A stretch of DNA of 63,850 nucleotides from Gemmiger sp. (GTDB taxonomy: Bacteria > Bacillota > Clostridia > Oscillospirales > Ruminococcaceae): the NCBI GenBank assembly GCA_963629755.1, contig CAVGKH010000001.1, positions 1 to 63,850 of the forward strand, given 5' to 3'. Of this stretch, positions 1-63,850 are shown piece after piece. Every line of letters starts with the position of its first letter. Within the stretch, counting starts at the first letter, position 1. The notes under the pieces are model-generated. The model had not been told where the DNA came from. It saw only the letters and a list, made by a program, of their open reading frames with translations, and ran no database searches. A program made the position numbers and the translations under genes.

Positions 1-321
1 TCCCTGCGCCCTTTCGGCCGCCCTGTCTCGCGACAGCTTTGCTATAATACCACCTTCACCTACACTTTGTCAACTACTTTTTTACATGTTTTTTCTTTTT
101 TTGCAAAAAAGTTTTAGCCTTCTTCTTTCGCCTATTGAAATCTTACCTATTTACGGATATTATTATAGATAAGCTCTTTTAAGCCAATTTTGTTTATACC
201 CATCTGTTTTTAAAAACCCTCGGCTTCCATCTATTATTTATGTATTATAATATATTACATTATATAGCAGTGCGCTGCGCTCGCTTTATATAATGCCCTA
301 TTATCATAAAGGAGTTCTTTC

Positions 322-1095
322 ATGATCCTTACTGTCAATATCGGCAATACCAACATCACTCTGGGTGCTTTCGAGGGCAGTTCCATATTATTTTCAGCCC
401 GGCTTGCCAGTGTAAAGGCTGCCACTGCCGATGAATACGCCGTGCGCATTGGCGGCGTGATGTCGCTGCATCACATTGACCCTGCCCAGGTCGAGGGCGC
501 CATTCTGGGCAGTGTTGTTCCCAGCCTCACCACCCCTATTAAAACCGCTCTGGAAATGCTCTATTCTGTGCGTGTGCGCACGGTAGGCCCCGGCCTGCGC
601 AGCGGCCTGCCGCTGCGCATCGATAACCCCTCTGAGCTTGGGGCTGAGCTTTTGTGCGGTGCAGTCGCCGCTTTGCAGATCCATAAGCCCCCTCTGGTTC
701 TGATCCATATGGATACCGCCTGCAGCATGATGGCCATTAACGCTGCTGGGCAACTGGTGGGCGGCGTGATCTGCGCCGGTCCGCACTTGGCTCTCAATAC
801 TCTGGTGCGCCACACCAGCCAGCTTTCTCATGTAGATGTGGATACCCCTGTTGGCAGTGTGCTGGCCACAACCACCGCCGGCAGCCTGCACACCGGCGCT
901 GTACTGGGCACCGCTGTCATGATCGACGGCCTTATGGCGCGTTTTCGCGCTGAACTGGGCGAAGATACCGCCGTCATCGCCACCGGACAGTTTCCTAAAA
1001 GCATCCTGAATGCCTGCACCTGCGGCATCATCTACCGCGAAAACCTGATTTTAGACGGCCTCTATATGATCTGGTGCAAAAATAAAAAAAAGTAA
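322..1095 (+). CDS. coaX: type III pantothenate kinase
   Basis: 257-aa ORF. N-terminal MILTVNIGNTNITLG matches the CoaX phosphate-1 motif. AAGGAG RBS lies upstream of the ATG. Confidence 0.8.
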   Translation: MILTVNIGNTNITLGAFEGSSILFSARLASVKAATADEYAVRIGGVMSLHHIDPAQVEGAILGSVVPSLTTPIKTALEMLYSVRVRTVGPGLRSGLPLRIDNPSELGAELLCGAVAALQIHKPPLVLIHMDTACSMMAINAAGQLVGGVICAGPHLALNTLVRHTSQLSHVDVDTPVGSVLATTTAGSLHTGAVLGTAVMIDGLMARFRAELGEDTAVIATGQFPKSILNACTCGIIYRENLILDGLYMIWCKNKKK

Positions 1096-1251
1096 TCCCT
1101 GCCCAGCTCTGCGCCCTTTCTTGCAGCTTCTTCCTCTGCCTTTTACCATGGGGCTTTTATCGCATGCTCCCGCATTTTTCATTTTTCCCCTTTTCTTTTG
1201 CCCTAAAATATGCTATGATAGCTAAAGTTCCCATAAGAGAATGTTTTATAT

Positions 1252-1328
1252 GCGATCGTAGCTCAGCTGGATAGAGCGTTCGGCTCCGACCCGGAAGGCC
1301 AGAGGTTCGAATCCTCCCGGTCGCACCA
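1252..1328 (+). tRNA. tRNA-Arg (anticodon CCG)
   Basis: Cloverleaf read by eye: acceptor GCGATCG/CGGTCGC, D-arm GCTC..GAGC, anticodon stem TTCGG/CCGGA with loop CTCCGAC, T-arm with GGTTCGAATCC, encoded CCA end. Confidence 0.9.
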
Positions 1329-1329
1329 G

Positions 1330-1362
1330 GCAGCACCTTTTTATAAAGGGTGCTGCTTTTTT
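1330..1362 (+). terminator. intrinsic terminator after tRNA-Arg
   Basis: 8-bp stem GCAGCACC/GGTGCTGC followed by TTTTTT. Confidence 0.75.
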
Positions 1363-1525
1363 ATTGCTTATTTTTGCCCCGCCGGGCGTGCAGAGCCTTG
1401 TTCTGTGCGTCCGGTCTTTATTTTTATCTGTCTCTTCCAGTTTTTCCACAAATCTTACACAAGATTTTCAGCGGTTTTTCAAGCATTCATCTTAAAATAT
1501 AGATGTTATTTTAGGAGGTGCGAGT

Positions 1526-2509
1526 ATGATCGCAGTTGAACACTTGACCAAGCGATACGGCACTTTTACAGCGGTGGATGATATCTCTTTCACGCTGCAG
1601 GAGGGCCATATCTACGGTTTCTTAGGGCCAAACGGCGCGGGCAAATCTACCACCATGAATATCATGACGGGCTGCCTAGCCGCTACCGGCGGCACCGTGA
1701 CCATCGACGGGCTGGATATTTTTGAAGAAGCCAAGGCAGCCAAAAAGCTGCTGGGTTATCTGCCCGAGATCCCGCCACTGTACCCCGAGCAGACCCCCGA
1801 GGAATACCTGCGCTTTGTGGCCGAAGCGAAAGGCACGCCCAAAGCCGAGATTGATGCACAGGTGGCGCAGGCTATGGCCGAGACCCGGCTTGAGCCCATG
1901 GCAAACCGTTTGATCCGCCATCTTTCCAAGGGCTACCGCCAGCGTGTGGGCATTGCACAGGCACTGCTGGGTGACCCACGCTATATCATCCTTGATGAGC
2001 CCACGGTCGGCCTTGACCCTTTGCAGATCATCGAGATCCGTGACCTCATTCGTGAGCTTGGGCAAAAGCGTACTGTGATTTTGAGCTCACATATTTTAAG
2101 CGAGGTGCAGGCTATCTGCGAAAGCGTGCTGATCATCGCACACGGCAAGCTGGTAGCCTTTGATACCCCGCAGAACCTTGAGCAGCGCCTGGCCAGCGGC
2201 GGCCGTCTTACCCTGACCGCCGACTGCACGCCCGAGAAGCTGCACGCCTTGCTTTCTACCGTGCCCGCCGTTACCGGCTGCGAGGTGCTTTCCGGCGAAG
2301 ATAATCGCTGCAAAGCCCGCTTGGAGGTTTCGGGCGATGCCGCCGAAGCCTGCAAGGCACTGTTCTTTGCGTTTGCAAAGGCCGAAACTGCGATTTTGCA
2401 GCTTACGCCTGAAAAGGCTGATCTTGAAAATATCTTTATCGAGCTGACAGACTCCGATTCTGAGCCGCTGCCCGATGGAAAGGAGCCTCAGAATGAAAGC
2501 GATCTTTAA
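1526..2509 (+). CDS. ABC transporter ATP-binding protein (ABC-2/GldA-like)
   Basis: Walker A GPNGAGKST, signature LSKGYRQR, Walker B ILDEP. GGAGG RBS. Confidence 0.85.
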   Translation: MIAVEHLTKRYGTFTAVDDISFTLQEGHIYGFLGPNGAGKSTTMNIMTGCLAATGGTVTIDGLDIFEEAKAAKKLLGYLPEIPPLYPEQTPEEYLRFVAEAKGTPKAEIDAQVAQAMAETRLEPMANRLIRHLSKGYRQRVGIAQALLGDPRYIILDEPTVGLDPLQIIEIRDLIRELGQKRTVILSSHILSEVQAICESVLIIAHGKLVAFDTPQNLEQRLASGGRLTLTADCTPEKLHALLSTVPAVTGCEVLSGEDNRCKARLEVSGDAAEACKALFFAFAKAETAILQLTPEKADLENIFIELTDSDSEPLPDGKEPQNESDL

Positions 2510-3356
2510 ACACGAGCTCAGCCTTTATTACCATGGCCTGCTGGCCTATGTATTCGGGGCTGCCCTGCTTGAGTTCATCGGCCTGGGCGCTATGCTTTAC
2601 AACATCAACCGCGCCGTGGCCAACTTTGAATATGCTCTGGGCACCTTTTGCATTGGTTTTATCGCCTTGGTGCCTATTCTTACCATGCGTGTGATCGCCG
2701 AAGAGAAAAAGCAGAAAACCGACCAGCTGCTTTCGCTTTTGCCCATTACCAGCACCGATATCGTGCTTGGTAAATACTTTGCCATGGCTCTGGTGTTTAT
2801 CGCCCCAATGCTGGTGGCATGCGTTTATCCGTTTATCTTCTCTTTATACGGCGATGTCTACCTGCCCAGCGCCTACGGCGCACTTGTGGCCTTTATCTTT
2901 TTAGGGCTGGCGCTTATCTCCATCGGCATGTTTATTTCTTCGCTTACCGAGTCGCAGGGTATGGCCGCCGGTTTATGCGTAGCCGCCATGCTGCTGTGCT
3001 ACTATGCTTCTTCTCTGGCCGATCAGATCTCGGGCAAATTTGTAAACATCGTGGTGCTGCTGGTGCTGGCCGCTGTGCTGGCAATTCTGGTAAAAAAGCT
3101 CACCGCTTCCAGCGCCGCCGGGGGCGTTGTGTTTGTTTTGTGCGCCGCCGTGCTGGCAGGCTTTGGCATTGCCAAGCCCAGTGCGCTGGAAACCGCTGTG
3201 CCCACCTTAATGAAGACTCTTTCGCCGTTTGAGCGCTTTTACACCTTTGTAAACGGCGTGTTCGATTTGACCGGCATCGTATACTACATCAGCATTGCGG
3301 TGTTTTTCCTGTTTTTGTGCGTGCAGTGCTGGGAGAAAAAGAGGTATAACGGATGA
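2493..3356 (+). CDS. ABC-2 type transporter permease (GldF-like)
   Basis: Polytopic hydrophobic ORF overlapping the ATPase stop. Start moved to ATG 2493 (MKAIFKHE), which has AAGGAG 7 nt upstream. Confidence 0.7.
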   Translation: MKAIFKHELSLYYHGLLAYVFGAALLEFIGLGAMLYNINRAVANFEYALGTFCIGFIALVPILTMRVIAEEKKQKTDQLLSLLPITSTDIVLGKYFAMALVFIAPMLVACVYPFIFSLYGDVYLPSAYGALVAFIFLGLALISIGMFISSLTESQGMAAGLCVAAMLLCYYASSLADQISGKFVNIVVLLVLAAVLAILVKKLTASSAAGGVVFVLCAAVLAGFGIAKPSALETAVPTLMKTLSPFERFYTFVNGVFDLTGIVYYISIAVFFLFLCVQCWEKKRYNG

Positions 3357-4807
3357 AAGACTTAAAAACCAAATGGCGGCAGCTGCTTGCACAAAACCGC
3401 CAGGCCCTTACCACCCGCACCGCGCGCGTGGGCGGCTACAGCTTTTTGCTGGGTCTCATTGTGCTGGCTATCTTAGTAGCTGTTAATGTGCTGGTAAGCG
3501 TTTTGCCCAGCAAATTTACCCAGTTTGATATTTCCGCCGCGCAGCTTTACTCGCTTACCAGCGATACCAAGGTAGTAGTCACCAATCTCGACCAGGATGT
3601 AAAGATCGACTGGATCACCGAGACCGGCAAAGAGGATACCGTAGTGCAAAAGCTGCTCGACCGCTATGCTGACCTTTCTGACCATATCTCGATCGAGAAA
3701 AAAGACCCTGACACCTACCCCACCTTTGCCCAGCAGTACACCGATGAAACTGTGCAGAACAACTCGCTGGTGGTGGAATGCGGCTCAAAGAACCGCTATA
3801 TCGGCTACGACTCGATTTATAACACCGATATGAGCACCTACTACAGCACCGGCTCGATCTCGCGCAGCTTTGACGGCGAGGGGCAGATCACCTCGGCCAT
3901 CGACTATGTTACCAGCGAAGAGCTGCCTCAGGTATACCTGCTGAGCGGCCACGGTGAAGCCGATCTTTCTGACAACTTTACCAGCCAGCTGGAACGCGGC
4001 AACTACGAGACCGTAAAGGATTTCAGCCTTTTGAATGTTGACAGCGTGCCCGAAGAGTGCGATGCCATCATCATCAACGCCCCCACCAGCGACATTTCAG
4101 ACGAAGAGCTCACCATGCTGCGCGACTATATCGCAGACGGCGGCAAGGTTCTGGTGTTCTCTGGCCCGCAGCAAAACGGCCTGCTCACCAACCTGACCGC
4201 ACTGCTCAGCGACTATGGTGTTACCGCAGGCGAGGGCATTGTGGTAGACCCTGACCGCGAGCATTATGCCTTTACCCAGCCCTATATCCTGATGCCCGAT
4301 ATTCAGCAGAGCGACATCACAGATCCCCTCACGGAGGGTTCATACCATGTGATCGTGCCCATTGCCACCGGCCTGACTTTGAGCGATTCCAGTACGGCCA
4401 CCGCCCTGCTGACCACTTCTGATTCTGCCTTCTCCAAGCTGGACGGCTACGCCATGACCACCTACGACCGTGAAGACGATGATCCCGCCGGGCCCTTCAC
4501 GCTGGCCGTTTCGGCCGAAAGCAGCCAGGGCGGCAAGCTGGTTTGGATCGCCAGCGATTACCTGCTCGACGATCTGTACAACTCGTACTCCTCGGGTGCC
4601 AATATGGATCTTGCCATGAACAGCCTTTCCTGGATGATCGGTCAGGGAGACTCGGTGAGCATCCGCTCTAAATCGCTCGACAGCAGCTACCTCACCATCA
4701 GCTCTTCCTCGGCAGCCTGGCTGAAGATCTGCATGATTGGCATTGTGCCCATCGCATTCTTGCTGCTGGGTGTGGACGAAGTGCTTCGCAGGAGGAAAAT
4801 GGTATGA
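3353..4807 (+). CDS. GldG-like ABC-transporter auxiliary protein
   Basis: 484 aa with N- and C-terminal TM helices flanking a large soluble domain. ATGA overlap with the permease. Position is typical of GldG-family partners. Confidence 0.6.
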   Translation: MKDLKTKWRQLLAQNRQALTTRTARVGGYSFLLGLIVLAILVAVNVLVSVLPSKFTQFDISAAQLYSLTSDTKVVVTNLDQDVKIDWITETGKEDTVVQKLLDRYADLSDHISIEKKDPDTYPTFAQQYTDETVQNNSLVVECGSKNRYIGYDSIYNTDMSTYYSTGSISRSFDGEGQITSAIDYVTSEELPQVYLLSGHGEADLSDNFTSQLERGNYETVKDFSLLNVDSVPEECDAIIINAPTSDISDEELTMLRDYIADGGKVLVFSGPQQNGLLTNLTALLSDYGVTAGEGIVVDPDREHYAFTQPYILMPDIQQSDITDPLTEGSYHVIVPIATGLTLSDSSTATALLTTSDSAFSKLDGYAMTTYDREDDDPAGPFTLAVSAESSQGGKLVWIASDYLLDDLYNSYSSGANMDLAMNSLSWMIGQGDSVSIRSKSLDSSYLTISSSSAAWLKICMIGIVPIAFLLLGVDEVLRRRKMV

Positions 4808-6168
4808 AAAGGCAAAAAAATCTTTTGATCCTGGGCGGTGTGCTGGCTGCGCTGTGTGTGGGCATTTTTGCCGTGACCGGCGTAGAAAAGCACATCGACA
4901 AGATCTCTACCGTGAGTGAGGATATCATTACGGCTGACCCGGACACCCTTACCCAGATCAGCTGGACGGTAAGCGGCAAGACCCTTACCTTTACCAAGGG
5001 CGACAGCGGCTGGCAGCAGGAGGGCGATGATGCTTTCCCGGTCGATCAGGATAAGATCAGCGACCTGCTCGACCATTTTGCCCCGCTCACAGCCAGCTTT
5101 GTGATCAACGATGTCAGCGATTACGGACAGTATGGGCTGGACAGCCCCACCGGCACCGTTACGCTCACCACCGCGGACGGTGACACCACGCTGAGCATGG
5201 GCAGCTATTCTACCATGGATCAAAAGCGCTATGTGATGCTTGAAAAAGGCACCGTGTATCTGGTAGATGATGATGTGGAGGATGCACTTTCCACCGACCA
5301 CGACGACTTTATGCAGACCGACAGTGTGCCCGACACCACACAGATCACCCAGATCAGCCGCACAGGCGATGATGCCTTTACGGCCGACTATCTGCCCAAG
5401 GAAACGCACTCTTACACCACCGATTACCACTTTTATACAAACAACGGCAGCTACACCGTGCTTTCTGACGATAAGATCGATACCTTTGTAAGCCGCCTGA
5501 AGGCCCTTGACTGGGGCGACTACGCCACCTACAAGGCCTCTGACAGCGACCTTTCCACTTACGGCCTGGACAACCCCGCCGCCTCGTTTGTCATCAGCTA
5601 CGAAAGCGAGGACGGTGACGGCAGCTTTACCGTAAGCTTTGGCAATGTGGGCGATGATAAGTATTACTGCCGCATGAATGATTCCGCCATTGTATGCAAT
5701 GTGAGCGAATCGGATTATACCAGCCTGACCGGCACGGATGCCAACGCTCTGCGCCCCTCAAGCGTGCTTACGCTCGACTGGGATAAGGTCACCGCGCTGG
5801 ACTTTACACTGGATGATGTGACCTGTGCCATCACCCACAAGGGCGATAAATTCCTGTATAACGAAAGCGAAGCTGATTTCAGCGCCGTACAAAGCGCGGT
5901 AAACGCACTGAGCGTGGGCACCTTTAACAGCGAAACGCCCGGCGAAAAGAAAGAGCTGGAATTTACCGTATCGCTGGATAACACCGACTATCCCACCCTT
6001 ACAATAGCCGCCTACCGGTATGACGGTGAAAACTGCCTGGTGCAGCTGAATGGTGAAACACTCGGCCTTGTGCCCCGCAGCCAGGTAAGCACCCTGCGCG
6101 AGGCTGTAACGGCCATTGCCCTCGGCAAAGCTGACGACAGTGCCAGCAGCACCGAAAGCAGCACCTGA
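4804..6168 (+). CDS. DUF4340-like membrane-anchored protein
   Basis: 454 aa with an N-terminal TM anchor and a Asp/Thr/Ser-rich extracytoplasmic body. Fourth gene of the GldA/F/G-type operon (4-nt overlap). Confidence 0.5.
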   Translation: MKRQKNLLILGGVLAALCVGIFAVTGVEKHIDKISTVSEDIITADPDTLTQISWTVSGKTLTFTKGDSGWQQEGDDAFPVDQDKISDLLDHFAPLTASFVINDVSDYGQYGLDSPTGTVTLTTADGDTTLSMGSYSTMDQKRYVMLEKGTVYLVDDDVEDALSTDHDDFMQTDSVPDTTQITQISRTGDDAFTADYLPKETHSYTTDYHFYTNNGSYTVLSDDKIDTFVSRLKALDWGDYATYKASDSDLSTYGLDNPAASFVISYESEDGDGSFTVSFGNVGDDKYYCRMNDSAIVCNVSESDYTSLTGTDANALRPSSVLTLDWDKVTALDFTLDDVTCAITHKGDKFLYNESEADFSAVQSAVNALSVGTFNSETPGEKKELEFTVSLDNTDYPTLTIAAYRYDGENCLVQLNGETLGLVPRSQVSTLREAVTAIALGKADDSASSTESST

Positions 6169-6195
6169 TTTTCATTTTTAGAATTTTTTCAAAAA

Positions 6196-6229
6196 GGGAC
6201 TGTTTGCAGCCGCAAGCAGCCCCTTTTTG
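6196..6229 (+). terminator. intrinsic terminator of the ABC-2 operon
   Basis: About 11-bp stem GGGACTGTTTGC/GCAAGCAGCCCC followed by TTTTT. Confidence 0.7.
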
Positions 6230-6290
6230 CATCGGTAAATTGTGGTTTGTGTGCCCAGCATAAATTCAAATTTTACAGTCCACAATCTTC

Positions 6291-6319
6291 TTGACAATCG
6301 TCCGAATTCGTACTATAAT
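6291..6319 (+). promoter_or_regulatory. sigma-70-type promoter of marR-MATE operon
   Basis: Perfect TTGACA (6291-6296), 17-nt spacer, perfect TATAAT (6314-6319). Confidence 0.7.
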
Positions 6320-6343
6320 GGCTCTCGTTGTCCGATTTCGTAC
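6300..6343 (+). promoter_or_regulatory. two copies of a 14-bp pseudo-palindrome (putative MarR operator)
   Basis: GTCCGAATTCGTAC (6300-6313, fills the promoter spacer) and GTCCGATTTCGTAC (6330-6343). Confidence 0.55.
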
Positions 6344-6366
6344 TTATACTTCAGAAAGGATCCTTT

Positions 6367-6810
6367 ATGCCGATTCCTGATTCACTTTCTGCACAGATCC
6401 ACAGGATCAACACCCTTACCGCTGAATCTGATTTTCTTTATCACCAGGCTGCGCTCAAGCTCGGCGTGTCAGACAGTATGCTTCGCGTGCTGTATACCAT
6501 TTTAGACCAAGGCGACGGCTGCCCTTTGGCTGATGTGTGCCGCCAATCTGCCCTCAGCAAGCAAACCGTTAATTCTGTGATCCGCCAGCTGGAAAGCGCC
6601 GGTATGCTCACCTTGGCCCCCTACCGAGGCAATGCAAAAAAAGTAATGCTCACCCCGCAGGGGCAGGCCTATGCGCAGCAAACGGCGGGCCGCCTGTACG
6701 ATGCCGAAGTGCGTGTTTATTCAGATTGGAGCGAAGACGAAGTTCAGCAAAATCTTCTGCTCATGCAAAAATACAACAGCGGCCTGCGCGCACAGCTTGA
6801 TAAACTTTGA
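6367..6810 (+). CDS. MarR family transcriptional regulator
   Basis: 147 aa from ATG 6367 (GAAAGGA RBS). Winged-helix region LADVCRQSALSKQTVNSVIRQLESAGML. Confidence 0.75.
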   Translation: MPIPDSLSAQIHRINTLTAESDFLYHQAALKLGVSDSMLRVLYTILDQGDGCPLADVCRQSALSKQTVNSVIRQLESAGMLTLAPYRGNAKKVMLTPQGQAYAQQTAGRLYDAEVRVYSDWSEDEVQQNLLLMQKYNSGLRAQLDKL

Positions 6811-6837
6811 TTTTACTGTTTTTAGGAGACCTGTTTT

Positions 6838-8172
6838 ATGAAAATCCAGCTTTCGGATCACTTTACCTATTCCCGCTTGATCCGCTTTACCCTGCCCTCT
6901 ATGGCCATGATGATCTTTACCTCGATCTATGGCGTGGTAGACGGCTTTTTCGTTTCTAACTTTGCGGGCAAAACCGCCTTTGCCGCGGTCAACCTTATCA
7001 TGCCGTTTCTGATGATCACGGCCACCGTGGGCTTTATGCTGGGCACTGGCGGCACAGCCATTGTGGCCCGTGCCCTGGGTGAGGGCCGCAAAGAATATGC
7101 CAACCGCTGCTTTTCGCTGTTTGTTTATACAGCGCTGGTGCTGGGCGTGGTGATCGCTGTGCTGGGGTTTGTGTTTATCCGGCCCATTTCGGCCATGCTG
7201 GGTGCCTCCGGCCAGCTTTTGGACGATTGCGCCGTTTATGGCCGCATCAATCTGTTGGCACTGCCCTTTTATATTTTGCAGCTTTTGTTCCAAACCTTTT
7301 TTCCCGCTGCCGAAAAGCCGCAGCTAGGCTTTGGGGTCACGGTAGCCTCCGGCCTTACCAACATGGTTCTGGATGCCGTGCTGGTGCCGCTTCTGCCCGC
7401 CCCTTACAAGCTGATGGGCGCAGCGGCCGCCACTGCTTTAAGCCAGGTAGTGGGCGGCGCTATTCCGCTTTTCTACTTTCTCCGCCCCAACAAAAGCCTT
7501 TTGCGCCTGGGCTGCACCCGGTTTGACGGCAAGCCCCTGCGCAAAGCCTGCATCAACGGCTCTTCTGAGTTTATGAGCAATGTTGCCATGAGCGTTGTCA
7601 GCATTCTTTACAACTGGCAGCTCATTTTATATGCAGGTGAAAACGGCATTGCTGCCTACGGCGTAATGATGTATGTCAGCTTTATTTTTGCCGCCGCCTT
7701 TATCGGCTACTCAATGGGCGTTGGCCCCATTGTAAGCTTTCACGATGGTGCACGCAATCTGTCCGAGCTGCACAGCCTGCTGCGCAAAAGCCTGATTTTA
7801 AACGGTGCGGGCGGCGCGGTGATGCTGCTGGCTGCACAGCTGCTGGCAACGCCCCTGGCGCGTGTTTTTGTGGGCTACGATGCCGAGCTGATGGCCCTTA
7901 CCGTTTCCGGCTTCCGCATTTATGCCCTTTCGTTTGTATTTATGGGCTTCGGCATTTTTGCCTCCGGCTTTTTCACGGCCCTCAATGACGGCCTTACCAG
8001 TGCGCTGATCTCGTTTATGCGCACACTGGTGCTTGAGGTTGCCGCCGTGCTCATTCTGCCCCTGCTGTTCGGCATTACCGGCGTGTGGGCTTCCATTGTG
8101 GCCGCCCAGGCGCTGGCCACCGTGCTTGCTGCCATTTTCCTGCGCATAAAGCAGCCGCGCTACGGCTATTGA
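6838..8172 (+). CDS. MATE family efflux transporter
   Basis: 444 aa, about 12 TM helices. N-terminus LPSMAMMIFTSIYGVVDGFFVSNFAGKTAFAAV is typical of MATE/NorM proteins. Confidence 0.85.
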   Translation: MKIQLSDHFTYSRLIRFTLPSMAMMIFTSIYGVVDGFFVSNFAGKTAFAAVNLIMPFLMITATVGFMLGTGGTAIVARALGEGRKEYANRCFSLFVYTALVLGVVIAVLGFVFIRPISAMLGASGQLLDDCAVYGRINLLALPFYILQLLFQTFFPAAEKPQLGFGVTVASGLTNMVLDAVLVPLLPAPYKLMGAAAATALSQVVGGAIPLFYFLRPNKSLLRLGCTRFDGKPLRKACINGSSEFMSNVAMSVVSILYNWQLILYAGENGIAAYGVMMYVSFIFAAAFIGYSMGVGPIVSFHDGARNLSELHSLLRKSLILNGAGGAVMLLAAQLLATPLARVFVGYDAELMALTVSGFRIYALSFVFMGFGIFASGFFTALNDGLTSALISFMRTLVLEVAAVLILPLLFGITGVWASIVAAQALATVLAAIFLRIKQPRYGY

Positions 8173-8195
8173 TTTTATATTGATATGCGCAAAAA

Positions 8196-8227
8196 GCAGC
8201 CCGCCCGGCTTTAGCCGGGCGGGCTGC
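8196..8227. terminator. bidirectional intrinsic terminator
   Basis: 14-bp perfect stem GCAGCCCGCCCGGC TTTA GCCGGGCGGGCTGC between convergent MATE and DUF2500 genes. Confidence 0.8.
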
Positions 8228-8309
8228 CCTTATAAAACCCATTTTTGCAAATGGGGACTATCGCAGAAACTTTTTAAATAGGTTTGCAGGTGCGGAATTC
8301 TGCGGTATT

Positions 8310-8657
8310 TCAGTTTCTCTCAAACCCCAGATAGCGCGTGCCCTGAAAACTCAGCTTTTCCCTGTTGCCTTCCGCCAGCATTCTGTATTCCGAACCATGT
8401 ACTGTAAGCTCCATGCGGTCGCCGCTTTCCACCTGAAATGTTACATAATAAACCGTAGAAGAATGCACAGCGCCGTTTCCCGTGTTGTGATGCGTCACAC
8501 TCATGCGTTTGGCCACCACCAACGCCGAAACCGTAAGCCGCGGCGAATGATTGTTTCTGTTCCAGGTTTGTATATTTCGAATAATGGTATACACGATCAT
8601 GCCCAGAACCACAAGAAACAGAATATTGAATAAAACACCTGTGCCAGCGTAAATCAT
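8310..8657 (-). CDS. DUF2500-like small membrane protein
   Basis: 115 aa: one N-terminal TM helix, then a beta-rich domain (VYYVTFQVESGDRMELTV). Confidence 0.6.
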   Translation of the reverse strand: MIYAGTGVLFNILFLVVLGMIVYTIIRNIQTWNRNNHSPRLTVSALVVAKRMSVTHHNTGNGAVHSSTVYYVTFQVESGDRMELTVHGSEYRMLAEGNREKLSFQGTRYLGFERN

Positions 8658-8719
8658 ATTGCTCCTCCAAAATTTCTTTCGGTGGGTTTCTCACCCCTGC
8701 TGCGTCATGCTCTGCAGCT

Positions 8720-8758
8720 GGCCTTCCTGCACCATAAGGTGCAGGAAGGCCGTTTTTT
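8720..8758 (+). terminator. orphan plus-strand terminator-like hairpin
   Basis: 14-bp perfect stem GGCCTTCCTGCACC ATAA GGTGCAGGAAGGCC followed by GTTTTTT. No plus-strand gene ends here. Confidence 0.5.
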
Positions 8759-8927
8759 ACAAAATTCTTATGGGCATTTTCAGTATAGCATGGAAAAATA
8801 ATAACCTCAATGCCAAGCCTTTTTTTGCACTGTTTTGCGAATTTTGGGTGACGACGCGGCACAAAAGCGGTATAATAGAACCAACAGCCTGCGCGCCTTT
8901 GCGCAGCCATAAAAGGGAGGGTATTAA

Positions 8928-10244
8928 ATGGATCGTATTGAAGAAAAGATCTTGCAGATCATTGATGAAAATGCACCTCGCCTGCAGGCATTGGCCGAAG
9001 ATATTTTCGACCACGCCGAGCAGGGCTTTCACGAATACCGCACGGCCAAACTGGCCGCCGATTTTCTGCGTGAACTTGGCCTTGAACCTACCGAGGGCCT
9101 TGCCATTACCGGCGTAAAGGCTTCCATCGGCCAGGGTGGGCCCAATGTAGCCCTGGTGGGCGAGCTGGACGGCTTGAGCTGCCCCACACACCCGCATGCT
9201 ACCGAGCAGGGCTTTGCCCACGCCTGCGGCCACTATGCGCAGATGGTCTCTATCCTGGGCGCAGCCTTGGCGCTCTGTGACCCCGAGGTAAAAGCAGCCC
9301 TGGGCGGCACAGCCACTATTTTTGCGGTTCCCGCTGAGGAGTTCCTTGATGCCTCGGTGCGCGCTGAGGTGAAGCAGAGCCACGGCGTGCGCTACTCGGG
9401 CGGCAAGAGCGAGTTGATCCGTCTGGGTGCCTTTGACGATATCGACATGGCGATCACCGACCACAGCCTGATGGCTGGGCGCGACAGCGGCGCCGACCTT
9501 ATGCTGGGCAACAGCGCCTGCAGCGGCTTTGTGGGCAAAACCGTGTATATCCACGGCAAAGCCGCCCACGCCGCAGCTGCACCGCATGCGGGCGTGAATG
9601 CTCTGAATGCCGCCAGCCTCGGCATGGCCGCTCTGGGCATGATCCGTGAGACCTTCCAGGAGAAAGACTATGTGCGTGTGCACCCCTATATCCGCAAGGG
9701 CGGCGAGGCCATCAACATTGTGCCCAGCGAGGTAGTGGTGGATATGATGGTTCGTGCCTCCAACCTGCCCGCCATTGAAGAGACCAGCAAAAAGGTAGAC
9801 CGCGCTTTCCGCGGTGCAGCCATGGCCATTGGGGCTGACTGCGAGATCGTGGATGCCCAGGGCTACATGCCTGTAAAAGAAACTGCCCCCTGCGAGCTGC
9901 TGTGGCAGGCAGCCCAGCCCCTGATCGACCGCGGCGTAAACACGGTGGGCATTCCCCTTGGCCAGCAGAACACGGCCTCTACCGATGTGGGTGATCTGCA
10001 GGCCATTATGCCCGTGCTCAACTTCACCTTCGGCGGCACCAAGGGTGCGCTGCACAGCCAGGATTTTGCCGTGACCGACCCCTACATCGCCAACCTGATG
10101 CCTGCCCAGATGATGGCGCTTACTGCCTATCACCTGCTGAAAGATGGCGCAGCCGAGGCCAAAAAGATGCTGGCGGAGCAAAAGCCCGCCATGACCAAGC
10201 AGGAATACCTCGATTATGTAGAAGCCATGCACAAAGGCGAATGA
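8928..10244 (+). CDS. M20 family metallopeptidase/amidohydrolase (AbgB-like)
   Basis: 438 aa. HACGH metal-binding motif (GFAHACGHYAQ). GGGAGG RBS. Confidence 0.7.
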   Translation: MDRIEEKILQIIDENAPRLQALAEDIFDHAEQGFHEYRTAKLAADFLRELGLEPTEGLAITGVKASIGQGGPNVALVGELDGLSCPTHPHATEQGFAHACGHYAQMVSILGAALALCDPEVKAALGGTATIFAVPAEEFLDASVRAEVKQSHGVRYSGGKSELIRLGAFDDIDMAITDHSLMAGRDSGADLMLGNSACSGFVGKTVYIHGKAAHAAAAPHAGVNALNAASLGMAALGMIRETFQEKDYVRVHPYIRKGGEAINIVPSEVVVDMMVRASNLPAIEETSKKVDRAFRGAAMAIGADCEIVDAQGYMPVKETAPCELLWQAAQPLIDRGVNTVGIPLGQQNTASTDVGDLQAIMPVLNFTFGGTKGALHSQDFAVTDPYIANLMPAQMMALTAYHLLKDGAAEAKKMLAEQKPAMTKQEYLDYVEAMHKGE

Positions 10245-10269
10245 TCCTGATCTATAATACATAAAATAT

Positions 10270-10301
10270 GGCCCGCCGCACAAAATTCCGTGCGGCGGGC
10301 C
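10270..10301. terminator. bidirectional intrinsic terminator
   Basis: 12-bp stem GGCCCGCCGCAC/GTGCGGCGGGCC between convergent genes. Confidence 0.8.
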
Positions 10302-10322
10302 TTGCTTTATGCTATAAACGAT

Positions 10323-11504
10323 TTAGTTTTCTGCATGGGCGTTCAGATAGTCCAGTGCAAACTGTGCGTAGATGCCCGTACCGTTCGGCAGCACCGATTC
10401 ATCCACATCAAACAAGGGGTTATGATGGTTGGCCGTGATGCCCTTTTCTTCATTGCGAATACCCAGATAGCCGTAAATGCCGGGGGCCTTGGTCAGATAC
10501 ACCGAAAAATCCTCGGCGCCGGTCATTTTTTCCAGGTGCATAAGGCAGTTTTCGCCCACCTGGTCTTTGGCGGCCTTTTGTGCCAGGGCCACCAGTTCGG
10601 GGTCATCGTTGATGAGCGGGTCGGGGCCGAAATAATAGTCACAGTCGGCCGTGCAGCCATACACAGCGGCAGCATTTTTTACCGCATTTTCGATCATGCC
10701 GGGCACACGCTCGCGCAGTTCACGGCTGAAGGCACGGCAGGTGCCCACCAACTCTACATGGTCGGCCAGAATATTCATGCGCTGGCCGCCGTTCATGGCA
10801 CCCACCGTAAGCACCAGCGGGTCGCGCGGGTCGTTCATGCGGCTCACAATGCCCTGAATGGCCATTACGGCATTAGCCGCAGCCACCATGGCATCCTTAC
10901 CCAAAAACGGCGTGCTGCCGTGGCTGGCCTCACCATGGATCTGAATAGTAAAGCGATCACTGCAGGCCATGCGGGGGCCGGCCTCAAAGCTGCATTTGCC
11001 CACAGGCAGGTTTACCCACACATGCATGCCAAAAATGGCATCCACATCGTCCAGGCAGCCGCGCTTTACATACTCTTCGCTTTTGCGGCTGATCTCCTCG
11101 GCCATCTGGAAGATCAGCTTCACAGTGCCCTGGATCTCATCTTTTTTCTGCATCAGCACCTTGGCCGCGCCCAGCAGCATGGCGGTATGGCAGTCGTGCC
11201 CGCACGAATGCATAACGCCGTCGTTCACGCTGGCATAGCATGCGCCGGTTTTCTCCTGCATGGGCAGGGCATCGATATCGGCGCGCAGCATCACGGTTTT
11301 GCCGGGTTTTGCGCCCTTGATGGTGCCAATGCAGCCGGTAATATCGTCAAAGGTCTGCACCTCTACGCCGATCTTTTCCAGCTCAGCCTTAATAAACTTT
11401 GTTGTTTCTACTTCCTCGCAGCCCAGCTCGGGGTGCGCATGCAGATAGCGCCGGGTCTCGATCACATAATCCTTCTGCTGTGCAGCCAGTTCCTGAATGG
11501 TCAT
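10323..11504 (-). CDS. M20D amidohydrolase (N-acyl-amino-acid/aminobenzoyl-glutamate hydrolase A-like), copy 1
   Basis: 393 aa. HPELGCEE, MHSCGHDCHTAMLLGAA, GAEDFS motifs. Confidence 0.8.
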   Translation of the reverse strand: MTIQELAAQQKDYVIETRRYLHAHPELGCEEVETTKFIKAELEKIGVEVQTFDDITGCIGTIKGAKPGKTVMLRADIDALPMQEKTGACYASVNDGVMHSCGHDCHTAMLLGAAKVLMQKKDEIQGTVKLIFQMAEEISRKSEEYVKRGCLDDVDAIFGMHVWVNLPVGKCSFEAGPRMACSDRFTIQIHGEASHGSTPFLGKDAMVAAANAVMAIQGIVSRMNDPRDPLVLTVGAMNGGQRMNILADHVELVGTCRAFSRELRERVPGMIENAVKNAAAVYGCTADCDYYFGPDPLINDDPELVALAQKAAKDQVGENCLMHLEKMTGAEDFSVYLTKAPGIYGYLGIRNEEKGITANHHNPLFDVDESVLPNGTGIYAQFALDYLNAHAEN

Positions 11505-12697
11505 TGTGCGCCCTCCTTTGCTGCATTTTCCAGATAGTCATAGGCAAACTGTGCATACTGCGCTGCACCGATGGGCAGTGCCGTATCGCTCACGCGGAAT
11601 TTATCCGAGTGCAGGCTCCAGGTAGCGCCGTATTTCTCGTTGCCAACGCCCAAAAAGGCAAATACCGAGGGAATGCTCTCCATGATATAGCCAAAATCCT
11701 CGCTGCCCATGCCGCTGGGGGTAAATACCACACCCTGCTCGCCCACGATCTTGGCAGCGGCCTGGCGGGCTGTTTCGGCCAGGGCATGGTCTTTATTCAC
11801 TACGGGCTCCTCCAGCCACTGGTATTCCAGCTCTGCCGTGCAGCCCAGTGCCTCGGCCGTTTCTGTTACCAGCTTGCGCATGGCGGGCTCGATGGTTTTG
11901 CGGATCTTCTGGTCAAAGGTGCGGATAGTGCCCTCCATCACGGCGGTATCCGTGATGATGTTGAACTGCGTGCCGGCCTTGATGGTGCCTACCGTGATCA
12001 CCAGCGGGTTGCCGGGGTCATTAAAGCGGCTCACCAGCGTTTGCAGGTTCATGATAATGCTGCTGGCAGCCACAACGGCATCCTTGCCCAAATGCGGGGT
12101 GCTGCCGTGAGACGAAACACCATGCACCGTAAGCACAAAGTTATCGCAGCTGGCCATACGGCGGCCGTCGGCAGCATCGATCTGCCCTTCGGGGATGCCG
12201 GGCCACACATGCATACCGTAAGCTACATCCACACCCTTTAAATAGCCCTTATCCAGATAGTAGTGGCTGCCGGTAAAGGCTTCTTCGGCCGACTGGAACA
12301 AAAGCTCCACATTGCCCGAGATTTCGCCCTCTACCTGCTTCAGCAGCTTGGCCGCACCCAGCAGCATGGCGGTGTGGCAGTCGTGCCCGCAGGCATGCAT
12401 CACACCCTTATTTTCGCTGGCATATTTCACACCGCTATTCTCCACAGTGGGCAGTGCATCGATATCCGCGCGCAGCAGCACGGTTTTGCCGGACTTTGCG
12501 CCCTTGATATGGGCAATGCAGCCGTTATAATCATCAAAGTGTGTTACCGGGATACCCAGCTTCTCCAGTTCCGCGATGAGATAGCGCGTGGTTTCTTTTT
12601 CGTGAAAGCTCAGCTCCGGGTGACGGTGCAGCCAATGGCGGTGCTCGGTGATCTCAGCCTCCATGGCGCATGCAGGATCTTTAAAGTTCATAAGCAT
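11501..12697 (-). CDS. M20D amidohydrolase, copy 2 (tandem paralogue)
   Basis: 398 aa. HPELSFHE, MHACGHDCHTAMLLGAA, GSEDFG motifs. 4-nt overlap with copy 1. By eye roughly half of positions are identical to copy 1. Confidence 0.8.
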   Translation of the reverse strand: MLMNFKDPACAMEAEITEHRHWLHRHPELSFHEKETTRYLIAELEKLGIPVTHFDDYNGCIAHIKGAKSGKTVLLRADIDALPTVENSGVKYASENKGVMHACGHDCHTAMLLGAAKLLKQVEGEISGNVELLFQSAEEAFTGSHYYLDKGYLKGVDVAYGMHVWPGIPEGQIDAADGRRMASCDNFVLTVHGVSSHGSTPHLGKDAVVAASSIIMNLQTLVSRFNDPGNPLVITVGTIKAGTQFNIITDTAVMEGTIRTFDQKIRKTIEPAMRKLVTETAEALGCTAELEYQWLEEPVVNKDHALAETARQAAAKIVGEQGVVFTPSGMGSEDFGYIMESIPSVFAFLGVGNEKYGATWSLHSDKFRVSDTALPIGAAQYAQFAYDYLENAAKEGAQ

Positions 12698-12744
12698 ATC
12701 TCCTGATTTTTGGTTCCGATTTTCAAATTCTTATTACACACCAA

Positions 12745-12778
12745 AGAACGGCCCGGAAAACCCAGGCCGTTCTTTTTT
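12745..12778. terminator. hairpin between abgT and the M20D pair
   Basis: Stem AGAACGGCCCGG AAAA CCCAGGCCGTTCT. The T-run is strong on the plus strand and only TTTGG on the coding (minus) strand. Confidence 0.45.
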
Positions 12779-12801
12779 ATCAGCATTGCGCCGATTTTTT
12801 A

Positions 12802-14352
12802 TTAAAGGTAGATGCCGCCGCCAGGGCCCAGGGGCAGGTTGAAGCCGACCCATACGATCACCTGGATGATCCAGGTAATGGCGAAGGTCACCGAGAAGGG
12901 CAGCATGTTGGCAATGATGGTGCCAAGGCCCACATTCTTGTCATACTTGCGGGCGAAGCCCAGAATAACGGGCATATAGGTGAACAAGGGGCTCAGGGGA
13001 TTGGTGATGGAGTCGCCGATACGGTACACCACCTGGGTGATAGCCGGATCGTAACCCATCAGCATCATCATAGGCACGAATACGGGTGCCAGGATAGCCC
13101 ACTTAGCAGAAGCCGAGCCGATAAAGATATTCACGAAACCGGCCACAATGATAAGGCCGATCATCAGAGGAATGCCGGTGAAGCCAATGCTCTTCAGGCC
13201 GTCTGCGCCGCTGATAGCCAGCACAGTGCCCAGTTTGGAAACGCTGAAGAAGTTGGTGAAGATGGAGATAAAGAAGCACATGAACACATAGTTGCCCATC
13301 TCGGCAAAGCCCTGGCTGATATCTGCCCATACATCTTTATCATTCTTATACTTACCGGTTGCAATGCCGTAAGCCAGGCCGGGCACAAACAGAGCCAGCG
13401 TAACGCTGAACACGATACCCTTGGTAAAGGGTGCGCCGCCAGAGGTGATAGAGCCGTTTTCATCGGCCAGCAGGGCGCGGCCGCCAAATACGGGCACGCT
13501 CATGAGCACCAGAACGATCACGAATACCACGAATGCAATACCGGCAACGCCCAGAGCCTTCTTTTCCTTATCGCTCAGGTTGCCTGCGTTCTCATCAAAG
13601 TCGTATTCCTTCAGCTTTTCAGGGGTCATGGGGAAGCGATGCACCAGCACCTTTTCGGTGAGCACGGTGCCAACGATGGTCAAGATCAGGCAGGATACCA
13701 GCAGGAAGTACCAGTTGATAGCCATAGAGGTAGAATAAGTCGGGTCGATCAGCTGTGCAGCGGCCTCGGTAAAGCCGTAAGCCAGTGCATCCGAAAGGCC
13801 CAGCAGCACATTGCCGCAGAAACCGGCAGCCACAGAGGCAAAGGCAACATACATGCCCAGCAAGGGGCTGCGGCCAATGCTCATGTACAGAATAGCAGCC
13901 AGCGGGGGCAGCACGATGAAGCCTGCATCGCCCGCGATGTTCAGGTTGATGCCCAGGAAGATAATGACCATAGACACGATCCAGCCCTTGGATTTACCCA
14001 AAAAGCGCTGCATCAAGGCAACCAGAAAGCCGCTCTTTTCGGCCACGGAAGAACCGATCACGGCAACCAGCACCATGCCCAGGGGGGCAAAGCCCGAGAA
14101 GTTGGTGATCACATTGGTCCACAGATAGCGAAGGCCGTCTGCCGAAAGCAGATTGAATACTTCTACCGTAGAGCCGTCTGCCGGGTTCACGGCGGATACG
14201 CCCAAAGCACTGCACAGTGCGCTGATGAGCACAACGATCACGGAAAGGCCCAAAAACAGGGTAATTGGGTCCGGCAGCTTATTGCCGGCGCGCTCGATGG
14301 CATCGAGCATTTTGTCAAGAAAAGATTTCTTGGCTACAGTCTTTTCTTCCAT
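12802..14352 (-). CDS. abgT: AbgT family (p-aminobenzoyl-glutamate type) transporter
   Basis: 516 aa polytopic. N-terminus FLDKMLDAIERAGNKLPDPITLF is characteristic of AbgT/MtrF proteins. Confidence 0.8.
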   Translation of the reverse strand: MEEKTVAKKSFLDKMLDAIERAGNKLPDPITLFLGLSVIVVLISALCSALGVSAVNPADGSTVEVFNLLSADGLRYLWTNVITNFSGFAPLGMVLVAVIGSSVAEKSGFLVALMQRFLGKSKGWIVSMVIIFLGINLNIAGDAGFIVLPPLAAILYMSIGRSPLLGMYVAFASVAAGFCGNVLLGLSDALAYGFTEAAAQLIDPTYSTSMAINWYFLLVSCLILTIVGTVLTEKVLVHRFPMTPEKLKEYDFDENAGNLSDKEKKALGVAGIAFVVFVIVLVLMSVPVFGGRALLADENGSITSGGAPFTKGIVFSVTLALFVPGLAYGIATGKYKNDKDVWADISQGFAEMGNYVFMCFFISIFTNFFSVSKLGTVLAISGADGLKSIGFTGIPLMIGLIIVAGFVNIFIGSASAKWAILAPVFVPMMMLMGYDPAITQVVYRIGDSITNPLSPLFTYMPVILGFARKYDKNVGLGTIIANMLPFSVTFAITWIIQVIVWVGFNLPLGPGGGIYL

Positions 14353-14668
14353 AGGAATTTCTCCTTTCTTTGCGGGGCCGCCTTTGGCTGTACGCCTGCG
14401 GCGGGCAATTTTGCGGCCCGGGGCCGCCCCCTATGCAGAGTGCAGGGCTTCCTAACTTCCCAGCGCTCTTTTTTCGCATTTAGCCAAAAGCTAAAAACGA
14501 AGTATACGAGTATTATAATATATTCTTTTACTCTGGTAAAGTACCTAAAGTAAAAAATTTTAATTTTTTATGAATAAAAAGATATTTATATCTGCATTTT
14601 GTCTTTTGCAGAAAAACATTTTTCTTGTTTTTTATAAATTCTTTTCTTAAATACTGCGTTAAAGTGCC

Positions 14669-14703
14669 AAAAAGCCGTACCTCTGATTTGCCAAAGGCAC
14701 GGC
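14669..14703 (-). terminator. intrinsic terminator of the riboswitch-controlled transport operon
   Basis: Minus strand GCCGTGCC..GGTACGGC stem followed by TTTTT. Confidence 0.65.
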
Positions 14704-14709
14704 TTTCGA

Positions 14710-15804
14710 TCATTCCAATATTCCCAGCTTCTGTGCCTCCTGCACAAGGCGACGGTTTTCCCGGTTCATTGCGCCGAAGGCGTGCTGTGGACACAGTACC
14801 TTTCGGCAGGTGCGCAGCACCTTGAGCGCTCTGTCTGCATCGGCCGCGCTCACCGGTTCAAAGGCCGGGGCTGTTATCACGCTGGCGGCCAGCGCTTTTG
14901 CCACCGGTGTTTCCACATCGTTTTCCGCCAGCACACCGGCTGCGAAGGGCACACCGCGGCGCTGCAGCTGTCGGTAAACCGGTATGCCAGCGCCCCCGCC
15001 GCCGATCACAAATACCTCGGGGCTGCCCTGCGGCGCTTCCAGCTCCAGGCTGCCAAACAGCGCATTATAGCTGCCGTGGGCCACTCCATACAGAGTTTCG
15101 ATATATTCCGGCGTAAAAATCTCCTCTGGCGTACCGCATTTATCAATATGGTCACCCGCAGCGCAAAGCACTTTATCTGAAATTTTCTGCGCCAGATCCA
15201 GCTCGTGCAGGGTCATGATCACAGTCATCTGCCGCTCTCGCACCAGTTCTTTTAAAATAGCCAGCAGCTCAAGCTTATGGCGGATATCCAAAAAAGAAGT
15301 AGGTTCGTCTAATATCAGCATCTCCGGCTCCTGGCAGAGTGCCCGGGCCAGCAGCACGCGCTGCTTCTGCCCGTCGCTGATCCGGTTGAACTGCCGCCCG
15401 GCCAGTTCGGCTGCGTGCACTTTTTGCAGCGCCGCATATACCTTTTCACGGTCAGCCGCGCTCAAAATGCCCAGGTGGCCGGTGTAGGGGTAACGCCCTG
15501 CGGCCGCCGCCTCAAAGCAGGTCATCAGCTCGGGGCGGCTGCGCTCGGTAAGCATTACCGCCATACGGCGGGCAGCCTCTTTTGCGTTCAGTTCGGCAAG
15601 GGTCTGCCCGTCCAGCACCGCGCGCCCGCCCAGCGGGGCCAGCTGCCGTGCAATGCTTTTCAGCAGCGTGGTTTTGCCTGCGCCGTTGGGGCCAATCAGC
15701 GTTACGATCTCACCTTTTTCAGCACAGAACTCCACCTCGCGCAGAACCGGCTTTTTGCCATAGCCGACTGACATTTTTTCCGTAAAAAACCATCGTTTTT
15801 CCAT
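14710..15804 (-). CDS. iron-siderophore/cobalamin-type ABC transporter ATP-binding protein with C-terminal extra domain
   Basis: Walker A GPNGAGKTT, LSGGQ-equivalent ISDGQKQR, Walker B ILDEPTSFLD. About 110 extra C-terminal residues. Confidence 0.8.
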   Translation of the reverse strand: MEKRWFFTEKMSVGYGKKPVLREVEFCAEKGEIVTLIGPNGAGKTTLLKSIARQLAPLGGRAVLDGQTLAELNAKEAARRMAVMLTERSRPELMTCFEAAAAGRYPYTGHLGILSAADREKVYAALQKVHAAELAGRQFNRISDGQKQRVLLARALCQEPEMLILDEPTSFLDIRHKLELLAILKELVRERQMTVIMTLHELDLAQKISDKVLCAAGDHIDKCGTPEEIFTPEYIETLYGVAHGSYNALFGSLELEAPQGSPEVFVIGGGGAGIPVYRQLQRRGVPFAAGVLAENDVETPVAKALAASVITAPAFEPVSAADADRALKVLRTCRKVLCPQHAFGAMNRENRRLVQEAQKLGILE

Positions 15805-15808
15805 CGGC

Positions 15809-16831
15809 TCAGCCCTCCTGCCCGGGTCGGCGCAGCATCATCCAGATCACGATCGGCGCGCCGAACACCGCCGTTACCGAGCTGATGCTCAGCTCGGTGG
15901 GCGCAAACAGAGTTCGCGCGACCAGATCGCAGCCCAGGCAGGCCGCGCTGCCGCCCAAAAAGCAGGCCGGCAGCAGCACCAGGGGCCGCCCGGTGCCAAA
16001 CAGGGCACGCATCAGCTGCGGCACTGCGATGCCCACAAAGCTGATAGGCCCCGCAAAGGCCGTAACGCAGGCCGAAAGCAGACTACTTACCAAAATCAGC
16101 GCCGCACGAAAGGCCCGTACATTCACGCCCAGGCCCGCCGCAGCACTTTCGCCCAGGCGGTAGGCATTCATGGGCTTTGCCAGCGCCAGGCAGGCCAGAA
16201 ATCCCGCTGCCGCCACCAGCGCCATCACGCGCACTCCGCCCCAGCTCATGCCGGAAAAGCTGCCCAGCGACCAGTTATGCAGATTCACGATGTTGGAGTC
16301 CTCGGCGAAGGTCACGGCAAAATCTGTAATGGCCGAGCAGATATACCCGATCATTACGCCGCCCACGATCAGCTGGCTCATGCGCCGAATTCGCACTGAG
16401 AGCAGCAAAATAAACCCGGTAGCGGCCAGCGCGCCCAAAAAGGCTGCTCCGATCATGCCCCACGAGCCCAGGGTCACGCCGCGCCCCAGCAAAAAGATCA
16501 TGGTCATGGCCACAAACAGCTTGGCCCCCGAAGAAATGCCCAGCACAAACGGCCCGGCAATGGGGTTTGAAAAATAGGTTTGCAGCAGGTAGCCGCTCAC
16601 GGCAAGGCAGCCGCCCAGCAGCAGGGCTGCCAACGCGCGCGGCAGGCGGATGGTGCGCACAATGCCCTCGGCCAGCGCATTTTTGCCCGGTGAAAGCAGT
16701 GCCTGCACTACCTCGGCGGGCGTAAGGCTCACGCTGCCCGCCCCAACACCGGCGGTAAACAGCGCCAGCACCGCCAAAATAAGCGCCGCAAAGCAAACGC
16801 CCCAGCGAAGCGCATCGTGTGTTTGTTCCAT
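15809..16831 (-). CDS. FecCD/BtuC family ABC permease
   Basis: 340 aa, about 9-10 TM helices. Motifs GAGSVSL and TIRLPRALAALLLG. Confidence 0.85.
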   Translation of the reverse strand: MEQTHDALRWGVCFAALILAVLALFTAGVGAGSVSLTPAEVVQALLSPGKNALAEGIVRTIRLPRALAALLLGGCLAVSGYLLQTYFSNPIAGPFVLGISSGAKLFVAMTMIFLLGRGVTLGSWGMIGAAFLGALAATGFILLLSVRIRRMSQLIVGGVMIGYICSAITDFAVTFAEDSNIVNLHNWSLGSFSGMSWGGVRVMALVAAAGFLACLALAKPMNAYRLGESAAAGLGVNVRAFRAALILVSSLLSACVTAFAGPISFVGIAVPQLMRALFGTGRPLVLLPACFLGGSAACLGCDLVARTLFAPTELSISSVTAVFGAPIVIWMMLRRPGQEG

Positions 16832-16836
16832 ACTGC

Positions 16837-17979
16837 TTATCCTTCCAGCTTATACAAATACTTTCCCTCGGTAAAATCCGGGTCAGAAAGCATGGTGTGC
16901 ACATCTACCAGAAAATCGGCCATGCTCATGGTTTCCTGAAAAAAGTTTTTGCCCGTGCAATACACGTGCCCGGCCTTTACGGCATCAAAATCGGCCAGCA
17001 CCGCGCTTTTCTGCAAAAGCTCGCCGATTGAATGCACCTCGCCGTCGATCGTGCTGTTATAAATCAGATAGTCGGCATCTTTAGCCGCTGCGTAAAACTG
17101 CTCCATCTGAACGGTCATGGTCGAGCGGGCGCTTTCATCGCCGTCGTCCAGGGCCAGATAGCTGCCGCCTGCCATTTCGATCATGCGGGCGATATAGTCG
17201 CTGTGTCGCCGCACATTTACTGTCCCGCTTGAGGTAATGTAGAAAAACGCTGCCGTGCCGCCCGCAGCGGGCTGCGAAAGCACCGGCTCTATCTCGGCCA
17301 GCTTTTCGGCATAAAGCTTTTCCGCTTCGGGCAATTTGCCCAGCAAAAGGCCGTACAGCTTGATCCACTCCATACGGCCCAGAGGGCTGCTCTCATAGCT
17401 CGAGCGCTCTACCAGCACCGGAATGCCCAGGCGCTCCAGCTGCTCTTTCACCTCGGGGGAATGCAGGATCATCGTGGATTCTATTGCTGCGCCGCATCCG
17501 CCCTGCAAAAGCTGCTCATAATCCGGTGCACTGTATTTGCCTGCAAAAGCGATCTGCCCGCTTTGCAGGGCCTCTTTCGCCTCGGGGATATACCACCCCT
17601 CGGCGTTCGTGCCCGAATAGGCAATACTGCCAAGGCCCTCTAACGAAACAAAAAAATCCATGGCACTGGTAGCGGCCAGATACGCATTTTCAATCGGTGT
17701 TTCGATCACGGTCATATCCTCGGGCAGACCGCTCGGCACGCATTCGCCGCGCGGGCACAAAAGATATTCACTGTCACCGATCATCAGCTGCGTATAGCCG
17801 CCCTCGAACTGGCGGGCCGAGAATTCATCGGTATATTCCAGCGGCACCTCGCCGGTTTCGGCAAGGCTATCCCAGGCGGGCGCCGCGGTCTGGCTGGCCG
17901 AGCTTTCGGCCGGGGCCGCCGCACAGCCTGCCAAGGCCAGCGCCAGCACCGCCGAAAGCAGCGCTTTTACTCTTTTCAC
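16837..17979 (-). CDS. BtuF/FhuD-type periplasmic-binding-protein lipoprotein
   Basis: Signal peptide with lipobox LALAGC. Class III SBP-like body. Sits directly upstream of the permease. Confidence 0.75.
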   Translation of the reverse strand: MKRVKALLSAVLALALAGCAAAPAESSASQTAAPAWDSLAETGEVPLEYTDEFSARQFEGGYTQLMIGDSEYLLCPRGECVPSGLPEDMTVIETPIENAYLAATSAMDFFVSLEGLGSIAYSGTNAEGWYIPEAKEALQSGQIAFAGKYSAPDYEQLLQGGCGAAIESTMILHSPEVKEQLERLGIPVLVERSSYESSPLGRMEWIKLYGLLLGKLPEAEKLYAEKLAEIEPVLSQPAAGGTAAFFYITSSGTVNVRRHSDYIARMIEMAGGSYLALDDGDESARSTMTVQMEQFYAAAKDADYLIYNSTIDGEVHSIGELLQKSAVLADFDAVKAGHVYCTGKNFFQETMSMADFLVDVHTMLSDPDFTEGKYLYKLEG

Positions 17980-18833
17980 TGCATTGCCTCAGGGTTTGTG
18001 AAGGTCAGTGTATAGTCAATCATGTGCGGTTGGCTCATGGCCGTGGTCTCTGCCTGCACCGGCAGTGCGGTGTTCATCGCGCTCACTGGGATCTCAAATA
18101 CAGAAAGATCGTTCTCATAAGCAGGTGTGTACTCGGTGCCGTTTACGATCATCAAATCGTAGTTTTTGCTGCTCCAAATGATCTTCGCAGTCATTTCGCC
18201 GTTTTCCACGGTCAAGGCTGCCGGGCTCTGCACGCTAGCGCGGCCGCTGCCGCCCTCCAGCGCCACCTCCACGGTATAGCTGCCATCGGCCAGAGCCTCG
18301 CTTTCGGCAGAATCGTCTGCCAGGGGCTGCGGGTCGGTCACGCTTACCTTGTGGTCGTACCAGGTGCCCTTTTTGCCCACCAGCGCCACATCAATCTCGG
18401 TGTCCAGTGCGGGCACAGGCACGGTAAAGGCATACACCTCATCGGTGGTGCCGTCGCTGTAATCCACAGTGTCGGTCACGGGTTCCAGCAGTTCTGCGCC
18501 TTCCTTCTGGGCCTGTTCAGCCGTGCCGGGGTACAGGTTCAGAATGCCCTTGCCTGCCAGCTTGATATAAATGCTCATCTGGCCGTTTTCCACGGTCAGA
18601 ACGCCCCGGCCCTCGCAAGCCTCGTTTACACGGAACATCGTGCTGTCGGTATCAAACTCGGCGCTGTACACGCCGTCAGGCAAAGCGGCCTCGTTTTCAC
18701 TGGCTGTGCTCTCGCTGGCCGGTGCGCTGACCTCTTCCACGCTTTCACTTACGGAAGAAGCCGCACTGCTGACGCAGCCCGCCAGGCTGGCAGCCAGTGC
18801 AGCCGCACACAAAACAGAAATTATTTTTTTCAT
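17976..18833 (-). CDS. lipoprotein with two tandem beta-rich domains, function unknown
   Basis: MKKIISVLCAAALAASLAGC lipobox. Internal repeat: DGVYSAEF..LTVENGQMSIYIKL and DGSYTVEV..LTVENGEMTAKIIW. ATGA overlap with the SBP gene. Confidence 0.6.
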   Translation of the reverse strand: MKKIISVLCAAALAASLAGCVSSAASSVSESVEEVSAPASESTASENEAALPDGVYSAEFDTDSTMFRVNEACEGRGVLTVENGQMSIYIKLAGKGILNLYPGTAEQAQKEGAELLEPVTDTVDYSDGTTDEVYAFTVPVPALDTEIDVALVGKKGTWYDHKVSVTDPQPLADDSAESEALADGSYTVEVALEGGSGRASVQSPAALTVENGEMTAKIIWSSKNYDLMIVNGTEYTPAYENDLSVFEIPVSAMNTALPVQAETTAMSQPHMIDYTLTFTNPEAMQ

Positions 18834-18880
18834 ACTGCTATTCCTCTTTCAGTTTTTTGCTGTGTTTCAAAGCATATTCT

Positions 18881-18915
18881 AAAAAACGGCCCTCCCGAAA
18901 TCATCGAAAGAGCCG
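18881..18915 (-). terminator. strand-specific internal terminator after the cbiK-like gene
   Basis: Minus-strand RNA CGGCUCUUUCG AUGAUUU CGGGAGGGCCG gives an 11-bp stem (3 G.U pairs) followed by UUUUUU. On the plus strand the same pairs are C-A mismatches. Confidence 0.55.
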
Positions 18916-18948
18916 CTTTTGCAACTTTATAAACTATCCGTGGCTGGT

Positions 18949-20163
18949 TTAGCCCTGCATGGCGGCAGCAGTGTGTGCCACATACAGCTGCTCGATAGCC
19001 TCGATGCGGCCCAGACCCTCGATCTGGCAGTCTACGCTCTCAAAGCCTGCAGCTTCCATCATGCTCTTCCAGGAATCATCGTCCTCACCGGCCATATCGT
19101 TGTTGGCATGGTCGCCTGCAACCACCATCAAGGGGCGCAGCACGATCTTGGTGTAGCCGGCAGCCTTCACAGCCTCGATCACAGACTCGCAGCTGGTCTC
19201 TTCCGGCTCGCCTTCTACCGTGCCGATGAACACATTCTCATAGCCCAGCTCGTTCATCTGGCTCTGCATCTGAGAGTAGCTGATCTTAGCAGTGTGAGAG
19301 GTGCCATGGCCCATGAACACAAAGGCCACGCTGTCCTCAGCGGCAGCAGCGGCAGATTCATAACCGGCAGTCTTTACAGCCTCGGCGGTGATATCCTCAG
19401 CCACAGCCTTCTTGTCGGCGTTCACAACGGTAGCATCGCTGCCAACCTCACCCATCAGAGGCTCGGCAACGGCAACGCTCTCAAACTTGTCGGCGTACTC
19501 GTTTACGGCCTCTACCATTTCGTCATACTCAGCGCCATGCATCAGATGGGTGGGCTGCACGACCAGGTTCTTTACGCCGTTTGCCACAGCGCGGTCCAGA
19601 GCCTGCTGCATGTTATCGATGTGCTCATCGTCGCGGGCCTGCACATGGTTGATGATGATCTGTGCGGTAAAGGCGCGGCGAACGCTCCAATCGGGGTTTG
19701 CCTCCTGAATGGCATCCTCAATGGCCTTGATATCCTTCACACGGCTGTCGTTGAAAGAAGTGCCGAAGCTTACCACGAGGATCTCGTTGTCGCCGATCTC
19801 ATCCTGGTTGCGGGGGTCATCCAGCGAAGCATCGCCGGTGTCGCGGCCAAAGTAATCGGGGGCGGCTTCCTCGCCCTCTACCAGCTCTTTCTGGGCATCG
19901 GTCAGGGCATCCCAGGCAGCCTTTGCCTCAGCGCACTGGGCATCGGTATTTTCGTTGCGTTCCTGCACATAGATGGCATCGATCAGCTCAGCCACATGGT
20001 CAGCGGCGGCCTGGTCGGCATCCTCGCTGGCGGCAGAGCTGACGCTTTCGCTGGCAGCAGGGGCCGAAGCGGCGGTGCTGGCAGAAGCAGCCGAAGAGCT
20101 GCAGCCTGCCAGCAGGCTGGCGGCCATAGCAGTGCTCACAAGAGCAGCAGTGATTTTTCTCAT
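18949..20163 (-). CDS. CbiK-fold (sirohydrochlorin cobaltochelatase family) lipoprotein, predicted extracytoplasmic
   Basis: Start set at ATG 20163 (AAGGAG RBS), giving MRKITAALVSTAMAASLLAGC (signal peptide plus lipobox). Ala/Ser linker follows. CbiK motifs QPTHLMHGAEY and FMGHGTSH are kept. Confidence 0.75.
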   Translation of the reverse strand: MRKITAALVSTAMAASLLAGCSSSAASASTAASAPAASESVSSAASEDADQAAADHVAELIDAIYVQERNENTDAQCAEAKAAWDALTDAQKELVEGEEAAPDYFGRDTGDASLDDPRNQDEIGDNEILVVSFGTSFNDSRVKDIKAIEDAIQEANPDWSVRRAFTAQIIINHVQARDDEHIDNMQQALDRAVANGVKNLVVQPTHLMHGAEYDEMVEAVNEYADKFESVAVAEPLMGEVGSDATVVNADKKAVAEDITAEAVKTAGYESAAAAAEDSVAFVFMGHGTSHTAKISYSQMQSQMNELGYENVFIGTVEGEPEETSCESVIEAVKAAGYTKIVLRPLMVVAGDHANNDMAGEDDDSWKSMMEAAGFESVDCQIEGLGRIEAIEQLYVAHTAAAMQG

Positions 20164-20254
20164 AGTTTTTCTCCTTTTTTCTCGGCAGTACTTCGCTGCC
20201 TGTTTAGGTAAGGGCTGACGCCCCGCTTTAAAACGGTATGCAAGCTGAACATCA

Positions 20255-20291
20255 GCAAAAAGCGCTCCACAGCCCAAAAGCTGAGGAGCGC
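20255..20291 (-). terminator. riboswitch expression-platform terminator
   Basis: Minus strand GCGCTCCTCAGC TTTTGG GCTGTGGAGCGC (11 of 12 bp) followed by TTTTTG, downstream of the B12 box. Confidence 0.65.
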
Positions 20292-20384
20292 ACAAAAATA
20301 AGCCCTTTTCACGGCTATGCTTTTTTTGCCTGCCCGCCAAGCTTCGTGGCTTTTGGGTACTGCTTTCTGCACCCGCAGCAGCGA

Positions 20385-20572
20385 CACGGCAGGTTTCCTG
20401 GCTTACGGATCAAACGCTGTGCACCGGCCTTCCCAAAAGCATATGCCTTCAGTGGCACAGGTGATGCCCAGCTTTCCGCTTACAGTGACGAGATCGTACG
20501 GGGTTTTCACCCGTTTCCCTTTTACCCGCAGCCTCACGCCTTCCGGCGGGTTTTGGCAGCGGCACCGCCCGC
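20385..20572 (-). promoter_or_regulatory. cobalamin (B12) riboswitch aptamer
   Basis: Minus strand reads GGTGCC, GGTAAAAGGGAAACGGGTGAAAACCCCG, CGTCACTGTAAGCGG, GCCACTG, TGGGAAGGCCGG and the B12 box AAGCCAGGAAACCTGCC (20389-20405). Confidence 0.85.
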
Positions 20573-20592
20573 AAAATTGAATACCAACGCAT

Positions 20593-20621
20593 ATCATACC
20601 ACCGGGCCGGTAAAAAAGCAA
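20593..20621 (-). promoter_or_regulatory. putative promoter of the riboswitch operon
   Basis: Minus strand TTGCTT, 17 nt, TGgTATGAT (extended -10). Confidence 0.45.
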
Positions 20622-20653
20622 CCGTTTTTTCGGGGTTTATCCGGGGATTCGGT

Positions 20654-21064
20654 TTAAATCACGATGCCGTTGCAGTGGTCGATCTCGTGCTGAATGATCT
20701 GCGCCGTCCAGCCCGTAAAATTTTTGATACGGGTCTGCATTTTTTCGTTCTGCCAGCGCACCTTAATTGTTTTATAGCGCACAGTGGGGCGGCGGCCCTC
20801 CAACGAAAGGCAGGCCTCGGCGGTTTTGTAGCTGCCGCTCGCCTTGAGGATCTCCGGGTTCAGCATCACCTGGGTCTCACCCTCGCAGTCAAACGCAATG
20901 ATGCATTTTAAAATGCCGATCATGTTGGCCGCCATGCCCACGCATTCGTTTGCATGGGCCTCCAGTGTGTCACGCAGATCCTGCGCAGCGGCCAGGTCAT
21001 CGGCTGTGGCCGGGGCGCTTTTCTGCCCCAGCAAGATCACATCTTTTATAATGAGCTGTACCAT
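20654..21064 (-). CDS. def: peptide deformylase-like protein (divergent short paralogue)
   Basis: 136 aa. Motif 3 HEIDHCNG is intact. Motif 2 is EACLS (canonical EGCLS). Motif 1 is GMAANMIG (canonical G-x-A-A-x-Q). Confidence 0.65.
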   Translation of the reverse strand: MVQLIIKDVILLGQKSAPATADDLAAAQDLRDTLEAHANECVGMAANMIGILKCIIAFDCEGETQVMLNPEILKASGSYKTAEACLSLEGRRPTVRYKTIKVRWQNEKMQTRIKNFTGWTAQIIQHEIDHCNGIVI

Positions 21065-21068
21065 GGTT

Positions 21069-21284
21069 TTATTCTCCTATATAAGTAAATCGTTTCACAA
21101 CGCGGCCATCGCGCTGCACGGTCTCGTTCCACATGACCGCCGGGCGCACCCAAATGCCCTTTTCGCCGTAAAGCGCCTGATAAACCACCATAGGCTCCAG
21201 CGTTTCGGAATGGGCAGCCGTATACAAAACGCGGTATTCGCCGCCCTTAAAATGCCGGTAAAGGCCCGGTTTTATCGGTTCCAT
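21069..21284 (-). CDS. DUF1653 family protein
   Basis: 71 aa. GLYRHFKGGEYRVL..ALYGE..WVRP is the DUF1653 signature. Confidence 0.65.
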   Translation of the reverse strand: MEPIKPGLYRHFKGGEYRVLYTAAHSETLEPMVVYQALYGEKGIWVRPAVMWNETVQRDGRVVKRFTYIGE

Positions 21285-21682
21285 CAGTGCGCCTCCCCCG
21301 TGCAGAACATATCCACGGTGCCGTCAGCCATCAGCTTGTTGTTTTCGCCCAGCACCTGCACGCGGTACACAGCCATCTGCCGCCCGCGGCGAACGCACTC
21401 TGCCACGGCACGCACCGTGCCCTCTTTCTGATTGCTCAAAAAATTGATATGGCTGCTCTGGGTCACATAGCGGCGGCCATCCTGCCGGGCGGCCAGGCCC
21501 GCTGTGCACTCTAAGATCGTATAGATCAGGCCGCCGTGCATAAAGCCGTATAAATTGCGCGACTCCGGCACCAGCGTAACGGCCATTTCAGCCCGGTCGG
21601 TGCTGGCCGAAACCACCTTGATATGGTTATAATCCATAAACGGATTGCCCTGCTCGTAGCTTTTCTTCTCTTGTTCGTCCAT
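21284..21682 (-). CDS. PaaI family (hotdog-fold) thioesterase
   Basis: Start set at ATG 21682 (AGGAAAGGAA RBS). Motifs NLYGFMHGGLIYTILECTAG and C-terminal ADGTVDMF. Confidence 0.7.
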   Translation of the reverse strand: MDEQEKKSYEQGNPFMDYNHIKVVSASTDRAEMAVTLVPESRNLYGFMHGGLIYTILECTAGLAARQDGRRYVTQSSHINFLSNQKEGTVRAVAECVRRGRQMAVYRVQVLGENNKLMADGTVDMFCTGEAH

Positions 21683-21878
21683 AATGCTGTTCCTTTCCTG
21701 TGCGGCCCCGGTAGGCATGGGTTGCCCCTTTTCCCAGTGCGGGCTGTTTTGCCCCACCGGCCCTTACCTTGTATCATACACGGCTTTTTTTCGCTGTGCA
21801 ATGCCAAGCTTTCCCCTTGCGGGAAGTTTTTTTCTTTCTTATAATAGAGTTGATATTAAGGGGAAAAGAGGTTTTCGC

Positions 21879-22448
21879 ATGAATTTTTCCAAAAAGCTTC
21901 AGTACAATGCACCCGTTACGCTTACATTCTTTTTCTTTTCGCTGGCCGCACTCATTTTAAATGTATGCACAGGCGGGGTAAGCAACCGGCTTTTGTTCAG
22001 CGTATGCCGCTCATCGCCCGCTTCACCGCTGTTTTATGTGCGGCTGTTCACGCATGTGCTGGGCCATGCCGGGTGGGAGCACTTTATGGGCAACATGCTG
22101 CTGTTTTTGGTGATCGCACCGCCCATGGAAGAAAAATACGGTAGCCGCACGCTGCTGGCCGCCATTGCCGTAACAGCGCTGATCTCGGGCGTATTACAGT
22201 GCGTGTTTTTCCCCGGCACAGCCCTTTTGGGGGCCAGCGGCATCGTGTTCATGCTTTTAATGCTCGCCAGCCTTTCGGGTATGCAGTCGGGCCGCATTCC
22301 CCTTACCATGATCCTGGTGGGGCTTTTATATCTGAGCCAGCAGGTATACGGCATGCTGTTTGTGCAGGATAATGTAGCCAACTTCATGCACATTATCGGC
22401 GGCGTGTGCGGCACCGTGCTCGGCTTCCGCCTGCAGAGAAAGCAATAA
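21879..22448 (+). CDS. rhomboid family intramembrane serine protease
   Basis: Start at ATG 21879. GASGIVFML (GxSG) and a downstream HIIGGVCG histidine helix. About 6 TM helices. Confidence 0.7.
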   Translation: MNFSKKLQYNAPVTLTFFFFSLAALILNVCTGGVSNRLLFSVCRSSPASPLFYVRLFTHVLGHAGWEHFMGNMLLFLVIAPPMEEKYGSRTLLAAIAVTALISGVLQCVFFPGTALLGASGIVFMLLMLASLSGMQSGRIPLTMILVGLLYLSQQVYGMLFVQDNVANFMHIIGGVCGTVLGFRLQRKQ

Positions 22449-22468
22449 ATTTATATTTAAGGCACTTT

Positions 22469-22504
22469 CGCCCGGCTCTCAAAGAAGCCGGGCGGATTTT
22501 TTTT
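22469..22504. terminator. bidirectional terminator
   Basis: CGCCCGGCT/AGCCGGGCG stem followed by TTTTTTTT between convergent rhomboid and DUF554 genes. Confidence 0.7.
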
Positions 22505-23201
22505 ACCCGATCAGCCCGGTCCACAGCATGCTGAGCGGCATCACCAGTATCAGCGCCGGCATCATATCCACGATGGGCGCATCCAGAATTTTTGCCACAC
22601 GCAGAGCCGCACCCAGCGTAAGCACGCCGCCGCAGCCCGAAAGATCAGCGACCATTTCCGGCGTTAAGAACGGTGCAATAAAGCGGGAAATGCCGAACAC
22701 GATCAAAAAGATGCCCAGCTGCGGCAGCGGAATAGCGCAAAGGCTCACACCAAGGCCCGTGGCAAACACGGCAGCGGTAAAAAAGTCCATGATCGCTTTG
22801 CTCAAAAGCAGGCTGGGGTCCCCCGTGATGCCCTCGGTCATGGCACCGTACCAGCCAAAGCCGCTGCAGCAGAAGATTGCCACCATGGTGATATACACAT
22901 TCATATCCACTTCTTTGCCGCCCAGGTGCAGCGCGCTGACCAGCCAGCGGAAAAATACGGTAGTTCTTTCATGCAGGTGCAGAAGCTGGCCGATGGTAAA
23001 GCCCAGCAGCACTGCCAGCACCACCACCGACATATTGTGCACCTTGATTACTGAATTGATGGCCACGCCCATGCTGCAAAGGCCAAACATGGCAGGCAGG
23101 TTTTGCTTTAAATATTCCGGGGCGATCTTTTTCAGCAAGGTACCGCCCAGAAGGCCGCCCAAAAACACAGCCAAACAGTTTGTAATTACTCCAACAGGCA
23201 T
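22503..23201 (-). CDS. DUF554 family membrane protein
   Basis: 232 aa polytopic. N-terminus MPVGVITNCLAVFLGGLLG is typical of the DUF554/YqgA family. Confidence 0.65.
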   Translation of the reverse strand: MPVGVITNCLAVFLGGLLGGTLLKKIAPEYLKQNLPAMFGLCSMGVAINSVIKVHNMSVVVLAVLLGFTIGQLLHLHERTTVFFRWLVSALHLGGKEVDMNVYITMVAIFCCSGFGWYGAMTEGITGDPSLLLSKAIMDFFTAAVFATGLGVSLCAIPLPQLGIFLIVFGISRFIAPFLTPEMVADLSGCGGVLTLGAALRVAKILDAPIVDMMPALILVMPLSMLWTGLIG

Positions 23202-23287
23202 TTTATCGCATTCTCCTTACTCTTTTTTTCTCTTATAAATCTGTTTTACAGGCCGCATATCGTGCTTATAAAAGCAGCTTTTGCTTG

Positions 23288-23959
23288 TTATTTCCAGCCG
23301 CGCTTGGCGGGGTCCAGCGTGTCCGCCGCCGTGTATAAAAGCGCATTGCAGATGGCCGCCGCCACGCTGGAGCCTCCCTTGCGGCCCATGGCCGCTATGC
23401 AGGGCACACCCAGCTTTTGGCATGCGGCAAAGATCATCTCTTTGCTTTCCACCACATTCACAAAGCCCACCGGCACGCCAATCACCAGCGCGGGGCGCGC
23501 ACCCTGCTGCATAAGCTCTGTCAGGCGAACCAGCGCCGTGGGGGCGTTGCCCACCGCGATCACTGCGCCCGGGTTCTCGGCCATGGCGTGCTCCATGCTT
23601 ACGGCAGCGCGGGTAGTGCCGCGCTGGTTGGCCTCGGCTGCCACTGCCGGGTCAGCCATATAGCAAAGCGCCTGCCCGCCCAATTTGGCAAGGCTGGGCT
23701 TGCTTAAACCGGCCAGCGCCATGTTGGTATCGGTCACGATCACCGCACCCCTATGCAGGGCGTTTATGCCCTGCTGCACAGCGTTTGGAGTAAATTTCAG
23801 ATTTTCCGCATAATCAAAATCGGCGCTGGCATGAATGGCCCGGTATACCACTGCCCGGTTTTCAGCCGGTATCTCCCGCCCCATCTGCGCCAGCTCGGCG
23901 GCAATGATCTGCATACTGGCGTTTTCAATGCCCGCCGGGGCCGCATGTTCCAGCTTCAA
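23288..23959 (-). CDS. cbiC: cobalt-precorrin-8 methylmutase
   Basis: 223 aa. Motifs IAVGNAPTAL and GVPVGFVNVVESKE. Confidence 0.85.
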   Translation of the reverse strand: MKLEHAAPAGIENASMQIIAAELAQMGREIPAENRAVVYRAIHASADFDYAENLKFTPNAVQQGINALHRGAVIVTDTNMALAGLSKPSLAKLGGQALCYMADPAVAAEANQRGTTRAAVSMEHAMAENPGAVIAVGNAPTALVRLTELMQQGARPALVIGVPVGFVNVVESKEMIFAACQKLGVPCIAAMGRKGGSSVAAAICNALLYTAADTLDPAKRGWK

Positions 23960-24468
23960 AACTCCACTCCCTCTCTGGCGGCAATGCCTTTTTCATAAGG
24001 ATGCTTACGGCACTGCATTTCGGTGTAATAGTCGGCGGCATCCACCATCCAGCCGGCAGGGCCGCGCCCGGTAAGCACCACCTCGCGCCCAGCCGGCTTT
24101 TGCAGCACCGCCCTGCGCAGCACCTGCTCTTCCACCAGCCCCAGACGGCAGGCCGCGCAGGCTTCGTCTAAAATCAAAAGGTCACTGGGCAGCGCCAGCG
24201 CTTTCTGCAGATTTTCGGTCTGCAGGGCTTTAGTTTCGGCTTTTTCGGTATCGTTCATCTGAAACACGAATTTCTGCCCGGCCTTGCCGCGCAGCACCAC
24301 TGCGCCCAGCTTTTGCAGCCCGGCCAGCTCGCCGGTCTCGCTGCCCTTCAAAAACTGCACGATCACCACTTTTTCGCCATGCCCCAGCGCGCGCAGCGCA
24401 AGGCCCATGGCCGCCGTTGTTTTGCCCTTGCCATCGCCGCAGTATAAATGCACCAGGCCCTGTTTCAT
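23956..24468 (-). CDS. cobO: cob(I)yrinic acid a,c-diamide adenosyltransferase (CobO/BtuR type)
   Basis: 170 aa. P-loop GDGKGKTTAAMG. 4-nt overlaps on both sides. Confidence 0.8.
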   Translation of the reverse strand: MKQGLVHLYCGDGKGKTTAAMGLALRALGHGEKVVIVQFLKGSETGELAGLQKLGAVVLRGKAGQKFVFQMNDTEKAETKALQTENLQKALALPSDLLILDEACAACRLGLVEEQVLRRAVLQKPAGREVVLTGRGPAGWMVDAADYYTEMQCRKHPYEKGIAAREGVEF

Positions 24469-25946
24469 ACCCTGCCCTCCAAAATATCATATACCAGCTT
24501 CATATCCAGCGCGCTGCGCACACCATCAGCCAGCTTATCGTACTGGCTCTGCCGCCATTCCTTTTGCGGCATGGCCGGGGCAGCAGGCTCGATGCCCTTG
24601 GCATCACACAGCTTTTGGGCCAGCGTTTCCAGCGCACTGTCGGTATCAAACAATCCGTGCAGGTAGGTGCCCTCGCAACTGCCGGAGATGCAACCGTCCA
24701 CTTCCCCGTTTTCAAAGCGGATAAACGGCTGCCCGTTTACCACTGTGCGCCCCTGGTGGATCTCGTACCCTGCCAGCTGCGCGCCCTCTAAAAGGCCGCC
24801 CAGGCAGCGGGCCGTTTTGCGGGTACGGGTCTTATCCGGGGTAAACACGGTTTTGCAGTCTAAAAGCCCCATGCCGCGCACCTCGGGGGTATCGCCCTCG
24901 CAGCCGTGCGGGTCATGCAGTGCCTTTCCCATCATCTGATAGCCGCCGCACACGCCCAAAATCGGCACCCCCCACTCGTTCAAATGCAGAATGCGCGCCT
25001 CCAGCCCGCACTCGCGCAGCCAGATAAGATCGGCTGTAGTGCTTTTGGTGCCGGGCAGAATGATCAGGTCCGGCTCGCCCAGCTCAGCCACGCTGCCCAC
25101 ATACCGCACCGAAAGCGCGGGGTGGCCCGCCAGCGGCGCAAAATCGGTAAAGTTGCTGATATGCGGCAGGCGCACTACTGCAATATCCACTGTGCCCACA
25201 CCGTTTTTGGCGTTTAGCGCCGGGGCCAGTGAATCCTCTTCGTCAATTTCCACCTTCAGCATGGGCACCACGCCCGCCACCGGAATGCCGGTGAGCGCGC
25301 GCAGCTGGTCAAGCCCGGGCTCTAAAAGGCGCACATCGCCGCGGAACTTATTGATGATAAGCCCTTTGATGCGCTGCTTTTCTTCGGGGGCCAGCAGGGC
25401 TGCCGTGCCGTACAGCTGGGCAAACACGCCGCCGCGGTCGATATCTCCGGCCAGCAGCACAGGGGCATCCACCAGCTCGGCCAGGCCCATATTTACGATA
25501 TCGTCCTTGCGCAGGTTGATCTCGGCCGGGCTGCCCGCGCCCTCGATCACGATCACATCGTACTCTTCAGCCAGGCTGTTGTAGGCAGCCAGAATCTCGG
25601 GGATCAGCTGCTTTTTATAGGCAAAATATTCCCGTGCGCTCATCTGCCCGCGAATTTCGCCGTTCACGATCACCTGGCTGCCGGTATCACTGCTGGGCTT
25701 GAGCAGCACCGGGTTCATGCGCACATCAGGCTCTACCCCGGCGGCCTCGGCCTGCATATACTGCGCGCGCCCCATTTCCAGCCCGTCGGCTGTAACGGCG
25801 CTGTTCAGCGCCATGTTCTGGCTTTTAAATGGTGCGGCACGCAACCCGTCCTGCGCAAAAATGCGGCACAGAGCCGCGCATAAAAGGCTTTTGCCCGCGC
25901 CCGACATAGTGCCCTGCACCATAATGCATCTGACCTTTTTTGCCAT
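24465..25946 (-). CDS. cbiP: cobyric acid synthase
   Basis: 493 aa. N-terminal VQGTMSGAGKS and a C-terminal GATase-1 domain (GVCGGYQMMG). Confidence 0.9.
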   Translation of the reverse strand: MAKKVRCIMVQGTMSGAGKSLLCAALCRIFAQDGLRAAPFKSQNMALNSAVTADGLEMGRAQYMQAEAAGVEPDVRMNPVLLKPSSDTGSQVIVNGEIRGQMSAREYFAYKKQLIPEILAAYNSLAEEYDVIVIEGAGSPAEINLRKDDIVNMGLAELVDAPVLLAGDIDRGGVFAQLYGTAALLAPEEKQRIKGLIINKFRGDVRLLEPGLDQLRALTGIPVAGVVPMLKVEIDEEDSLAPALNAKNGVGTVDIAVVRLPHISNFTDFAPLAGHPALSVRYVGSVAELGEPDLIILPGTKSTTADLIWLRECGLEARILHLNEWGVPILGVCGGYQMMGKALHDPHGCEGDTPEVRGMGLLDCKTVFTPDKTRTRKTARCLGGLLEGAQLAGYEIHQGRTVVNGQPFIRFENGEVDGCISGSCEGTYLHGLFDTDSALETLAQKLCDAKGIEPAAPAMPQKEWRQSQYDKLADGVRSALDMKLVYDILEGRV

Positions 25947-25964
25947 ATTCTTTCCCCTTTATTT

Positions 25965-26027
25965 TAATTGAGATTTGTATGCCCTCGGTCGAATGGGCAC
26001 TCTGTAAGGGCTGCGCCAACCCCCGCT
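25965..26027 (+). repeat. truncated copy (D) of the nested-hairpin repeat family
   Basis: AATTGAGATTTGTATGCCCTCGGTCGAATGGGCAC aligns with the left end of copy B (AATTGGGGTTTGTGTTCCCCAGGTCGAACGGGCAC). The following TCTGTAAGGGCTGC matches copy A. Confidence 0.65.
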
Positions 26028-27083
26028 TCACTCTTTTAAAACCTCCGCCAGTACTGCCAGCAAGGCCTTGTTTTCGGCTTCTGTGCGTATGGCTGTGCGG
26101 TACCAGCCGCGGCCGAGGCCGGGGTAATTTTCGCAGCTGCGGATTACCACACCGCGCTGCGCCAAGCCCTCCAGCAGCGGGCGCTTTGTATAAAACAAAA
26201 GATAGTTTGCCTTGCCCGGCACTACGAGCAGACCCAGCGCCTGCAGGCCCTCCATCATGCGCGGGCGCTCAGTTTGCAGCAGCGCGCGCACTTTTTCGGG
26301 ATACTGTATATCCTGCAAGGCGGCTATGCCCGCCGCCTGCGCGGGGCCGTTCACGCTCCAGGGCTGGGCGGCCGCCGCCAGCTTTTGCAAAAGCGCCGCA
26401 TCGCTGCATAGGCACCAGCCCAGCCGCAGCCCGGCCATACCCCAAAGCTTGGTAAATGCGCCCAAGATCACAAGCTCAGGCCAATCGGCCAGCAGGCCGC
26501 GGCTGGTTGTGCTTTCTCGCTCATTTAAAAAGCCCACAAAACATTCATCCACCACCAGCTTTGCCCCCACGGTGCGGCAACGGCGCAGCGCTGCCAGAAT
26601 CACCTCGCGGCTCACGGTCTGCCCGGTCGGGTTGCCTGGCTGGCACAAAAAAGCCAGCTTGGTGCCGGGTCGGATGCGGGCTGCAAAATCGGCCGTGACC
26701 GTAAAATCATTTTTTTCATACAGAAAAAAGCGCTCGGTCTGCCAGCCAAAAAATGCCATCGCCGCTTCGTATTCGGCAAAGCTTGGGGCCGTTACCAGCC
26801 CGCGCCCGGGCCCCAGCACCGCCGCCAGCCGCCAGATAAGGTCCGCTGCACCGTTGCCGCACAGTACCCAGTCTGCGGGCAGCGAAAAATATTCGCCCAG
26901 TGCCGCGCGCAGGCCGCGGCATAAGGGGTCGGGGTAGCGCTCGGCAGCCAAAGGGTCGGCCATGGCTGCCTTTACGCTCTCCGGCAGGCCCAGCGGCGAA
27001 ACATTGGCCGAAAAATCCAGAGGCTCTTTGCCGAACTGTGCTTTATACCCAGCCCAGTCGCCCCCGTGCACCAGCTTATCCAC
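26028..27083 (-). CDS. cobD: threonine-phosphate decarboxylase (class I/II aminotransferase fold)
   Basis: 351 aa. GTG start with AGGAGGG RBS. PLP-fold motifs. Sits between cbiB and cbiP. Confidence 0.75.
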   Translation of the reverse strand: MDKLVHGGDWAGYKAQFGKEPLDFSANVSPLGLPESVKAAMADPLAAERYPDPLCRGLRAALGEYFSLPADWVLCGNGAADLIWRLAAVLGPGRGLVTAPSFAEYEAAMAFFGWQTERFFLYEKNDFTVTADFAARIRPGTKLAFLCQPGNPTGQTVSREVILAALRRCRTVGAKLVVDECFVGFLNERESTTSRGLLADWPELVILGAFTKLWGMAGLRLGWCLCSDAALLQKLAAAAQPWSVNGPAQAAGIAALQDIQYPEKVRALLQTERPRMMEGLQALGLLVVPGKANYLLFYTKRPLLEGLAQRGVVIRSCENYPGLGRGWYRTAIRTEAENKALLAVLAEVLKE

Positions 27084-27099
27084 GCTTTTCCCTCCTATT

Positions 27100-27252
27100 T
27101 GTTGAAAGTTTTAAAAAAATGTTGAAAACTCAAAATTTTGATTTTATCATCGTTATTTTATATGGTTTTACAGTGCGTAAAGCAGGGCAAAAAACGCCAT
27201 TTTCGGGCGGTTTTCAACATGGTTTTTCCACAGTGAAACCAAGTTTTCAACA
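27100..27252. promoter_or_regulatory. four copies of a 10-mer TGTTGAAAAC in the cbiB-cobD spacer
   Basis: Plus strand TGTTGAAAGT 27100-27109, TGTTGAAAAC 27120-27129, GTTTTCAACA 27210-27219, GTTTTCAACA 27243-27252. Confidence 0.6.
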
Positions 27253-28203
27253 CCCCGCCAGCACGCGGAGCCCGGCCCCCAGCAAAACAGCCAAAACACT
27301 GCCCGTCAGCATCACATGGTTAGTGCGGGCAATATCGCAGGGCTCGATGGGGCGCAGACTGTCGCCGATGGTCTTTTTATCATAATACTGCCCAAAATAC
27401 CAGGCAGGCCCGGCCAGCTGCACGCCCAGCGCCCCAGCGCAGGCCGATTCGGTCTGCGCTGAATTGGGGCTTGCATGGCGGCGGTGGTCACGCCGCCAAA
27501 TACGCCAGGCACCCGGCAGGCTCTGCCCGCACAGCCCCGCGCACAAAATCCACAAAAGCGCCGCCAAACGGCTGGGCACATAGTTGGCGGCATCGTCCAG
27601 ATGGGCCGCCGCACGGCCAAAATACAGATATTTTTCGTTTTTATAGCCCACCATGCTGTCCATGGTGTTGATGCTTTTATAGCAAAGCGCCAGCGGTGCG
27701 CCGCCCAAAAGCATGTAGAGCAGCGGCGCGATCACACCGTCTGAAAAATTTTCGGCCACGGTCTCCACGGCCGCTTTGGCTACGCCTGCTTCGGTAAGTA
27801 CCTGAGTATCGCGGCCAACAATGCGGCCCACGGCCTTTCGCGCGGCGGGCAGATCCCCTTTTTCAAGCTGGCGCTGCACAGCAGTGCTTTCGGTATAAAG
27901 GCCCTTGGCGGCCAGCGCCTGCCAGCACCACACTGTCTGCACAAAAAGCCCCAGCAGCGGGTGCAGCCGCGCCGCTGCCCAGCATACAAGGCCGGTAAGT
28001 GCCAGCGTGCCCAGCGGCAGTGCGGCCGCCAGCACGCGCCCTGCCTGCAAAAGCCCCTGTTCGTTAGCCGGAAACACCTGCCGCAGCCACTTTTCCAGCG
28101 CCGAGATCACTTTGCCCATATACACCACTGGGTGCGGCATCCACTCTGGGTCTCCCAAAAGCAGATCAAGGCAAAAGCCCAGCACAATGGCCGCCGTTAC
28201 CAT
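27247..28203 (-). CDS. cbiB: adenosylcobinamide-phosphate synthase
   Basis: 318 aa membrane protein. LLGDPEWMPHPVVYMGK is the CbiB/CobD signature. Confidence 0.85.
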   Translation of the reverse strand: MVTAAIVLGFCLDLLLGDPEWMPHPVVYMGKVISALEKWLRQVFPANEQGLLQAGRVLAAALPLGTLALTGLVCWAAARLHPLLGLFVQTVWCWQALAAKGLYTESTAVQRQLEKGDLPAARKAVGRIVGRDTQVLTEAGVAKAAVETVAENFSDGVIAPLLYMLLGGAPLALCYKSINTMDSMVGYKNEKYLYFGRAAAHLDDAANYVPSRLAALLWILCAGLCGQSLPGAWRIWRRDHRRHASPNSAQTESACAGALGVQLAGPAWYFGQYYDKKTIGDSLRPIEPCDIARTNHVMLTGSVLAVLLGAGLRVLAGC

Positions 28204-28808
28204 GTGTGCGGCTCCTTGGTGCAGCAGATCTGCTCAGCCAGGGTAAGAATATGCTCACCTGCCGCCCACCCCGCAGGGTCTACATGAAGGCGGTAGCCAC
28301 AGCCATTGGGCGCACACCAGCGGTAATAATCCTCTTTGGGGCGGCCCATAGCCTCCATGGCGGCCATCTGGGTGCCGCCGTGCGCCACGATCACCAGCGG
28401 CTCCTCGGGTGTTTGAAGGCCAAGCTCTACCAACTGCTCCATGGCCTTTACCACACGCGCCGTGAATTCGCTCTTGCTCTCACCGCCGGGGCAGCGGCCC
28501 TTGGCATCGCGGCTGATCCAATCCAGGTAAACAGGGTCGTGCTCCATATCCTGATAGCTCTGCCCTTCAAACCTGCCAAAGCACATTTCCATAATGCCGG
28601 GCACTTCTACCTGCTCTACGCCCGGAAACAGAATCTCTGCCGTTTCTTTGGCGCGGCCCAGCGGCGAAACATATACCTTTTTCGGCGTAAAGCCCGCTGG
28701 GCGCAGTGCGGTGCGGCCCTCGGGCGAAAGTGGGATCTCCTGCTGGCCCTGGTATTTTTTCAGCTTGTTATACACGGTCTCGCCGTGGCGGATCAGATAC
28801 ACATCCAT
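28197..28808 (-). CDS. cobC: histidine-phosphatase family protein, probable alpha-ribazole phosphatase
   Basis: 203 aa. RHGET catalytic motif (LIRHGETVYN). Operon context. Confidence 0.65.
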   Translation of the reverse strand: MDVYLIRHGETVYNKLKKYQGQQEIPLSPEGRTALRPAGFTPKKVYVSPLGRAKETAEILFPGVEQVEVPGIMEMCFGRFEGQSYQDMEHDPVYLDWISRDAKGRCPGGESKSEFTARVVKAMEQLVELGLQTPEEPLVIVAHGGTQMAAMEAMGRPKEDYYRWCAPNGCGYRLHVDPAGWAAGEHILTLAEQICCTKEPHTW

Positions 28809-28829
28809 GCTTATTTCCTCATTTATAAA

Positions 28830-29162
28830 TCATTTTAATTTTGTCGGCAGCCCGCAGAATACCCGCACGGCTTCTTCGGCTTTTTCCGCCAACAGTATGC
28901 TCAAGCGGCCCGCAGCCTCGCGCTGGGCGCGCTGCACTTTATCAATGGGCACTACACCGCCGCCTACCTCGGCAGCCGTTACGGCAGAGCGCTCGGCCAG
29001 CCTTTCGGCCAATGCCGCCAGCTGTGCGGGGGTCTCGCTGCCTGTTACCAGGTTTTGCACATCCAGCGCAGCCTTTGCCATGAGCTCTTCTTCACTCCAG
29101 CCAAAGCGCTGCTTCAAATAGGTCTTTTTGCCGCTGAAAAGCGGCCCCGTTACAAAGATCAT
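28830..29162 (-). CDS. truncated CobU-like P-loop protein (mini-CobU)
   Basis: 110 aa from ATG 29162 (ATGA overlap with the cobS stop). P-loop VTGPLFSGKK and a CobU-like C-terminus AEVGGGVVPID..GLPTKLK. The His-containing central segment is absent. Confidence 0.55.
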   Translation of the reverse strand: MIFVTGPLFSGKKTYLKQRFGWSEEELMAKAALDVQNLVTGSETPAQLAALAERLAERSAVTAAEVGGGVVPIDKVQRAQREAAGRLSILLAEKAEEAVRVFCGLPTKLK

Positions 29163-29941
29163 GCCATAGCCCCCTCTGCCAGCTGGCACAAAACCGCTGC
29201 GGCCAGCATCCAAAGCTCACACCGCGTTAAAAACCACCCGGCCAGATCGCCGCTGATACCGCCAAACTGCTTTTGCGCCACAGCTTTATATCGCCAAAGG
29301 CATAAAAGCGCGGCCAGCGCCGTGCATACGCCCAATATACCGCCGCACAGCAGCTGCCCGGTTATGCACACGGCGGCCAGCGCCGCCAAAAAGCGACCGG
29401 TGTTTTTTTGGTCAGCCGCGCTGGCAAAGGTGTGCGCAAGGCCTGTATCCTTTGCCAGGGGAAAGCGCGCCACCGCATAGCCCGAAAGTGCACGGCTCAG
29501 CACCTGCCCCAGCGCCAGGCACAAAAGCGCGGCCCGGGTAGGCTGCAGCTGCACCCACAGTGCAAAGCAGGCCAAAAACCAGCTGCACAGGCGGATCACT
29601 GCGAATGCGCCGCAGTGCGGGTCAGCCAAAATCTGCTGCTTTTTTTCGGGCGGGGCGCAGCTTGCCAGCGCATCGCAGGTATCGGCAAAGCCATCCAGAT
29701 GAATGCCGCCCGTAACGGCCACCGGCAAAAGGCACAGCCCCGCCGCACACGGCACAGCCCCCACGCCCAGCGCGCCGCACAGCGCGGCAAAGCCCAGCAG
29801 GGCCGCGCCGCTCAGCGCCCCCACTGCCGGAAACGCACACAGCGCATAGCGCATATTCTGTTTATTCCATACCGGCTGGGGCAGCGGCACCGCCGAAAAC
29901 ATGCCAAAAGCCACCGCCAGCGTTTGCAGCCATATACTCAT
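29159..29941 (-). CDS. cobS: adenosylcobinamide-GDP ribazoletransferase (cobalamin synthase)
   Basis: 260 aa polytopic. AFGMFSAVPLP and GGIHLDGFADTCDAL motifs. Confidence 0.85.
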   Translation of the reverse strand: MSIWLQTLAVAFGMFSAVPLPQPVWNKQNMRYALCAFPAVGALSGAALLGFAALCGALGVGAVPCAAGLCLLPVAVTGGIHLDGFADTCDALASCAPPEKKQQILADPHCGAFAVIRLCSWFLACFALWVQLQPTRAALLCLALGQVLSRALSGYAVARFPLAKDTGLAHTFASAADQKNTGRFLAALAAVCITGQLLCGGILGVCTALAALLCLWRYKAVAQKQFGGISGDLAGWFLTRCELWMLAAAVLCQLAEGAMA

Positions 29942-29964
29942 TGTTTTTCTGTTTTTCTTTGTTT

Positions 29965-30486
29965 TTATTTATGCCGGATCATCACACCGGCGGCGGCTTC
30001 ATACACACGGTCGGCCATAGCGGCGATGGTGTTATTCAGCCTTGCCAGCGTTTTTAAATATTCCAGCGTTTCTCCCTCATATTCTGTGCCGCCGCTGGTA
30101 AGCTCGCCGCTCACGATTACAAGATCTTCGCACTGCGCGGCCAGCGCCTGCACTCCGGCCAAAATGGCATCGAAGGCTTCGGCCCCCGCGCTCTCCGGGT
30201 TGAACATTTCATTGGCGCACAGGTTGGTAAGATCTTCCAACAGCACGCAGGCGCCGGGCGGCACCTTTTCTGCCGCCGCCAAAAGCCCGGTGGGGGCTTC
30301 AAGGGTATCAAACTGCTTCTGTGCCCGCATGGCACGGTGCTTCTGCACCCGCAGGCGGGATTCTTCGTCCCACACCTGCATAGTAGCAATATAAATTCTC
30401 GGCACGGCGGATGAGCAGCGCAGAACCAGCGCCTCGGCTCCCTCGCTTTTGCCGCTGGCCGCGCCGCCCACAACAAGGCTCAGCAT
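29965..30486 (-). CDS. cobU: adenosylcobinamide kinase/adenosylcobinamide-phosphate guanylyltransferase
   Basis: 173 aa from ATG 30486 (MLSLVVGGAASGKS). IYIAT..QKHR His region present. The long Arg/Gly-rich upstream extension of the ORF was rejected. Confidence 0.8.
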   Translation of the reverse strand: MLSLVVGGAASGKSEGAEALVLRCSSAVPRIYIATMQVWDEESRLRVQKHRAMRAQKQFDTLEAPTGLLAAAEKVPPGACVLLEDLTNLCANEMFNPESAGAEAFDAILAGVQALAAQCEDLVIVSGELTSGGTEYEGETLEYLKTLARLNNTIAAMADRVYEAAAGVMIRHK

Positions 30487-31562
30487 ATTCCGCCTCCCTG
30501 CGGCCGGTAAGGCTCCAGCCCGGCCGAGGCGAAGGTATAGCCCTCTTGGTACACAGCCAGTGCCATATCCAAAAGCGGCATGGCCGCCACCGCGCCGGTG
30601 CCCTCGCCCAGGCGCATTTCCGCTGTGATGAGCGGCTTTTCGCCCAGCGCCGCCAGCGCCAGCGCCCCGGCTGCTTCGGCCGAAGCATGGCTGGCCAGCA
30701 GAGCCTTTTGGGCATTGGGGCAAAGGCGCACGGCCAGCAGAGCCGCCGCTGCGCTGATCACGCCATCAATCAGAACCGGCACACCTGCCAGCGCACCGCC
30801 CAAAAACGCGCCGCACATACCGGCGATATCAAAGCCGCCCACAGCGGCCAAAACGCCCAGTGGATCGCCCAGGCTGGCCCTGTTTACCGCAAGCGCTTTT
30901 TGGACAGCGGCTTTTTTGCGCACGAGGCCTTCGTCAGAAAGGCCCGCGCCGCGCCCCACTATCTGTGCGGGGTCTGCTTGCAGCAGCGCACACAGCACAC
31001 AGGCCGCTGTGGTGGTGTTGCCTATGCCCATTTCGCCGGTGGCTGCCAGGCGCACACCCTGTGCCGCCAGATCCTGTACCAGCCTTATACCGGCCAGTAT
31101 GCCGTCCGCCGCCTGCTCGCGGCTCATGGCGGGGCCCAGCGTGATATCCGCCGTGCCGTTGCCCAGGCGCCGGTTTAAAATGCCCGGCTCACCCGCATAG
31201 TTTAAAATGCCCATATTCACGGGCAGCACCGGGCATTCGGCTACCTGCCCCATGCGGCACACCGAGGTAACACCCTGCGCCAGGCTGTGCGCCACCGCAG
31301 CGGTCACGCTCGGAGGGCTTTGGGTAACGCCCTGCGCCACTACGCCGTTATCCGCGCAAAAGATCAGTGCCCGCCGGGGCTTTAGCTGTACATCGACACT
31401 GCCCGTAAGCGCAGCCGCTTTGATAATGGCTTTTTCCAAAAGGCCCAGGCTGCCCAGCGGCTTGGCGCAGGCATCCCAGTGTGCCTTGGCGGCCTTGGCC
31501 GCCGCACTGTCTGCCGGTGTTATGCCCGCCAAAAGGGCGTTCAGCTCTTGTTCTGCCGTCAT
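30480..31562 (-). CDS. cobT: nicotinate-nucleotide--dimethylbenzimidazole phosphoribosyltransferase
   Basis: 360 aa. GEMGIGNTT motif, LGEGTGA near the C-terminus. Confidence 0.85.
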   Translation of the reverse strand: MTAEQELNALLAGITPADSAAAKAAKAHWDACAKPLGSLGLLEKAIIKAAALTGSVDVQLKPRRALIFCADNGVVAQGVTQSPPSVTAAVAHSLAQGVTSVCRMGQVAECPVLPVNMGILNYAGEPGILNRRLGNGTADITLGPAMSREQAADGILAGIRLVQDLAAQGVRLAATGEMGIGNTTTAACVLCALLQADPAQIVGRGAGLSDEGLVRKKAAVQKALAVNRASLGDPLGVLAAVGGFDIAGMCGAFLGGALAGVPVLIDGVISAAAALLAVRLCPNAQKALLASHASAEAAGALALAALGEKPLITAEMRLGEGTGAVAAMPLLDMALAVYQEGYTFASAGLEPYRPQGGGIC

Positions 31563-32902
31563 GGCCTTACTTCCCCCTGCCTATATTTGCGGGCCGCCGC
31601 TGCAAAGCGCTGTGCCAGCTGCGGCTGGCCCGCAAAGTACAAATGCGGAAAGCCTGCATACAGGCTTTCGCTCACAAAGCCGCAGTTCCAGTTTTTGCCG
31701 CTCACAGGCTTTACCGCGTGCAGCGCCGCGCCGTTCTGCGTGCTGTCCCAGTGGTGAAACTCATGTATAGGCACGGCCTCGCCCTGCCGAAACAGCATAC
31801 TGTCTGCCGCAGGGTGCAGCGCCGCATAGCCAAAGCGCACGAGCTTCGGCGTTTGAAAGCCTTCGCCCGGCAGCACCCCGGCCATGGGCCATGCCCTGCC
31901 GCCCGGTTCCTGCAGGCTTTGGCCCAAATACAAAAATCCGCCGCACTCGGCCACGGTGGGCAGCCCGTTTTTTTCCGCGCGGCAGATCTCTGCGCGCAGG
32001 CTTTCGTTGTGCGAAAGCGCTTCTGCATGCAGCTCAGGGTAGCCCCCGGGCAGATACAGGGCCGCGATATCCGGCGGCAGAGCCGTATCGGCCAGCGGGC
32101 TGAAAAATACCGGCTGCAGCCCGGCCAGGGCAAATTCCTCAAGCGTTTCTTTGTAGCAAAAGCAGAACGCATCGTCTTTTGCCACCGCTATGCGCACCGG
32201 AGCACACACTGCCTTTGGCAAAGCCGGGGCCGCCGGGGCAGGCACTGTAAACAGGGTTTCAAACAGCGGCCAGTTCCAGTGTTTTTCCAGCTCTATGGCC
32301 AAAGCATTTGCCCTTTGAGCCAGGCCTTTCAGCTCACACGCCATCTGCAGGCCCAGGTGTCTGGCCGGAAACTCGGCCTTAGCCATGGGCGGCAGAAAGC
32401 CTGCCACCGGCAGGCCGGTAAGCATTTTCACTTTTTCAGCCAGCGTTGCCGCCTGCTCCGGCGGGCAGCGGTTAAGCAAAACAGCCTTCACGCCGTGGGG
32501 CCTATACGCCGCCAGCAGCGCGGGCACTGCTTCGATCTGCTCGGGGCACACGGCCAGCATTGTAGGCAGGCCCAGTGTTTGCCCCACCTGCCAAGCGCTG
32601 GCCTCTGGTGTGCCGCCTACGCCATCATAATAGCCCATAGCCCCTTCGGCCACCACGGCACCGCACCCGGCCGCGCCACGTGCATACAGGGCCTTTACCG
32701 TATTCGGCCCGCTCAGATATAGATCTAAATTATGGCACTCCACGCCCAATACCGCGCGGTGAAAGCCGGGGTCTATATAATCCGGCCCGCACTTAAACGC
32801 GCAGGGGTGCAGCTCTCGGCGCTGCAAAAGCGCCAGCAGCGCCATGGTCAGGGTCGTTTTGCCGCTGCCCGAGCAGGGCGCGGCCATCACCAGCCCGATC
32901 AT
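31559..32902 (-). CDS. cbiA: cobyrinate a,c-diamide synthase
   Basis: 447 aa from ATG 32902 (MIGLVMAAPCSGSGKTT), ATGA overlap with the cbiET stop. C-terminal GATase (ECGGFLYLG). Confidence 0.85.
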   Translation of the reverse strand: MIGLVMAAPCSGSGKTTLTMALLALLQRRELHPCAFKCGPDYIDPGFHRAVLGVECHNLDLYLSGPNTVKALYARGAAGCGAVVAEGAMGYYDGVGGTPEASAWQVGQTLGLPTMLAVCPEQIEAVPALLAAYRPHGVKAVLLNRCPPEQAATLAEKVKMLTGLPVAGFLPPMAKAEFPARHLGLQMACELKGLAQRANALAIELEKHWNWPLFETLFTVPAPAAPALPKAVCAPVRIAVAKDDAFCFCYKETLEEFALAGLQPVFFSPLADTALPPDIAALYLPGGYPELHAEALSHNESLRAEICRAEKNGLPTVAECGGFLYLGQSLQEPGGRAWPMAGVLPGEGFQTPKLVRFGYAALHPAADSMLFRQGEAVPIHEFHHWDSTQNGAALHAVKPVSGKNWNCGFVSESLYAGFPHLYFAGQPQLAQRFAAAARKYRQGEVRP

Positions 32903-34089
32903 GGCCTTTGCCCCGTGATGAGCCACACGGGGTTTTGTGCCATCATCAAATGCAGGCTGCCTGCCGGGCGGGCACTGCTTACAGCGATCTGGCTCACAGC
33001 AGGCTGCATGCCCGCCGCCTGCATAGCGCTGCACGCTGCGTGCAGCGTTTCCAGCGCAATGGCGCTGGCACACACACGCACCGCGGGGTTTGCGGCCAGC
33101 GCTGCCTCTAAAATGCCCTGCATGCTGCCCTTGCTGCCGCCGATGAACACACAGTCGGGCGCAGGCAGGCCCTGCAGGGCCTCTGGAGCCCTGCCCGGCA
33201 CCACCGTAAGGTTCCATGCGCCGAACTTCTGCCGGTTCGCGCCGATCAGCTCGCAGCCCTCCGGCTCGCACTCTACGGCATATACCTGCCGTGCGGCACG
33301 GCTCAGTGCTACCGAAACACTGCCGGTGCCTGCGCCCACATCCCAGCACACGCTGCCGGGGGCCGGGCGCAGCTCGGCCAGAATGGCTGCTCGCACCAGC
33401 TGCTTTGTCATGGGCACGCTGCCGCGGATAAAAGCATCATCCGGAATGGCCGTGCCGTAGGCATCGGGGCAGACGGCTGGCTGCACCAGCAGCACACACA
33501 GCGGCGAAAGCGGAGCCGCTGCCATTTCTCTGGCCGGGGCCGTATGCACCCTCTGCCCGGGCAGGCCCAGATTTTCGCCTGCCGTTACGGGCAGTTCGCC
33601 GAGCCCGGCTTCCGTGAGCCGGGCGCACAGCGCCGCTGCGCTTTTTTCGCCGCCTGTTAAAAAGAACACGGGCTTTTCGCCCATCACCAGCTGCACAGGG
33701 TCACATTCACGGCCATGCGCACTGGCCAAAAGCCAGCCCTGCCAGGGCGTACCCAATGCCGCCGCCAGCAGCTGCACGCTGGAAAGCCCCGGATACACCT
33801 GCGGCGTTATGCCGCGCTCGCGCAGTGCGGGCACCAGTGCCGCCGCGCCCGAGTAAAACCCGGTATCGCCGCTAAATACAGCGCACACCTGCCCGGCCCC
33901 GGGGGCCAGCACGGCCGCCAGCACCTCGGCCGCGCGCACGGCCTCGATTTTTTCTGCACGGCAGCCGGCGGGCAGGCTTTGCAGAAGCCGCCCTGCCCCT
34001 ACCACACAATCTGCCGTGCGCAGGGCCTGTGCTGCCTCGGCGGTCAGAGTGTTTTCGCACGCGCCAAGGCCGATGATGGATACCGTCAT
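32899..34089 (-). CDS. cbiET: fused cobalt-precorrin-7 C5-methyltransferase / cobalt-precorrin-6B C15-methyltransferase (decarboxylating)
   Basis: 396 aa from ATG 34089. N-terminal tetrapyrrole-methylase half, C-terminal SAM-MTase half (WDVGAGTGSVS). Confidence 0.8.
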   Translation of the reverse strand: MTVSIIGLGACENTLTAEAAQALRTADCVVGAGRLLQSLPAGCRAEKIEAVRAAEVLAAVLAPGAGQVCAVFSGDTGFYSGAAALVPALRERGITPQVYPGLSSVQLLAAALGTPWQGWLLASAHGRECDPVQLVMGEKPVFFLTGGEKSAAALCARLTEAGLGELPVTAGENLGLPGQRVHTAPAREMAAAPLSPLCVLLVQPAVCPDAYGTAIPDDAFIRGSVPMTKQLVRAAILAELRPAPGSVCWDVGAGTGSVSVALSRAARQVYAVECEPEGCELIGANRQKFGAWNLTVVPGRAPEALQGLPAPDCVFIGGSKGSMQGILEAALAANPAVRVCASAIALETLHAACSAMQAAGMQPAVSQIAVSSARPAGSLHLMMAQNPVWLITGQRP

Positions 34090-34829
34090 GTCTGTTCCTC
34101 CATTTTTCTCTGCACCCATTCCATGATCTGCTGCTGGGTGCAGCCGCTCTCCTTGGGGCGGGCGATCACCACCAGCCCTGCACCGCACTCGGCTGCCGCC
34201 TGCGCTTTTTCGGCAAAGCCGCCGGGCGCGCCGCCGTCTTTGGTGACCATCCATCGAATGCCGTACTGCCGCAGTGTGGCCTTGTTCATTTCGCCGGTAA
34301 ACGGTCCCTGCATGGCAATAATGTTTTTATGCGGAATGCCCGCTTCTTCGCAGGCCGTAAGCCCCACCATGCTGGGCAGCACGCGCGCCACCAGCCGCTC
34401 GCCACCCAAAAAGGCAAACTCGCCCAGTTCTTTGGCACCGGTGGTCAGAAGTATTTTTCCTTCCCGCTCTGCCAGCAGCCGGGCAGCTGCACCGGCACTG
34501 GGCACACACTCGGCCCCGCTTTCATCACCTGCCGGGCGCAGCAGGCGGCGGTACTCGGTGCCGCTCTGCGCGCAGGCCTCACGGATATTGCAGCTGGCCT
34601 GCACGGCGTAGGGGTGCGTGGCATCGATGCAGAGCGCATACCCGGCCAAAAGCGCTGCCATCTGCGGTGTTTGCAGGCGGCCGCACAGCACCTGCACGCC
34701 CGGGCACTGCCCCTGCGTTTCGGCTCCGTATTCTGTAGCCACACTCACGGTGACTGCCGCGCCCAGCGCCGCCAGGCTGTGCGAGAGCGTGCGCCCCTCG
34801 GTGGTGCCGCCGAAAATTAAAATTTTCAC
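34086..34829 (-). CDS. cbiJ: cobalt-precorrin-6A reductase
   Basis: 247 aa. MKILIFGGTTEGR N-terminus. Context. Confidence 0.75.
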   Translation of the reverse strand: MKILIFGGTTEGRTLSHSLAALGAAVTVSVATEYGAETQGQCPGVQVLCGRLQTPQMAALLAGYALCIDATHPYAVQASCNIREACAQSGTEYRRLLRPAGDESGAECVPSAGAAARLLAEREGKILLTTGAKELGEFAFLGGERLVARVLPSMVGLTACEEAGIPHKNIIAMQGPFTGEMNKATLRQYGIRWMVTKDGGAPGGFAEKAQAAAECGAGLVVIARPKESGCTQQQIMEWVQRKMEEQT

Positions 34830-35566
34830 CTGGTTTTATATCCTCTTGCCGTTACCATACGCCCGGCGATGCTTTGGGTAGCTGCATTGCCGATAAACAC
34901 GGTGGTAAACATATCCACGGTCTCATTTTCCAGCTCGGCCAGAGTTAAAAGCTTATGGCTCTGCCCGGGGCGGCCGATGTTCTGCACCCAGCCGCATACG
35001 GTATCGCCTGGCTTGCCTGCCGCGCGCAGGATCCGGCACGCTTTTTGCAGATGCTGCGGGCGCTGGCGGCTCATGGGGTTATACAGGCATATGGCAAAGT
35101 CGCCCAGTGCCGCGCCCCGCAAGCGTTTTTCAATGACCTCCCACGGGGTAAGATGGTCTGACAGCGAGATCACGCACCAGTCGTTTGTAAGCGGCGCACC
35201 CAGCACAGCCGCGCCCGAAAGCGCTGCCGTAAGCCCCGGAACCACCTCGACCTCTACGCCCGGATATTCCGGCGCAAGCTCTAAAATAGGCCCGGCCATG
35301 CCGTATACTCCGGCATCGCCGCTGCACACCATAGCCACTTTTCGCCCCTCGGCCGCCATAGCCAGCGCAGCACGGCAGCGGTCGATCTCTTGGGTCATAG
35401 GGGTCGTGTAGATCTCTTTTTCCGGGAAAAGGGCCTTTACCTGATTGGTATATACCTTGTAGCCCACGGCGATCTCGCACCATGCCAGCGCCTGCCGGGC
35501 TGCCGGGGCAAGTAGCGCTTCGCTGCCCGGGCCAAGGCCCACTACCTTGATGATCTGTTCGTTCAT
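34826..35566 (-). CDS. cbiH: cobalt-factor III (precorrin-3B) C17-methyltransferase
   Basis: 246 aa from ATG 35566 (alternative ATG 35572). VVGLGPGS tetrapyrrole-methylase motif. Confidence 0.8.
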   Translation of the reverse strand: MNEQIIKVVGLGPGSEALLAPAARQALAWCEIAVGYKVYTNQVKALFPEKEIYTTPMTQEIDRCRAALAMAAEGRKVAMVCSGDAGVYGMAGPILELAPEYPGVEVEVVPGLTAALSGAAVLGAPLTNDWCVISLSDHLTPWEVIEKRLRGAALGDFAICLYNPMSRQRPQHLQKACRILRAAGKPGDTVCGWVQNIGRPGQSHKLLTLAELENETVDMFTTVFIGNAATQSIAGRMVTARGYKTR

Positions 35567-36549
35567 TCGCATTCGCTCCAGTTCAGCACAAAAGGCTTTG
35601 CGGCGGCGGCCAGCGTTACGCCGCCGCCTGCCTGCTTGGGCAGCACCAACTGTGCGCCGCTGCCCGCGGCCAAAAGCGCCGCGCGCTCGCACACATTGTC
35701 TACCCCCACTGTTTTTTTCACAAAAGCCGAGGCCGTAAAGCAGCCCGGCACGGCGGCCAGCACGGCCGCGCTAAAAAACCGCACTGGCCAGCTGTGCGCG
35801 GCGCAAAACGCCAGCAGCCCGGCCTCGTTTTGTTTTATATCGATGCTCGCCGCCCCCAAAATACACACAGCGGGCAGGCCGCTTTGCATAAACGCGGCTT
35901 CCAGCGCGCTTTCCGGCGTCTGCCTGCGGCAGCCAAGGCCCAGAAGCAGCGGCGGGCACAGCCAAAGTGCCGCCGCACTTTCGGGCGGCCGGCAGTCGAT
36001 AAGCAGCTGCGCGCTTTCGCGGCTATGGGCCTGCACAAGGCTCGCCGGGGGCGTGCCCTCTATGGGCCAGCGGCTCCAGAAAAGCAATTTTTGCCCTTCC
36101 AGCAGCGCTGCCGATACACGCTTGATATTTTGGGGCAATACCACGCGCAGCCCCTGGCTCTTAGCCCAGGTATCCGCCGCAAACAGGCCCCGGCCGTCTG
36201 TAGCCGTGGTGATCACAGCCTCAGCCCCGATGGCCGCCGCAATGGTTTTGGCCAGCGCGTTGGCCCCGCCCAGATGGCCGGACAGCACCGGAATGGCATA
36301 GCGCCCGTTTTCATCTACCACCACCACAGCAGGGTCGCTGGTTTTGCTTTTGATATACGGCGCAACGGCGCGCACAGCAATGCCCGCCGCGCCCACAAAC
36401 ACAAGGGCATCCGCGGCGAAGTGCCGCTTTGTCCATTCGGCCAGCGTGTTGCTGCCGCCGCAGCGCACGGCGCTGCCGCCCAAAGCCTTTGCCAGCGTTT
36501 CGGCCAGCGCAAAGCCCCGGGCCGTAAATGCGATCAGATGCACCTGCAT
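35563..36549 (-). CDS. cbiG: cobalt-precorrin-5A hydrolase
   Basis: 328 aa from ATG 36549. SGHLGGAN motif. Confidence 0.75.
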   Translation of the reverse strand: MQVHLIAFTARGFALAETLAKALGGSAVRCGGSNTLAEWTKRHFAADALVFVGAAGIAVRAVAPYIKSKTSDPAVVVVDENGRYAIPVLSGHLGGANALAKTIAAAIGAEAVITTATDGRGLFAADTWAKSQGLRVVLPQNIKRVSAALLEGQKLLFWSRWPIEGTPPASLVQAHSRESAQLLIDCRPPESAAALWLCPPLLLGLGCRRQTPESALEAAFMQSGLPAVCILGAASIDIKQNEAGLLAFCAAHSWPVRFFSAAVLAAVPGCFTASAFVKKTVGVDNVCERAALLAAGSGAQLVLPKQAGGGVTLAAAAKPFVLNWSECE

Positions 36550-36553
36550 GGCT

Positions 36554-37318
36554 TCAATTCTCCGTGCCCCTGCGGTAGCCTGTAGTGAACTTAGGGTCAT
36601 ACAGGCAGCTTTTTTCGTAGTTATGCCCGGCCAGAAAATCGCCGACCAGCACCAAGGCTGTGCGGCTGATGCCTGCCTCTTCCCCGGTTTGGGCCAAAGC
36701 GCCCAAGGGGCAGTGCAGAATTTTTTCTTCGGGCCAGGTTGCCTTATACACAAGCGCCGCCGGGGTATCGGGCGTATAGGCGCCGCCTGCCAGCAGAGCC
36801 TTCTGCACGCCGGGCAGCATGCCGCTGCTCAAAAATACCGCCATGCTGGCCCCGTGTGAAGCCAGCTTTTCCAGCGCCTCGCGCCCGGGCACCGGCGTGC
36901 GGCCCGCCAGGCGCGTGATGATCACGGTCTGGCTCACACCGGGCAGCGTGTATTCTGCGCCGAGCGCCGCCGCAGCGCCGCAGAAGCTGCTTACGCCGGG
37001 GGTATCGTCCCACAGTATGCCCAGGCGGTCGAGCTCGTCCATCTGCTCGCGCACCGCACCGTAAATGCTTTGGTCGCCTGTGTGCAGGCGCACGGTATCA
37101 ATGCCCTGCCGTTCGGCTTCACGCATGGCCTCTATCACCTGCGGCAGGCTCATTTCGGCGCTGTTATAAATGCGGCAGCCCTCGGGGGCCAGGCCCAGAA
37201 GCGCCGGGTTCACAAGGCTGCCCGCATAGATCACGCAGCCCGCCTTTTGCAGCAGGGCCGCGCCCCGCTGCGTGATAAGATCAGGGGCTCCCGGCCCCGC
37301 ACCCACAAAATGCACCAT
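36554..37318 (-). CDS. cbiF: cobalt-precorrin-4 C11-methyltransferase
   Basis: 254 aa. VHFVGAGPGAPDLIT motif. Confidence 0.85.
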   Translation of the reverse strand: MVHFVGAGPGAPDLITQRGAALLQKAGCVIYAGSLVNPALLGLAPEGCRIYNSAEMSLPQVIEAMREAERQGIDTVRLHTGDQSIYGAVREQMDELDRLGILWDDTPGVSSFCGAAAALGAEYTLPGVSQTVIITRLAGRTPVPGREALEKLASHGASMAVFLSSGMLPGVQKALLAGGAYTPDTPAALVYKATWPEEKILHCPLGALAQTGEEAGISRTALVLVGDFLAGHNYEKSCLYDPKFTTGYRRGTEN

Positions 37319-37331
37319 TGTTTTTTCCTCT

Positions 37332-38039
37332 TTATTGCTTTACGACCACCAGCGTAAAATAACCGGCTTCGCCCGGGGCAGGGCAGCTTTCGGCCAGATT
37401 TGGCCATGCCCGCTCCTCCGGCAGCCCACAGTCACACACCAGGGCGCTTTTTTCCAAAAGGCCGTGCTGCTTTAAGCACGCCAATACCTGCGGCAGCTCG
37501 TGCCCGCTTTTCATAATGATCTTTGTGCCCGGCCAGGCCAGGGCGGCCTCTAAATCGGCGGTGCCCGGCACCAGGTGCAGCGGGCTCTGCATCTCCGTTA
37601 GGCTTATGCCCAGCCTGGCTGCCGCCGCGCAGAAGCTGGGAACGCCCGGCACCATCACGGTTTTGCAGCCCTTACCGGCCAAGCGCTGCAAAAGATACTG
37701 CCCGCTGGCATAAATGCTCACATCGCCCAAATTCACCAACGCTGCATCCTGCCCGGCGTTCAGCACGCCCAGTAGCTTTTGCTCGGCGGCGGCATAGGCG
37801 GCTTCACGCTCGGCCTCACCGCGTTTCATGGCAAAATCGAGCGGAAGAATGGTTTTGCCGCCAAGATCCACCGCTTTTTCGGCGATCTCAAGCGCCAGCA
37901 TGCCGCCCCCTGCCGTGCGCGGCGCGGCGATCACCGGGCAGCGCCGCAGCACCTCGGCAGCCCACAGCGTGAGCAGAGCGGCATCGCCCGGCCCCACGCC
38001 CACGGCATACAGCGTGCCCTGTTTTATGCTTGCTTCCAT
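37332..38039 (-). CDS. cbiL: cobalt-factor II (precorrin-2) C20-methyltransferase
   Basis: 235 aa. LYAVGVGPGD motif. Confidence 0.75.
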   Translation of the reverse strand: MEASIKQGTLYAVGVGPGDAALLTLWAAEVLRRCPVIAAPRTAGGGMLALEIAEKAVDLGGKTILPLDFAMKRGEAEREAAYAAAEQKLLGVLNAGQDAALVNLGDVSIYASGQYLLQRLAGKGCKTVMVPGVPSFCAAAARLGISLTEMQSPLHLVPGTADLEAALAWPGTKIIMKSGHELPQVLACLKQHGLLEKSALVCDCGLPEERAWPNLAESCPAPGEAGYFTLVVVKQ

Positions 38040-39157
38040 ATGCGTAAAAGCTCCTTTGCAGCCTCGGTCTCGCCCAAAAGGCCATACACCTTGCTGAACA
38101 TTACCAGCCCGGTGCGCATGTTTTCTCCGGCACGGCGGGCCAGGTTTGCGGCGGCTTTCTGCGTGATGCCCTTTAGCACAGGCTCGGCCAGCCCGGCCGC
38201 CTGCAAAAGCTCGATGCAGGCATCGCTTGTGGCGGCGCTCATTAGCTTTTCACACAGCACGCGGTCGGCCCCGGCCAAGGCTGCCTGAGCCGTAAAAATT
38301 TCGGCGCGGCCATCGGCCATACGGGAGTGCGTGTTCATAATGCCGGCCGCCAGCTTGCACAGCTTGCCCATATGCCCCACCAGCAGCAGCTCACGAAAGC
38401 CTAATAGAGCGGCAGCATCCAGCGCTTCGCCGATGTAATTGCTGCACTTGACTACCGGCACACCCAGGGCATTCCAGCCCTGTTCAGCCAGGTAATCGGT
38501 GCCATAGTTGCCGGGTGTTATGATAAGGCGGCTGCTGCCAGCACGGGCCTGCCGCAACTCGATGTTCATGCTTTCAGTGAGGGCTGCCTCGCTCATGGGC
38601 TCCACTATGCCGCTGGTGCCTAAAATCGAAATCCCGCCCTCGATGCCCAGCATGGGGTTAAAGGTTTTGGCCGCAAGCTCTTTTCCGCCCGGGGCAAATA
38701 TCGTGATCTCCAGCCCGCCTGTATAGCCCAGTGCTCGGCACACCTTTTGAGCGCTTTCGCGGATCATGCGGCGCGGCACCGAGTTGATGGCCCATTCGCC
38801 CGCCGGCTGATCAAGCCCGGGTTTTGTTACCTTTCCTATGCCCTCGCCCCCGCACAGGGCATAGCCCTGCGCGGTTTTTCGCGCTTTTGCATAGATCAAA
38901 AGGCCGTTTGTGATGTCGGGGTCATCCCCGGCATCCTTCTGCACGGCGCACTGTGCCCAGCCGGGCCCGACCTGCAGGCAGAGCGGCTCGGCCTCTACCG
39001 GCCAGCCTTTGGGCGTTTGCAGCGAAAGGCTGCCGGGCACTTTGCCGCTGAGCAGCAGCTGCACGGCCCCGGCCGCCGCCAATGCAGCGCAGGTGCCCGT
39101 GGTGTAGCCGCAGCGCAGCTCTCGCTGGCCGCAGCGTATGCGGTGATCGAACGCCAC
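38024..39157 (-). CDS. cbiD: cobalt-precorrin-5B C1-methyltransferase
   Basis: 377 aa. GYTTGTCAALAAAGA motif. First gene of the operon. Confidence 0.85.
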   Translation of the reverse strand: MAFDHRIRCGQRELRCGYTTGTCAALAAAGAVQLLLSGKVPGSLSLQTPKGWPVEAEPLCLQVGPGWAQCAVQKDAGDDPDITNGLLIYAKARKTAQGYALCGGEGIGKVTKPGLDQPAGEWAINSVPRRMIRESAQKVCRALGYTGGLEITIFAPGGKELAAKTFNPMLGIEGGISILGTSGIVEPMSEAALTESMNIELRQARAGSSRLIITPGNYGTDYLAEQGWNALGVPVVKCSNYIGEALDAAALLGFRELLLVGHMGKLCKLAAGIMNTHSRMADGRAEIFTAQAALAGADRVLCEKLMSAATSDACIELLQAAGLAEPVLKGITQKAAANLARRAGENMRTGLVMFSKVYGLLGETEAAKELLRIWKQA

Positions 39158-39197
39158 GCCCTATGCCCCCTTGCCTTTTATATAAATACATCTATAG

Positions 39198-39227
39198 ATT
39201 TTAGCACAACCGGCTGAATACAGTCAA
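39198..39227 (-). promoter_or_regulatory. putative promoter of the cbi/cob operon
   Basis: Minus strand TTGACT, 18 nt, TAAAAT, about 35 nt upstream of the cbiD ATG. Confidence 0.45.
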
Positions 39228-39317
39228 GAAAAGGGGCCGCCCTTGTATGCCGGGGCACCAGATAGTGATTTTTTACACAATTTACACACTTGTAACAATT
39301 TCGCACCCTCACAGGCC

Positions 39318-39346
39318 TTGCGCACGGGGGTTGGATATCTTATAAT
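39318..39346 (+). promoter_or_regulatory. putative promoter of tetR/radical-SAM operon
   Basis: TTGCGC, 17 nt, TATAAT (39341-39346). Confidence 0.35.
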
Positions 39347-39403
39347 GAAGTTACATTTGAGTTGTTTTGTTACAATCTTATTTCAAAAGGAGAATTTTCC
39401 ATC

Positions 39404-39943
39404 ATGGCTCATTCTACCAAGCACGACCTGTCCGAAGCGCTTCGGCATCTGCTTTCGGACCGCCCCTTGGATAAGATCACTGTGCAGGACATTGCAGACA
39501 CTGCCGGCGTAAGCCGCAAGACCTTTTATTACCATTTTCAGGATGTATACGACCTGCTGGAATGGATGCTCGAGCAGGACCGTACCCGCCTGGAGCCCGA
39601 TTTTTCTGACCGCAACTCCTGGCGCACAGCCGTAGTCAACCTGCTGGCCTTCTGCCAGGAGAATCAGGCCATGATCCAGAACCTGTTCCGTTCAATCAGC
39701 CGTGACACGCTGGACCGATATACTTACTCGATCTTGTTAAAAAGCCTGAAAGACTATGCGCGCAGCCAGGCTTCGGTGCACAAGCTTACCGAAAAGCAGT
39801 ATGAGGCACTGCTGCAGTTTACGGCACACGGCCTGCAGGGCATTCTGATCACCTGGATCGACAGCGGTATGCGCCTGCCTGCCGCCGAACTAGTGGAAAC
39901 TGCGGATACGATTTTTATGCTGCGGGAACACTCCCCTCAGTAA
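39404..39943 (+). CDS. TetR/AcrR family transcriptional regulator
   Basis: 179 aa from ATG 39404 (AAAGGAG RBS). HTH ITVQDIADTAGVSRKTFYYHF. Confidence 0.8.
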   Translation: MAHSTKHDLSEALRHLLSDRPLDKITVQDIADTAGVSRKTFYYHFQDVYDLLEWMLEQDRTRLEPDFSDRNSWRTAVVNLLAFCQENQAMIQNLFRSISRDTLDRYTYSILLKSLKDYARSQASVHKLTEKQYEALLQFTAHGLQGILITWIDSGMRLPAAELVETADTIFMLREHSPQ

Positions 39944-39967
39944 CAAGCATTTTTGAAAGGAGCCCCT

Positions 39968-40834
39968 ATGCACTATTCCGGCGATGTTTTCCGCCCGCCC
40001 AGCGAAGCCTACAGCCTGATCTTACAGGTCACGCTTGGCTGCAGCCATAACCGCTGTGCGTTCTGCTATATGTACAAGGCCAAAAAATTCTCGATTCGCC
40101 CTTTAAAAGAGGTGTTTGAGGATATTGAAGAGGCCGCGCCCTACCGTTTTCGCCGCGTATTTCTGGCCGATGGCGATGCCCTGATCTTACCCACCGAAAC
40201 ACTGGTAGAGATCCTTACCCGCATTCGCAAGCGTATTCCCACCTGCCAGCGCGTGGGCGTATACGGCTCACCCAACAGCATTCTGCGCAAGACCCCCGAG
40301 GAACTGGAAATGCTGCGCAAGCTAGGCCTTGGCATCGTGTATATGGGCCTGGAAAGCGGCAATGACGGGGTGCTGAAAAAGTTTGACAAGGGCTTTGATG
40401 CCGCGCACATCATTGAGGCCGGCAAGCGCGTAAAGGCTGCCGGGCTGCTTTTGAGTGTTACGGCCATTAACGGCCTGGGCGGCCAGGCCATGAGCGAGGC
40501 CCATGCGCTGGATACCGCCAAGGCCTTTACCGCCATGAAGCCGGATTATGTGGGCATGCTCACCCTGCGCGTTTACGGCAACACCCCGCTGGCCGGGTGG
40601 GTGCGCAGCGGCGAATTCAAACTGCTGGACGGGCCCATTGCCCTGGCGCGTGAAAACCGACTGCTGATTGAAAATATGGACTGCGAGGGAACGGTTTTCC
40701 GCTCGAACCACGCCAGCAACTATCTGGCGCTGGCCGGTACACTGAACAAAGATAAGCCCCGCCTGCTGGCACAGCTGGATGCCGCCCTGGAGGGCAAGCG
40801 CCGCTTCCGCAGCGAGGTACAGCTGGGATTTTGA
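39968..40834 (+). CDS. radical SAM domain protein with atypical Cx4Cx2C motif
   Basis: 288 aa from ATG 39968 (GAAAGGAG RBS). GCSHNRCAFCYMY at 40040-40066. GLESG-type and downstream TIM-barrel motifs. Confidence 0.7.
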   Translation: MHYSGDVFRPPSEAYSLILQVTLGCSHNRCAFCYMYKAKKFSIRPLKEVFEDIEEAAPYRFRRVFLADGDALILPTETLVEILTRIRKRIPTCQRVGVYGSPNSILRKTPEELEMLRKLGLGIVYMGLESGNDGVLKKFDKGFDAAHIIEAGKRVKAAGLLLSVTAINGLGGQAMSEAHALDTAKAFTAMKPDYVGMLTLRVYGNTPLAGWVRSGEFKLLDGPIALARENRLLIENMDCEGTVFRSNHASNYLALAGTLNKDKPRLLAQLDAALEGKRRFRSEVQLGF

Positions 40835-40856
40835 TTTTTTAAGATCGAGATCTGTG

Positions 40857-41057
40857 CATTTGGGGCCGAATGGGCACGATGTGGTTGGTTACAGCCCGGC
40901 TTTGACCAAATGTTTCTTTAATGTGCAGTGCTCATTCTAAAAAAAGCAGCACTCTGTAAGCACTGCCCCCTTGTGCCGAGGAGCTCTTGGCCACAGGTCA
41001 GCCGTGACGAGGTATAAGGGGGGCAGTGCGAACGGTGCCGCAAGCTGATTTAAATTT
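40857..41057 (+). repeat. nested-hairpin repeat family, copy A (about 200 bp)
   Basis: Hairpin 1 GAATGGGCAC (40868) / GTGCTCATTC (40928). Hairpin 2 GCACTGCCCCCTT (40960) / AAGGGGGGCAGTGC (41016). Its loop GTGCCGAGGAGCTCTTGGCC..CCGTGACGAGGTAT is shared with copy B. Confidence 0.75.
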
Positions 41058-41094
41058 ACCATTTTGTTTTCTCGAAAAGAGGCTGTAAAAGTTT

Positions 41095-41499
41095 ATGGAT
41101 TATGAATCGCTGCGCCAATGGGCCAACCAGGCCAGCCCATTTATGATGCACAACGGCATTCTGATCACCGATGTGGCCGACGGCTGTGCCACGGCCTCGG
41201 CCGATATGAGCCGTTTGGCGCAGAACCCTTACGGCGCGGCGCACGGCGGCTTTTTGTTTACCATGGCCGACTGCGCCACCGGCGTGGCTGTACATACCGA
41301 CAGCCGCCATTATGTTACCTTGAATTCTAACCTGAATTTTATGCGCATGGCCAAAGAGGGCACCGTTACCGCCGATGCCCGGGTGGTCAAGCGCGGGCAG
41401 ACCGTTTCGGTGGCCGAGGTCGTAATCACCTGCTGCGGGCAGGAGCTTGCCAGTGGCACCTTTACTTACTTCTGCCTGGATGCGCAGAGTAAAAAGTAA
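41095..41499 (+). CDS. PaaI family (hotdog-fold) thioesterase
   Basis: 134 aa. AHGGFLFTMADCATG motif. Confidence 0.75.
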   Translation: MDYESLRQWANQASPFMMHNGILITDVADGCATASADMSRLAQNPYGAAHGGFLFTMADCATGVAVHTDSRHYVTLNSNLNFMRMAKEGTVTADARVVKRGQTVSVAEVVITCCGQELASGTFTYFCLDAQSKK

Positions 41500-41534
41500 C
41501 CTTTTAGAAAGTTTTTAGTAATATAAAATAAAAA

Positions 41535-41582
41535 GTCATTGCATACTGCCGATTTTTGGCATATGCAATGGCTTTTATTTTT
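41535..41582. terminator. bidirectional intrinsic terminator
   Basis: About 15-bp stem GTCATTGCATACTGCC/GGCATATGCAATGGC flanked by A-run and T-run. Confidence 0.75.
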
Positions 41583-41629
41583 ATAATTTTGCACTTATTC
41601 CCGGTTCGTTTATTTGTGCGCTATAAAGC

Positions 41630-42619
41630 TTACGGGCTTTTCGTTTTTTTGTTTTCACCCTCGTTTTCTGCCTGGGCAAAGCGGCACAAATAGCGAATGT
41701 ATCTTTGGGCCGCGTCGGGCAAAGGTCTGTCTTTTAAATAAATGTAATACAGCGAATGGTTGAACTGGCTGTGATCGGTGACCTCTGCGGGAAACGGAAA
41801 CGGCAGAATGCGTATGCCGAGCGCCGGCATCGGGCGGCCTTCCAACTGGTTGCCCAGGGCAATATAGTCGGTATCGCGCAGCACATCGTGCATGATAGAG
41901 CGGTCAGCTATGCGCACCACCTGCTTAAAGCGGTCAAAATCCACAAGGTCGGGCAGAGAATAGCTGTTGTAAAAGCCGTCGGCAATGCCGTTCAGGTTTA
42001 CGCTGCTGCTGTTTTGCAGCACCACAAGATTGTAGTTATACAAATCTTCAAGCGTAAAATCCGGCTTATCAAACAAGGGGTGCCCGCGCCGCAGCAATAT
42101 GTGCAGGCTGGTACCGAACGCCTTTTTATATTCAATATGCCGCCCTTTAAAGAATTCTGCATTGCCGGGGGCATGAATATCCTTTAAAAAGAGCACACCC
42201 AAATCAGAGCGGTGGTTATAGACCGAGTCGATCACGCCCGTCGCATTTTTTTCTTTATAACTGTAGCGCAGGTTCTTGCCGGGCATATCGCGCAGCATAT
42301 TGGTAAACGCCGCCACCGAATACGAGCAGGGCGAGCTTACCACGCGCAGTGTGCTTACCGGCGCGTTTTGATGAAAAGCGTTTTCAAACTCATCGGCCTG
42401 GGCTACCAGGTCTTTTGCCATTTCTAAAAACATGCGGCCGTTTTCGGTAAGGGTGAGGCCGCGCTTATCGCGTATGAAAAGGGTAATGTGATATTCCTGC
42501 TCGGTATCGTGCAGCACCCGGCTTAAATAAGACTGCGAAACATATAATTTCTGTGCGGCCGCCGAAAGTGAGCCGCAGCGCTCGATCTCGGTAAGATAGC
42601 GAAGATTGCGGATATTCAT
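41630..42619 (-). CDS. LysR family transcriptional regulator
   Basis: 329 aa from ATG 42619 (MNIRNLRYLTEIERCGSLSAAAQKLYVSQSYLSR HTH). Divergent from pxpA. Confidence 0.8.
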   Translation of the reverse strand: MNIRNLRYLTEIERCGSLSAAAQKLYVSQSYLSRVLHDTEQEYHITLFIRDKRGLTLTENGRMFLEMAKDLVAQADEFENAFHQNAPVSTLRVVSSPCSYSVAAFTNMLRDMPGKNLRYSYKEKNATGVIDSVYNHRSDLGVLFLKDIHAPGNAEFFKGRHIEYKKAFGTSLHILLRRGHPLFDKPDFTLEDLYNYNLVVLQNSSSVNLNGIADGFYNSYSLPDLVDFDRFKQVVRIADRSIMHDVLRDTDYIALGNQLEGRPMPALGIRILPFPFPAEVTDHSQFNHSLYYIYLKDRPLPDAAQRYIRYLCRFAQAENEGENKKTKSP

Positions 42620-42659
42620 ATAAAGCTTCCTTTGCGTGCTCTTTGCAGGCACTCTATTA

Positions 42660-42673
42660 TAACCAAATGGTTA
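42660..42673. promoter_or_regulatory. perfect palindrome TAACCA-AA-TGGTTA (candidate LysR box)
   Basis: 14-bp inverted repeat, T-N12-A type, just upstream of the lysR start. Confidence 0.4.
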
Positions 42674-42827
42674 AGCATGCTTCCAAAACAGGAATTGGAC
42701 ATATGTTACAAAACATGCTATAAACATGGTAACAGGGCCAATATAAACGGTTTTAATGGCAGCATTTTAGTCTTTTCTGTTAAAATTGTCAATCCCTGCT
42801 TGGCCGCATCTTTTTTCTATTAGAACC

Positions 42828-42887
42828 AAACAGTGAATATGCTTTATTCCAAAAAGCATTTTAGCCCAAGCGCTTTATTCACTGTTT
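42828..42887 (+). promoter_or_regulatory. 12-bp perfect inverted repeat framing the pxpA leader
   Basis: AAACAGTGAATA (42828-42839) and TATTCACTGTTT (42876-42887), ending 10 nt before the pxpA RBS. Confidence 0.45.
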
Positions 42888-42909
42888 AAAGAGAAAGGGG
42901 AAATTGAAT

Positions 42910-43677
42910 ATGTATAAGGTAGATCTGAACAGCGATCTGGGTGAAAGCTTCGGCGCATACAAAATCGGTTTGGATGATGAAGTTGTCAAATATGTCACTT
43001 CGGTCAATGTGGCCTGCGGCTATCACGCCGGAGACCCGGTTGTAATGAACAAAACCGTTGCCATGGCCAAAGAGCATGGCGTGGCAGTGGGCGCACACCC
43101 CGGCTTCCCTGATCTGATGGGGTTTGGCCGCCGCAACATGGTGGTTTCCCCCGCTGAGGCCAAGGCTTACACCCAGTATCAGGTAGGTGCACTGAGCGCT
43201 TTCTGCAAGGCCAACGGCATTCCCCTGCAGCATGTAAAGCCGCACGGCGCTTTTTATAACATGGCCGCCAAGGATATGGCCCTGGCAACCGCCATTGCCG
43301 AGGGCGTTGCCTCGGTAAACAGCGATCTGATCTTTATGGGCCTGGCGGGAAGCCTGATGCTCACCGCCGCCAAAAATGCCGGTCTGCGCACCGCCAGCGA
43401 GGTATTCGCCGACCGTGCTTACCAGGCCGACGGCACGCTGGTGCCCCGCTCAAAGCCCGGTGCTGTGATCCATGATACCGATGTAGCCATTGCCCGCACC
43501 ATCCGCATGGTAAAAGAAGGCAAGGTGACCGCCATCACCGGCGAAGAGGTAGAGATCGCCGCCGACTCCATCTGCGTGCACGGCGACAATGTTTCGGCTG
43601 TGGAATTTGTAAAGAATATCCGTGCCCGGCTGGAGGCTGAGGGCGTGACCCTGGCCCCCCTGAGCGAGATCGTATAA
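42910..43677 (+). CDS. pxpA: 5-oxoprolinase subunit A (LamB/YcsF family)
   Basis: 255 aa. [11 protein letters not shown] and [11 protein letters not shown] motifs. Confidence 0.85.
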
Positions 43678-43794
43678 CCCAGTATTTTTTGGTTTACCCG
43701 TGCACGGGTTTGTGGAATTTCCCGTGCGCGGTTATAAAAACCGGCAGCAGTGCAAAGCCCTTGCATTGCCGCCCCGAAGAAGGAGTCTTGCCTT

Positions 43795-45021
43795 ATGAGT
43801 AACAACACGACCCCCGCCGCCAAGCCGAGCCGCTCGGTCATGTTTGGCGCAGCCTTTCTGATGGCTACTTCGGCCATCGGCCCCGGATTTTTGACCCAGA
43901 CCTCCAAATTCACTGCCACCTACGGCAGCAGCCTGATCTCGGTGATCCTGGTAGTCATCTGCATGGATATCATCGCCCAGATGAATATCTGGTCGGTGGT
44001 AAGCGTTTCGGGCATGCGCGCACAGGATGTTGCCAACAAGGTGCTGCCTGGCCTTGGCTATGTGGTAGCCGTTCTGGTAGCCATCGGCGGCCTGGCCTTT
44101 AACATTGGCAATGTGGGCGGCGTGGCCCTGGGCATGAACGCCATGTTCGGCTTGAACGAGCGCTTGGGCGCTATCGTTGCAGGCTGCCTTGGCATTCTGA
44201 TCTTCGTAAACAAAAACGCAAAAACCATTATGGATAAGGTCGCCACCATTCTGGCTGCCATCATTCTGATCACCGTAGCTGTTGTGGCCGTTATGTCTAA
44301 GCCTTCTGTGGGTGAAGTAGTCACCAAGATCATCCCCGATGATTTCCCGAGCATGTTTGCAGCCATGACCACCCTGCTGGGCGGCAGCTGCGGCGGCTAT
44401 ATTGCCTTCTCGGGTGCACACCGCCTGCTGGATGCCGGTGTTTCCGGCCCCGAAAATGTGGGCCATGTGCGCAAGAGCGTACTGCAGGGCTGCGGCACCT
44501 CCGGCATTGTTCGTATCCTGATGTTCCTGGCTGTTCTGGGCACCTGCGGCCTGGCTGCCGATAACGCCGCCACCATTCTGGCTGCCTCCAACCCCGCTGC
44601 CGAGGCCTTCCGCCTGGCTGCTGGCAACCTGGGCTACCGTTTGTTCGGCCTGTGCCTGTTCAGCGCCGGTATCTCTTCTGTTGTGGGCGCTGCCTTTACC
44701 TCGGTTTCTTTCCTCAAGACTCTGCACCCCTTTATTGCCAAGTATGAGCGCCAGTTCGTGATTGGCTTCATCGCTTTCTCCACGCTGGTCATGGCCATTA
44801 TGGGCGGCGCTGCCGGCCTGCTGGTGGTTGCCGGTGCCGTGAATGGTCTGATTTTGCCCATCACTCTGGGCACCATGCTGGCCGCCTGCCGCAACAAGAG
44901 CATCGTGGGCGAAAACTACAAGCACCCCACCATTCTCATCATTCTGGGCATTCTGGTCGCTCTGATCGCCGCCTACACTGGCATCAAGGCTGTGCCCAGC
45001 ATTATGAAGCTGTTTGCATAA
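43795..45021 (+). CDS. NRAMP-like membrane transporter (YcsG-like)
   Basis: 408 aa from ATG 43795 (GAAGGAG RBS), 11-12 TM helices. Same position as ycsG in the Bacillus ycsF-ycsG-ycsI-kipI-kipA arrangement. Confidence 0.65.
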   Translation: MSNNTTPAAKPSRSVMFGAAFLMATSAIGPGFLTQTSKFTATYGSSLISVILVVICMDIIAQMNIWSVVSVSGMRAQDVANKVLPGLGYVVAVLVAIGGLAFNIGNVGGVALGMNAMFGLNERLGAIVAGCLGILIFVNKNAKTIMDKVATILAAIILITVAVVAVMSKPSVGEVVTKIIPDDFPSMFAAMTTLLGGSCGGYIAFSGAHRLLDAGVSGPENVGHVRKSVLQGCGTSGIVRILMFLAVLGTCGLAADNAATILAASNPAAEAFRLAAGNLGYRLFGLCLFSAGISSVVGAAFTSVSFLKTLHPFIAKYERQFVIGFIAFSTLVMAIMGGAAGLLVVAGAVNGLILPITLGTMLAACRNKSIVGENYKHPTILIILGILVALIAAYTGIKAVPSIMKLFA

Positions 45022-45071
45022 TGCAGATTTAAAAATTCGTTATTCCTTTCTTTCTTGATTTTGTATTCCGG

Positions 45072-45096
45072 CCCCCGCCCAACTGGGCGGGGGTTT
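45072..45096 (+). terminator. GC hairpin between ycsG-like gene and pxpB (attenuator or partial terminator)
   Basis: CCCCCGCCC AACT GGGCGGGGG followed by only TTT. Confidence 0.4.
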
Positions 45097-45114
45097 GGAG
45101 AAAGGGAAGCTTTT

Positions 45115-45849
45115 ATGGAATCCATTCGCTTTTTAATGGCCGGTGATTCGGCCTTGGTCGCGGAGTTCGGCAATGCCATCACTCCCGAGATCAACGCCCG
45201 TATCCGCGCCTTCAACATTGCGCTTGAGCAGCAAAAGTTGCCCGGCATCATCGAGTTGCTACCCACCTACCGCTCGGTGCTGATCCAGTATGACCCTATG
45301 GTCATCGGCACAGAAAGCTTAAAGGCAAAGCTTTCTAAAATTGCCGAAAACCTTGATAACATCGTTATTCCTCCCGCACAGGTGGTGGAGCTACCGGTTT
45401 TGTACGGCGGCGAGATGGGCCCCGACCTTGGCTTTGTGGCCGAGCACGCCGGAATTACCCCCGAAGAGGTCATCAAGCTGCATACCGAGCCGGAATATCT
45501 GATCTACATGCTGGGCTTCACCCCCGGTTTTACCTATCTGGGCGGCCTGAATGATAAAATTCATACCCCGCGCCTTACACAGCCGCGCGTAAAAATCCCC
45601 GGCGGCTCGGTGGGCATTGCGAGCAGCCAGACCGGCGTATACCCCATCGACTCTCCCGGCGGCTGGCAGCTGATCGGCCGCACCCCGGTAAAAATGTACG
45701 ACCCCAACCGTGCCGAGCCCATTCTGCCGCGCGCGGGGCAGTATATCAAGTTCCGTGCCATCGATCAAGCCGAATTTGACAAGATCTCACAAGAGGTCGA
45801 GCAAGGCACTTATAAGTGTGTGAGCTACCCCAGAAAGGAGGCCGAATAA
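45115..45849 (+). CDS. pxpB: 5-oxoprolinase subunit B (KipI/allophanate hydrolase subunit 1 family)
   Basis: 244 aa from ATG 45115. GDSALVAEFG..INARI and GFTPGFTYLGGL motifs. Confidence 0.85.
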   Translation: MESIRFLMAGDSALVAEFGNAITPEINARIRAFNIALEQQKLPGIIELLPTYRSVLIQYDPMVIGTESLKAKLSKIAENLDNIVIPPAQVVELPVLYGGEMGPDLGFVAEHAGITPEEVIKLHTEPEYLIYMLGFTPGFTYLGGLNDKIHTPRLTQPRVKIPGGSVGIASSQTGVYPIDSPGGWQLIGRTPVKMYDPNRAEPILPRAGQYIKFRAIDQAEFDKISQEVEQGTYKCVSYPRKEAE

Positions 45850-45850
45850 T

Positions 45851-46798
45851 ATGAGCATCACCGTTTTGAATCCCGGCCTGCTCACTACCGTGCAGGATCA
45901 GGGCCGCTGGGGTTACCAGCAGTTCGGTGTGCCCGTTTCGGGCGCATGCGACCCACACTCGGCCGCCATGGCCAATATTTTTGTAAGCAACGACCCCGGC
46001 GAGGGCGTTTTGGAATGCACCCTGATGGGCCCGCAGCTGCGCTTTGACTGCGATGAAGTGATTGCCATTACCGGCGGCGATTTAAGCCCTAGCCTGGACG
46101 GGAAGCCCATTGCCACTTATGCCGCTGTAGAGGTAAAGGCTGGGCAGACCCTGCGCTTTGGCGCCCCCAAGGCCGGATGCCGCGCCTATCTGGCTGTGGC
46201 AGGCGGTTTTGGTATTTCCGAAGTGATGGGCAGTCAGTCTACCTACATGAAAGCTGCTCTTGGCGGCTTTGAGGGTCGCAAGCTTCAAAAGGGCGATGTG
46301 CTGGGGCTCAAGGCCCCTGTGGCTACCTTCAGCAACCTGCGCCAGCGCTGCATTTCGCCCGAGTTCCGCCCGCGCCCTGTATATACCCTGCGCGTGATCT
46401 TGGGCCCGCAGGACGATGCCTTTACCGAAAAGGGTATTGCCGACTTTTTGGGCAGCGAATACACTGTGACCCAGGAATTTGACCGCATGGGCTGCCGTAT
46501 GGAGGGCCCCGTGATCGAACACAAAAACGGCGGCGATATTATTTCTGACGGCATTGCCTTCGGCGCCATTCAGGTGCCTGGCGCAGGCAAGCCCATTTTG
46601 ATGCTAGCCGACCACCAGACCACCGGCGGCTACACTAAGATTGCCAATGTGATCACGGCCGATTTCCGTTTGGCCGGGCAGTTAAAAGGCGGCGACAAGG
46701 TGCACTTTGAAAAAGTAAGCACTGCCCAGGCACAGGAGCTTCTGCGCTGCCAGCGCGCCAGCCGCAAGCTGCTGGCCTATGTGGTAAACGCACACTGA
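45851..46798 (+). CDS. pxpC: 5-oxoprolinase subunit C (KipA/allophanate hydrolase subunit 2 family)
   Basis: 315 aa. GLLTTVQDQGRWGYQQFGVPVSGA and HQTTGGYTKIA motifs. Confidence 0.85.
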   Translation: MSITVLNPGLLTTVQDQGRWGYQQFGVPVSGACDPHSAAMANIFVSNDPGEGVLECTLMGPQLRFDCDEVIAITGGDLSPSLDGKPIATYAAVEVKAGQTLRFGAPKAGCRAYLAVAGGFGISEVMGSQSTYMKAALGGFEGRKLQKGDVLGLKAPVATFSNLRQRCISPEFRPRPVYTLRVILGPQDDAFTEKGIADFLGSEYTVTQEFDRMGCRMEGPVIEHKNGGDIISDGIAFGAIQVPGAGKPILMLADHQTTGGYTKIANVITADFRLAGQLKGGDKVHFEKVSTAQAQELLRCQRASRKLLAYVVNAH

Positions 46799-46808
46799 TT
46801 TTTCTTTG

Positions 46809-47161
46809 AAATTGGGGTTTGTGTTCCCCAGGTCGAACGGGCACCATGTGGTTCGTCACGGTTGGCCTTTGGCCAAATGTTCCTCACCGCATAGTGCCCG
46901 TTCTCAGATAAACCTGCGCAAAAATTTTATGCTTATTTGTAGGGGCTTGCATTGCAAGCCCGCTCACAAAGCACAGCATGTCGATAAAATAATACGAAAC
47001 GCCCTGGCTGGCCTGCAATGCAGGCCCCTACTGGCTCGTTTATAATGTTTCTGCAAAACCAAGGGCTGACCCCCTTGTGCCGAGGAACTCTTGGCCGAAC
47101 GGTCAACCCGTGACGAGGTATAAGGGGGTCAGCCCGAACGGCGTTGCCCAAACCCAAATTT
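46809..47161 (+). repeat. nested-hairpin repeat family, copy B (full length, about 353 bp)
   Basis: Terminal inverted repeat AAATTGGGGTTTG (46809) / CAAACCCAAATTT (47149). Hairpin 1 GAACGGGCAC (46835) / GTGCCCGTTC (46894). Hairpin 2 GGGCTGACCCCCTT (47063) / AAGGGGGTCAGCCC (47122). Confidence 0.8.
46939..47031. repeat. inverted pair of REP-like palindromes inside copy B
   Basis: GTAGGGGCTTGCATTGCAAGCCC (46939-46961) and, in reverse complement, GTAGGGGCCTGCATTGCAGGCC (47010-47031). Each is a self-complementary 7-8-bp hairpin. Confidence 0.7.
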
Positions 47162-47201
47162 TCCGATCTCTGTGATTCTATTATTAAGGAGGATATTCAC
47201 C

Positions 47202-48023
47202 ATGGCTTTTGATATCACCCCGTATATCCACGAAACCCCCGAAAAGGTTCGCCAGATCATTCGCGAGGGCAAGATTGATTTTCCCACGGCCGGTATGTGC
47301 GCCGGATATGCCCAGGCCAACCTGGTGATTCTGCCGCCCGAATACGCCGCCGATTTTGAAGAATATACCAAGCTGAACCCCTTCCCCTGCCCGGTGCTGG
47401 AGATCGTAAAAGATACCCCCATCACGCACGCCATGGGCGAGGGCGGCAATATTGTAACGGATATTCCCCGCTACCGTATTTATGAAAACGGCGTATTCAC
47501 CAAAGAAGTGACCGATGCCAGCGAATACTGGAAGCCCGGCTATGTGGGCTTTTTGATTGGCTGCAGCTTCAGCTTTGAAGAAGCGCTGATCCGCGAGGGC
47601 ATCGAGGTTCGCCACATCACCATGGGCTGCAATGTGCCCATGTTTAAAACCAACATTGCCACCAAGAAGGCCGGGCCTTTTGAGGGCCCCATGGTGGTGA
47701 GCATGCGCCCCATGACCCCCGAGCATGCCGAGATTGCACGCAAAATCACCGAGGCCATGCCCAATGTGCACGGCGCACCCGTAGAGATCGGCGACCCGGC
47801 CCGCATTGGCATCAAAGATGTGATGAAGCCCGATTACGGCGACCCTGTAGAGATCCGCGAAGGCGAGATCCCCGTATTCTGGCCCTGCGGCGTTACCCCG
47901 CAGGCTGCCATTGAAAATGCCAAGCTGCCCATCGTGATCACCCACGCGCCCGGCCATATGTTCATTACCAGCGTTTTGAACAGTGAGCTGAACGATTATC
48001 TGGAAGCACAGAAGAAAAAGTAA
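47202..48023 (+). CDS. DUF1445 family putative hydro-lyase (YcsI-like)
   Basis: 273 aa from ATG 47202 (AAGGAGG RBS). GMCAGYAQANLVILP motif. Confidence 0.75.
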   Translation: MAFDITPYIHETPEKVRQIIREGKIDFPTAGMCAGYAQANLVILPPEYAADFEEYTKLNPFPCPVLEIVKDTPITHAMGEGGNIVTDIPRYRIYENGVFTKEVTDASEYWKPGYVGFLIGCSFSFEEALIREGIEVRHITMGCNVPMFKTNIATKKAGPFEGPMVVSMRPMTPEHAEIARKITEAMPNVHGAPVEIGDPARIGIKDVMKPDYGDPVEIREGEIPVFWPCGVTPQAAIENAKLPIVITHAPGHMFITSVLNSELNDYLEAQKKK

Positions 48024-48035
48024 TTTTGTTTTCAC

Positions 48036-48075
48036 CGCCGCCCCTGCATGGTATACGCAGAGGCGGCGTTTTTTT
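48036..48075 (+). terminator. intrinsic terminator of the pxp cluster
   Basis: CGCCGCCCCTGC/GCAGAGGCGGCG stem followed by TTTTTTT. Confidence 0.8.
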
Positions 48076-48084
48076 GTTGTGCAT

Positions 48085-48208
48085 AAATTAGGGCTGTATG
48101 CAGCACCATTCGGGCAGACTCCCTTATGCCTCGTCACGGGTTGGCCGCAAGGCCAACCGTGACGAACCACATGGCGGCCATTTGCCCCTATACTCGCGCC
48201 CCCAATTT
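48085..48208 (-). repeat. nested-hairpin repeat family, copy C (compact, inverted, about 124 bp)
   Basis: Ends AAATTAGGGCTG (48085) / CCCCCAATTT (48199). Central hairpin GTCACGGGTTGGCC GCAA GGCCAACCGTGAC (48133-48163). The reverse complement aligns with both ends of copy B, with the inner ~200 nt missing. Confidence 0.75.
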
Positions 48209-48308
48209 TCCCTTATGCATCACAGAAATATCACTTTACATTTTCGGTTTGTACCGTTACAATGGCGGTATAGAACGCTTTTTATTTTTATACCAAGGAA
48301 CATATTTT

Positions 48309-48785
48309 ATGGAGCCTATTTTGCGCCAAACCATTCGTCAGCTGGCCCGTGAGGGCCGCTTTTCGCAGGAAAAGCAATATTTTCAGCATGGGCACACCAG
48401 CGTATATGCCCACAGCGTGCGTGTGGCGGCCTGCAGCTTAAAGCTGAGCCGCGCTCTGCGCTTAAAAACCGACCGCCGGGCCCTCGTGCGCGGCGCACTG
48501 CTGCACGATTATTTTTTGTACGATTGGCATGAATCCAGCGGCGGGCACCGCCTGCACGGATTTTTTCACCCCGGCCGCGCTCTGCGCAACGCCAGGCAGG
48601 ACTATGCGCTTTCTCCCCGTGAGGAAAACATTATCCATCGGCACATGTTTCCCCTAACGCCTATGCCGCCCACCACGCGCGAGGCGTGGCTGGTATGCCT
48701 GGCCGATAAATACTGCGCTGCTGCCGAAACCATGCAGCCGCTGAAAAAAAGCCGCCTGTTTCAAAAGTTAGCTTCTTACATGTAA
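48309..48785 (+). CDS. HD domain phosphohydrolase
   Basis: 158 aa from ATG 48309. HSVRVA .. LLHDYFLYDWH motifs. Confidence 0.65.
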   Translation: MEPILRQTIRQLAREGRFSQEKQYFQHGHTSVYAHSVRVAACSLKLSRALRLKTDRRALVRGALLHDYFLYDWHESSGGHRLHGFFHPGRALRNARQDYALSPREENIIHRHMFPLTPMPPTTREAWLVCLADKYCAAAETMQPLKKSRLFQKLASYM

Positions 48786-48788
48786 AAA

Positions 48789-48836
48789 CGCTGCCCGGCC
48801 TACTGTTACCAGTGAGCCGGGCGGCGCTGTTTTATT
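48789..48836 (+). terminator. intrinsic terminator
   Basis: CGCTGCCCGGC/GCCGGGCGGCG stem followed by CTGTTTTATTTT. Confidence 0.65.
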
Positions 48837-49592
48837 TTAGTTGGCCGGAGCAATATCATTCAGCACATAAGGCAGAAAATACAAAAGCTGCTTTTTCCAC
48901 CAGGGCCAATCGTGCGAAACATCTGTGCCCCAGTAATCTACCCAGGCCGGAATACCCTTTTGCTGCAAAGCGGCGTTCATGCGGCGCGTGCCTTCCAGCA
49001 ACGGGCCCTCCCAATCGCCTTGGCCCACGCACAGAATGATCTTGCTGCGGGCATACAGCTCACGGTAGGGGTGATCCCACGGCATGCCGCGCAGGCAGGC
49101 GCACGGATCGTTGGCATACACAAGTTCGTCCATATAACCACCGAAAAACTCCTGCGTATCATAAATGCCGGAAAGCGCGATCACACTGTCAAAAATATCC
49201 GGGCGGCGAAAGAAGAAGTTGGCCGCATGATAGGCCCCCATCGAGCAGCCTGTAGCAAGCAGCTTACGGTTTGTGCCGTTGATCTGCTTTATGCGCGGCA
49301 CCAGCTCGTCTATTACATAATTATAATAGGCCTCCTGCCCGCGGATGCGCTCGGCTGGGTCGCCGGGGGCAAACAGCGTTTCGTTGTCGATACTGTCCAC
49401 GCAGAAAAGCTGGATCTGCCCGCTTTCCAGATAGTCGTGCAGCGTATCCACCATGCCGAAATTTTCCCAGTCGTAAAAGCGGCCCGCCTGGCAGGGCACG
49501 GCCAGCACCGGCTTGCCGCCCCGGCCATACACCTTAAATTCCATATCCCGCGCAAGGGAAAAGCTATATTCCTTGTAGTAGTCTACCTTCAT
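48837..49592 (-). CDS. esterase family (alpha/beta hydrolase) protein
   Basis: 251 aa from ATG 49592 (AAGGGGAG RBS). Nucleophile elbow GCSMG. Resembles the putative esterase/esterase D family. Confidence 0.65.
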   Translation of the reverse strand: MKVDYYKEYSFSLARDMEFKVYGRGGKPVLAVPCQAGRFYDWENFGMVDTLHDYLESGQIQLFCVDSIDNETLFAPGDPAERIRGQEAYYNYVIDELVPRIKQINGTNRKLLATGCSMGAYHAANFFFRRPDIFDSVIALSGIYDTQEFFGGYMDELVYANDPCACLRGMPWDHPYRELYARSKIILCVGQGDWEGPLLEGTRRMNAALQQKGIPAWVDYWGTDVSHDWPWWKKQLLYFLPYVLNDIAPAN

Positions 49593-49680
49593 GCAGATCT
49601 CCCCTTTCTTCGTTATTTTAATGGTAGCATAAATCCTGCAAAAGCACAATCGATAAAGCGCTTTTCCTGCTGGCCTCTTC

Positions 49681-49708
49681 TTGCATTTTGGCGCGGAAAA
49701 ACTATAAT
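49681..49708 (+). promoter_or_regulatory. putative promoter of the ATP-grasp gene
   Basis: TTGCAT, 16 nt, TATAAT (49703-49708). Confidence 0.45.
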
Positions 49709-49816
49709 AAAAGCAAAGGCAGCACCGCCTTACCGGCGGCGGATGCCCAAAGATCACTTACCGCCACAGCTGGCGGCGGCGCTTTTGCGCGCCGGTTAGA
49801 AAGGATGTAGTAAACC

Positions 49817-51052
49817 GTGAATTTTGTGTTCATATCCCCCAATTTTCCCGAGAGCTTTCGCTGGTTTTGCGTGCATCTCAAAGAAAACGGTGTAAATGTG
49901 CTGGGCTTGGGCGATGCCCCTTACGACAGCCTGGCCCCCGAGCTTAAAAATGCTCTTACAGAATATTACCGGGTAGACAGTCTGGAAAATTACGATCAGG
50001 TGCTGCGCGGTGTTGGCTATTTTACGGGCCGCTACGGCAAAATGGATTGGATCGAAAGCAACAACGAGTATTGGCTGGAGCTGGATGCCGCCCTGCGCAC
50101 CGATTTCAACATTACCACCGGCCTGAAAAAAGAGGAGATCACCCGCTATAAAAGCAAGCTAGCCATGAAAAAATATTTTGCCAAGGCCGGTATTCCCACC
50201 GCGCGCTGCACCCGGGCCTCTACGCTGGCAAAGGCCATGAGCTTTGCCGCCGAAGTGGGATACCCCATGGTGGCTAAGCCCGATAACGGCGTAGGCGCCA
50301 ATGGCACCTTTAAGATCATGGGCGAACAGCAGCTGCGTGCCTTTTTTGCCGATAAGCCGGGCCAGCCTTATCTTTTGGAAGAATATATCACCGGCGAAGT
50401 GACCACCTATGACGGCGTGTGCAATTCTAAGGGTGAAGTGCTGTTTGCCGCCAGCCATATCACCCCCGGCAGCATTATGGATATGCTCAACGAGGGTGCG
50501 CCCACCTATTATTATGTAGATAAAGCCATGCCCGCCGATGTAGAAAAAGCCGGCAGGGCGGTTTTGGCTGCCTTCGATGTGCGCTCGCGCGCATTCCATC
50601 TGGAATTTTTCCGCCTTACCGAGGCAAAGCGCGGCCTGGGCGAAGCGGGCAATCTCGTGGCGCTGGAAGTAAACATGCGCCCCGCCGGGGGCTACACACC
50701 CGATATGATCAATTTCAGCCAGAGCAGCGATATGTATCAGATCTGGGCCGACATGGTAGCCTTTGACGAATGCCGCCACACCTACGAGGGCCCCAAGAGC
50801 TACTGTGTGTATGTGGGCCGCCGCGACAGTGTGCCCTATGCCCTTACCCTGCCCCAGCTGCAGGCCGAAGCCGGAAAGCACGGCAAGCTGTTTGCCCGCA
50901 TGCCCGCAGCCATTGCGGGTGCTATGGGCAATCAGGCCGCTATTGCCTGCTTTGACACTCTGCCCGAGGTAAAGGCCTTTGTAAAGCGCGCCTTTGCCCC
51001 CGCCCCCAAAATGCTGGCTGCCCCAGCCAAAAAGCCCCGCCGCAAAAAGTAA
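49817..51052 (+). CDS. ATP-grasp domain protein (carboxylate-amine ligase type), substrate unknown
   Basis: 411 aa, GTG start. KSKLAMKKYFAKAGIPTARC, YPMVAKPDNGVGA and LEEYITGE motifs of the ATP-grasp fold. Lys/Arg-rich C-terminal tail. Confidence 0.7.
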   Translation: MNFVFISPNFPESFRWFCVHLKENGVNVLGLGDAPYDSLAPELKNALTEYYRVDSLENYDQVLRGVGYFTGRYGKMDWIESNNEYWLELDAALRTDFNITTGLKKEEITRYKSKLAMKKYFAKAGIPTARCTRASTLAKAMSFAAEVGYPMVAKPDNGVGANGTFKIMGEQQLRAFFADKPGQPYLLEEYITGEVTTYDGVCNSKGEVLFAASHITPGSIMDMLNEGAPTYYYVDKAMPADVEKAGRAVLAAFDVRSRAFHLEFFRLTEAKRGLGEAGNLVALEVNMRPAGGYTPDMINFSQSSDMYQIWADMVAFDECRHTYEGPKSYCVYVGRRDSVPYALTLPQLQAEAGKHGKLFARMPAAIAGAMGNQAAIACFDTLPEVKAFVKRAFAPAPKMLAAPAKKPRRKK

Positions 51053-51176
51053 CCCTGCAAGGCCCGGCAATGTCCGCACGGCCCCAGATACCTGCACAGA
51101 CAGGCCTCCGGGGCTGTTTTTATGCGCCAAATTTTGCCAAGGGTTTTGTTTTTTGCTGATTTTGCCTCAAAAAGCA

Positions 51177-51193
51177 TAGACAAAATTTGTCTA
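51177..51193. promoter_or_regulatory. perfect 17-bp palindrome at the permease promoter
   Basis: TAGACAAA-A-TTTGTCTA. The left arm doubles as a -35-like TAGACA, with TAGACT 18 nt downstream. Confidence 0.45.
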
Positions 51194-51283
51194 ATCATGC
51201 TAGACTATAGTAAGTGTGCTTTCTGCCCCGTGTACGGTGTATGCCGGGCGGAAATTTGTGTGTGATTTTAGGAGGAAGCTTTC

Positions 51284-52654
51284 ATGCTCGAAAATCTGTT
51301 TCATCTGAAACAAAACCGCACAGATGCCAAAACCGAGATCATGGCAGGTATCACCACCTTCATGACCATGGCTTACATTCTGGCGGTCAACCCCAATATC
51401 CTGTCGGCATCCGGCATGGATTCCGAAGCTGTGCTGATCGCTACGGCACTGGCTTCGTTTATCGGCACGGCGCTCATGGCGCTGCTGGCCAACTATCCCT
51501 TTGCACTGGCCCCCGGTATGGGTCTGAACGCCTATTTTGCCTACACCGTGGTGCTCACCATGGGCTACAGCTGGCAGCTGGCCCTTTTGGCCGTGTTTGC
51601 CGAGGGCGTTGTGTTTATCATTCTTTCGCTCACCAATGTACGCGAGGGCATTTTCAATGCCATTCCCATGACGCTGAAATCTGCGGTAAGCGTAGGCATC
51701 GGCCTGTTTGTGGCTTTTGTTGGCCTGCAGAATGCCAAGCTTATTGTAAACAGCGATTCTACTCTGGTCACCTACCAGCATTTTAAGGGCGAAACCTTTA
51801 ACAGCATCGGCATCGGCGCGATCTTGGCGCTCATCGGTGTGGCCATTACCGGCATTTTGCTGGTGAAAAAGGTAAAGGGCGGCATTCTGTACGGCATTAT
51901 CATCACCTGGGTGCTGGGCATCGTGTGCGAGATCGCCGGGCTGTATGTGCCCAACGCCGAGCTGGGCATGTATTCCGTGATCCCCACCCGCTTTGTGAGC
52001 TTTGACTTCTCGGCTCTGGGCAAAACCTTCGGCCAGGTGTTCACCGTAAGCCTTTCGGGCGAAAACTGGCTGAACTTCTTTGTGGTCATGTTCTCTTTTT
52101 TGTTTGTTGACCTGTTCGACACTCTGGGCACGCTGATCGGTGTTGCCAGCAAGGCTGACATGCTGGATGAAAACGGCAAGCTGCCCCACATCAAGGGCGC
52201 TTTGATGGCCGACTCTCTGGCCACCTGTGCAGGCGCTGTGCTGGGTACCTCGACCACCACCACCTTTGTGGAAAGCGCTTCGGGCGTTACCGAGGGCGGC
52301 CGCACCGGCCTTACCAGCATGACCACCGGTGTTTTGTTCCTGCTGGCTACCATTTTCAGCCCGCTGTTCCTCACCATTCCCTCGTTTGCCACGGCTCCCG
52401 CGCTGATCATCGTTGGCTTCTACATGATGAGCTCGGCCGTAAAGATCGACTTTAACGACCCCAGCGAGGGCATCCCCGCGTTCCTCACCATTCTGGCCAT
52501 GCCCACTGCCTACAGCATTTCGGAGGGCATCGCCATTGGCGTGATCTCGTGGACGATCATCAATGTGGTCACCGGCAAGGCCAGCGAAAAGAAGATCAGC
52601 CCCATCATGTATGTGCTGACCGTTCTGTTCATTCTGAAATATATTTTCCTGTAA
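51284..52654 (+). CDS. NCS2/AzgA family purine (adenine/guanine/hypoxanthine) permease
   Basis: 456 aa. TEIMAGITTFMTMAYILAVNP N-terminal signature. GGAGG RBS. Confidence 0.8.
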   Translation: MLENLFHLKQNRTDAKTEIMAGITTFMTMAYILAVNPNILSASGMDSEAVLIATALASFIGTALMALLANYPFALAPGMGLNAYFAYTVVLTMGYSWQLALLAVFAEGVVFIILSLTNVREGIFNAIPMTLKSAVSVGIGLFVAFVGLQNAKLIVNSDSTLVTYQHFKGETFNSIGIGAILALIGVAITGILLVKKVKGGILYGIIITWVLGIVCEIAGLYVPNAELGMYSVIPTRFVSFDFSALGKTFGQVFTVSLSGENWLNFFVVMFSFLFVDLFDTLGTLIGVASKADMLDENGKLPHIKGALMADSLATCAGAVLGTSTTTTFVESASGVTEGGRTGLTSMTTGVLFLLATIFSPLFLTIPSFATAPALIIVGFYMMSSAVKIDFNDPSEGIPAFLTILAMPTAYSISEGIAIGVISWTIINVVTGKASEKKISPIMYVLTVLFILKYIFL

Positions 52655-52661
52655 AAAGCAA

Positions 52662-52695
52662 AGCAGTCCGTTTTTTCAAAGCGGGCTGCTTTTTG
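52662..52695 (+). terminator. intrinsic terminator
   Basis: AGCAGTCCG/CGGGCTGCT stem followed by TTTTT. Confidence 0.7.
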
Positions 52696-52738
52696 TATAC
52701 AAATGCGGATACACTACTATCAAGGAGGTCTGTTTTTC

Positions 52739-54067
52739 ATGGCAGAAAAAATCGACTACTCGCAGGGCATTTACGATGCCCGCAGCCTGGGCACACCCAA
52801 GCTGCTGATCCTGGGCGCGCAGCATATGTTTGCCATGTTTGGCGCAACCGTGCTGGTACCCCTGCTTACCGGCCTGAGCGTAAGCACCACCCTGCTGTGT
52901 GCAGGCCTGGGCACGCTGCTATTCCACTTTTTGTGCAAGGGTAAGGTGCCTGCCTTTTTAGGCTCCAGCTTTGCATACCTCGGCGGCTTTACCATTGTAA
53001 CGGGCAGCGGCGAAAATCCCGAAAACTTGCCCTATGCCTGCGCGGCCGTGGCTTTTTCGGGCCTTGTGTATGTGCTGTTCAGCTGCTTGATCTCGGCGTT
53101 CGGCATTCGCAAAATGATGAAGTTCTTTCCGCCCGTGGTCACCGGCCCTATCATTATTTCCATCGGTCTGATCCTGGCTCCCAGCGCCATTACCAACTGC
53201 CAGACCAACTGGCTGCTGGCCTTTGTGGCGCTGGCTACCGTGATCGTGTGCAATATCTGGGGCAAAGGCATGGTAAAGATCCTGCCCATTCTGCTGGGCG
53301 TACTGGCCGCTTATGCCGTGGCCCTGGTCACCGGTGCGGTAGATTTTGAAGCCATCGGCCAAGCAGCCTGGTTCGGCGTGCCCCTGCACAAAGAGCGCAT
53401 GGGCCTGTTTGCCATTGACGGCAGCGAGCAGTTTATCAGCGCGCTGCTTACCATTGTTCCCATCGCGCTGGCTACCATGATGGAGCACATCGGCGATATT
53501 GCCGCCATCAGCGCCACCACCGGCAAAAACTATATCCGTGACCCGGGCCTTAACAAAACCCTGCTGGGCGACGGCCTTGCCACCGCCATGGCCGGCCTTT
53601 TGGGCGGTCCCGCCAACACCACCTACGGTGAAAACACCGGTGTGCTGGCACTCACCAAAATTTACGACCCGCTCGTGATCCGCATCGCCGCGGTGTTTGC
53701 CATGATCCTGAGCTTCTGCCCCAAGTTTGAGGCCGTGATCAACACCATTCCCTCCGGCATTGTGGGCGGCATCAGTTTTGTGCTGTATGGCATGATCTCA
53801 GCCATCGGTGTGCGCAATGTAGTAGAAAACCAGGTCGATTTTACCAATTCGCGCAATTTGATCATCGCCGCCGTGATTCTGGTGTGCGCGCTGGGCTTCA
53901 ACTCGGTGGGCGGCATCACCTTTGCCGTGGCAGGCGTTACGATCAATCTTTCGGGCCTTGCTATTGCCGCCATTGCAGGCATCGGCTTGAACGCCCTGCT
54001 GCCCGGCAACGACTATGAGTTCGACAGCACCAAGGGCGACGGCGAAGGCGCCAGCCTGCGCGTGTAA
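52739..54067 (+). CDS. uraA: uracil permease (NCS2 family)
   Basis: 442 aa from ATG 52739 (AAGGAGG RBS). GAQHMFAMFGATVLVPLLTG and KGKVPAFLGSSFAY closely resemble UraA/PyrP motifs. Confidence 0.75.
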   Translation: MAEKIDYSQGIYDARSLGTPKLLILGAQHMFAMFGATVLVPLLTGLSVSTTLLCAGLGTLLFHFLCKGKVPAFLGSSFAYLGGFTIVTGSGENPENLPYACAAVAFSGLVYVLFSCLISAFGIRKMMKFFPPVVTGPIIISIGLILAPSAITNCQTNWLLAFVALATVIVCNIWGKGMVKILPILLGVLAAYAVALVTGAVDFEAIGQAAWFGVPLHKERMGLFAIDGSEQFISALLTIVPIALATMMEHIGDIAAISATTGKNYIRDPGLNKTLLGDGLATAMAGLLGGPANTTYGENTGVLALTKIYDPLVIRIAAVFAMILSFCPKFEAVINTIPSGIVGGISFVLYGMISAIGVRNVVENQVDFTNSRNLIIAAVILVCALGFNSVGGITFAVAGVTINLSGLAIAAIAGIGLNALLPGNDYEFDSTKGDGEGASLRV

Positions 54068-54094
54068 GCCAAAATCCCCATTAAGCTATAAAAA

Positions 54095-54140
54095 GGCCGC
54101 AGCCTCTGCTTTTTTGCAGAAAACTGCGGCCCCTTATTTT
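54095..54140. terminator. bidirectional terminator
   Basis: GGCCGCAG..CTGCGGCC outer stem with inner TCTGC/GCAGA. T-rich on both sides. Confidence 0.7.
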
Positions 54141-54143
54141 GTT

Positions 54144-54650
54144 TTAACCGATCTTATCGTAGGCCAGGCGCGGGTCGTTATCCTCCTGCACATAAATCAC
54201 GCCGCGCTGGGTAAAGCCCAGCTTTGTGAGCAGGCGCTGCATCACAAGGTTATCGCCGTGGGTATCTACCCGCAAATGGCGGCAGCGCTCAAACGCCCAG
54301 TTCAGGCAGAATTCCCCCATGCCGGGCACCTCGCCGCTGGCAGCCAGGCGGTGCACTACGCCATATTCGGCACTGCTGCCCCAGCTGCCGTTTTCGATCT
54401 TGCGGTAGGTCGGGTCGATATCCACTCCCTGCAAATATACAAACACTGCGGCGATCTTATCTTCTTCGGCCACCGCCACATACATGCGCCCGGCCCGGAT
54501 ATCCTCTTTTAAAAGCTCCTCGGGCGGCCAAGTAGTGCTCCACTGGCGCGGGTTTCCATGCTCGGCCATAAACTGCCTTGCATGGGCATAAATAGCCAGC
54601 ACAGCAGGCAGGTCTTCGCGAGAAGCAGGGCGAATAAATACATTGCTCAT
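54144..54650 (-). CDS. GNAT family N-acetyltransferase
   Basis: 168 aa. Acetyl-CoA motif region VHRLAASGEVPGMG. Confidence 0.7.
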   Translation of the reverse strand: MSNVFIRPASREDLPAVLAIYAHARQFMAEHGNPRQWSTTWPPEELLKEDIRAGRMYVAVAEEDKIAAVFVYLQGVDIDPTYRKIENGSWGSSAEYGVVHRLAASGEVPGMGEFCLNWAFERCRHLRVDTHGDNLVMQRLLTKLGFTQRGVIYVQEDNDPRLAYDKIG

Positions 54651-54661
54651 AAATTTTCTCC

Positions 54662-55609
54662 TTAAAACAGGCCCTCAGGCAGGGCGATATCCTGCCGGGG
54701 GATCTTTTGCCAGCTAAACCCATTTAAAAGCTCGCCCGGTATGCGGGGAGCCGGGGTATCCTGCAGCCCCAGCGCATAAGCCATGCGGCCGATGATCTGC
54801 TCCGGCTCATAGCGCTGCTGCAGGTTTTCAAGGCTCTGGTCGCCGTCTCGCTTGCTTAAACGGCGGCCGTCCGGGGCCAAAAGCAGCGGCATATGATAAA
54901 ACTTTGGCGCTTTCAGCCCCAGCTCACGGTACAGCCACAGCTGGCGCGGCGTGCTGGATAAAAGATCCGCCCCGCGCACCACCTGTGTAACACCCATCAG
55001 GGCATCGTCTACCACCACAGCCAGCTGGTAGGCAAACACCCCATCGGCACGGCGCAGGTAAAAATCGCCGCAGTCGCGCGCCAGATCTTCGGCATATTTG
55101 CCCATATGGCCATCGGTAAAAGCAATGGTCTCGTGGGGCACGGTCACGCGCCAGGCCGGGGCTTTTCTTTTTTGCCGTTCGGCGATCTCGGCCGCCGTAA
55201 GGCTCCGGCAAGTGCCTGCATAGATCACCTGCCCGTCACTGCGGTGGGGCGCACTGGCCGCATGCAGCTGGCTGCGGCTGCAAAAGCAGGGATACACCAG
55301 CCCCTTGGCTGCCAGAAGATCATAATAGTGCTGATAGATCCGGCTGCGCTCGCTTTGGTAGTAGGGGCCCGCCGGGCCGCCTTTTGCGCCGCCCTCATCG
55401 GCCGCAAGCCCCAGCCAGGCAAGGTCAGCTTCTAAAAGATCAGCAAATTTGCGCGGGCAGCGCTCGGCATCCAGATCTTCTATGCGCAGCACCACCCGGC
55501 CCCCGGCGCTTTTGGCCGAAAGCCATGCCAGCAGGCAGCAGCACAAATTGCCCAGATGCATACGCCCGCTGGGGCTGGGCGCATAACGCCCTACCTCCCT
55601 GTTCGGCAT
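54662..55609 (-). CDS. gluQ: tRNA glutamyl-Q(34) synthetase
   Basis: 315 aa truncated GluRS catalytic domain without an anticodon-binding domain. GRYAPSPSGRMHLGN (HIGH-like) and LSKRD (KMSKS-like). Confidence 0.75.
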   Translation of the reverse strand: MPNREVGRYAPSPSGRMHLGNLCCCLLAWLSAKSAGGRVVLRIEDLDAERCPRKFADLLEADLAWLGLAADEGGAKGGPAGPYYQSERSRIYQHYYDLLAAKGLVYPCFCSRSQLHAASAPHRSDGQVIYAGTCRSLTAAEIAERQKRKAPAWRVTVPHETIAFTDGHMGKYAEDLARDCGDFYLRRADGVFAYQLAVVVDDALMGVTQVVRGADLLSSTPRQLWLYRELGLKAPKFYHMPLLLAPDGRRLSKRDGDQSLENLQQRYEPEQIIGRMAYALGLQDTPAPRIPGELLNGFSWQKIPRQDIALPEGLF

Positions 55610-55624
55610 AAAGCACTTCCTTTC

Positions 55625-56932
55625 TCACCCGATTTTCCAGCCGCCATCGGCAGCAGGGGCCAGCTCGGCATTATAAAATGCCAGTATGGCCTTTACCATG
55701 TAGTGTGCATCGACCGTGGCCGCGGTTTCTACACAGGAATGCATTGCCAGCTGTGCCAGGCCGATATCTGCCATAGGCATGCCCAGTGTGCGGTTCTGCA
55801 GATTGCCCAGCGTGCTGCCGCCAGGCTGCCCGGCGCGGTTGGCAAAATCCTGCACCGGCACACCGGCTCTTTCGCAGAGCTCGCGGAATACCGCACCGCT
55901 CAGACCATCGGTGGTATAGCTTTGGTTAGCCGCCCATTTCAGCACCACACCGCCGCCCAGGCGGGGCGCACTCTGCGGGTCAGCCTTTTCGGGGTGTGCG
56001 GGGTGCACAGCGTGTGCATTGTCGCAACTCAGCGCAAAGCCGGAGGCTTTTGCCGCAGCGGCCTGCTGGCGGCTGAGCCCCAGCGCCTCGGCAAAGCGAT
56101 CCATCGCTGTGGGCAAAAGATCGCCCAGCGCGCCCTTTCGGCTGCCGCTGCCTACCTCTTCGTTATCCAGCATCGCCCACACCAGCGCTGTGCCGGGCTG
56201 CGGCTCTGCCGCCAAGAAAGCACGCAGCGTAGTATAGGCGCATTCCAAATCATCGATGCGGGGCGAGGCAAACAGCTCGCCCCCGGTGCCAAGGCTCACG
56301 GCTTTTTGCCGCGGGCAAAGCGTGAGATCCATTGCCAGAATATCCGTATGCGGGCAAACACCGCCCTCTCCGGCTAAAAGATCGCGCAGGGTCATATCGC
56401 TCTGCAGGCCCAGCAGAGGCTGCAGTTCGGTTTGCGGCTGCGGCTTATGGCCATCGTTTAAAGTGCGGTCCATATGGATCGCAAGGCTCGGCATGATGCA
56501 GAGGTCGCGGTCAATATACACAAGGCGCTGGCGGATACCCTCACCCCCGCGCACCAGAATGCGCCCTGCCACAGTAAGCGGGCGGTCAAACCAGGTGTTC
56601 ATGATCAGCCCGCCGTAAGGCTCTACCTCCAAACGAATGGTATCGCCGGGTGCGGGCACCTCGGTGGCTTTTACCCGAAAGGTCGGGCTGTCGCCATGGC
56701 TGGCCGTCAGCCTCCAGGCAGTCAGCCCGCCGTTTTGGGGCAATGCAAATGCGACCACCGCCGTGCCGCCGCGGCAGATATAATATTTTCCGCCCCACTC
56801 CGGGGCCCAGATCTCATTTTCTAAAAGCGGTTTAAATCCAGCCTCCCGCAGCAGCTGTATTGCCCCAGCCGCGCTGTGATACGGGCTTACGCCTTTATCC
56901 AAAAAATCGTATAATCCTGCCAACGGTTCCAT
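55625..56932 (-). CDS. M18 family aminopeptidase
   Basis: 435 aa. N-terminus FLDKGVSPYHSAA and motifs DNEEVGS and MHS are typical of M18 aminopeptidases. Confidence 0.8.
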   Translation of the reverse strand: MEPLAGLYDFLDKGVSPYHSAAGAIQLLREAGFKPLLENEIWAPEWGGKYYICRGGTAVVAFALPQNGGLTAWRLTASHGDSPTFRVKATEVPAPGDTIRLEVEPYGGLIMNTWFDRPLTVAGRILVRGGEGIRQRLVYIDRDLCIMPSLAIHMDRTLNDGHKPQPQTELQPLLGLQSDMTLRDLLAGEGGVCPHTDILAMDLTLCPRQKAVSLGTGGELFASPRIDDLECAYTTLRAFLAAEPQPGTALVWAMLDNEEVGSGSRKGALGDLLPTAMDRFAEALGLSRQQAAAAKASGFALSCDNAHAVHPAHPEKADPQSAPRLGGGVVLKWAANQSYTTDGLSGAVFRELCERAGVPVQDFANRAGQPGGSTLGNLQNRTLGMPMADIGLAQLAMHSCVETAATVDAHYMVKAILAFYNAELAPAADGGWKIG

Positions 56933-57120
56933 GTTACCGATCCACCCTTTCCTGCATCCGATTGAAACGGCATAAAATATGCTATAATTATAGTGCGTAT
57001 AAATTCCATCGGCAAGCCCTGCTTTTCCTTGGGCACATTCTTATGCCCTCTGGCATAGCATGGGCTGAGCAAACGGCTCTTTGCTTTTTGTTTTCGGTTT
57101 GCCGCAAAGGAGGTTTTGCC

Positions 57121-57801
57121 ATGAAATATCCAAAATTATTTGCCCGGCTGGGGCTTGCTGCTCTGACCTGCGCTGTGCTGGCCGGGTGTGCTGCTTCTTC
57201 CGGCAGCGACCCCAGCGCCTTGGGCGCAGCCGCCAGCCACACTCCGGCTGACCCATCCGGTACAACTGCACAGTCCGGTGCCCCGGCTGACCAGCCTATT
57301 GCTGACTCTGAGCCTGATACGGCGCATATTCCAAGCTCTGACCCCGATGCAAACCCCATGCCCAGCGTGAGCCAGACTACGCAGGAGCTGACGGATTCGC
57401 TGGAGGGTACGGTAAGCTACGGCCAGGGCACCGCCGGTTCCAGCCTACAAGAGCATAAGGCCGCAGCCGATGTGCTGGACTGGGTAGACAGCGACAACGG
57501 CCAGACCGTGCTGGCCGACCCGGATACGCTTACCCTGACACAGGCGCTGGAAGCCTGGTTTGCCAGCCTGACCCCTGCCCAGCAGGAGCATTTTTATGAG
57601 AACTGGCCCGAGGTGGATACCCGTGCGCAGGCCATTGTGGACCGCCCCGATGATCACAAGGAGCCCTTGGATGTAGCTGGGGCCGACCGCAACGACTATA
57701 CGGATTATGAGGGTGATTACCCCACCTTTTCAGAGTATGTGGCAAAGCTGTATACTGCCAAATACGGCCAGAAGCCCAGTGAATCGGCACAGATGGGATA
57801 A
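57121..57801 (+). CDS. lipoprotein, function unknown
   Basis: 226 aa from ATG 57121 (AAAGGAGG RBS). Lipobox VLAGC, low-complexity Pro/Ser/Asp linker, acidic C-terminal domain. Confidence 0.6.
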   Translation: MKYPKLFARLGLAALTCAVLAGCAASSGSDPSALGAAASHTPADPSGTTAQSGAPADQPIADSEPDTAHIPSSDPDANPMPSVSQTTQELTDSLEGTVSYGQGTAGSSLQEHKAAADVLDWVDSDNGQTVLADPDTLTLTQALEAWFASLTPAQQEHFYENWPEVDTRAQAIVDRPDDHKEPLDVAGADRNDYTDYEGDYPTFSEYVAKLYTAKYGQKPSESAQMG

Positions 57802-57830
57802 GCCCGCTTTTTTCTGAACAGCACGAAAAA

Positions 57831-57866
57831 AGCACCGGAGAACGGCAGGTTCTTCGGTGCTTTTTA
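57831..57866 (+). terminator. intrinsic terminator
   Basis: 13-bp stem AGCACCGGAGAAC/GTTCTTCGGTGCT followed by TTTTT. Confidence 0.8.
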
Positions 57867-57947
57867 TTTACAATAAGTATATTAAACGGATTGTATATTT
57901 AAAATACCGGTTTTTTTCTTCTTGTTGCAGTTGACAAATTAGCGGCA

Positions 57948-57993
57948 CAAAAAAGAAATAACCGCCCGGCCTCCGACAGCTGACGGTTATTTC
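57948..57993 (-). terminator. second minus-strand terminator-like hairpin in a gene-free gap
   Basis: Minus strand GAAATAACCG..CGGTTATTTC (10 bp) followed by TTTTTTGT. Confidence 0.45.
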
Positions 57994-58081
57994 TGTCATC
58001 CATAGGGGCTAACCGCTCTAAAGAGCAGATACCCTTTCTGTGATTATCATAGTCTGCCTTTTGTCAAATTGCAAGCGCTTA

Positions 58082-58123
58082 CAAAAACAACTGCCTCGAA
58101 CCACAAGCCGTGATTCGGGGCAG
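58082..58123 (-). terminator. intrinsic terminator of the DUF362 gene
   Basis: Minus strand CTGCCCCGAA..TTCGAGGCAG (9 of 10 bp) followed by TTGTTTTTGT. Confidence 0.65.
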
Positions 58124-58172
58124 CTTTATGCCCAGTTATTTTACAAAAAGTATAATCATTGTAAAATAATAC

Positions 58173-59297
58173 TCATTTCATCTCCAGCAGCTCATAATCG
58201 CGGGTGCCTAGGCCGATTTTTTCCCCGTGCTCCAACTGTTCACGCCAGGCCGAACCGGGGGTCGTGTTGCTGAACGGATCTCCCAGATCTTTAAAGCCGG
58301 GCTTACGGAAGTTATCCGTGATTACCGAGTTCGGCAGCGGTGTGGCATTCATGCAGGCATCGGCGCAGGCCTGGTCGATCGCAACCGGGTCGAAGCTGGC
58401 AAACATACCAATGTCCGGCAGAATGGGTGCATCGTTGCAGCCATGGCAATCGCACATGGGGCTGATGTCTCGCGCAATGCTGATGTGAAAGCACGGGCGG
58501 CCATCACATACGGCCTTGGCATACTCGGCCATCTTGCAGTCCAGCAATTCGTTGGCACTGGCATTCGTGGCATAGATCGCATCAAAGTTGCAGCCGCCGA
58601 TGCAGCGCCCGCAGCCTACGCACTTGGTTTCATCAATATGTGCCTTGCCGCTCTCGTAGCTGATGGCATCGCTGCCGCACTCACGGGCACACAGCTTACA
58701 GCCGCGGCACATTTTTTCTGATACCCGGGGCTTGCCCGCATTGTGCTGTTCCATCTTGCCGGCACGACTGCCGCAGCCCATGCCAATGTTTTTGATAGCA
58801 CCGCCGAAGCCGGTAGCCTCGTGGCCCTTAAAGTGGGTAAGGCTGATAAAGATATCTGCATCCATCACGGCACGGCCAATGCGCGCCGTTTTGCAGTATT
58901 CGGCCCCCTCCACAGGCACCACTACTTCGTCGGTGCCCTTGAGGCCGTCGCCGATGATCACCTGGCAGCCGGTGGTCGTGAGGTTAAAGCCATTGATGGC
59001 CGCACATTCCAGGTGGTCGAGTGCATTCTTGCGGCTGCCGGGATACAGCGTGTTGCAGTCCACCAAAAACGGCTTGCCGCCCAGCCGCTTTACTTCATCG
59101 GCCACAGCTTTAGCATAGGCAGGGCGCAGATAGCTCAGGTTGCCCAGTTCGCCAAAGTGCAGCTTGATCGCCACAAACTTGCCCTCAAAATCAATCTGTT
59201 CCATTCCGGCACGGCGCATAAGCTTTTTCAGCTTATCCGTAACGGGCATTTCAGCCGGTGTGCGAAAATTGGTAAAGTACACCTTTGCTTTTTCCAT
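58173..59297 (-). CDS. DUF362 domain protein with 2x[4Fe-4S] ferredoxin insert
   Basis: 374 aa. CRGCKLCARECGSDA and CVGCGRCIGGCNFDA cluster motifs. N-terminal KVYFTNFR..VAIKLHFGE is DUF362-like. Confidence 0.7.
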   Translation of the reverse strand: MEKAKVYFTNFRTPAEMPVTDKLKKLMRRAGMEQIDFEGKFVAIKLHFGELGNLSYLRPAYAKAVADEVKRLGGKPFLVDCNTLYPGSRKNALDHLECAAINGFNLTTTGCQVIIGDGLKGTDEVVVPVEGAEYCKTARIGRAVMDADIFISLTHFKGHEATGFGGAIKNIGMGCGSRAGKMEQHNAGKPRVSEKMCRGCKLCARECGSDAISYESGKAHIDETKCVGCGRCIGGCNFDAIYATNASANELLDCKMAEYAKAVCDGRPCFHISIARDISPMCDCHGCNDAPILPDIGMFASFDPVAIDQACADACMNATPLPNSVITDNFRKPGFKDLGDPFSNTTPGSAWREQLEHGEKIGLGTRDYELLEMK

Positions 59298-59388
59298 GGT
59301 CGTTTTCTCCTATCCATTTAAATTTAAAAATAGCTTTTTCCCATTAAGCGCTGTTTTTAAAGCGGCTGTGCCGCCTTTATCCCCATTC

Positions 59389-60243
59389 TTATGCTGCGGC
59401 CCCGATCAGCCCGGCCGCCGATGCAGCCAGCACCAGAAGGCCCAGCACAATGCGGTAAATGCCGAACGCCTTAAAGTCGTGGCTGCGCACATAGTTCATT
59501 AAAAAGCGGATCGCCAAAAGCGAGGTGACAAACGCTACTACACAGCCTGTGACCAGCACCATGATCTCGGCGCCGCCAAAACTGCCGCCGCCTGCCAGGA
59601 ATTTGACTACCTTTAAGCCGGAAGCGCCTGCCATTACAGGGATCGCCAAAAAGAAGGTGAAACGGCTGGTCACACTGCGGCTCATACCCAAAAGCAGGCC
59701 GCCGATAATGGTAGCGCCGCTGCGGCTTGTGCCGGGCACCAGAGCCAGCACCTGCCACACGCCCACGATCAGCGCATCCTTATAAGTAATGCGGCTGATT
59801 TTTTCTACCTGGGGCTGAATGTGCCGGTTTTCCACCACAATAAATACCACACCGTAAAAAATCAGCATGATGCCTACTACCAGCGGGTTATAAAAGTGAG
59901 CATCCATCCAGTCATCCAGCAAAAATCCCAGCACAGCGGCGGGCAGGCTGGCCACCACGATCTTGCACCACAGGCGGAAGATCGGCCATTTTACCCATTT
60001 GGCCGCCCCTTTATCCTTGCCGTTGTTTTGGGTAAATGGCCAGAGCTGTTTCCAGTACAGCACCACCACGGCCAAGATCGCACCCAGCTGAATGACCACA
60101 CGGAACATTTCCAAAAATGCATCGCTCAAATCAAACTGCAAAAACTGCTCGGCCAAAATCATATGGCCGGTGCTGGAAATGGGCAGCCACTCGGTGATGC
60201 CCTCGATCGCACCGTAAATCAGCGCCTTTAAAAAATTCAGCAT
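59389..60243 (-). CDS. uppP: undecaprenyl-diphosphate phosphatase
   Basis: 284 aa. GAIEGITEWLPISSTGH and PGTSRSGATI motifs. Confidence 0.9.
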   Translation of the reverse strand: MLNFLKALIYGAIEGITEWLPISSTGHMILAEQFLQFDLSDAFLEMFRVVIQLGAILAVVVLYWKQLWPFTQNNGKDKGAAKWVKWPIFRLWCKIVVASLPAAVLGFLLDDWMDAHFYNPLVVGIMLIFYGVVFIVVENRHIQPQVEKISRITYKDALIVGVWQVLALVPGTSRSGATIIGGLLLGMSRSVTSRFTFFLAIPVMAGASGLKVVKFLAGGGSFGGAEIMVLVTGCVVAFVTSLLAIRFLMNYVRSHDFKAFGIYRIVLGLLVLAASAAGLIGAAA

Positions 60244-60470
60244 ACTCTATTTGCTCCTTTTTATAGACTGCGCACTGCCCCCGGCTGCTGTTTAAAAAGC
60301 CCAGCATAACGCTCTTAAATCATTTCCTTTGCAGCCGGGGTGCACAGTTTTCTATTGTTAGTATAGCACTGCCGCCCCCTTGGGCGCAATTGCCCTTTTG
60401 CTTTAAATAGGATATACTATATATTATTTATTTCTATTCCTGTATGTCTACTGAAAGGAGCTGCCGCCCC

Positions 60471-60887
60471 ATGCCTGAGCCGCTTTTTGCTTTTCCCTTT
60501 GGCTGCCGCAAGGGCGGCCTTTTGGTGCTGGCTGCCCTTGCGGCGCTGGTGCTCACCCTGGCAGCGGCTTTTCTTTGGCAGGGGCTTATTTTACTGCTGT
60601 TTTTTGCAGGCTTTTTTGCACTGTTTTCCGCCGGGCTTTTGCTGGCGTTCGGCAATTTGCAGGTAAGCTTTTCAGCCGGGCGTGTGCTGATCTGCCGCGG
60701 CACATTTTTTCCTGTGCACATTACCTGCCCGGCGCGCTCTATTTTGGCTGTAAGTGCTTTTTCTACGCCGGTCCTGCGCCGCATGGGCTGTCCGGTGGTG
60801 CTGCTCACGCTCAACGGCCGCACCGTTCTGCTGCCCGCCGTGCCCCGTGCTGGTTATGAGGCACTGTGCGCATTAAGCGGGAGGTGA
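60471..60887 (+). CDS. YdbS-like membrane protein with bacterial PH domain
   Basis: 138 aa from ATG 60471 (GAAAGGAG RBS; alternative ATG 60444). Two TM helices followed by a small domain. Confidence 0.5.
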   Translation: MPEPLFAFPFGCRKGGLLVLAALAALVLTLAAAFLWQGLILLLFFAGFFALFSAGLLLAFGNLQVSFSAGRVLICRGTFFPVHITCPARSILAVSAFSTPVLRRMGCPVVLLTLNGRTVLLPAVPRAGYEALCALSGR

Positions 60888-62290
60888 GGGCCACGGATCT
60901 TACTCTGCGAAACCGGTTTCACCCGGTGTACTCATTGGCTATTCTGCGCAAGCCTGCCATTCTGTGCGTCGTGCCGCTTATCACAGCGCTGGCGCATTTG
61001 GATTTAAACGGCCTGCTCACAGCCCTCTGGCAGGAGCTGGCGCTGATCTCGGTGCTGCTGGTTTTGGGTGTTGTTTTCTGGCGCGGTGCAGGCTGGCAGC
61101 TGCAAAGCGGGCGCCTCACCTTTCGGCGCAGCATCTTCGGCCTGCAATGGCAGGAAAGCTTTTCGGCAGATGATCTTGCCTTTGTGGCTGTGCGGCGGTG
61201 CTGGTATCTGCGCCCCATCGGCGCGGTACGGCTGGAATTTTCTACCGAGCGCGGCATTACGCGCCATTTGTATCTCACCCGCACAGCGGCCGATGCCCTG
61301 GCCGACCGTTTGCTGCCCGCCGAGCCTGCCCTGCATGACCTTACCCCTTCTGCCGGTGACCGGCTGGTGCTGGCCCTTTTAAACTGTGACCTGTTTGCCA
61401 CCTTAGTGCTGCTGGCTGCCAGCCTGCGCAACACCAGTGAATTTATGGGCCGCACCTGGACCCAGCACCTTACCCAAACGGGGCTGCATACCCTTGAAAG
61501 TCTGCTGGGGCACTGGCTGCCCCTGGGCCTTTCTGGCCTTGCCTCGGTGCTGCTGGTTCTCACCAGCCTTACGCTGCTGCTGGCCTTTTCACGCACCAGC
61601 CGTTACCAAGTGCTTTTGGGGCACAGCACCATTCGCTGCACAGGCGGCGCGCTCAGCCCCACCCGCTGGGTGCTGCGGCGCAGCTGCATTACCTGCGCCG
61701 ATTTTCGCCGCACCCCTATGGCACGGCTGTTAAAGCGTTATCCCCTGTTTTTAAGTGTAGGCGGCTACACCGGCAATGCTGTGCTTTTGTGCAGCGGCCT
61801 GCAGGATTCCACGCTCGAAAAGCTTTTTCCCGAAAGCGAATTCCCACAGCCCGGCCCTGGCCTCGGCAAGCGGCGCAGCCTGGTGCCGTTTTGCTGGATG
61901 CCCGCTCTTTGGCTGGCTGTATGTGCCGCTCTGTTTGCCGTAAGCCTGCTGCTGCCCGGCCTTTTGCCCTATGCGGGCCGCATTTTATGGCTGCCCGCGT
62001 GCATAGGGCTGGTATGGCTGTTTGTCGGTTTTGAGGGCTGGCAGGGCGACCACCTGGCGCAAAGCCCCAATTTGCTGCCTGCCGCATGCAGCACCCGCTT
62101 TTTCACCCATCATCACTACTGCCTTTTGCGCCGCCCGGTGGCGCTGCGGTGGCAGAATCCACTTTCCCGCCGTGCGGCACGCTGTGAACTTCGGCTGTGC
62201 CTGCCCGGTCGGCGCGCGATCGCGGTGCACAATCTGCGGCTGGCAGATTGCGATGCCCTGTTTTTCTCCAGCCAGAAAGAAGAACCCTGA
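60866..62290 (+). CDS. YdbT-like membrane protein (multiple bPH domains)
   Basis: 474-aa ORF overlapping the ydbS-like gene. Alternating TM pairs and soluble modules. Start codon uncertain (GTG 60866). Confidence 0.5.
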   Translation: MRIKREVRATDLTLRNRFHPVYSLAILRKPAILCVVPLITALAHLDLNGLLTALWQELALISVLLVLGVVFWRGAGWQLQSGRLTFRRSIFGLQWQESFSADDLAFVAVRRCWYLRPIGAVRLEFSTERGITRHLYLTRTAADALADRLLPAEPALHDLTPSAGDRLVLALLNCDLFATLVLLAASLRNTSEFMGRTWTQHLTQTGLHTLESLLGHWLPLGLSGLASVLLVLTSLTLLLAFSRTSRYQVLLGHSTIRCTGGALSPTRWVLRRSCITCADFRRTPMARLLKRYPLFLSVGGYTGNAVLLCSGLQDSTLEKLFPESEFPQPGPGLGKRRSLVPFCWMPALWLAVCAALFAVSLLLPGLLPYAGRILWLPACIGLVWLFVGFEGWQGDHLAQSPNLLPAACSTRFFTHHHYCLLRRPVALRWQNPLSRRAARCELRLCLPGRRAIAVHNLRLADCDALFFSSQKEEP

Positions 62291-62292
62291 CC

Positions 62293-62946
62293 GTGTTTGC
62301 ATCTGTAATTTTTGATTTGGACGGCACCTTGCTGAACACCATTGACGATCTGGCCGACAGTGCCAACTGGGTATGTGCGCAGCTGGGCTGGCCTAGCCAT
62401 ACCGTAAGTGAATACCGCTATTTTGTGGGCAACGGCATCCCCAAGCTGGTGGAACGCTTTACCCCCGAAAGCTGCCGCACGCCCGAAACGCTGGCCAAAG
62501 CTCTGGCTCTGTTTGATGAGCGCTATGCTGCCCACAAAGCCGATAAAACTGCCCCTTACCCCGGCATTCGCGAGCTGCTGACGCATTTGCAGCGTGCGGG
62601 CATCCGCTATGGCGTTGTGACCAATAAAGACCATGCTGCCGCTGTGGGCGTTCTGCAGCATTACTTTGGTGCGCTTGTTCCCTATGTACAGGGGCGCATC
62701 GATACCCTGCCGCCTAAGCCCGCGCCGGATACCACCCGCCTTTTAATGAAAACACTGGGCGCTGCCCCGGAAAGCACTTTGTTTGTAGGCGACAGCAATG
62801 TGGATATTGCCACAGCCAAGGCCACAGGCCTTGCCAGCTGCGGTGTGCTGTGGGGCTTTCGCACACTGGAAGAGCTGCAGCAGGCCGGAGCCGACCATAT
62901 TGCAGAAGATCCCGTTGCATTGGAAAATTTGATTTTAGGAAAATAG
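62293..62946 (+). CDS. HAD family hydrolase (phosphoglycolate phosphatase-like)
   Basis: 217 aa from GTG 62293. HAD motif I VIFDLDGTLLNT, motif III/IV VGDSNVDI. Confidence 0.75.
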   Translation: MFASVIFDLDGTLLNTIDDLADSANWVCAQLGWPSHTVSEYRYFVGNGIPKLVERFTPESCRTPETLAKALALFDERYAAHKADKTAPYPGIRELLTHLQRAGIRYGVVTNKDHAAAVGVLQHYFGALVPYVQGRIDTLPPKPAPDTTRLLMKTLGAAPESTLFVGDSNVDIATAKATGLASCGVLWGFRTLEELQQAGADHIAEDPVALENLILGK

Positions 62947-63035
62947 CCAATTCGTTTATTTTTCGTGTTGTATACTATTTGTATATTGAAAATACTTTTT
63001 TCATCCCATATACTTATTCTTTTAGAAATATAAAT

Positions 63036-63085
63036 ATCCCCCGCAGGTCTGCAGAATTTACATCAGCTGCAGAGCTTCGGGGGAT
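63036..63085. terminator. bidirectional terminator in AT-rich spacer
   Basis: ATCCCCCG..CGGGGGAT outer stem with inner CTGCAG repeats. Confidence 0.6.
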
Positions 63086-63158
63086 AGATTTTATCTTTAT
63101 TATATCCTGCTGTAAACTATGAAATATATTATACAAAACTACAGGTCTATAATTGATC

Positions 63159-63722
63159 TTAAAAATGCTCCACTATTTCTTTCAGTTCTTTTAACCAGAG
63201 CGGCTCGCTGCCTCCTATTGTCAGCAGCTGACCGTTGCGCCATTCAGCTACTAAAGTAAAACCGTTATTATTATCAAAAAACTTGGCCTCATCACAGTAG
63301 GGCAAAATTTTTGCCGCATCTGCAAATCTACGTGCATAACGGCTGCGCACATCCTTTTCGGGTATATCATGCCCACCGCGCTCTACACGGTTTTTAATCC
63401 GCCACAGGCTTTCTTCTACCGAATCTAGCCCCACATAATACAGCCTGATATAATATCCGGCCTCTTTGGCACGGCGGCAGAGCCTTTTAGGGTATCCCCC
63501 CGAAAGTGTGGTTTCTTGTGTAAAATTCACACCGGCTGCCAGCGAACTTTCAATACGCTGCACAGCCATTTTGCCGCCCTCATACTCGTCACCGCCGCAC
63601 TGTGCGGTAAGCCGGTCAGGGTCGATTACCAACCCCAGATCCGTTCGTTCTGCGCGCAGCGAGCCTGCCAAACTGGATTTACCTGCCCCGTTTACACCGC
63701 CAATAAGTGTGTAGATTTTCAT
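63159..63722 (-). CDS. zeta-toxin-like P-loop kinase (COG4185-type predicted ATPase)
   Basis: 187 aa. Walker A GGVNGAGKSS. VIDPD..FTQETTLSG..YVGLDS..RV..GGHDIP layout of the zeta/AAA_33-type kinase fold. Confidence 0.55.
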   Translation of the reverse strand: MKIYTLIGGVNGAGKSSLAGSLRAERTDLGLVIDPDRLTAQCGGDEYEGGKMAVQRIESSLAAGVNFTQETTLSGGYPKRLCRRAKEAGYYIRLYYVGLDSVEESLWRIKNRVERGGHDIPEKDVRSRYARRFADAAKILPYCDEAKFFDNNNGFTLVAEWRNGQLLTIGGSEPLWLKELKEIVEHF

Positions 63723-63759
63723 ATACGCTTTCCTGCCTTATTGCGCTGTTTTTATAGCA

Positions 63760-63794
63760 AAAAAGCTTCTTAGCCTTTGCTAAGAAGCTTTTTT
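63760..63794 (-). terminator. terminator downstream of tRNA-Glu
   Basis: AAAAAGCTTCTTAGC CTTTG CTAAGAAGCTTTTT, a perfect 15-bp stem. Confidence 0.75.
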
Positions 63795-63795
63795 G

Positions 63796-63850
63796 TGGTG
63801 ACCCGTACGGGAATCGAACCCATGTTACAGCCGTGAAAGGGCCGTGTCTT
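63796..63850 (-). tRNA. tRNA-Glu (anticodon UUC), 3' part only, runs off the window
   Basis: Reverse complement reads ..AAGACACGGCCCTTTCACGGCTGTAACATGGGTTCGATTCCCGTACGGGTCACCA: anticodon loop CTTTCAC, T-loop TTCGATT, CCA end. Confidence 0.8.

Follow-up and report, generated by a model that had tools for sequence, protein, structure and literature searches.

A cobalamin riboswitch-gated operon in Gemmiger that joins an exported CbiK-fold lipoprotein and a tandem NEAT lipoprotein to an ABC importer

Background

The closest characterised analogue of the operon described here is the Iht/FetB operon of P. gingivalis, as well as the periplasmic CbiK (CbiKP) of D. vulgaris. The only cobalamin riboswitch of P. 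gingivalis gates genes for a TonB-dependent receptor, the CbiK-type protein FetB, a substrate-binding protein, a permease and an ATPase, and this operon was experimentally found to be repressed by coenzyme B12. Its products are named IhtA (the receptor, also 'BtuB', PGN_0704), IhtB (FetB, PGN_0705), IhtC, IhtD and IhtE. The literature views Iht as a haem/iron system and FetB, which is an active chelatase (PMC13065792), as a Mn-PPIX chelatase. The organism is missing precorrin-2 synthesis but keeps the remaining pathway, and it has been published as a 'precorrin-2 salvager'. The literature does not appear to have connected the riboswitch paper with those on Iht.

Other described systems share parts of this design. 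In the Isd-type relays (IsdA/B/C/H-IsdEF of S. aureus, IsdX1/X2 of B. anthracis and Hbp1/Hbp2-Lmo2184 of Listeria), serial surface NEAT domains hand a metallo-tetrapyrrole on to a binding lipoprotein of class III and an importer of the FecCD type. In Bacteroides, several surface lipoproteins (BtuG, BtuH and BtuJ) take up a cobalt tetrapyrrole and relay it towards the cell interior; their genes share a transcript, and its cobalamin riboswitch, with genes of btuFCD type, and such loci also hold chelatase homologues (CobN-like BtuS). Their folds are unrelated to those reported here (beta-propeller BtuG, BtuH C-domain, DUF4465), they depend on an outer membrane, and their established cargo is cobamides. 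Canonical CbiK proteins are leaderless, have 260-276 residues, start at strand beta1 and are flanked by cobA/hem genes, and cobalt enters as the free ion via CbiMNQO.

Predicted 'precorrin-2 salvagers' include F. prausnitzii A2-165 and KLE1255, Subdoligranulum variabile, Gemmiger formicilis and many Lachnospiraceae (PMC6461909, Table S10), and no uptake route is known for them (PMC6461909). Cobamide capture outside the cell in Gram-positives is described as 'entirely uncharacterized' in a review of September 2026. An initial sequence-only reading of the present locus knew of no characterised Gram-positive system of this kind. We likewise found no experimental description of the operon or cassette in the literature.

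Results and discussion

A conserved five-gene operon behind a cobalamin riboswitch

The window (the whole 63.85-kb stretch of Gemmiger DNA analysed) contains five co-directional genes on the minus strand, which are tightly packed, with gaps of 2-115 nt or overlaps. They encode, in order, a CbiK-fold lipoprotein, a tandem NEAT lipoprotein, a Peripla_BP_2 lipoprotein, a FecCD permease and an ABC ATPase. All five were found where the sequence-only reading had put them, and the three exported proteins, encoded by the 5' genes, all carry an LAGC lipobox.

A promoter-like site read from the sequence (20593..20621, minus strand) is composed of a -35 element, TTGCTT (20621-20616), a 17-nt spacer and an extended -10 element, TGgTATGAT (20601-20593, with TATGAT at 20598-20593). 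The extended -10 is good; the -35 matches 3/6 consensus bases, below the threshold of our consensus scan, which is why the site was absent from the scan list. The riboswitch aptamer begins about 13 nt downstream, a distance that fits a transcription start site. It spans 20371..20580 (minus strand), includes the B12 box AAGCCAGGAAACCUGCC and matched the full RF00174 model (1-189) in an Rfam search with 94.7 bits, the gathering score being 31.5 (E 2.7e-22); it was the only such match in the window. The expression platform holds an intrinsic terminator (20256..20291, minus strand) with a 12-bp interrupted GC stem and U5, GCGCUCCUCAGC-UUUUGG-GCUGUGGAGCGC then UUUUUG, which is present in the minimum-free-energy fold (dG -21.4 kcal/mol). 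Promoter, riboswitch with B12 box and strong hairpin had each been claimed from the letters and were all found in place. Most likely, high intracellular corrinoid causes the riboswitch to terminate transcription at 20291-20256, and at low corrinoid the five proteins are made. The operon closes with a rho-independent terminator, also read from sequence (14669..14705, minus strand; 10-bp stem AAGCCGUGCC/GGUACGGCUU then a U-run), which explains the left boundary drawn earlier; beyond it, after AT-rich spacer sequence, the abgT gene has a promoter-like site of its own.

The pair of CbiK and NEAT genes recurs in 80/80 related loci fetched, and upstream of the CbiK gene Rfam finds a riboswitch in 16 of 17 loci and nhmmer in 70 of 80; the arrangement is therefore not due to chance. 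A hairpin and T-run comparable to the platform terminator occur between riboswitch and start codon in 54/66 related loci. This survey of co-occurring riboswitch, lipoprotein CbiK and transporter, proposed earlier as a check, revealed conservation of both operon structure and riboswitch, and the cassette is present in hundreds of gut Clostridia species. Across families the CbiK protein is 71-82% identical, compared with 45-60% for the other four. Relatives also contain natural fusions (CbiK-D1, CbiK-D1-D2, D2-SBP and D1-D2-SBP, where D1 and D2 are the NEAT domains and SBP is the binding protein), which imply a physical hand-over in that order.

An exported CbiK-fold lipoprotein

Gene 1 (18949..20163, minus strand) encodes a 404-aa protein that matches Pfam CbiK with 246 bits and misses the NCBIfam equivalog cut-off (198 versus 400). 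A signal peptide with lipobox (Cys21) is followed by an Ala/Ser linker, a three-helix N-module (residues ~43-96) and the CbiK domain (126-403). Structure prediction, another check suggested at the outset, gave the claimed CbiK fold: the AF2 model has TMt 0.90 to 1qgo (CbiK) and 2xvx (CbiKP) and 0.88 to 9b86 (FetB), with an rmsd of 2.0 A to CbiKP. By alignment, H286 (in MGHGTSH), E317 (TVEGEP) and H352 (VAGDHANND) correspond to the catalytic H145/E175/H207 of S. enterica CbiK. The triad is invariant in 70/70 family members, and the N-module is conserved too. The sequence-only reading had described two histidine motifs as intact; all residues are indeed intact, but THLMHGAEY, although conserved, is not the second metal-binding motif, the triad being H286/E317/H352.

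The window has no other CbiK homologue, and the adjoining cbi cluster lacks one. Together with the intact catalytic residues, this could mean that the start was mis-read and that the protein begins downstream of the lipobox, as an ordinary cytoplasmic cobaltochelatase serving that cluster. We regard this as very improbable. The lipoprotein ATG has an AGGAG 8 nt in front of it, bearing out the start chosen from its ribosome-binding site, and no further in-frame Met follows until residue ~185, inside the domain. Signal peptide and lipobox are kept in about 65-70 of 80 homologues and, with the 75-residue N-module (lipobox to domain), across about 70 species, whereas true cytoplasmic CbiKs begin directly at strand beta1. 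In many species CbiK is translationally fused to the exported NEAT domain, and one locus (L028) has an exported and a cytoplasmic CbiK side by side. These features support a predicted extracytoplasmic, lipid-anchored protein with its catalytic residues intact.

D. vulgaris CbiKP, mentioned in the sequence-only reading, is likewise a CbiK paralogue that is exported and has kept its active site intact, and differs in being soluble in the periplasm, in its type I signal peptide and in having no NEAT partner. The comparison stands structurally, but CbiKP is not the only close relative, as the P. gingivalis operon is homologous gene by gene (see below). Separately, on a Desulfovibrio-like contig (60% GC), RF00174 was found directly upstream of an exported CbiK-type gene.

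A tandem NEAT lipoprotein and a class III importer

Gene 2 (17976..18833, minus strand) encodes the second lipoprotein, of 285 aa, which the sequence-only reading had recognised by its lipobox and left unidentified. It proved to be a tandem NEAT-domain protein (D1, residues ~50-171; D2, ~180-283) with the fold of Isd haem receptors. HMMER detected no similarity of gene 2 to solved NEAT domains, but its AF2 model (domain pLDDT 88-93) had IsdH N2N3, IsdB, IsdX1 (TMt 0.67, rmsd 2.7), Hbp2, IsdC, IsdA and Shp as top Foldseek matches, and 57/60 family members matched Pfam NEAT. The two domains are homologous to each other (hhalign 93.7%), and on the last strand of D2, 275 of 291 sequences have HxxxY and 13 have YxxxY. 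With this identification the operon becomes an Isd-like relay. Unlike the Isd systems, it uses lipoprotein anchors instead of sortase/LPXTG, a B12 riboswitch instead of Fur and, in most members, HxxxY instead of YxxxY; it also has a chelatase in front and is set among cobamide biosynthesis genes.

The next gene (16837..17979, minus strand) starts with GTG, overlaps the stop of the NEAT gene and encodes a class III (Peripla_BP_2) substrate-binding lipoprotein of 380 aa (Pfam 83.8 bits), which in other species is N-terminally fused to NEAT D2. The earlier label 'BtuF-type' does not hold at the sequence level: the family profile had no BtuF match at E<=1, and among proteins of solved structure it came closest to Lmo2184, from the Listeria NEAT/srtB locus (E 4.9e-7). 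The FecCD/BtuC-type permease (15809..16831, minus strand; 340 aa; Pfam FecCD 257.6 bits) scores best against the NCBIfam BtuC family, at 206 bits, below the cut-off of 334. The ABC ATPase (14710..15804, minus strand; 364 aa; ABC_tran 106 bits) has an extra C-terminal domain of ~110 aa, named PF27219 MJ0874 in relatives; in NCBIfam it scores best, again below cut-off, against PRK09536, a family of corrinoid ABC transporter ATPases, with residues 10-345 aligned.

P. gingivalis Iht and the Gemmiger operon share a cobalamin riboswitch (confirmed on a P. gingivalis contig at 74.7 bits) and, behind it, genes for a surface lipoprotein of CbiK fold (35% identity), a class III SBP that is also a lipoprotein (27%), a FecCD permease (41%) and an ABC ATPase (35%). 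The Iht operon differs in belonging to a diderm, in starting with a TonB-dependent receptor, in placing FetB on the outer membrane, and in having neither a NEAT protein nor the N-terminal three-helix module.

These relatives raise the question of haem, porphyrin or iron acquisition of the Isd/Iht type, in which NEAT would take haem, the surface CbiK would have the dechelatase role put forward for IhtB, haem or iron would be imported, and B12 control would be secondary. The solved structural neighbours of gene 2 are all haem receptors, haem is bound by both FetB and CbiKP, the closest relative of the binding protein belongs to the Listeria NEAT haem locus, and NCBI names gene 2 homologues 'iron transporter'. 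We nevertheless judge this reading unlikely: the cobalamin riboswitch is upstream in about 70/80 loci, the operon is embedded in cbi/cob clusters without any iron-related neighbour gene, and most members have His where NEAT domains canonically place the axial Tyr. Moreover, the P. gingivalis iht genes are unresponsive to iron/haem starvation, yet the operon responds to coenzyme B12.

Cobamide genes around the operon and a possible role in precursor salvage

An anaerobic cobamide cluster identified by Pfam, cbiD-(L)-(F)-G-(H)-J-ET-A-cobT-U-S-C-cbiB-cobD-cbiP-cobA(btuR)-cbiC, lies at 23288..39157 on the minus strand, and no chelatase, cobalt transporter, hem/cobA genes or own riboswitch were found in it. 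Leaderless CbiK, CbiM/Q, HemC, HemL and CobA were absent from the window and from 87 loci, L028 excepted; the scan covered the window and these loci, and other parts of these genomes may carry a leaderless CbiK/CbiX or CbiMNQO. In 39/85 loci cbi/cob genes are directly adjacent and co-oriented. Faecalibacterium and Gemmiger loci show the order riboswitch-CbiK-NEAT-SBP-permease-ATPase::CbiD-CbiL-F-G-H-J-ET, where CbiD replaces the ATPase C-domain in frame in 8 independent loci, a fusion that could merely mirror gene adjacency.

As best explanation we tentatively propose, at somewhat less than an even chance, that the operon is a B12-repressed cell-surface front end for precursor salvage, which metallates sirohydrochlorin outside and imports the product. 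Three lipoproteins on the outward face of the membrane (CbiK chelatase, tandem NEAT protein and class III binding protein) and a pump formed by permease and ATPase would constitute an acquisition relay delivering an outside tetrapyrrole to the cytoplasmic Cbi enzymes. Surface CbiK would bind scavenged sirohydrochlorin (oxidised precorrin-2) and insert Co2+ extracellularly; the cobalt-isobacteriochlorin would pass from NEAT D1 to NEAT D2 (axial His/Tyr on the last strand) and to the binding protein and be pumped in, where CbiL and the remaining pathway, encoded next door, would take over. In a variant, the cell's own exported sirohydrochlorin would serve as cobalt carrier. Import of macrocycle and cobalt together would explain clusters without cytoplasmic CbiK, CbiMNQO and hem/cobA. 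The invariant triad, the conserved lipobox, the twofold NEAT fold, the fusions, a binding protein nearest to a NEAT locus, the adjoining cbi genes, the ATPase::CbiD fusion, the presence of carriers among published precorrin-2 salvagers and the parallel of P. gingivalis, with its homologous B12-responsive operon and missing precorrin-2 synthesis, all argue for this reading. Against it, some carriers (Roseburia) are predicted complete cobamide producers, and in stool uroporphyrin III is the only such precursor reported.

A corrinoid capture relay is the main alternative, somewhat more doubtful in our estimate. The surface CbiK fold and two NEAT domains would have been recruited to bind finished or late corrinoids (cobamides, cobinamide, cobyric or cobyrinic acid) and pass them to the binding protein and a BtuCD-type importer, as a Gram-positive counterpart of the Bacteroides BtuG/BtuH/BtuJ relay, where multi-lipoprotein relays serve the same purpose. 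A B12 riboswitch with a FecCD-type ABC importer is the established signature of corrinoid uptake in Firmicutes (C. difficile), and the families that permease and ATPase match best in NCBIfam, BtuC and corrinoid BtuD, weigh against precursor salvage even though both are below cut-off. So does the operon's position before the late, salvage genes cbiP-cobT, not early ones, in more than 20 Lachnospiraceae loci. Stool is rich in corrinoids, including cobinamide; F. prausnitzii A2-165 requires cobalamin in defined medium and therefore must import it; and the His on the D2 ligand strand is a classic cobalt-corrin ligand. However, both folds must then have switched ligand class, and strict keeping of the H/E/H metal-insertion triad is left without a reason. 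Corrinoid capture also does not account for a binding protein lacking detectable BtuF similarity, for adjacent cbi clusters that lack chelatase and cobalt transporter, or for the position heading cbiD-L-F-G and the ATPase::CbiD fusion.

The sequence-only reading had inferred an extracellular CbiK-fold handler of corrinoids or their precursors that feeds an ABC importer under B12 control. Conservation of lipobox, operon and riboswitch supports this; genomic context leans towards a tetrapyrrole precursor more than that reading suggested. The system is uncharacterised and very common, and may be a missing route for B12 or its building blocks into many gut bacteria.

Canonical CbiK + CbiMNQO operons, represented by control loci L105, L117 and L137, share with the Gemmiger operon the chelatase family, catalytic residues, riboswitch control and a position at the head of cbi genes; here, by contrast, an exported chelatase is paired with a transporter of the chelate-importing type. 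In L028, the single exception noted above, cytoplasmic CbiK and CbiL directly follow the ATPase, the point where both routes would converge.

Results and discussion

A cobalamin riboswitch and a terminator precede the operon genes

The cobalamin riboswitch model RF00174 matched the 63.85-kb window once, on the minus strand at 20371-20580 (Rfam, 94.7 bits, E 2.7e-22; gathering score 31.5). The match spans model positions 1-189, i.e., a full-length aptamer including the B12 box, and confirms the riboswitch that had been recognised from sequence alone. About 13 nt before the aptamer start is a promoter-like site (minus strand), composed of TTGCTT at 20621-20616, a 17-nt spacer ending in TGg, and TATGAT at 20598-20593, as the sequence-only reading had it. 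A terminator located 80 nt 3' of the aptamer (20291-20256, minus strand), which that reading had placed at 20255-20291, folds as a 12-bp interrupted GC hairpin followed by UUUUUG (dG -21.4 kcal/mol), and the gene 1 start codon follows after 93 nt. The proposed left boundary of the operon, 14669, coincides with another hairpin and U-run on the minus strand at 14705-14669, read directly from the sequence. The operon promoter and the two terminators were called from direct reading and folding, and a scan for consensus promoters and terminators listed none of the three; it skips the promoter because the -35 element matches just three of six consensus bases, whereas the extended -10 element is good.

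When the minimum-free-energy fold of the leader was inspected for an anti-terminator, the B12-box CCUGCC was seen to pair with a downstream GGCAGG, and this pairing coexists with the terminator hairpin. By analogy with its class, the riboswitch is probably an OFF switch; the homologous Porphyromonas gingivalis leader is the only one among these leaders with experimentally shown repression.

The first gene encodes an exported CbiK

Gene 1 encodes a protein of 404 aa that starts with an ATG at 20163, preceded 8 nt upstream by AGGAG. Its N-terminus, MRKITAALVSTAMAASLLAGC, consists of a signal peptide and a lipobox, and is followed by an Ala/Ser linker, a three-helix module (residues ~43-96) and a CbiK domain (residues 126-403; Pfam PF06180, 246 bits). 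The AlphaFold model of the protein resembles Salmonella enterica CbiK (1qgo; TM 0.90, rmsd 2.6 A), Desulfovibrio vulgaris periplasmic CbiKP (TM 0.90) and P. gingivalis FetB (TM 0.88). His145, Glu175 and His207 of S. enterica CbiK align with H286, E317 and H352, all three of which are invariant in a 45-sequence alignment; every one of 70 aligned homologues has H286, and at least 95% of them share the motifs of E317 and of H352. The sequence-only reading had named two intact histidine motifs. One of them, THLMHGAEY, is indeed conserved, but the second metal-binding motif is VAGDHANND and not the one proposed.

Against NF047852, the NCBIfam equivalog for the cytoplasmic pathway enzyme, gene 1 scored 198 bits and did not reach the cut-off of 400. 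Its lipoprotein signal peptide and a further 100 N-terminal residues are both absent from cytoplasmic CbiKs, and a lipobox start was found in ~65-70 of 80 CbiK homologues. The three-helix module (window 19876-20037, minus strand) lies between the lipid anchor and the CbiK domain and is strongly conserved (AAD.VA.LIDAIYVQ ... AWDALTDAQK..V.GE.A.PDYFGRDTGDAS); it has no Pfam family and is not in FetB, CbiKP or cytoplasmic CbiK.

A mis-called start could in principle conceal an ordinary cytoplasmic CbiK. We consider this hardly credible and rejected it, given the ribosome-binding site in front of the lipoprotein ATG, the conservation of the leader and of the three-helix module, the fusions of the protein to exported domains in other species, and the co-occurrence of such proteins with a real cytoplasmic CbiK. 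The lipobox-bearing start originally chosen for gene 1 is thus retained.

The closest relative by score (P0121, 664 aa, at 726-2720 of locus L081) carries two CbiK domains in one frame behind a leader of the lipoprotein type, and may have arisen either as a natural tandem or by joining to a cytoplasmic cbiK.

The second gene encodes a predicted tandem NEAT lipoprotein

The second LAGC lipoprotein of the sequence-only reading is present as gene 2, a product of 285 aa with an N-terminal lipobox; a C-terminal sortase/LPXTG sorting signal was not found in it. Its score against Pfam NEAT (PF05031), 25.0 bits, is below the gathering score of 32.8, whereas 57 of 60 family members match NEAT at E<=0.01 (best 1.3e-9). 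The two halves of the protein are homologous to each other (hhalign probability 93.7%). Domain pLDDT of its AlphaFold model was 88-93, and the top Foldseek matches of the model were solely NEAT haem receptors: IsdH N2N3, IsdB, IsdC, IsdA, Hbp2 and Shp (probability 1.00 for each of these proteins), and IsdX1 (TMt 0.67, rmsd 2.7 A). Taken together, these matches, the homologous halves and the family-level NEAT hits identify gene 2, as modelled, as a tandem NEAT lipoprotein with two predicted eight-stranded NEAT beta-sandwich domains, D1 and D2.

Sequence searches of the PDB gave no significant match for gene 2 itself, and profiles of its family or of D2 alone likewise retrieved no NEAT chain; the fold is visible from the predicted structure only. 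When the register is set by where the strands lie in the model, HxxxY occupies the last strand of D2 in 275 of 291 homologues and YxxxY in 13, and D1 carries an invariant W-Y-D-H motif in the same comparison. As judged by strand position, this is the putative place of the YxxxY iron ligand of NEAT domains. The gene 2 family comprises 1,843 representative clusters at E<=1e-3, and its NEAT-like subfamily also occurs as 4-7 repeats in proteins of 883-1965 aa (P0389, P0391, P0409, P0437, P0470 and P0485).

A binding protein and importer complete the operon

The remaining genes encode a Peripla_BP_2 lipoprotein (gene 3), a FecCD permease (gene 4) and an ABC_tran ATPase (gene 5), all by Pfam, and the five genes are separated by overlaps or very short gaps. 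When the gene 3 family profile was compared with the PDB, the nearest solved relative was Lmo2184 (E 4.9e-7) from the Listeria NEAT/srtB locus, where it is the binding protein, and no BtuF chain appeared at E<=1; on these grounds assignment of gene 3 as BtuF-type was rejected. The best NCBIfam match of gene 4 was BtuC (206 bits, cut-off 334), and that of gene 5 the archaeal corrinoid BtuD PRK09536 (221, cut-off 537). At its C-terminus, gene 5 is extended by a domain of ~110 residues that is called PF27219 in relatives. The earlier description of a BtuFCD-like importer therefore stands as to the FecCD permease and the ATPase, but not as to the BtuF-type binding protein or equivalog-level BtuC and BtuD.

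The cassette is widespread in gut Firmicutes

A one-genome-per-species scan with gene 1 found at least 404 stretches encoding close relatives. The best 80 of these (69-82% identity) belong to Lachnospiraceae (Roseburia, Blautia, Agathobacter, Eubacterium ramulus, Butyrivibrio and others) and Oscillospiraceae (Faecalibacterium, Gemmiger and Pseudoflavonifractor). Among named homologues, the nearest are those from Subdoligranulum, Gemmiger and Pseudoflavonifractor, which places the window probably in Oscillospiraceae. A gene 2 homologue follows gene 1 in all 80 loci, and ~60 have the complete five-gene order. Of 17 loci searched with Rfam, 16 have RF00174 upstream and in the same orientation; by nhmmer, a homologue of the window riboswitch lies just 5' of the cassette in 70 of 80, and most of the others have no upstream sequence. 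A chance pairing of riboswitch and CbiK was rejected on these counts, and the association first seen in the window recurs in related genomes. Between riboswitch and start codon, a terminator-like hairpin was present in 54 of 66 loci.

The arrangement of D1 and D2 differs between species: they are either free or form an extension, which lies C-terminally on the CbiK lipoprotein or N-terminally on the substrate-binding protein (SBP). CbiK-D1 fusions of 527-558 aa are encoded in ~17 loci (L002, L007, L021, L026, L028, L036, L039, L043, L048, L049, L052, L070, L072-L075, L077, L080), CbiK-D1-D2 fusions of 665-690 aa in L069 and L074, D2-SBP fusions of ~480-525 aa in L010, L012, L017, L028, L036, L046, L073, L075, L077 and L080, and an apparent D1-D2-SBP fusion of 630 aa in L056. 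From these fusions, we argue that the four predicted extracytoplasmic modules work together in the order CbiK, D1, D2, binding protein.

A minimal form, consisting of the riboswitch, a lipoprotein CbiK and a single NEAT domain, lacks an adjoining ABC transporter and is followed by genes that look unrelated (L002, L008, L018, L021, L043, L049, L053, L057, L066, L076, L078 and L083). Exported CbiKs with RF00174 directly upstream were also found outside Clostridia. A Desulfovibrio-like contig with 60% GC encodes one with a type I signal peptide (L091, 6331-7789), and on a 43%-GC contig (L099, 6693-10966) a lipoprotein CbiK is encoded together with a binding protein, a permease and a di-NEAT protein whose signal peptide is of type I.

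The operon lies among cobamide biosynthesis genes

A complete anaerobic cobamide cluster of 17 genes, identified with Pfam, lies 3 kb from the operon (39157-23288, minus strand): cbiD, three TP-methylases, cbiG, cbiJ, cbiET, cbiA, cobT, cobU, cobS, cobC, cbiB, cobD, cbiP, cobA/btuR and cbiC. The cluster contains neither a chelatase nor a cobalt transporter, lacks hem/cobA genes and does not have its own riboswitch, and the exported CbiK is the sole CbiK homologue in the window. Among 85 related loci, 39 have directly adjoining, co-oriented cbi/cob genes. In many Lachnospiraceae loci the ATPase is followed by cbiP-cobT, and the Faecalibacterium/Gemmiger order is riboswitch-CbiK-NEAT-SBP-permease-ATPase-cbiD-cbiL-cbiF-cbiG-cbiH-cbiJ-cbiET. 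In eight independent Faecalibacterium/Gemmiger loci, the ATPase frame continues stop-free into CbiD (cobalt-precorrin-5B methyltransferase), which takes the place of the PF27219-type C-terminal domain of the window ATPase and gives products of 629-661 aa (L015 11389-13314; L030 7710-9632; L032 11187-13091; L041 11363-13258; L060 9637-11532; L064 11362-13251; L081 5855-7759; L167 14408-16393).

Neither a leaderless CbiK nor CbiM/Q, HemC, HemL or CobA was found in the window or in 87 loci (~7-10 kb on each side), with the exception of L028, where a 254-aa cytoplasmic-type CbiK (MERGILVVSFGTT...) and CbiL lie directly 3' of the ATPase. In three control loci with a true cytoplasmic CbiK (L105, L117 and L137), the protein begins at strand beta1 and its neighbours are cobA/hem genes, cbiL and cbiMNQO.

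Relation to known systems

The nearest counterpart is the Iht system of P. gingivalis. Its IhtB/FetB (PDB 9B86), a lipoprotein of the outer membrane, has the CbiK fold, binds haem and makes Mn-PPIX, with haem/porphyrin binding and chelatase activity in vitro (PMC13065792). The ihtABCDE genes encode a receptor, FetB, a binding lipoprotein, a permease and an ATPase. P. gingivalis has a single cobalamin riboswitch, which is located upstream of PGN_0704 ('BtuB') and represses with coenzyme B12, and PGN_0705 is ihtB. Consistent with these reports, a P. gingivalis contig (L087) has RF00174 (74.7 bits) ahead of genes for a 757-aa receptor, for FetB (99% identical) and for a binding protein, permease and ATPase; each of these except the receptor is homologous to the corresponding window gene. 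Iht/FetB-type loci thus combine an exported CbiK with a class III binding protein, FecCD permease and ATPase, the same set as in the window, and IhtB/FetB and CbiKP, like gene 1, have a signal peptide or lipobox before the CbiK domain. Isd-type relays, in contrast, depend on sortase (LPXTG) anchoring and iron/Fur control, whereas this operon has a lipobox and a cobalamin riboswitch.

B12 riboswitches, exported CbiKs, NEAT relays and type II ABC importers are each already known, and the Bacteroidota Iht operon is a partial precedent. Our literature search found no description of a riboswitch-gated lipoprotein CbiK and tandem NEAT relay heading the cbi genes of Firmicutes that are dominant in the gut.

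Possible functions of the operon

A riboswitch-led, terminator-controlled operon is thus embedded in cobamide biosynthesis genes, and its exported chelatase, NEAT domains and binding protein stand beside a chelate-type ABC importer. Judging from the encoded sequences, CbiK with its catalytic residues intact, both NEAT domains and the binding protein all face outward from the membrane. The 'precorrin-2 salvagers' of Shelton et al. include Faecalibacterium prausnitzii A2-165 and KLE1255, Subdoligranulum variabile, Gemmiger formicilis and many Lachnospiraceae; in these, all ALA-to-precorrin-2 genes are absent, the corrin pathway is kept and no transporter is known. The same authors noted this loss, with the corrin pathway kept, for P. 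gingivalis, and comparative genomics yielded ~180 'tetrapyrrole precursor salvager' species without a known transporter (PMC6461909). F. prausnitzii A2-165 requires cobalamin in defined medium.

Our tentative preference is that the operon may be a precursor-salvage front end of the cobamide pathway. Surface CbiK would bind sirohydrochlorin and insert cobalt; the cobalt-loaded product would pass from D1 to D2 and the binding protein, be imported, and join the pathway at CbiL. Each fold would then retain its known ligand class. The catalytic triad would be invariant because surface CbiK metallates, and a front end of this kind would explain why a cytoplasmic chelatase and a cobalt transporter are missing and why the operon stands before cbiD-L-F-G. 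It would also account for the ATPase::CbiD fusions, the L028 arrangement, and the agreement with the published list of precorrin-2 salvagers, P. gingivalis among them. The specific proposal that lipid-anchored CbiK inserts cobalt extracellularly into scavenged or self-exported sirohydrochlorin, and that NEAT domains take the resulting cobalt-isobacteriochlorin to the importer (its ATPase fused to CbiD in Faecalibacterium) as the missing uptake route of precorrin-2 salvagers, is more doubtful. Were it true, the cobalt step of anaerobic B12 synthesis would take place outside the cell, a 25-year-old cobalamin 'enigma' in P. gingivalis would be resolved, and Iht/FetB would move from iron to B12 metabolism.

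Capture of finished or late corrinoids is a serious possibility, if somewhat short of an even chance. The surface proteins would bind cobamides, cobinamide or cobyrinate, as do BtuG/H/J of Bacteroides, whose B12 loci encode these unrelated surface lipoproteins and a CobN-like BtuS. In Firmicutes, riboswitch-gated FecCD importers are established in this role; BtuC and BtuD are the families that the permease and ATPase match best, the cbiP-cobT neighbours fit, corrinoids are plentiful in stool, and a His, which predominates at the putative ligand position, suits cobalt corrins. It leaves the retained catalytic residues and the missing chelatase unexplained. Haem or iron uptake, which the folds would also suit, is improbable, given that the riboswitch is conserved, that the genomic context is one of cbi genes and that iht of P. 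gingivalis does not respond to iron.

A September 2026 review described extracellular capture of cobamides in Gram-positives as 'entirely uncharacterized'. The operon is a widespread, riboswitch-marked candidate for filling this gap, the salvager transporter gap, or both. Faecalibacterium, Gemmiger/Subdoligranulum, Roseburia, Blautia and Agathobacter rank with the most abundant bacteria of the human gut, and acquisition of B12 or its precursors by such genera shapes cross-feeding and competition in the gut. To our knowledge, NEAT domains have so far been known only as haem receptors; the precursor-salvage reading, if true, would extend their ligand range past haem and give a physiological rationale for the exported CbiK paralogues FetB/IhtB and CbiKP. 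Caution is also warranted with 'sirohydrochlorin cobaltochelatase' annotations in gut Firmicutes, which may tally the exported protein as a pathway enzyme and thereby affect predictions of B12 prototrophy.

Other features of the window

Directly 3' of the operon is an AbgT-family transporter gene (10323-14352, minus strand) with its own promoter-like site at 14540-14512. In a related locus (L166), AbgT is followed by M20 peptidases, a p-aminobenzoyl-glutamate-type utilisation set, and the gene appears unrelated to the B12-riboswitch operon. The window also contains a complete tRNA at 1252-1325 (plus strand) and another at 63799-63850 (minus strand) that is cut by the contig end.

Follow-up and report, generated by a model that had tools for sequence, protein, structure and literature searches.

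A previously unlisted family of small palindromic intergenic repeats with a mismatched hairpin core in an uncultured gut Oscillospiraceae bacterium

What kind of element accounts for a set of similar sequences that lie between the genes of an uncultured gut Oscillospiraceae bacterium? The window, by which we mean the whole 64-kb stretch of DNA that was analyzed, holds four copies (A, B, C, and D), all intergenic, noncoding, and hairpin-forming. They fall inside 22 kb (25965 to 48208), with A, B, and C within 7.4 kb, and model R1, run over the window, found no match beyond these known copies. Their relatedness, proposed in an earlier note on this DNA, lies far beyond chance. The 19-mer CCGTGACGAGGYATAAGGG is present three times (at 41002, at 47108, and on the minus strand at 48121) against an expectation of 0.03, copy-versus-copy blastn comparisons gave E values of 1e-10 to 1e-17, and a repeat search of the window listed the same pairs. 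Together, our results show that the copies form a previously unlisted family of the small palindromic intergenic repeat kind (REP/BIME/MITE-like).

Two of the copies are full elements. Copy A (40843–41057, plus strand) carries no insert, has degenerate terminal repeats, and is placed between a radical-SAM gene (39953–40834) and a thioesterase gene (41095–41499); strain L001 has a version of it with 95% identity, and that of L091 matches at 100%. Its left end had previously been set at 40857, a position that the alignment moves to near 40843. Copy B (46809–47161, plus strand) contains a nested insert and lies between pxpC (45851–46798) and a d-Glu cyclase gene (47202–48023). The alignment and model R1 revealed that hairpin 1 and hairpin 2 of these elements are one unit of ∼70 nt in opposite orientations, as the model matched, in both A and B, the minus strand of hairpin 1 and the plus strand of hairpin 2 (60–94 bits). 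In copy A, unit 1 occupies 40868–40937 (G·A-core strand minus; 60.3 bits, also seen in the alignment) and unit 2 occupies 40960–41029 (plus strand; 71.6 bits, also supported by folds). The corresponding units of B are found at 46835–46903 (G·A-core strand minus; 93.6 bits, also detected as an inverted repeat) and 47063–47135 (plus strand; 77.1 bits, inverted repeat and folds).

The full element therefore reads, in order, as a short segment at the terminus (AAATTGGGG...), one ∼70-nt unit, a linker that ends in GCACTCTGTAAG, the inverted unit, and a tail (CGAAYGG...CCCAAATTT). The conserved linker motif lies at 40949–40960 of copy A (plus strand), directly 5′ of unit 2, and is also present in D and in the alleles of L001, L006, L007, L009, and L091. 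Only GTAAG precedes unit 2 on its 5′ side and nothing comparable precedes unit 1; the main units do not carry the GTAG head of a classical REP. The sharing of one unit by both hairpins had escaped the earlier note, as had the near-invariant mismatched core of the unit and the GTAG-type doublet in B, both described below.

Below a TTGGCC-loop-GGCCAA tip, the unit core consists of two tandem G·A/A·G mismatches with one G-C pair between them. Unit 2 of A has an outer stem, and its core reads CC-GA-G-GA-GC..TTGGCC-loop-GGTCAG..GT-GA-C-GA-GG. Six of the seven unit copies have identical core pairs and GA/GA mismatches, the exception being hairpin 1 of A, where the core is partly degenerate (AAAGAAAC / GTAACCA), and in no unit copy have the mismatches turned complementary. 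The outer stem varies while it stays paired. Double changes were observed at 11 of its 18 pairs, and 88% of the cells are paired across the seven unit copies compared with 76% in shuffles; sliding the register lowered pairing to 29–44%. These data confirmed the suggestion that hairpin pairing is preserved through compensatory changes. Between hairpin 2 of A and that of B, C-G is replaced by G-C and A-T by G-C, and where A has a bulged G, B has an A-T pair, again as had been proposed. In a palindrome, such compensation can also come from arm-to-arm template switching without selection. Compared with shuffled sequences, RNA folds gave z = −2.4 for A, −7.8 for B, and −4.7 for C, and both strands were stable as single-stranded DNA (z = −3.2 to −6.7). 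When whole elements were folded, the two ends paired with each other.

The other two copies are reduced forms. Copy C (48085–48208, inverted, minus strand) is a single hybrid hairpin in which the apical TTGGCC/GGCCAA stem joins the 5′ half of unit 1 and the 3′ half of unit 2, and its score of only 15.9 bits with model R1 is expected of a chimera. C had been described as B minus an internal stretch. It does have the architecture of B without the middle, but its termini differ, and it is therefore not a direct derivative of B; a deletion running from one unit tip to the other could account for the hybrid structure. C is flanked by a terminator-like hairpin that carries a T-run (48036–48075) and by a promoter-like site (48235–48263), outside the likely transcription units, and coincides with a break in synteny relative to the sister species. 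Copy D (25965–26027, plus strand), in a spacer of 81 nt that separates two minus-strand genes, is a collapsed derivative from which both units have been deleted. It comprises the left end with the first 11 nt of unit 1, a GCAC-repeat fusion, the linker motif, the first bases of unit 2, and a remnant of the tail. By itself, blastn-short did not recover D. Its listing as a truncated member is nonetheless genuine, because, in our reading of the alignment, the 35 nt on its left share ∼77% identity with the left end of B, and because it carries the exact 17-mer GCACTCTGTAAGGGCTG (25997–26013) found at the junction of linker and hairpin 2 in the B allele of L001, L006, and L009. The same 17-mer shows two mismatches to A.

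Conserved hairpins within operons raise the question of whether the elements act as RNA. They could serve as mRNA stabilizers, processing sites, or protein-binding motifs whose spread is incidental, with the double tandem G·A core as an RNA-protein recognition module. A and B lie within co-directional gene runs with no terminator between the genes, plus-strand G·U pairs are present in both hairpins of both copies, and with RNA parameters the G·A strand of unit 2 folds better than its complement by 11 kcal/mol; under DNA parameters, however, both strands fold equally well. The element is also symmetric, so that a transcript from either orientation has one hairpin of the G·A type and one of the pyrimidine type. 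Against an RNA-level function, C follows a terminator-like hairpin and precedes a promoter-like site, D is antisense to its operon, and the sister species have the same operon without the element. There, the spacer equivalent to site B measures 59–108 nt and is element-free compared with 404 nt here; these spacers could not be aligned, and thus they provide no clean empty site for comparison. A search of Rfam with E values up to 10 matched no family. We consider an RNA-level role quite improbable. A cis-regulatory RNA of the riboswitch or leader type was rejected separately, given the lack of conservation in the sister species, the inversion in some strains, and the absence of an Rfam match. 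The orientation of the element, as had been noted, is not constant; it differs among copies and also among strains at one site. This variation, the position of C, the element-free operon of the sister species, and the Rfam result support a repeat acting at the DNA level rather than a conserved sense-strand RNA motif.

We then considered the ends of the elements. The terminal inverted repeats that had been reported, AAATTKGGG(TTTG), are present in B (AAATTGGGGTTTG / CAAACCCAAATTT), in C, and in the allele of L007, but they are degenerate in A and D. Because AAATTT is its own reverse complement, these tips could equally be target-site remnants. The four copies have no direct repeat in common in their flanks, and no target-site duplication was recognizable at any copy. 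A classical MITE with terminal inverted repeats, that is, an internally deleted derivative of an insertion sequence (IS), would have its asymmetric cores (GAGGAAC..TTGGCC-N-GGCCAA..CGTGACGA) bound as double-stranded DNA by a DDE transposase, and the subterminal inverted cores would make each whole end of ∼95 nt act as a long inverted repeat. The opposite orientation of the core at the two ends is what transposase-binding sites would show, the flanks are A/T-rich, and the sister species are without the element. Moreover, the sister species hold an unrelated, clearly TIR-bounded indel element, indicating that such elements are active in the group. Binding of double-stranded DNA, however, leaves the covariation of the outer stem and the retention of the mismatches unexplained, and the degenerate ends of A and D and the lack of a recognizable target-site duplication also count against this type of MITE.

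No parent IS that shares these ends and encodes a transposase was found in the examined parts of the window, GTDB representative genomes, JGI metagenomes, IMG/VR, plasmids, or phages, and these collections contained no true match to the elements. In 1.44 Mb of related-species loci, neither blastn nor a covariance model detected the family, and neither the sister species nor 80 related genomes have the element upstream of the d-Glu cyclase gene. The earlier statement that no transposase is nearby holds for the parts of the window that were examined, including the Pfam annotations on loci L001 and L091; a RAYT, an IS200-like gene, or another candidate enzyme was likewise not seen in the window regions examined. 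A remnant of a group II intron or of a known IS was discarded as well, given no Rfam intron match (E up to 10) and no blastn match in the plasmid and phage collections. Of the proposed MITE-like mobile element, then, the DNA-level repeat stands, whereas a target-site duplication, a parent IS, a transposase, and presence/absence polymorphism among strains were not found. We regard a MITE of the classical type as possible but doubtful.

The linker of copy B provided further information. It holds an insert, X (46920–47055, approximate boundaries; plus strand), an inverted doublet of GTAG plus a GC-rich palindrome whose arms (46939–46963 and 47007–47031) are 88% complementary. An insert of the same type, Y, occupies the equivalent position in L001, L006, and L009. 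Both nested inserts have the classical REP form, GTAGGGGC plus a palindrome. Comparison of strains showed that site B has been remodeled within the species (95–98% identity): the element was inverted, stems were replaced, a unit was lost, and inserts were swapped. The allele of L007 has a wholly different, fully paired outer stem of 13 bp around an unchanged core.

In five contigs the element at site B has one orientation and in six the other; all of them share the same downstream sequence and encode the same protein. Such a pattern could suggest an inverton, with the terminal inverted repeats as recombinase sites and flipping of site B controlling the d-Glu cyclase gene. The two orientations, however, are not reverse complements, as the outer stem of unit 2 and the 9 nt beside the terminal repeat differ wholly. 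Orientation also tracks strain clade, one clade having ∼95.4% identity to the window and the other 96–98%; no recombinase gene was seen nearby, and the invertible part lacks a convincing promoter. These data make an inverton highly improbable.

Sites A, B, and C are filled in every strain of the species examined, with no empty site, and thus no recent transposition is documented. An alternative is that a single palindromic intergenic sequence was copied a few times within this 22-kb neighborhood without mobility, perhaps while rearrangements were assembling the locus, and that the copies decayed afterwards. The confinement of all copies to 25965–48208, three of them within 7.4 kb and nothing else in the 64-kb window, would fit local duplication, as would the synteny break at C and the lack of an empty site. 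Nevertheless, the intergenic sites that the copies occupy are unrelated and have no homology in their flanks. In addition, strains with 95% identity carry at site B an allele whose unit-2 outer stem is unlike that of A, B, C, or D, which implies donor copies elsewhere. Short-read contigs from several independent samples end inside the unit core; these breaks would fit the existence of additional copies, although mixed strains could produce a similar picture. Local duplication without mobility therefore appears improbable.

We compared the elements with known repeat systems. Escherichia coli REPs have non-complementary stem bases that are required for TnpA-REP binding, and BIMEs consist of two inverted REPs and a linker, with differences that keep complementarity and loci that vary among strains (PMC3333891). 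The elements described here share much with the REP/BIME/REPIN systems of E. coli (TnpA-REP) and Pseudomonas (RAYTs): they are intergenic and noncoding, combine two inverted palindromic units with a variable linker, vary in their stems while staying complementary, conserve non-complementary positions, and occupy strain-variable loci. Copy C, a single long palindrome after loss between units, resembles the single long palindromes left by REPIN excision (PMC3337134), and the GTAG-plus-palindrome insert of B has the form of a classical REP doublet. They differ in unit length (∼70 nt versus 30–40 nt), in the missing GTAG head of the main units, in possessing terminal inverted repeats, in a Gram-positive Oscillospiraceae host, and in the lack of a RAYT in the parts of the window that were examined. 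Abundant REPs accompany RAYT groups 2 and 3 only, groups for which the genera analyzed were Escherichia and Pseudomonas (PMC5581495). The NTS/dRS3 hairpin repeats of Neisseria and others are recognized in trans as single-stranded DNA by Ssn nucleases whose genes lie elsewhere (PMC11893778). They, too, are short, form hairpins beside a non-palindromic flank that gives them an orientation, and cluster around particular genes. They may offer an analogy of mechanism only, as NTS is ∼30 nt long and of another sequence.

Other small repeats are similar in layout. Pneumococcal BOX elements have terminal modules that pair and internal modules that vary in number or drop out, giving nested hairpins of differing length. 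The elements here are likewise modular mosaics with nested hairpins, but BOX has tandem direct boxB modules between boxA and boxC where inverted copies of one unit are present here, and the sequences are unrelated. Correia (Neisseria) and RUP (pneumococcus) elements duplicate TA on insertion. Together with ERIC/IRU (enterobacteria), they resemble the present elements in size (∼120–350 nt), terminal inverted repeats, long hairpins, insertion between genes in either orientation, internal indel size variants at fixed positions, and lineage restriction (PMC3184786). In contrast, no sequence similarity to the collections searched, recognizable target-site duplication, or parent IS was found for the elements here, and a structured unit with a conserved mismatched core in each half is undescribed in those families.

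With moderate confidence, we interpret the family as lineage-restricted, noncoding, non-autonomous mosaic palindromic repeats that work like REP/BIME/REPIN elements. The inverted shared unit, the mismatched core, and the nested GTAG doublet make these a nearer analogue than a classical TIR-type MITE. Against this interpretation stand the terminal inverted repeats, which are dispensable for REPINs and suggest a DDE-type MITE, the length of the units and their missing GTAG head, and the clustering of the four copies seen. In our working model, a factor whose gene lies at another genomic location would recognize the unit hairpins in extruded or single-stranded form; the most plausible candidates are an HUH/Y1-type enzyme (RAYT or IS200-like) and other enzymes specific for hairpins in single-stranded DNA. 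This factor would formerly have spread the elements to several intergenic sites in the species. Resident elements would then change through their own repeats; here the differences are observed, and the mechanisms are those we propose. Slippage or recombination between the two apical palindromes could have produced C, slippage between GCAC or GGCC microrepeats could have produced D and the tip deletion at site C, and inversion, or replacement by another copy, could have generated the alleles of site B. A second REP doublet, of the GTAG type, may have been captured in the linker. Effects on flanking genes, if any, would be secondary. We know of no REPIN-type repeat-enzyme partnership described in Clostridia. 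A bolder version, which we hold to be unlikely, is that the units are substrates of a domesticated hairpin-specific single-stranded DNA enzyme (RAYT-like, Ssn-like, or of unknown type) in a Gram-positive gut anaerobe, with the double G·A core as a new recognition module and a coexisting GTAG-type REP doublet family inserting into the linker.

In practical terms, the repeats break short-read assemblies at their loci and could serve as strain markers. The double G·A core, never corrected, is a candidate recognition site for a trans-acting protein. If the REP-like interpretation is true, it would add a distinctive family of small palindromic repeats to the poorly characterized, mostly uncultured Oscillospiraceae, where these repeats would be hot spots of strain-level rearrangement, as seen at site B. 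The GTAG-type doublets hint at REP-like biology reaching into Clostridia.

The sequences at the positions that the earlier note had assigned to four repeat copies, A to D, were confirmed as described; only the start of A was moved, from 40857 to near 40843, so that A spans about 40843-41057. Shuffles predicted 0.03 occurrences of the 19-mer block CCGTGACGAGGYATAAGGG, and three are present, at 41002 and 47108 (plus strand) and at 48121 (minus strand). A repeat search of the window paired A with B as a direct repeat and C with each of A and B as inverted repeats, and blastn between copies gave E values of 1e-10 to 1e-17. Copy D (25965-26027) falls below the length that blastn can detect. In alignment A1, its leftmost 35 nt share about 77% identity with the left end of B (46809-47161), and D contains an exact 17-mer, GCACTCTGTAAGGGCTG, that corresponds to the linker-to-hairpin-2 junction of other B alleles and is matched by A with two mismatches. 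With up to three mismatches allowed, four matches to this 17-mer were found versus ∼0.3 by chance, a number reached in 0 of 100 shuffles. Compared with shuffled sequences, RNA folding gave z scores of -2.4 (A), -7.8 (B), and -4.7 (C), and folding with DNA parameters gave z scores from -3.2 to -6.7. Together, these data establish that the repeat family is real.

When reverse-complemented, hairpin 1 aligns with hairpin 2 (alignment A6, a comparison of units); the two hairpins of the full element are one unit of ∼70 nt in opposite orientations. In A as well as in B, a covariance model of the unit (R1), built from seven unit copies, scored 60-94 bits at each hairpin, matching the minus strand for hairpin 1 and the plus strand for hairpin 2. 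Elsewhere in the window nothing exceeded 17.4 bits, and the chimeric copy C (48085-48208, inverted) scored only 15.9 bits. Read on the strand that carries the G·A mismatches, the unit runs from a 10-13-bp outer stem through a 5-7-bp second stem to the core CC-GA-G-GA-AC-(2 nt)-TTGGCC-loop-GGYCAA-(2-3 nt)-GT-GA-C-GA-GG, followed by the returning stems. The two 5'-GA-3'/5'-GA-3' oppositions in this core form tandem G·A mismatches with one G-C pair between them. A three-way alternative fold of unit 2, hinted at by DNA parameters, was without support in the unit-1 copies.

The hairpin stems are kept by compensation, and the core mismatches are kept as mismatches. Over the seven unit copies, which represent two subtypes only, 88% of cells were paired compared with 76% in shuffles, and a shifted register reduced pairing to 29-44%; 11 of 18 outer pairs had changed on both sides, and the three inner-core pairs showed no double change, two of them being invariant. 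The mismatched core positions were unchanged in six of the seven copies, the exception being the degenerate hairpin 1 of A. The strongest single case was unit 2 of the site-B allele in strain contig L007, where the unchanged core is enclosed by a 13-bp outer stem (GGGAAGAATGCCC / GGGCATTCTTCCC) of completely different sequence. Had arm-to-arm template switching alone produced the compensation, the G·A mismatches should have been erased as well, and they persist.

The full element is ∼215 nt long, A and the L007 allele being examples. An end, made up of AAATTGGGG and ∼15 further nt, precedes unit 1; a linker whose last bases are GCACTCTGTAAG connects unit 1 to the inverted unit 2, after which comes a tail (CGAAYGG...CCCAAATTT). 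In copy C, the apical TTGGCC stem is the junction between the unit-1 5' half and the unit-2 3' half, the outcome that a deletion between two TTGGCC direct repeats would give. C had been proposed to equal B minus an internal piece; the architecture is indeed common to both, but their termini differ, and C is thus no direct derivative of B. From its sequence, copy D appears to have lost unit 1 through a fusion at GCAC microrepeats and unit 2 through a second deletion.

The linker of B is ∼140 nt longer owing to an insert, X (46920-47055; arms at 46939-46963 and 47007-47031). Insert X is an inverted doublet in which GTAG precedes a GC-rich palindrome (GTAGGGGCTTGCATTGCAAGCC and its partner), and it is the only GTAG-plus-palindrome doublet in the 64-kb window. 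At the equivalent position, two other strain contigs (L001, ∼7115-7270; L006, ∼1415-1570) hold insert Y instead, a distinct doublet of this type (GTAGGGGCGGGGCTCTGCTCCGCCC and its partner). Both inserts share the classical REP/REPIN form of an inverted doublet of GTAG and a GC-rich palindrome, which is notable in a host of the class Clostridia. Abundant REPs have been tied only to RAYT groups 2 and 3, for which the genera analyzed were Escherichia and Pseudomonas, and the RAYT group found in Clostridia behaves like an IS (PMC5581495).

Strains of the same species were 95.4-97.8% identical to the window at the nucleotide level, with one at 100%. A contig in SRR13434649 matches part of the window at 100% identity. 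In all strains examined, elements were present at sites A, B, and C, with no empty site. Site A was stable (95-100% identity), and one allele of site C lacked the 34-nt hairpin tip, a deletion bounded by GGCC repeats. Site B was hypervariable, yet the downstream 5' region and the encoded protein were identical in all these strains. The window allele comprises unit 1, insert X, and unit 2; L006 has unit 1, insert Y, and unit 2; L001 has insert Y and unit 2 with unit 1 absent; and in L007 the entire element is inverted and the unit-2 stem is different. Contigs L002-L005 and L010 begin within the element, and their gene-proximal end fits the inverted L007 allele. These alleles reveal rapid rearrangement at one locus, and they extend the earlier observation of inconstant orientation from differences between copies to differences between strains at a single site. 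Reverse-complementing one orientation allele does not yield the other, and the gene-proximal end of the inverted allele is closer to C than to the left end of B; on this sequence comparison, the inverted allele more likely arose through replacement or gene conversion from another copy than through a simple flip.

Six Logan short-read contigs from several samples (L002, L003, L004, L005, L008, and L010) have their first bases within the conserved core of the unit, as at CGTGACGAACCACATGG, indicating that the repeat breaks assemblies. Such starts suggest extra copies, and mixed strains could be an alternative cause.

To the left of A, the gene order is a TetR-family regulator, a radical-SAM enzyme, and then the copy itself. 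Between A and B lie a thioesterase, a LysR regulator on the minus strand, pxpA, an Nramp transporter, pxpB, and pxpC; B is followed by D-Glu cyclase, a terminator-like hairpin, C, a promoter-like site, and an HD-domain protein. Co-directional gene runs enclose both A and B. C is flanked by the terminator-like hairpin with its T-run (48036-48075) and the promoter-like TTTACA-17-TACAAT, and D is antisense to a minus-strand operon. The host belongs to the Oscillospiraceae. The best genome match of D-Glu cyclase was 86% at the protein level, and Flintibacter and Pseudoflavonifractor matched at 83%. In sister species (84-89% and 77-82% nucleotide identity), the pxp-D-Glu cyclase operon is the same, and the site-B spacer is element-free and 59-108 nt long, compared with 404 nt in the window.

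The two strands of each unit fold about as well as one another under DNA parameters, and RNA parameters favor the G·A strand, which leaves a weak case for an RNA-level element. The positions and orientations of C and D, together with orthologous operons lacking the element, speak against a primary regulatory role. The DNA-level reading proposed in the earlier note is broadly right.

Several other features were noted in and around this neighborhood. An AT-rich 24-nt inverted repeat at 41522-41585 (88% complementary, 16-nt loop) separates the thioesterase and LysR genes, which converge on it, and is a probable bidirectional terminator; the gene order to its left differs from that in the sister species. 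C lies exactly at a synteny break (window 48024-48309 versus 10823-18327 in sister-lineage contig L093): D-Glu cyclase is followed in the window by HD-domain, esterase (minus strand), ATP-grasp, and permease genes, and in the sister species by an SNF transporter, with the permease/ATP-grasp/esterase block ∼3.5 kb away and inverted. Also downstream of D-Glu cyclase, the sister species carries an unrelated indel element of ∼172 nt (L092, ∼10953-11124) with terminal inverted repeats AGGCAATACCGCATAATTC / GAATTGTGCGGTGTTGCCT. It varies in presence between strains, being found also in L093 and L094, both with a further nested insert of ∼113 nt, and absent in L097 and L099; it looks like an active MITE-like family in the neighboring lineage.

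Farther away, a cobalamin riboswitch (20371-20580, minus strand; 94.7 bits, E = 2.7e-22) adjoins an apparent cobalamin biosynthesis region, with CbiD annotated on the overlapping contig L091. A zeta-toxin-like ORF (63159-63722, minus strand; Pfam PF06414, E = 5.7e-09) has a third-position GC of 0.47 versus ∼0.7 elsewhere and adjoins a tRNA gene cut by the window end (63799-63850, minus strand); given this low GC and the tRNA neighbor, the region may be the edge of a mobile island. Two tandem paralogous genes probably account for a pair of direct-repeat blocks (102 and 258 nt; 10879-11352 and 12066-12539) that are 73-79% identical and exactly 1187 nt apart.

Database searches yielded no relatives. 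Neither blastn nor model R1 produced a match in 1.44 Mb comprising 80 related-genome loci and 18 sister-lineage contigs. Rfam returned nothing relevant over the window at gathering thresholds, and only chance snoRNA and miRNA models over 40700-48400 at E up to 10. The hairpin-2 core pattern was found in no GTDB representative genome and no JGI metagenome, and the 19-mer CCGTGACGAGGYATAAGGG had no match in IMG/VR; a looser 19-mer in metagenomes and a unit-1 18-mer in IMG/VR gave isolated chance matches with dissimilar flanks. Plasmid and phage collections contained no blastn match, and a concatenated six-frame peptide query, aimed at spurious ORFs annotated over further copies in the same genome, had none. 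The element is a lineage-restricted, non-coding repeat built of two inverted structured units.

We propose that the unit would serve as a recognition structure for a trans-acting protein that may have spread the elements, and we favor recognition of an extruded or single-stranded hairpin. Stem covariation combined with conserved non-complementary positions, as documented for REPs, points in this direction; binding and cleavage by TnpA-REP need the stem mismatch in the REP (PMC3333891). The unit-linker-inverted-unit plan is also that of BIMEs and REPINs (PMC3333891; PMC3337134), and the hybrid single palindrome C parallels REPIN long palindromes, which remain after loss of the stretch separating two REPs (PMC3337134). 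Ssn-nuclease hairpin repeats (PMC11893778) are a further mechanistic analogue. The main rival, a conventional DDE-type MITE, accounts equally well for two features, the terminal inverted repeats at the element ends and the asymmetric cores, which face opposite ways at the two ends. Neither a target duplication at these copies nor a parent IS in the sequence and collections searched was found, and no candidate enzyme was seen in the sequence examined. As reported previously, no transposase was found nearby, such a domain being absent from the Pfam annotations of overlapping contigs and from ten further window ORFs.

Four other identities were rejected: an integron attC site (R''/R' consensus absent, no integrase, mixed orientation), an IS200/IS605-type element (whose subterminal hairpins share one orientation and are here inverted), a kink-turn (3-nt bulge absent), and an intrinsic terminator (no T-run following the units).

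The way of working resembles that of REP/BIME/REPIN systems, but the main units lack the GTAG head and the 30-40-nt size that define REPs. There is also resemblance to bacterial MITEs (Correia, RUP, and ERIC) and to the modular BOX elements, and the element cannot be filed under any of these families. It appears improbable that the repeats belong to a REPIN-type repeat-enzyme system in Clostridia whose recognition module is new. Within the 64 kb of this species and the overlapping strain contigs, where all four copies lie within 22 kb, the repeats are best regarded as a new family of a known kind, the small mosaic palindromic intergenic repeats, and are unusual in their conserved double-G·A hairpin core and their pronounced plasticity between strains.
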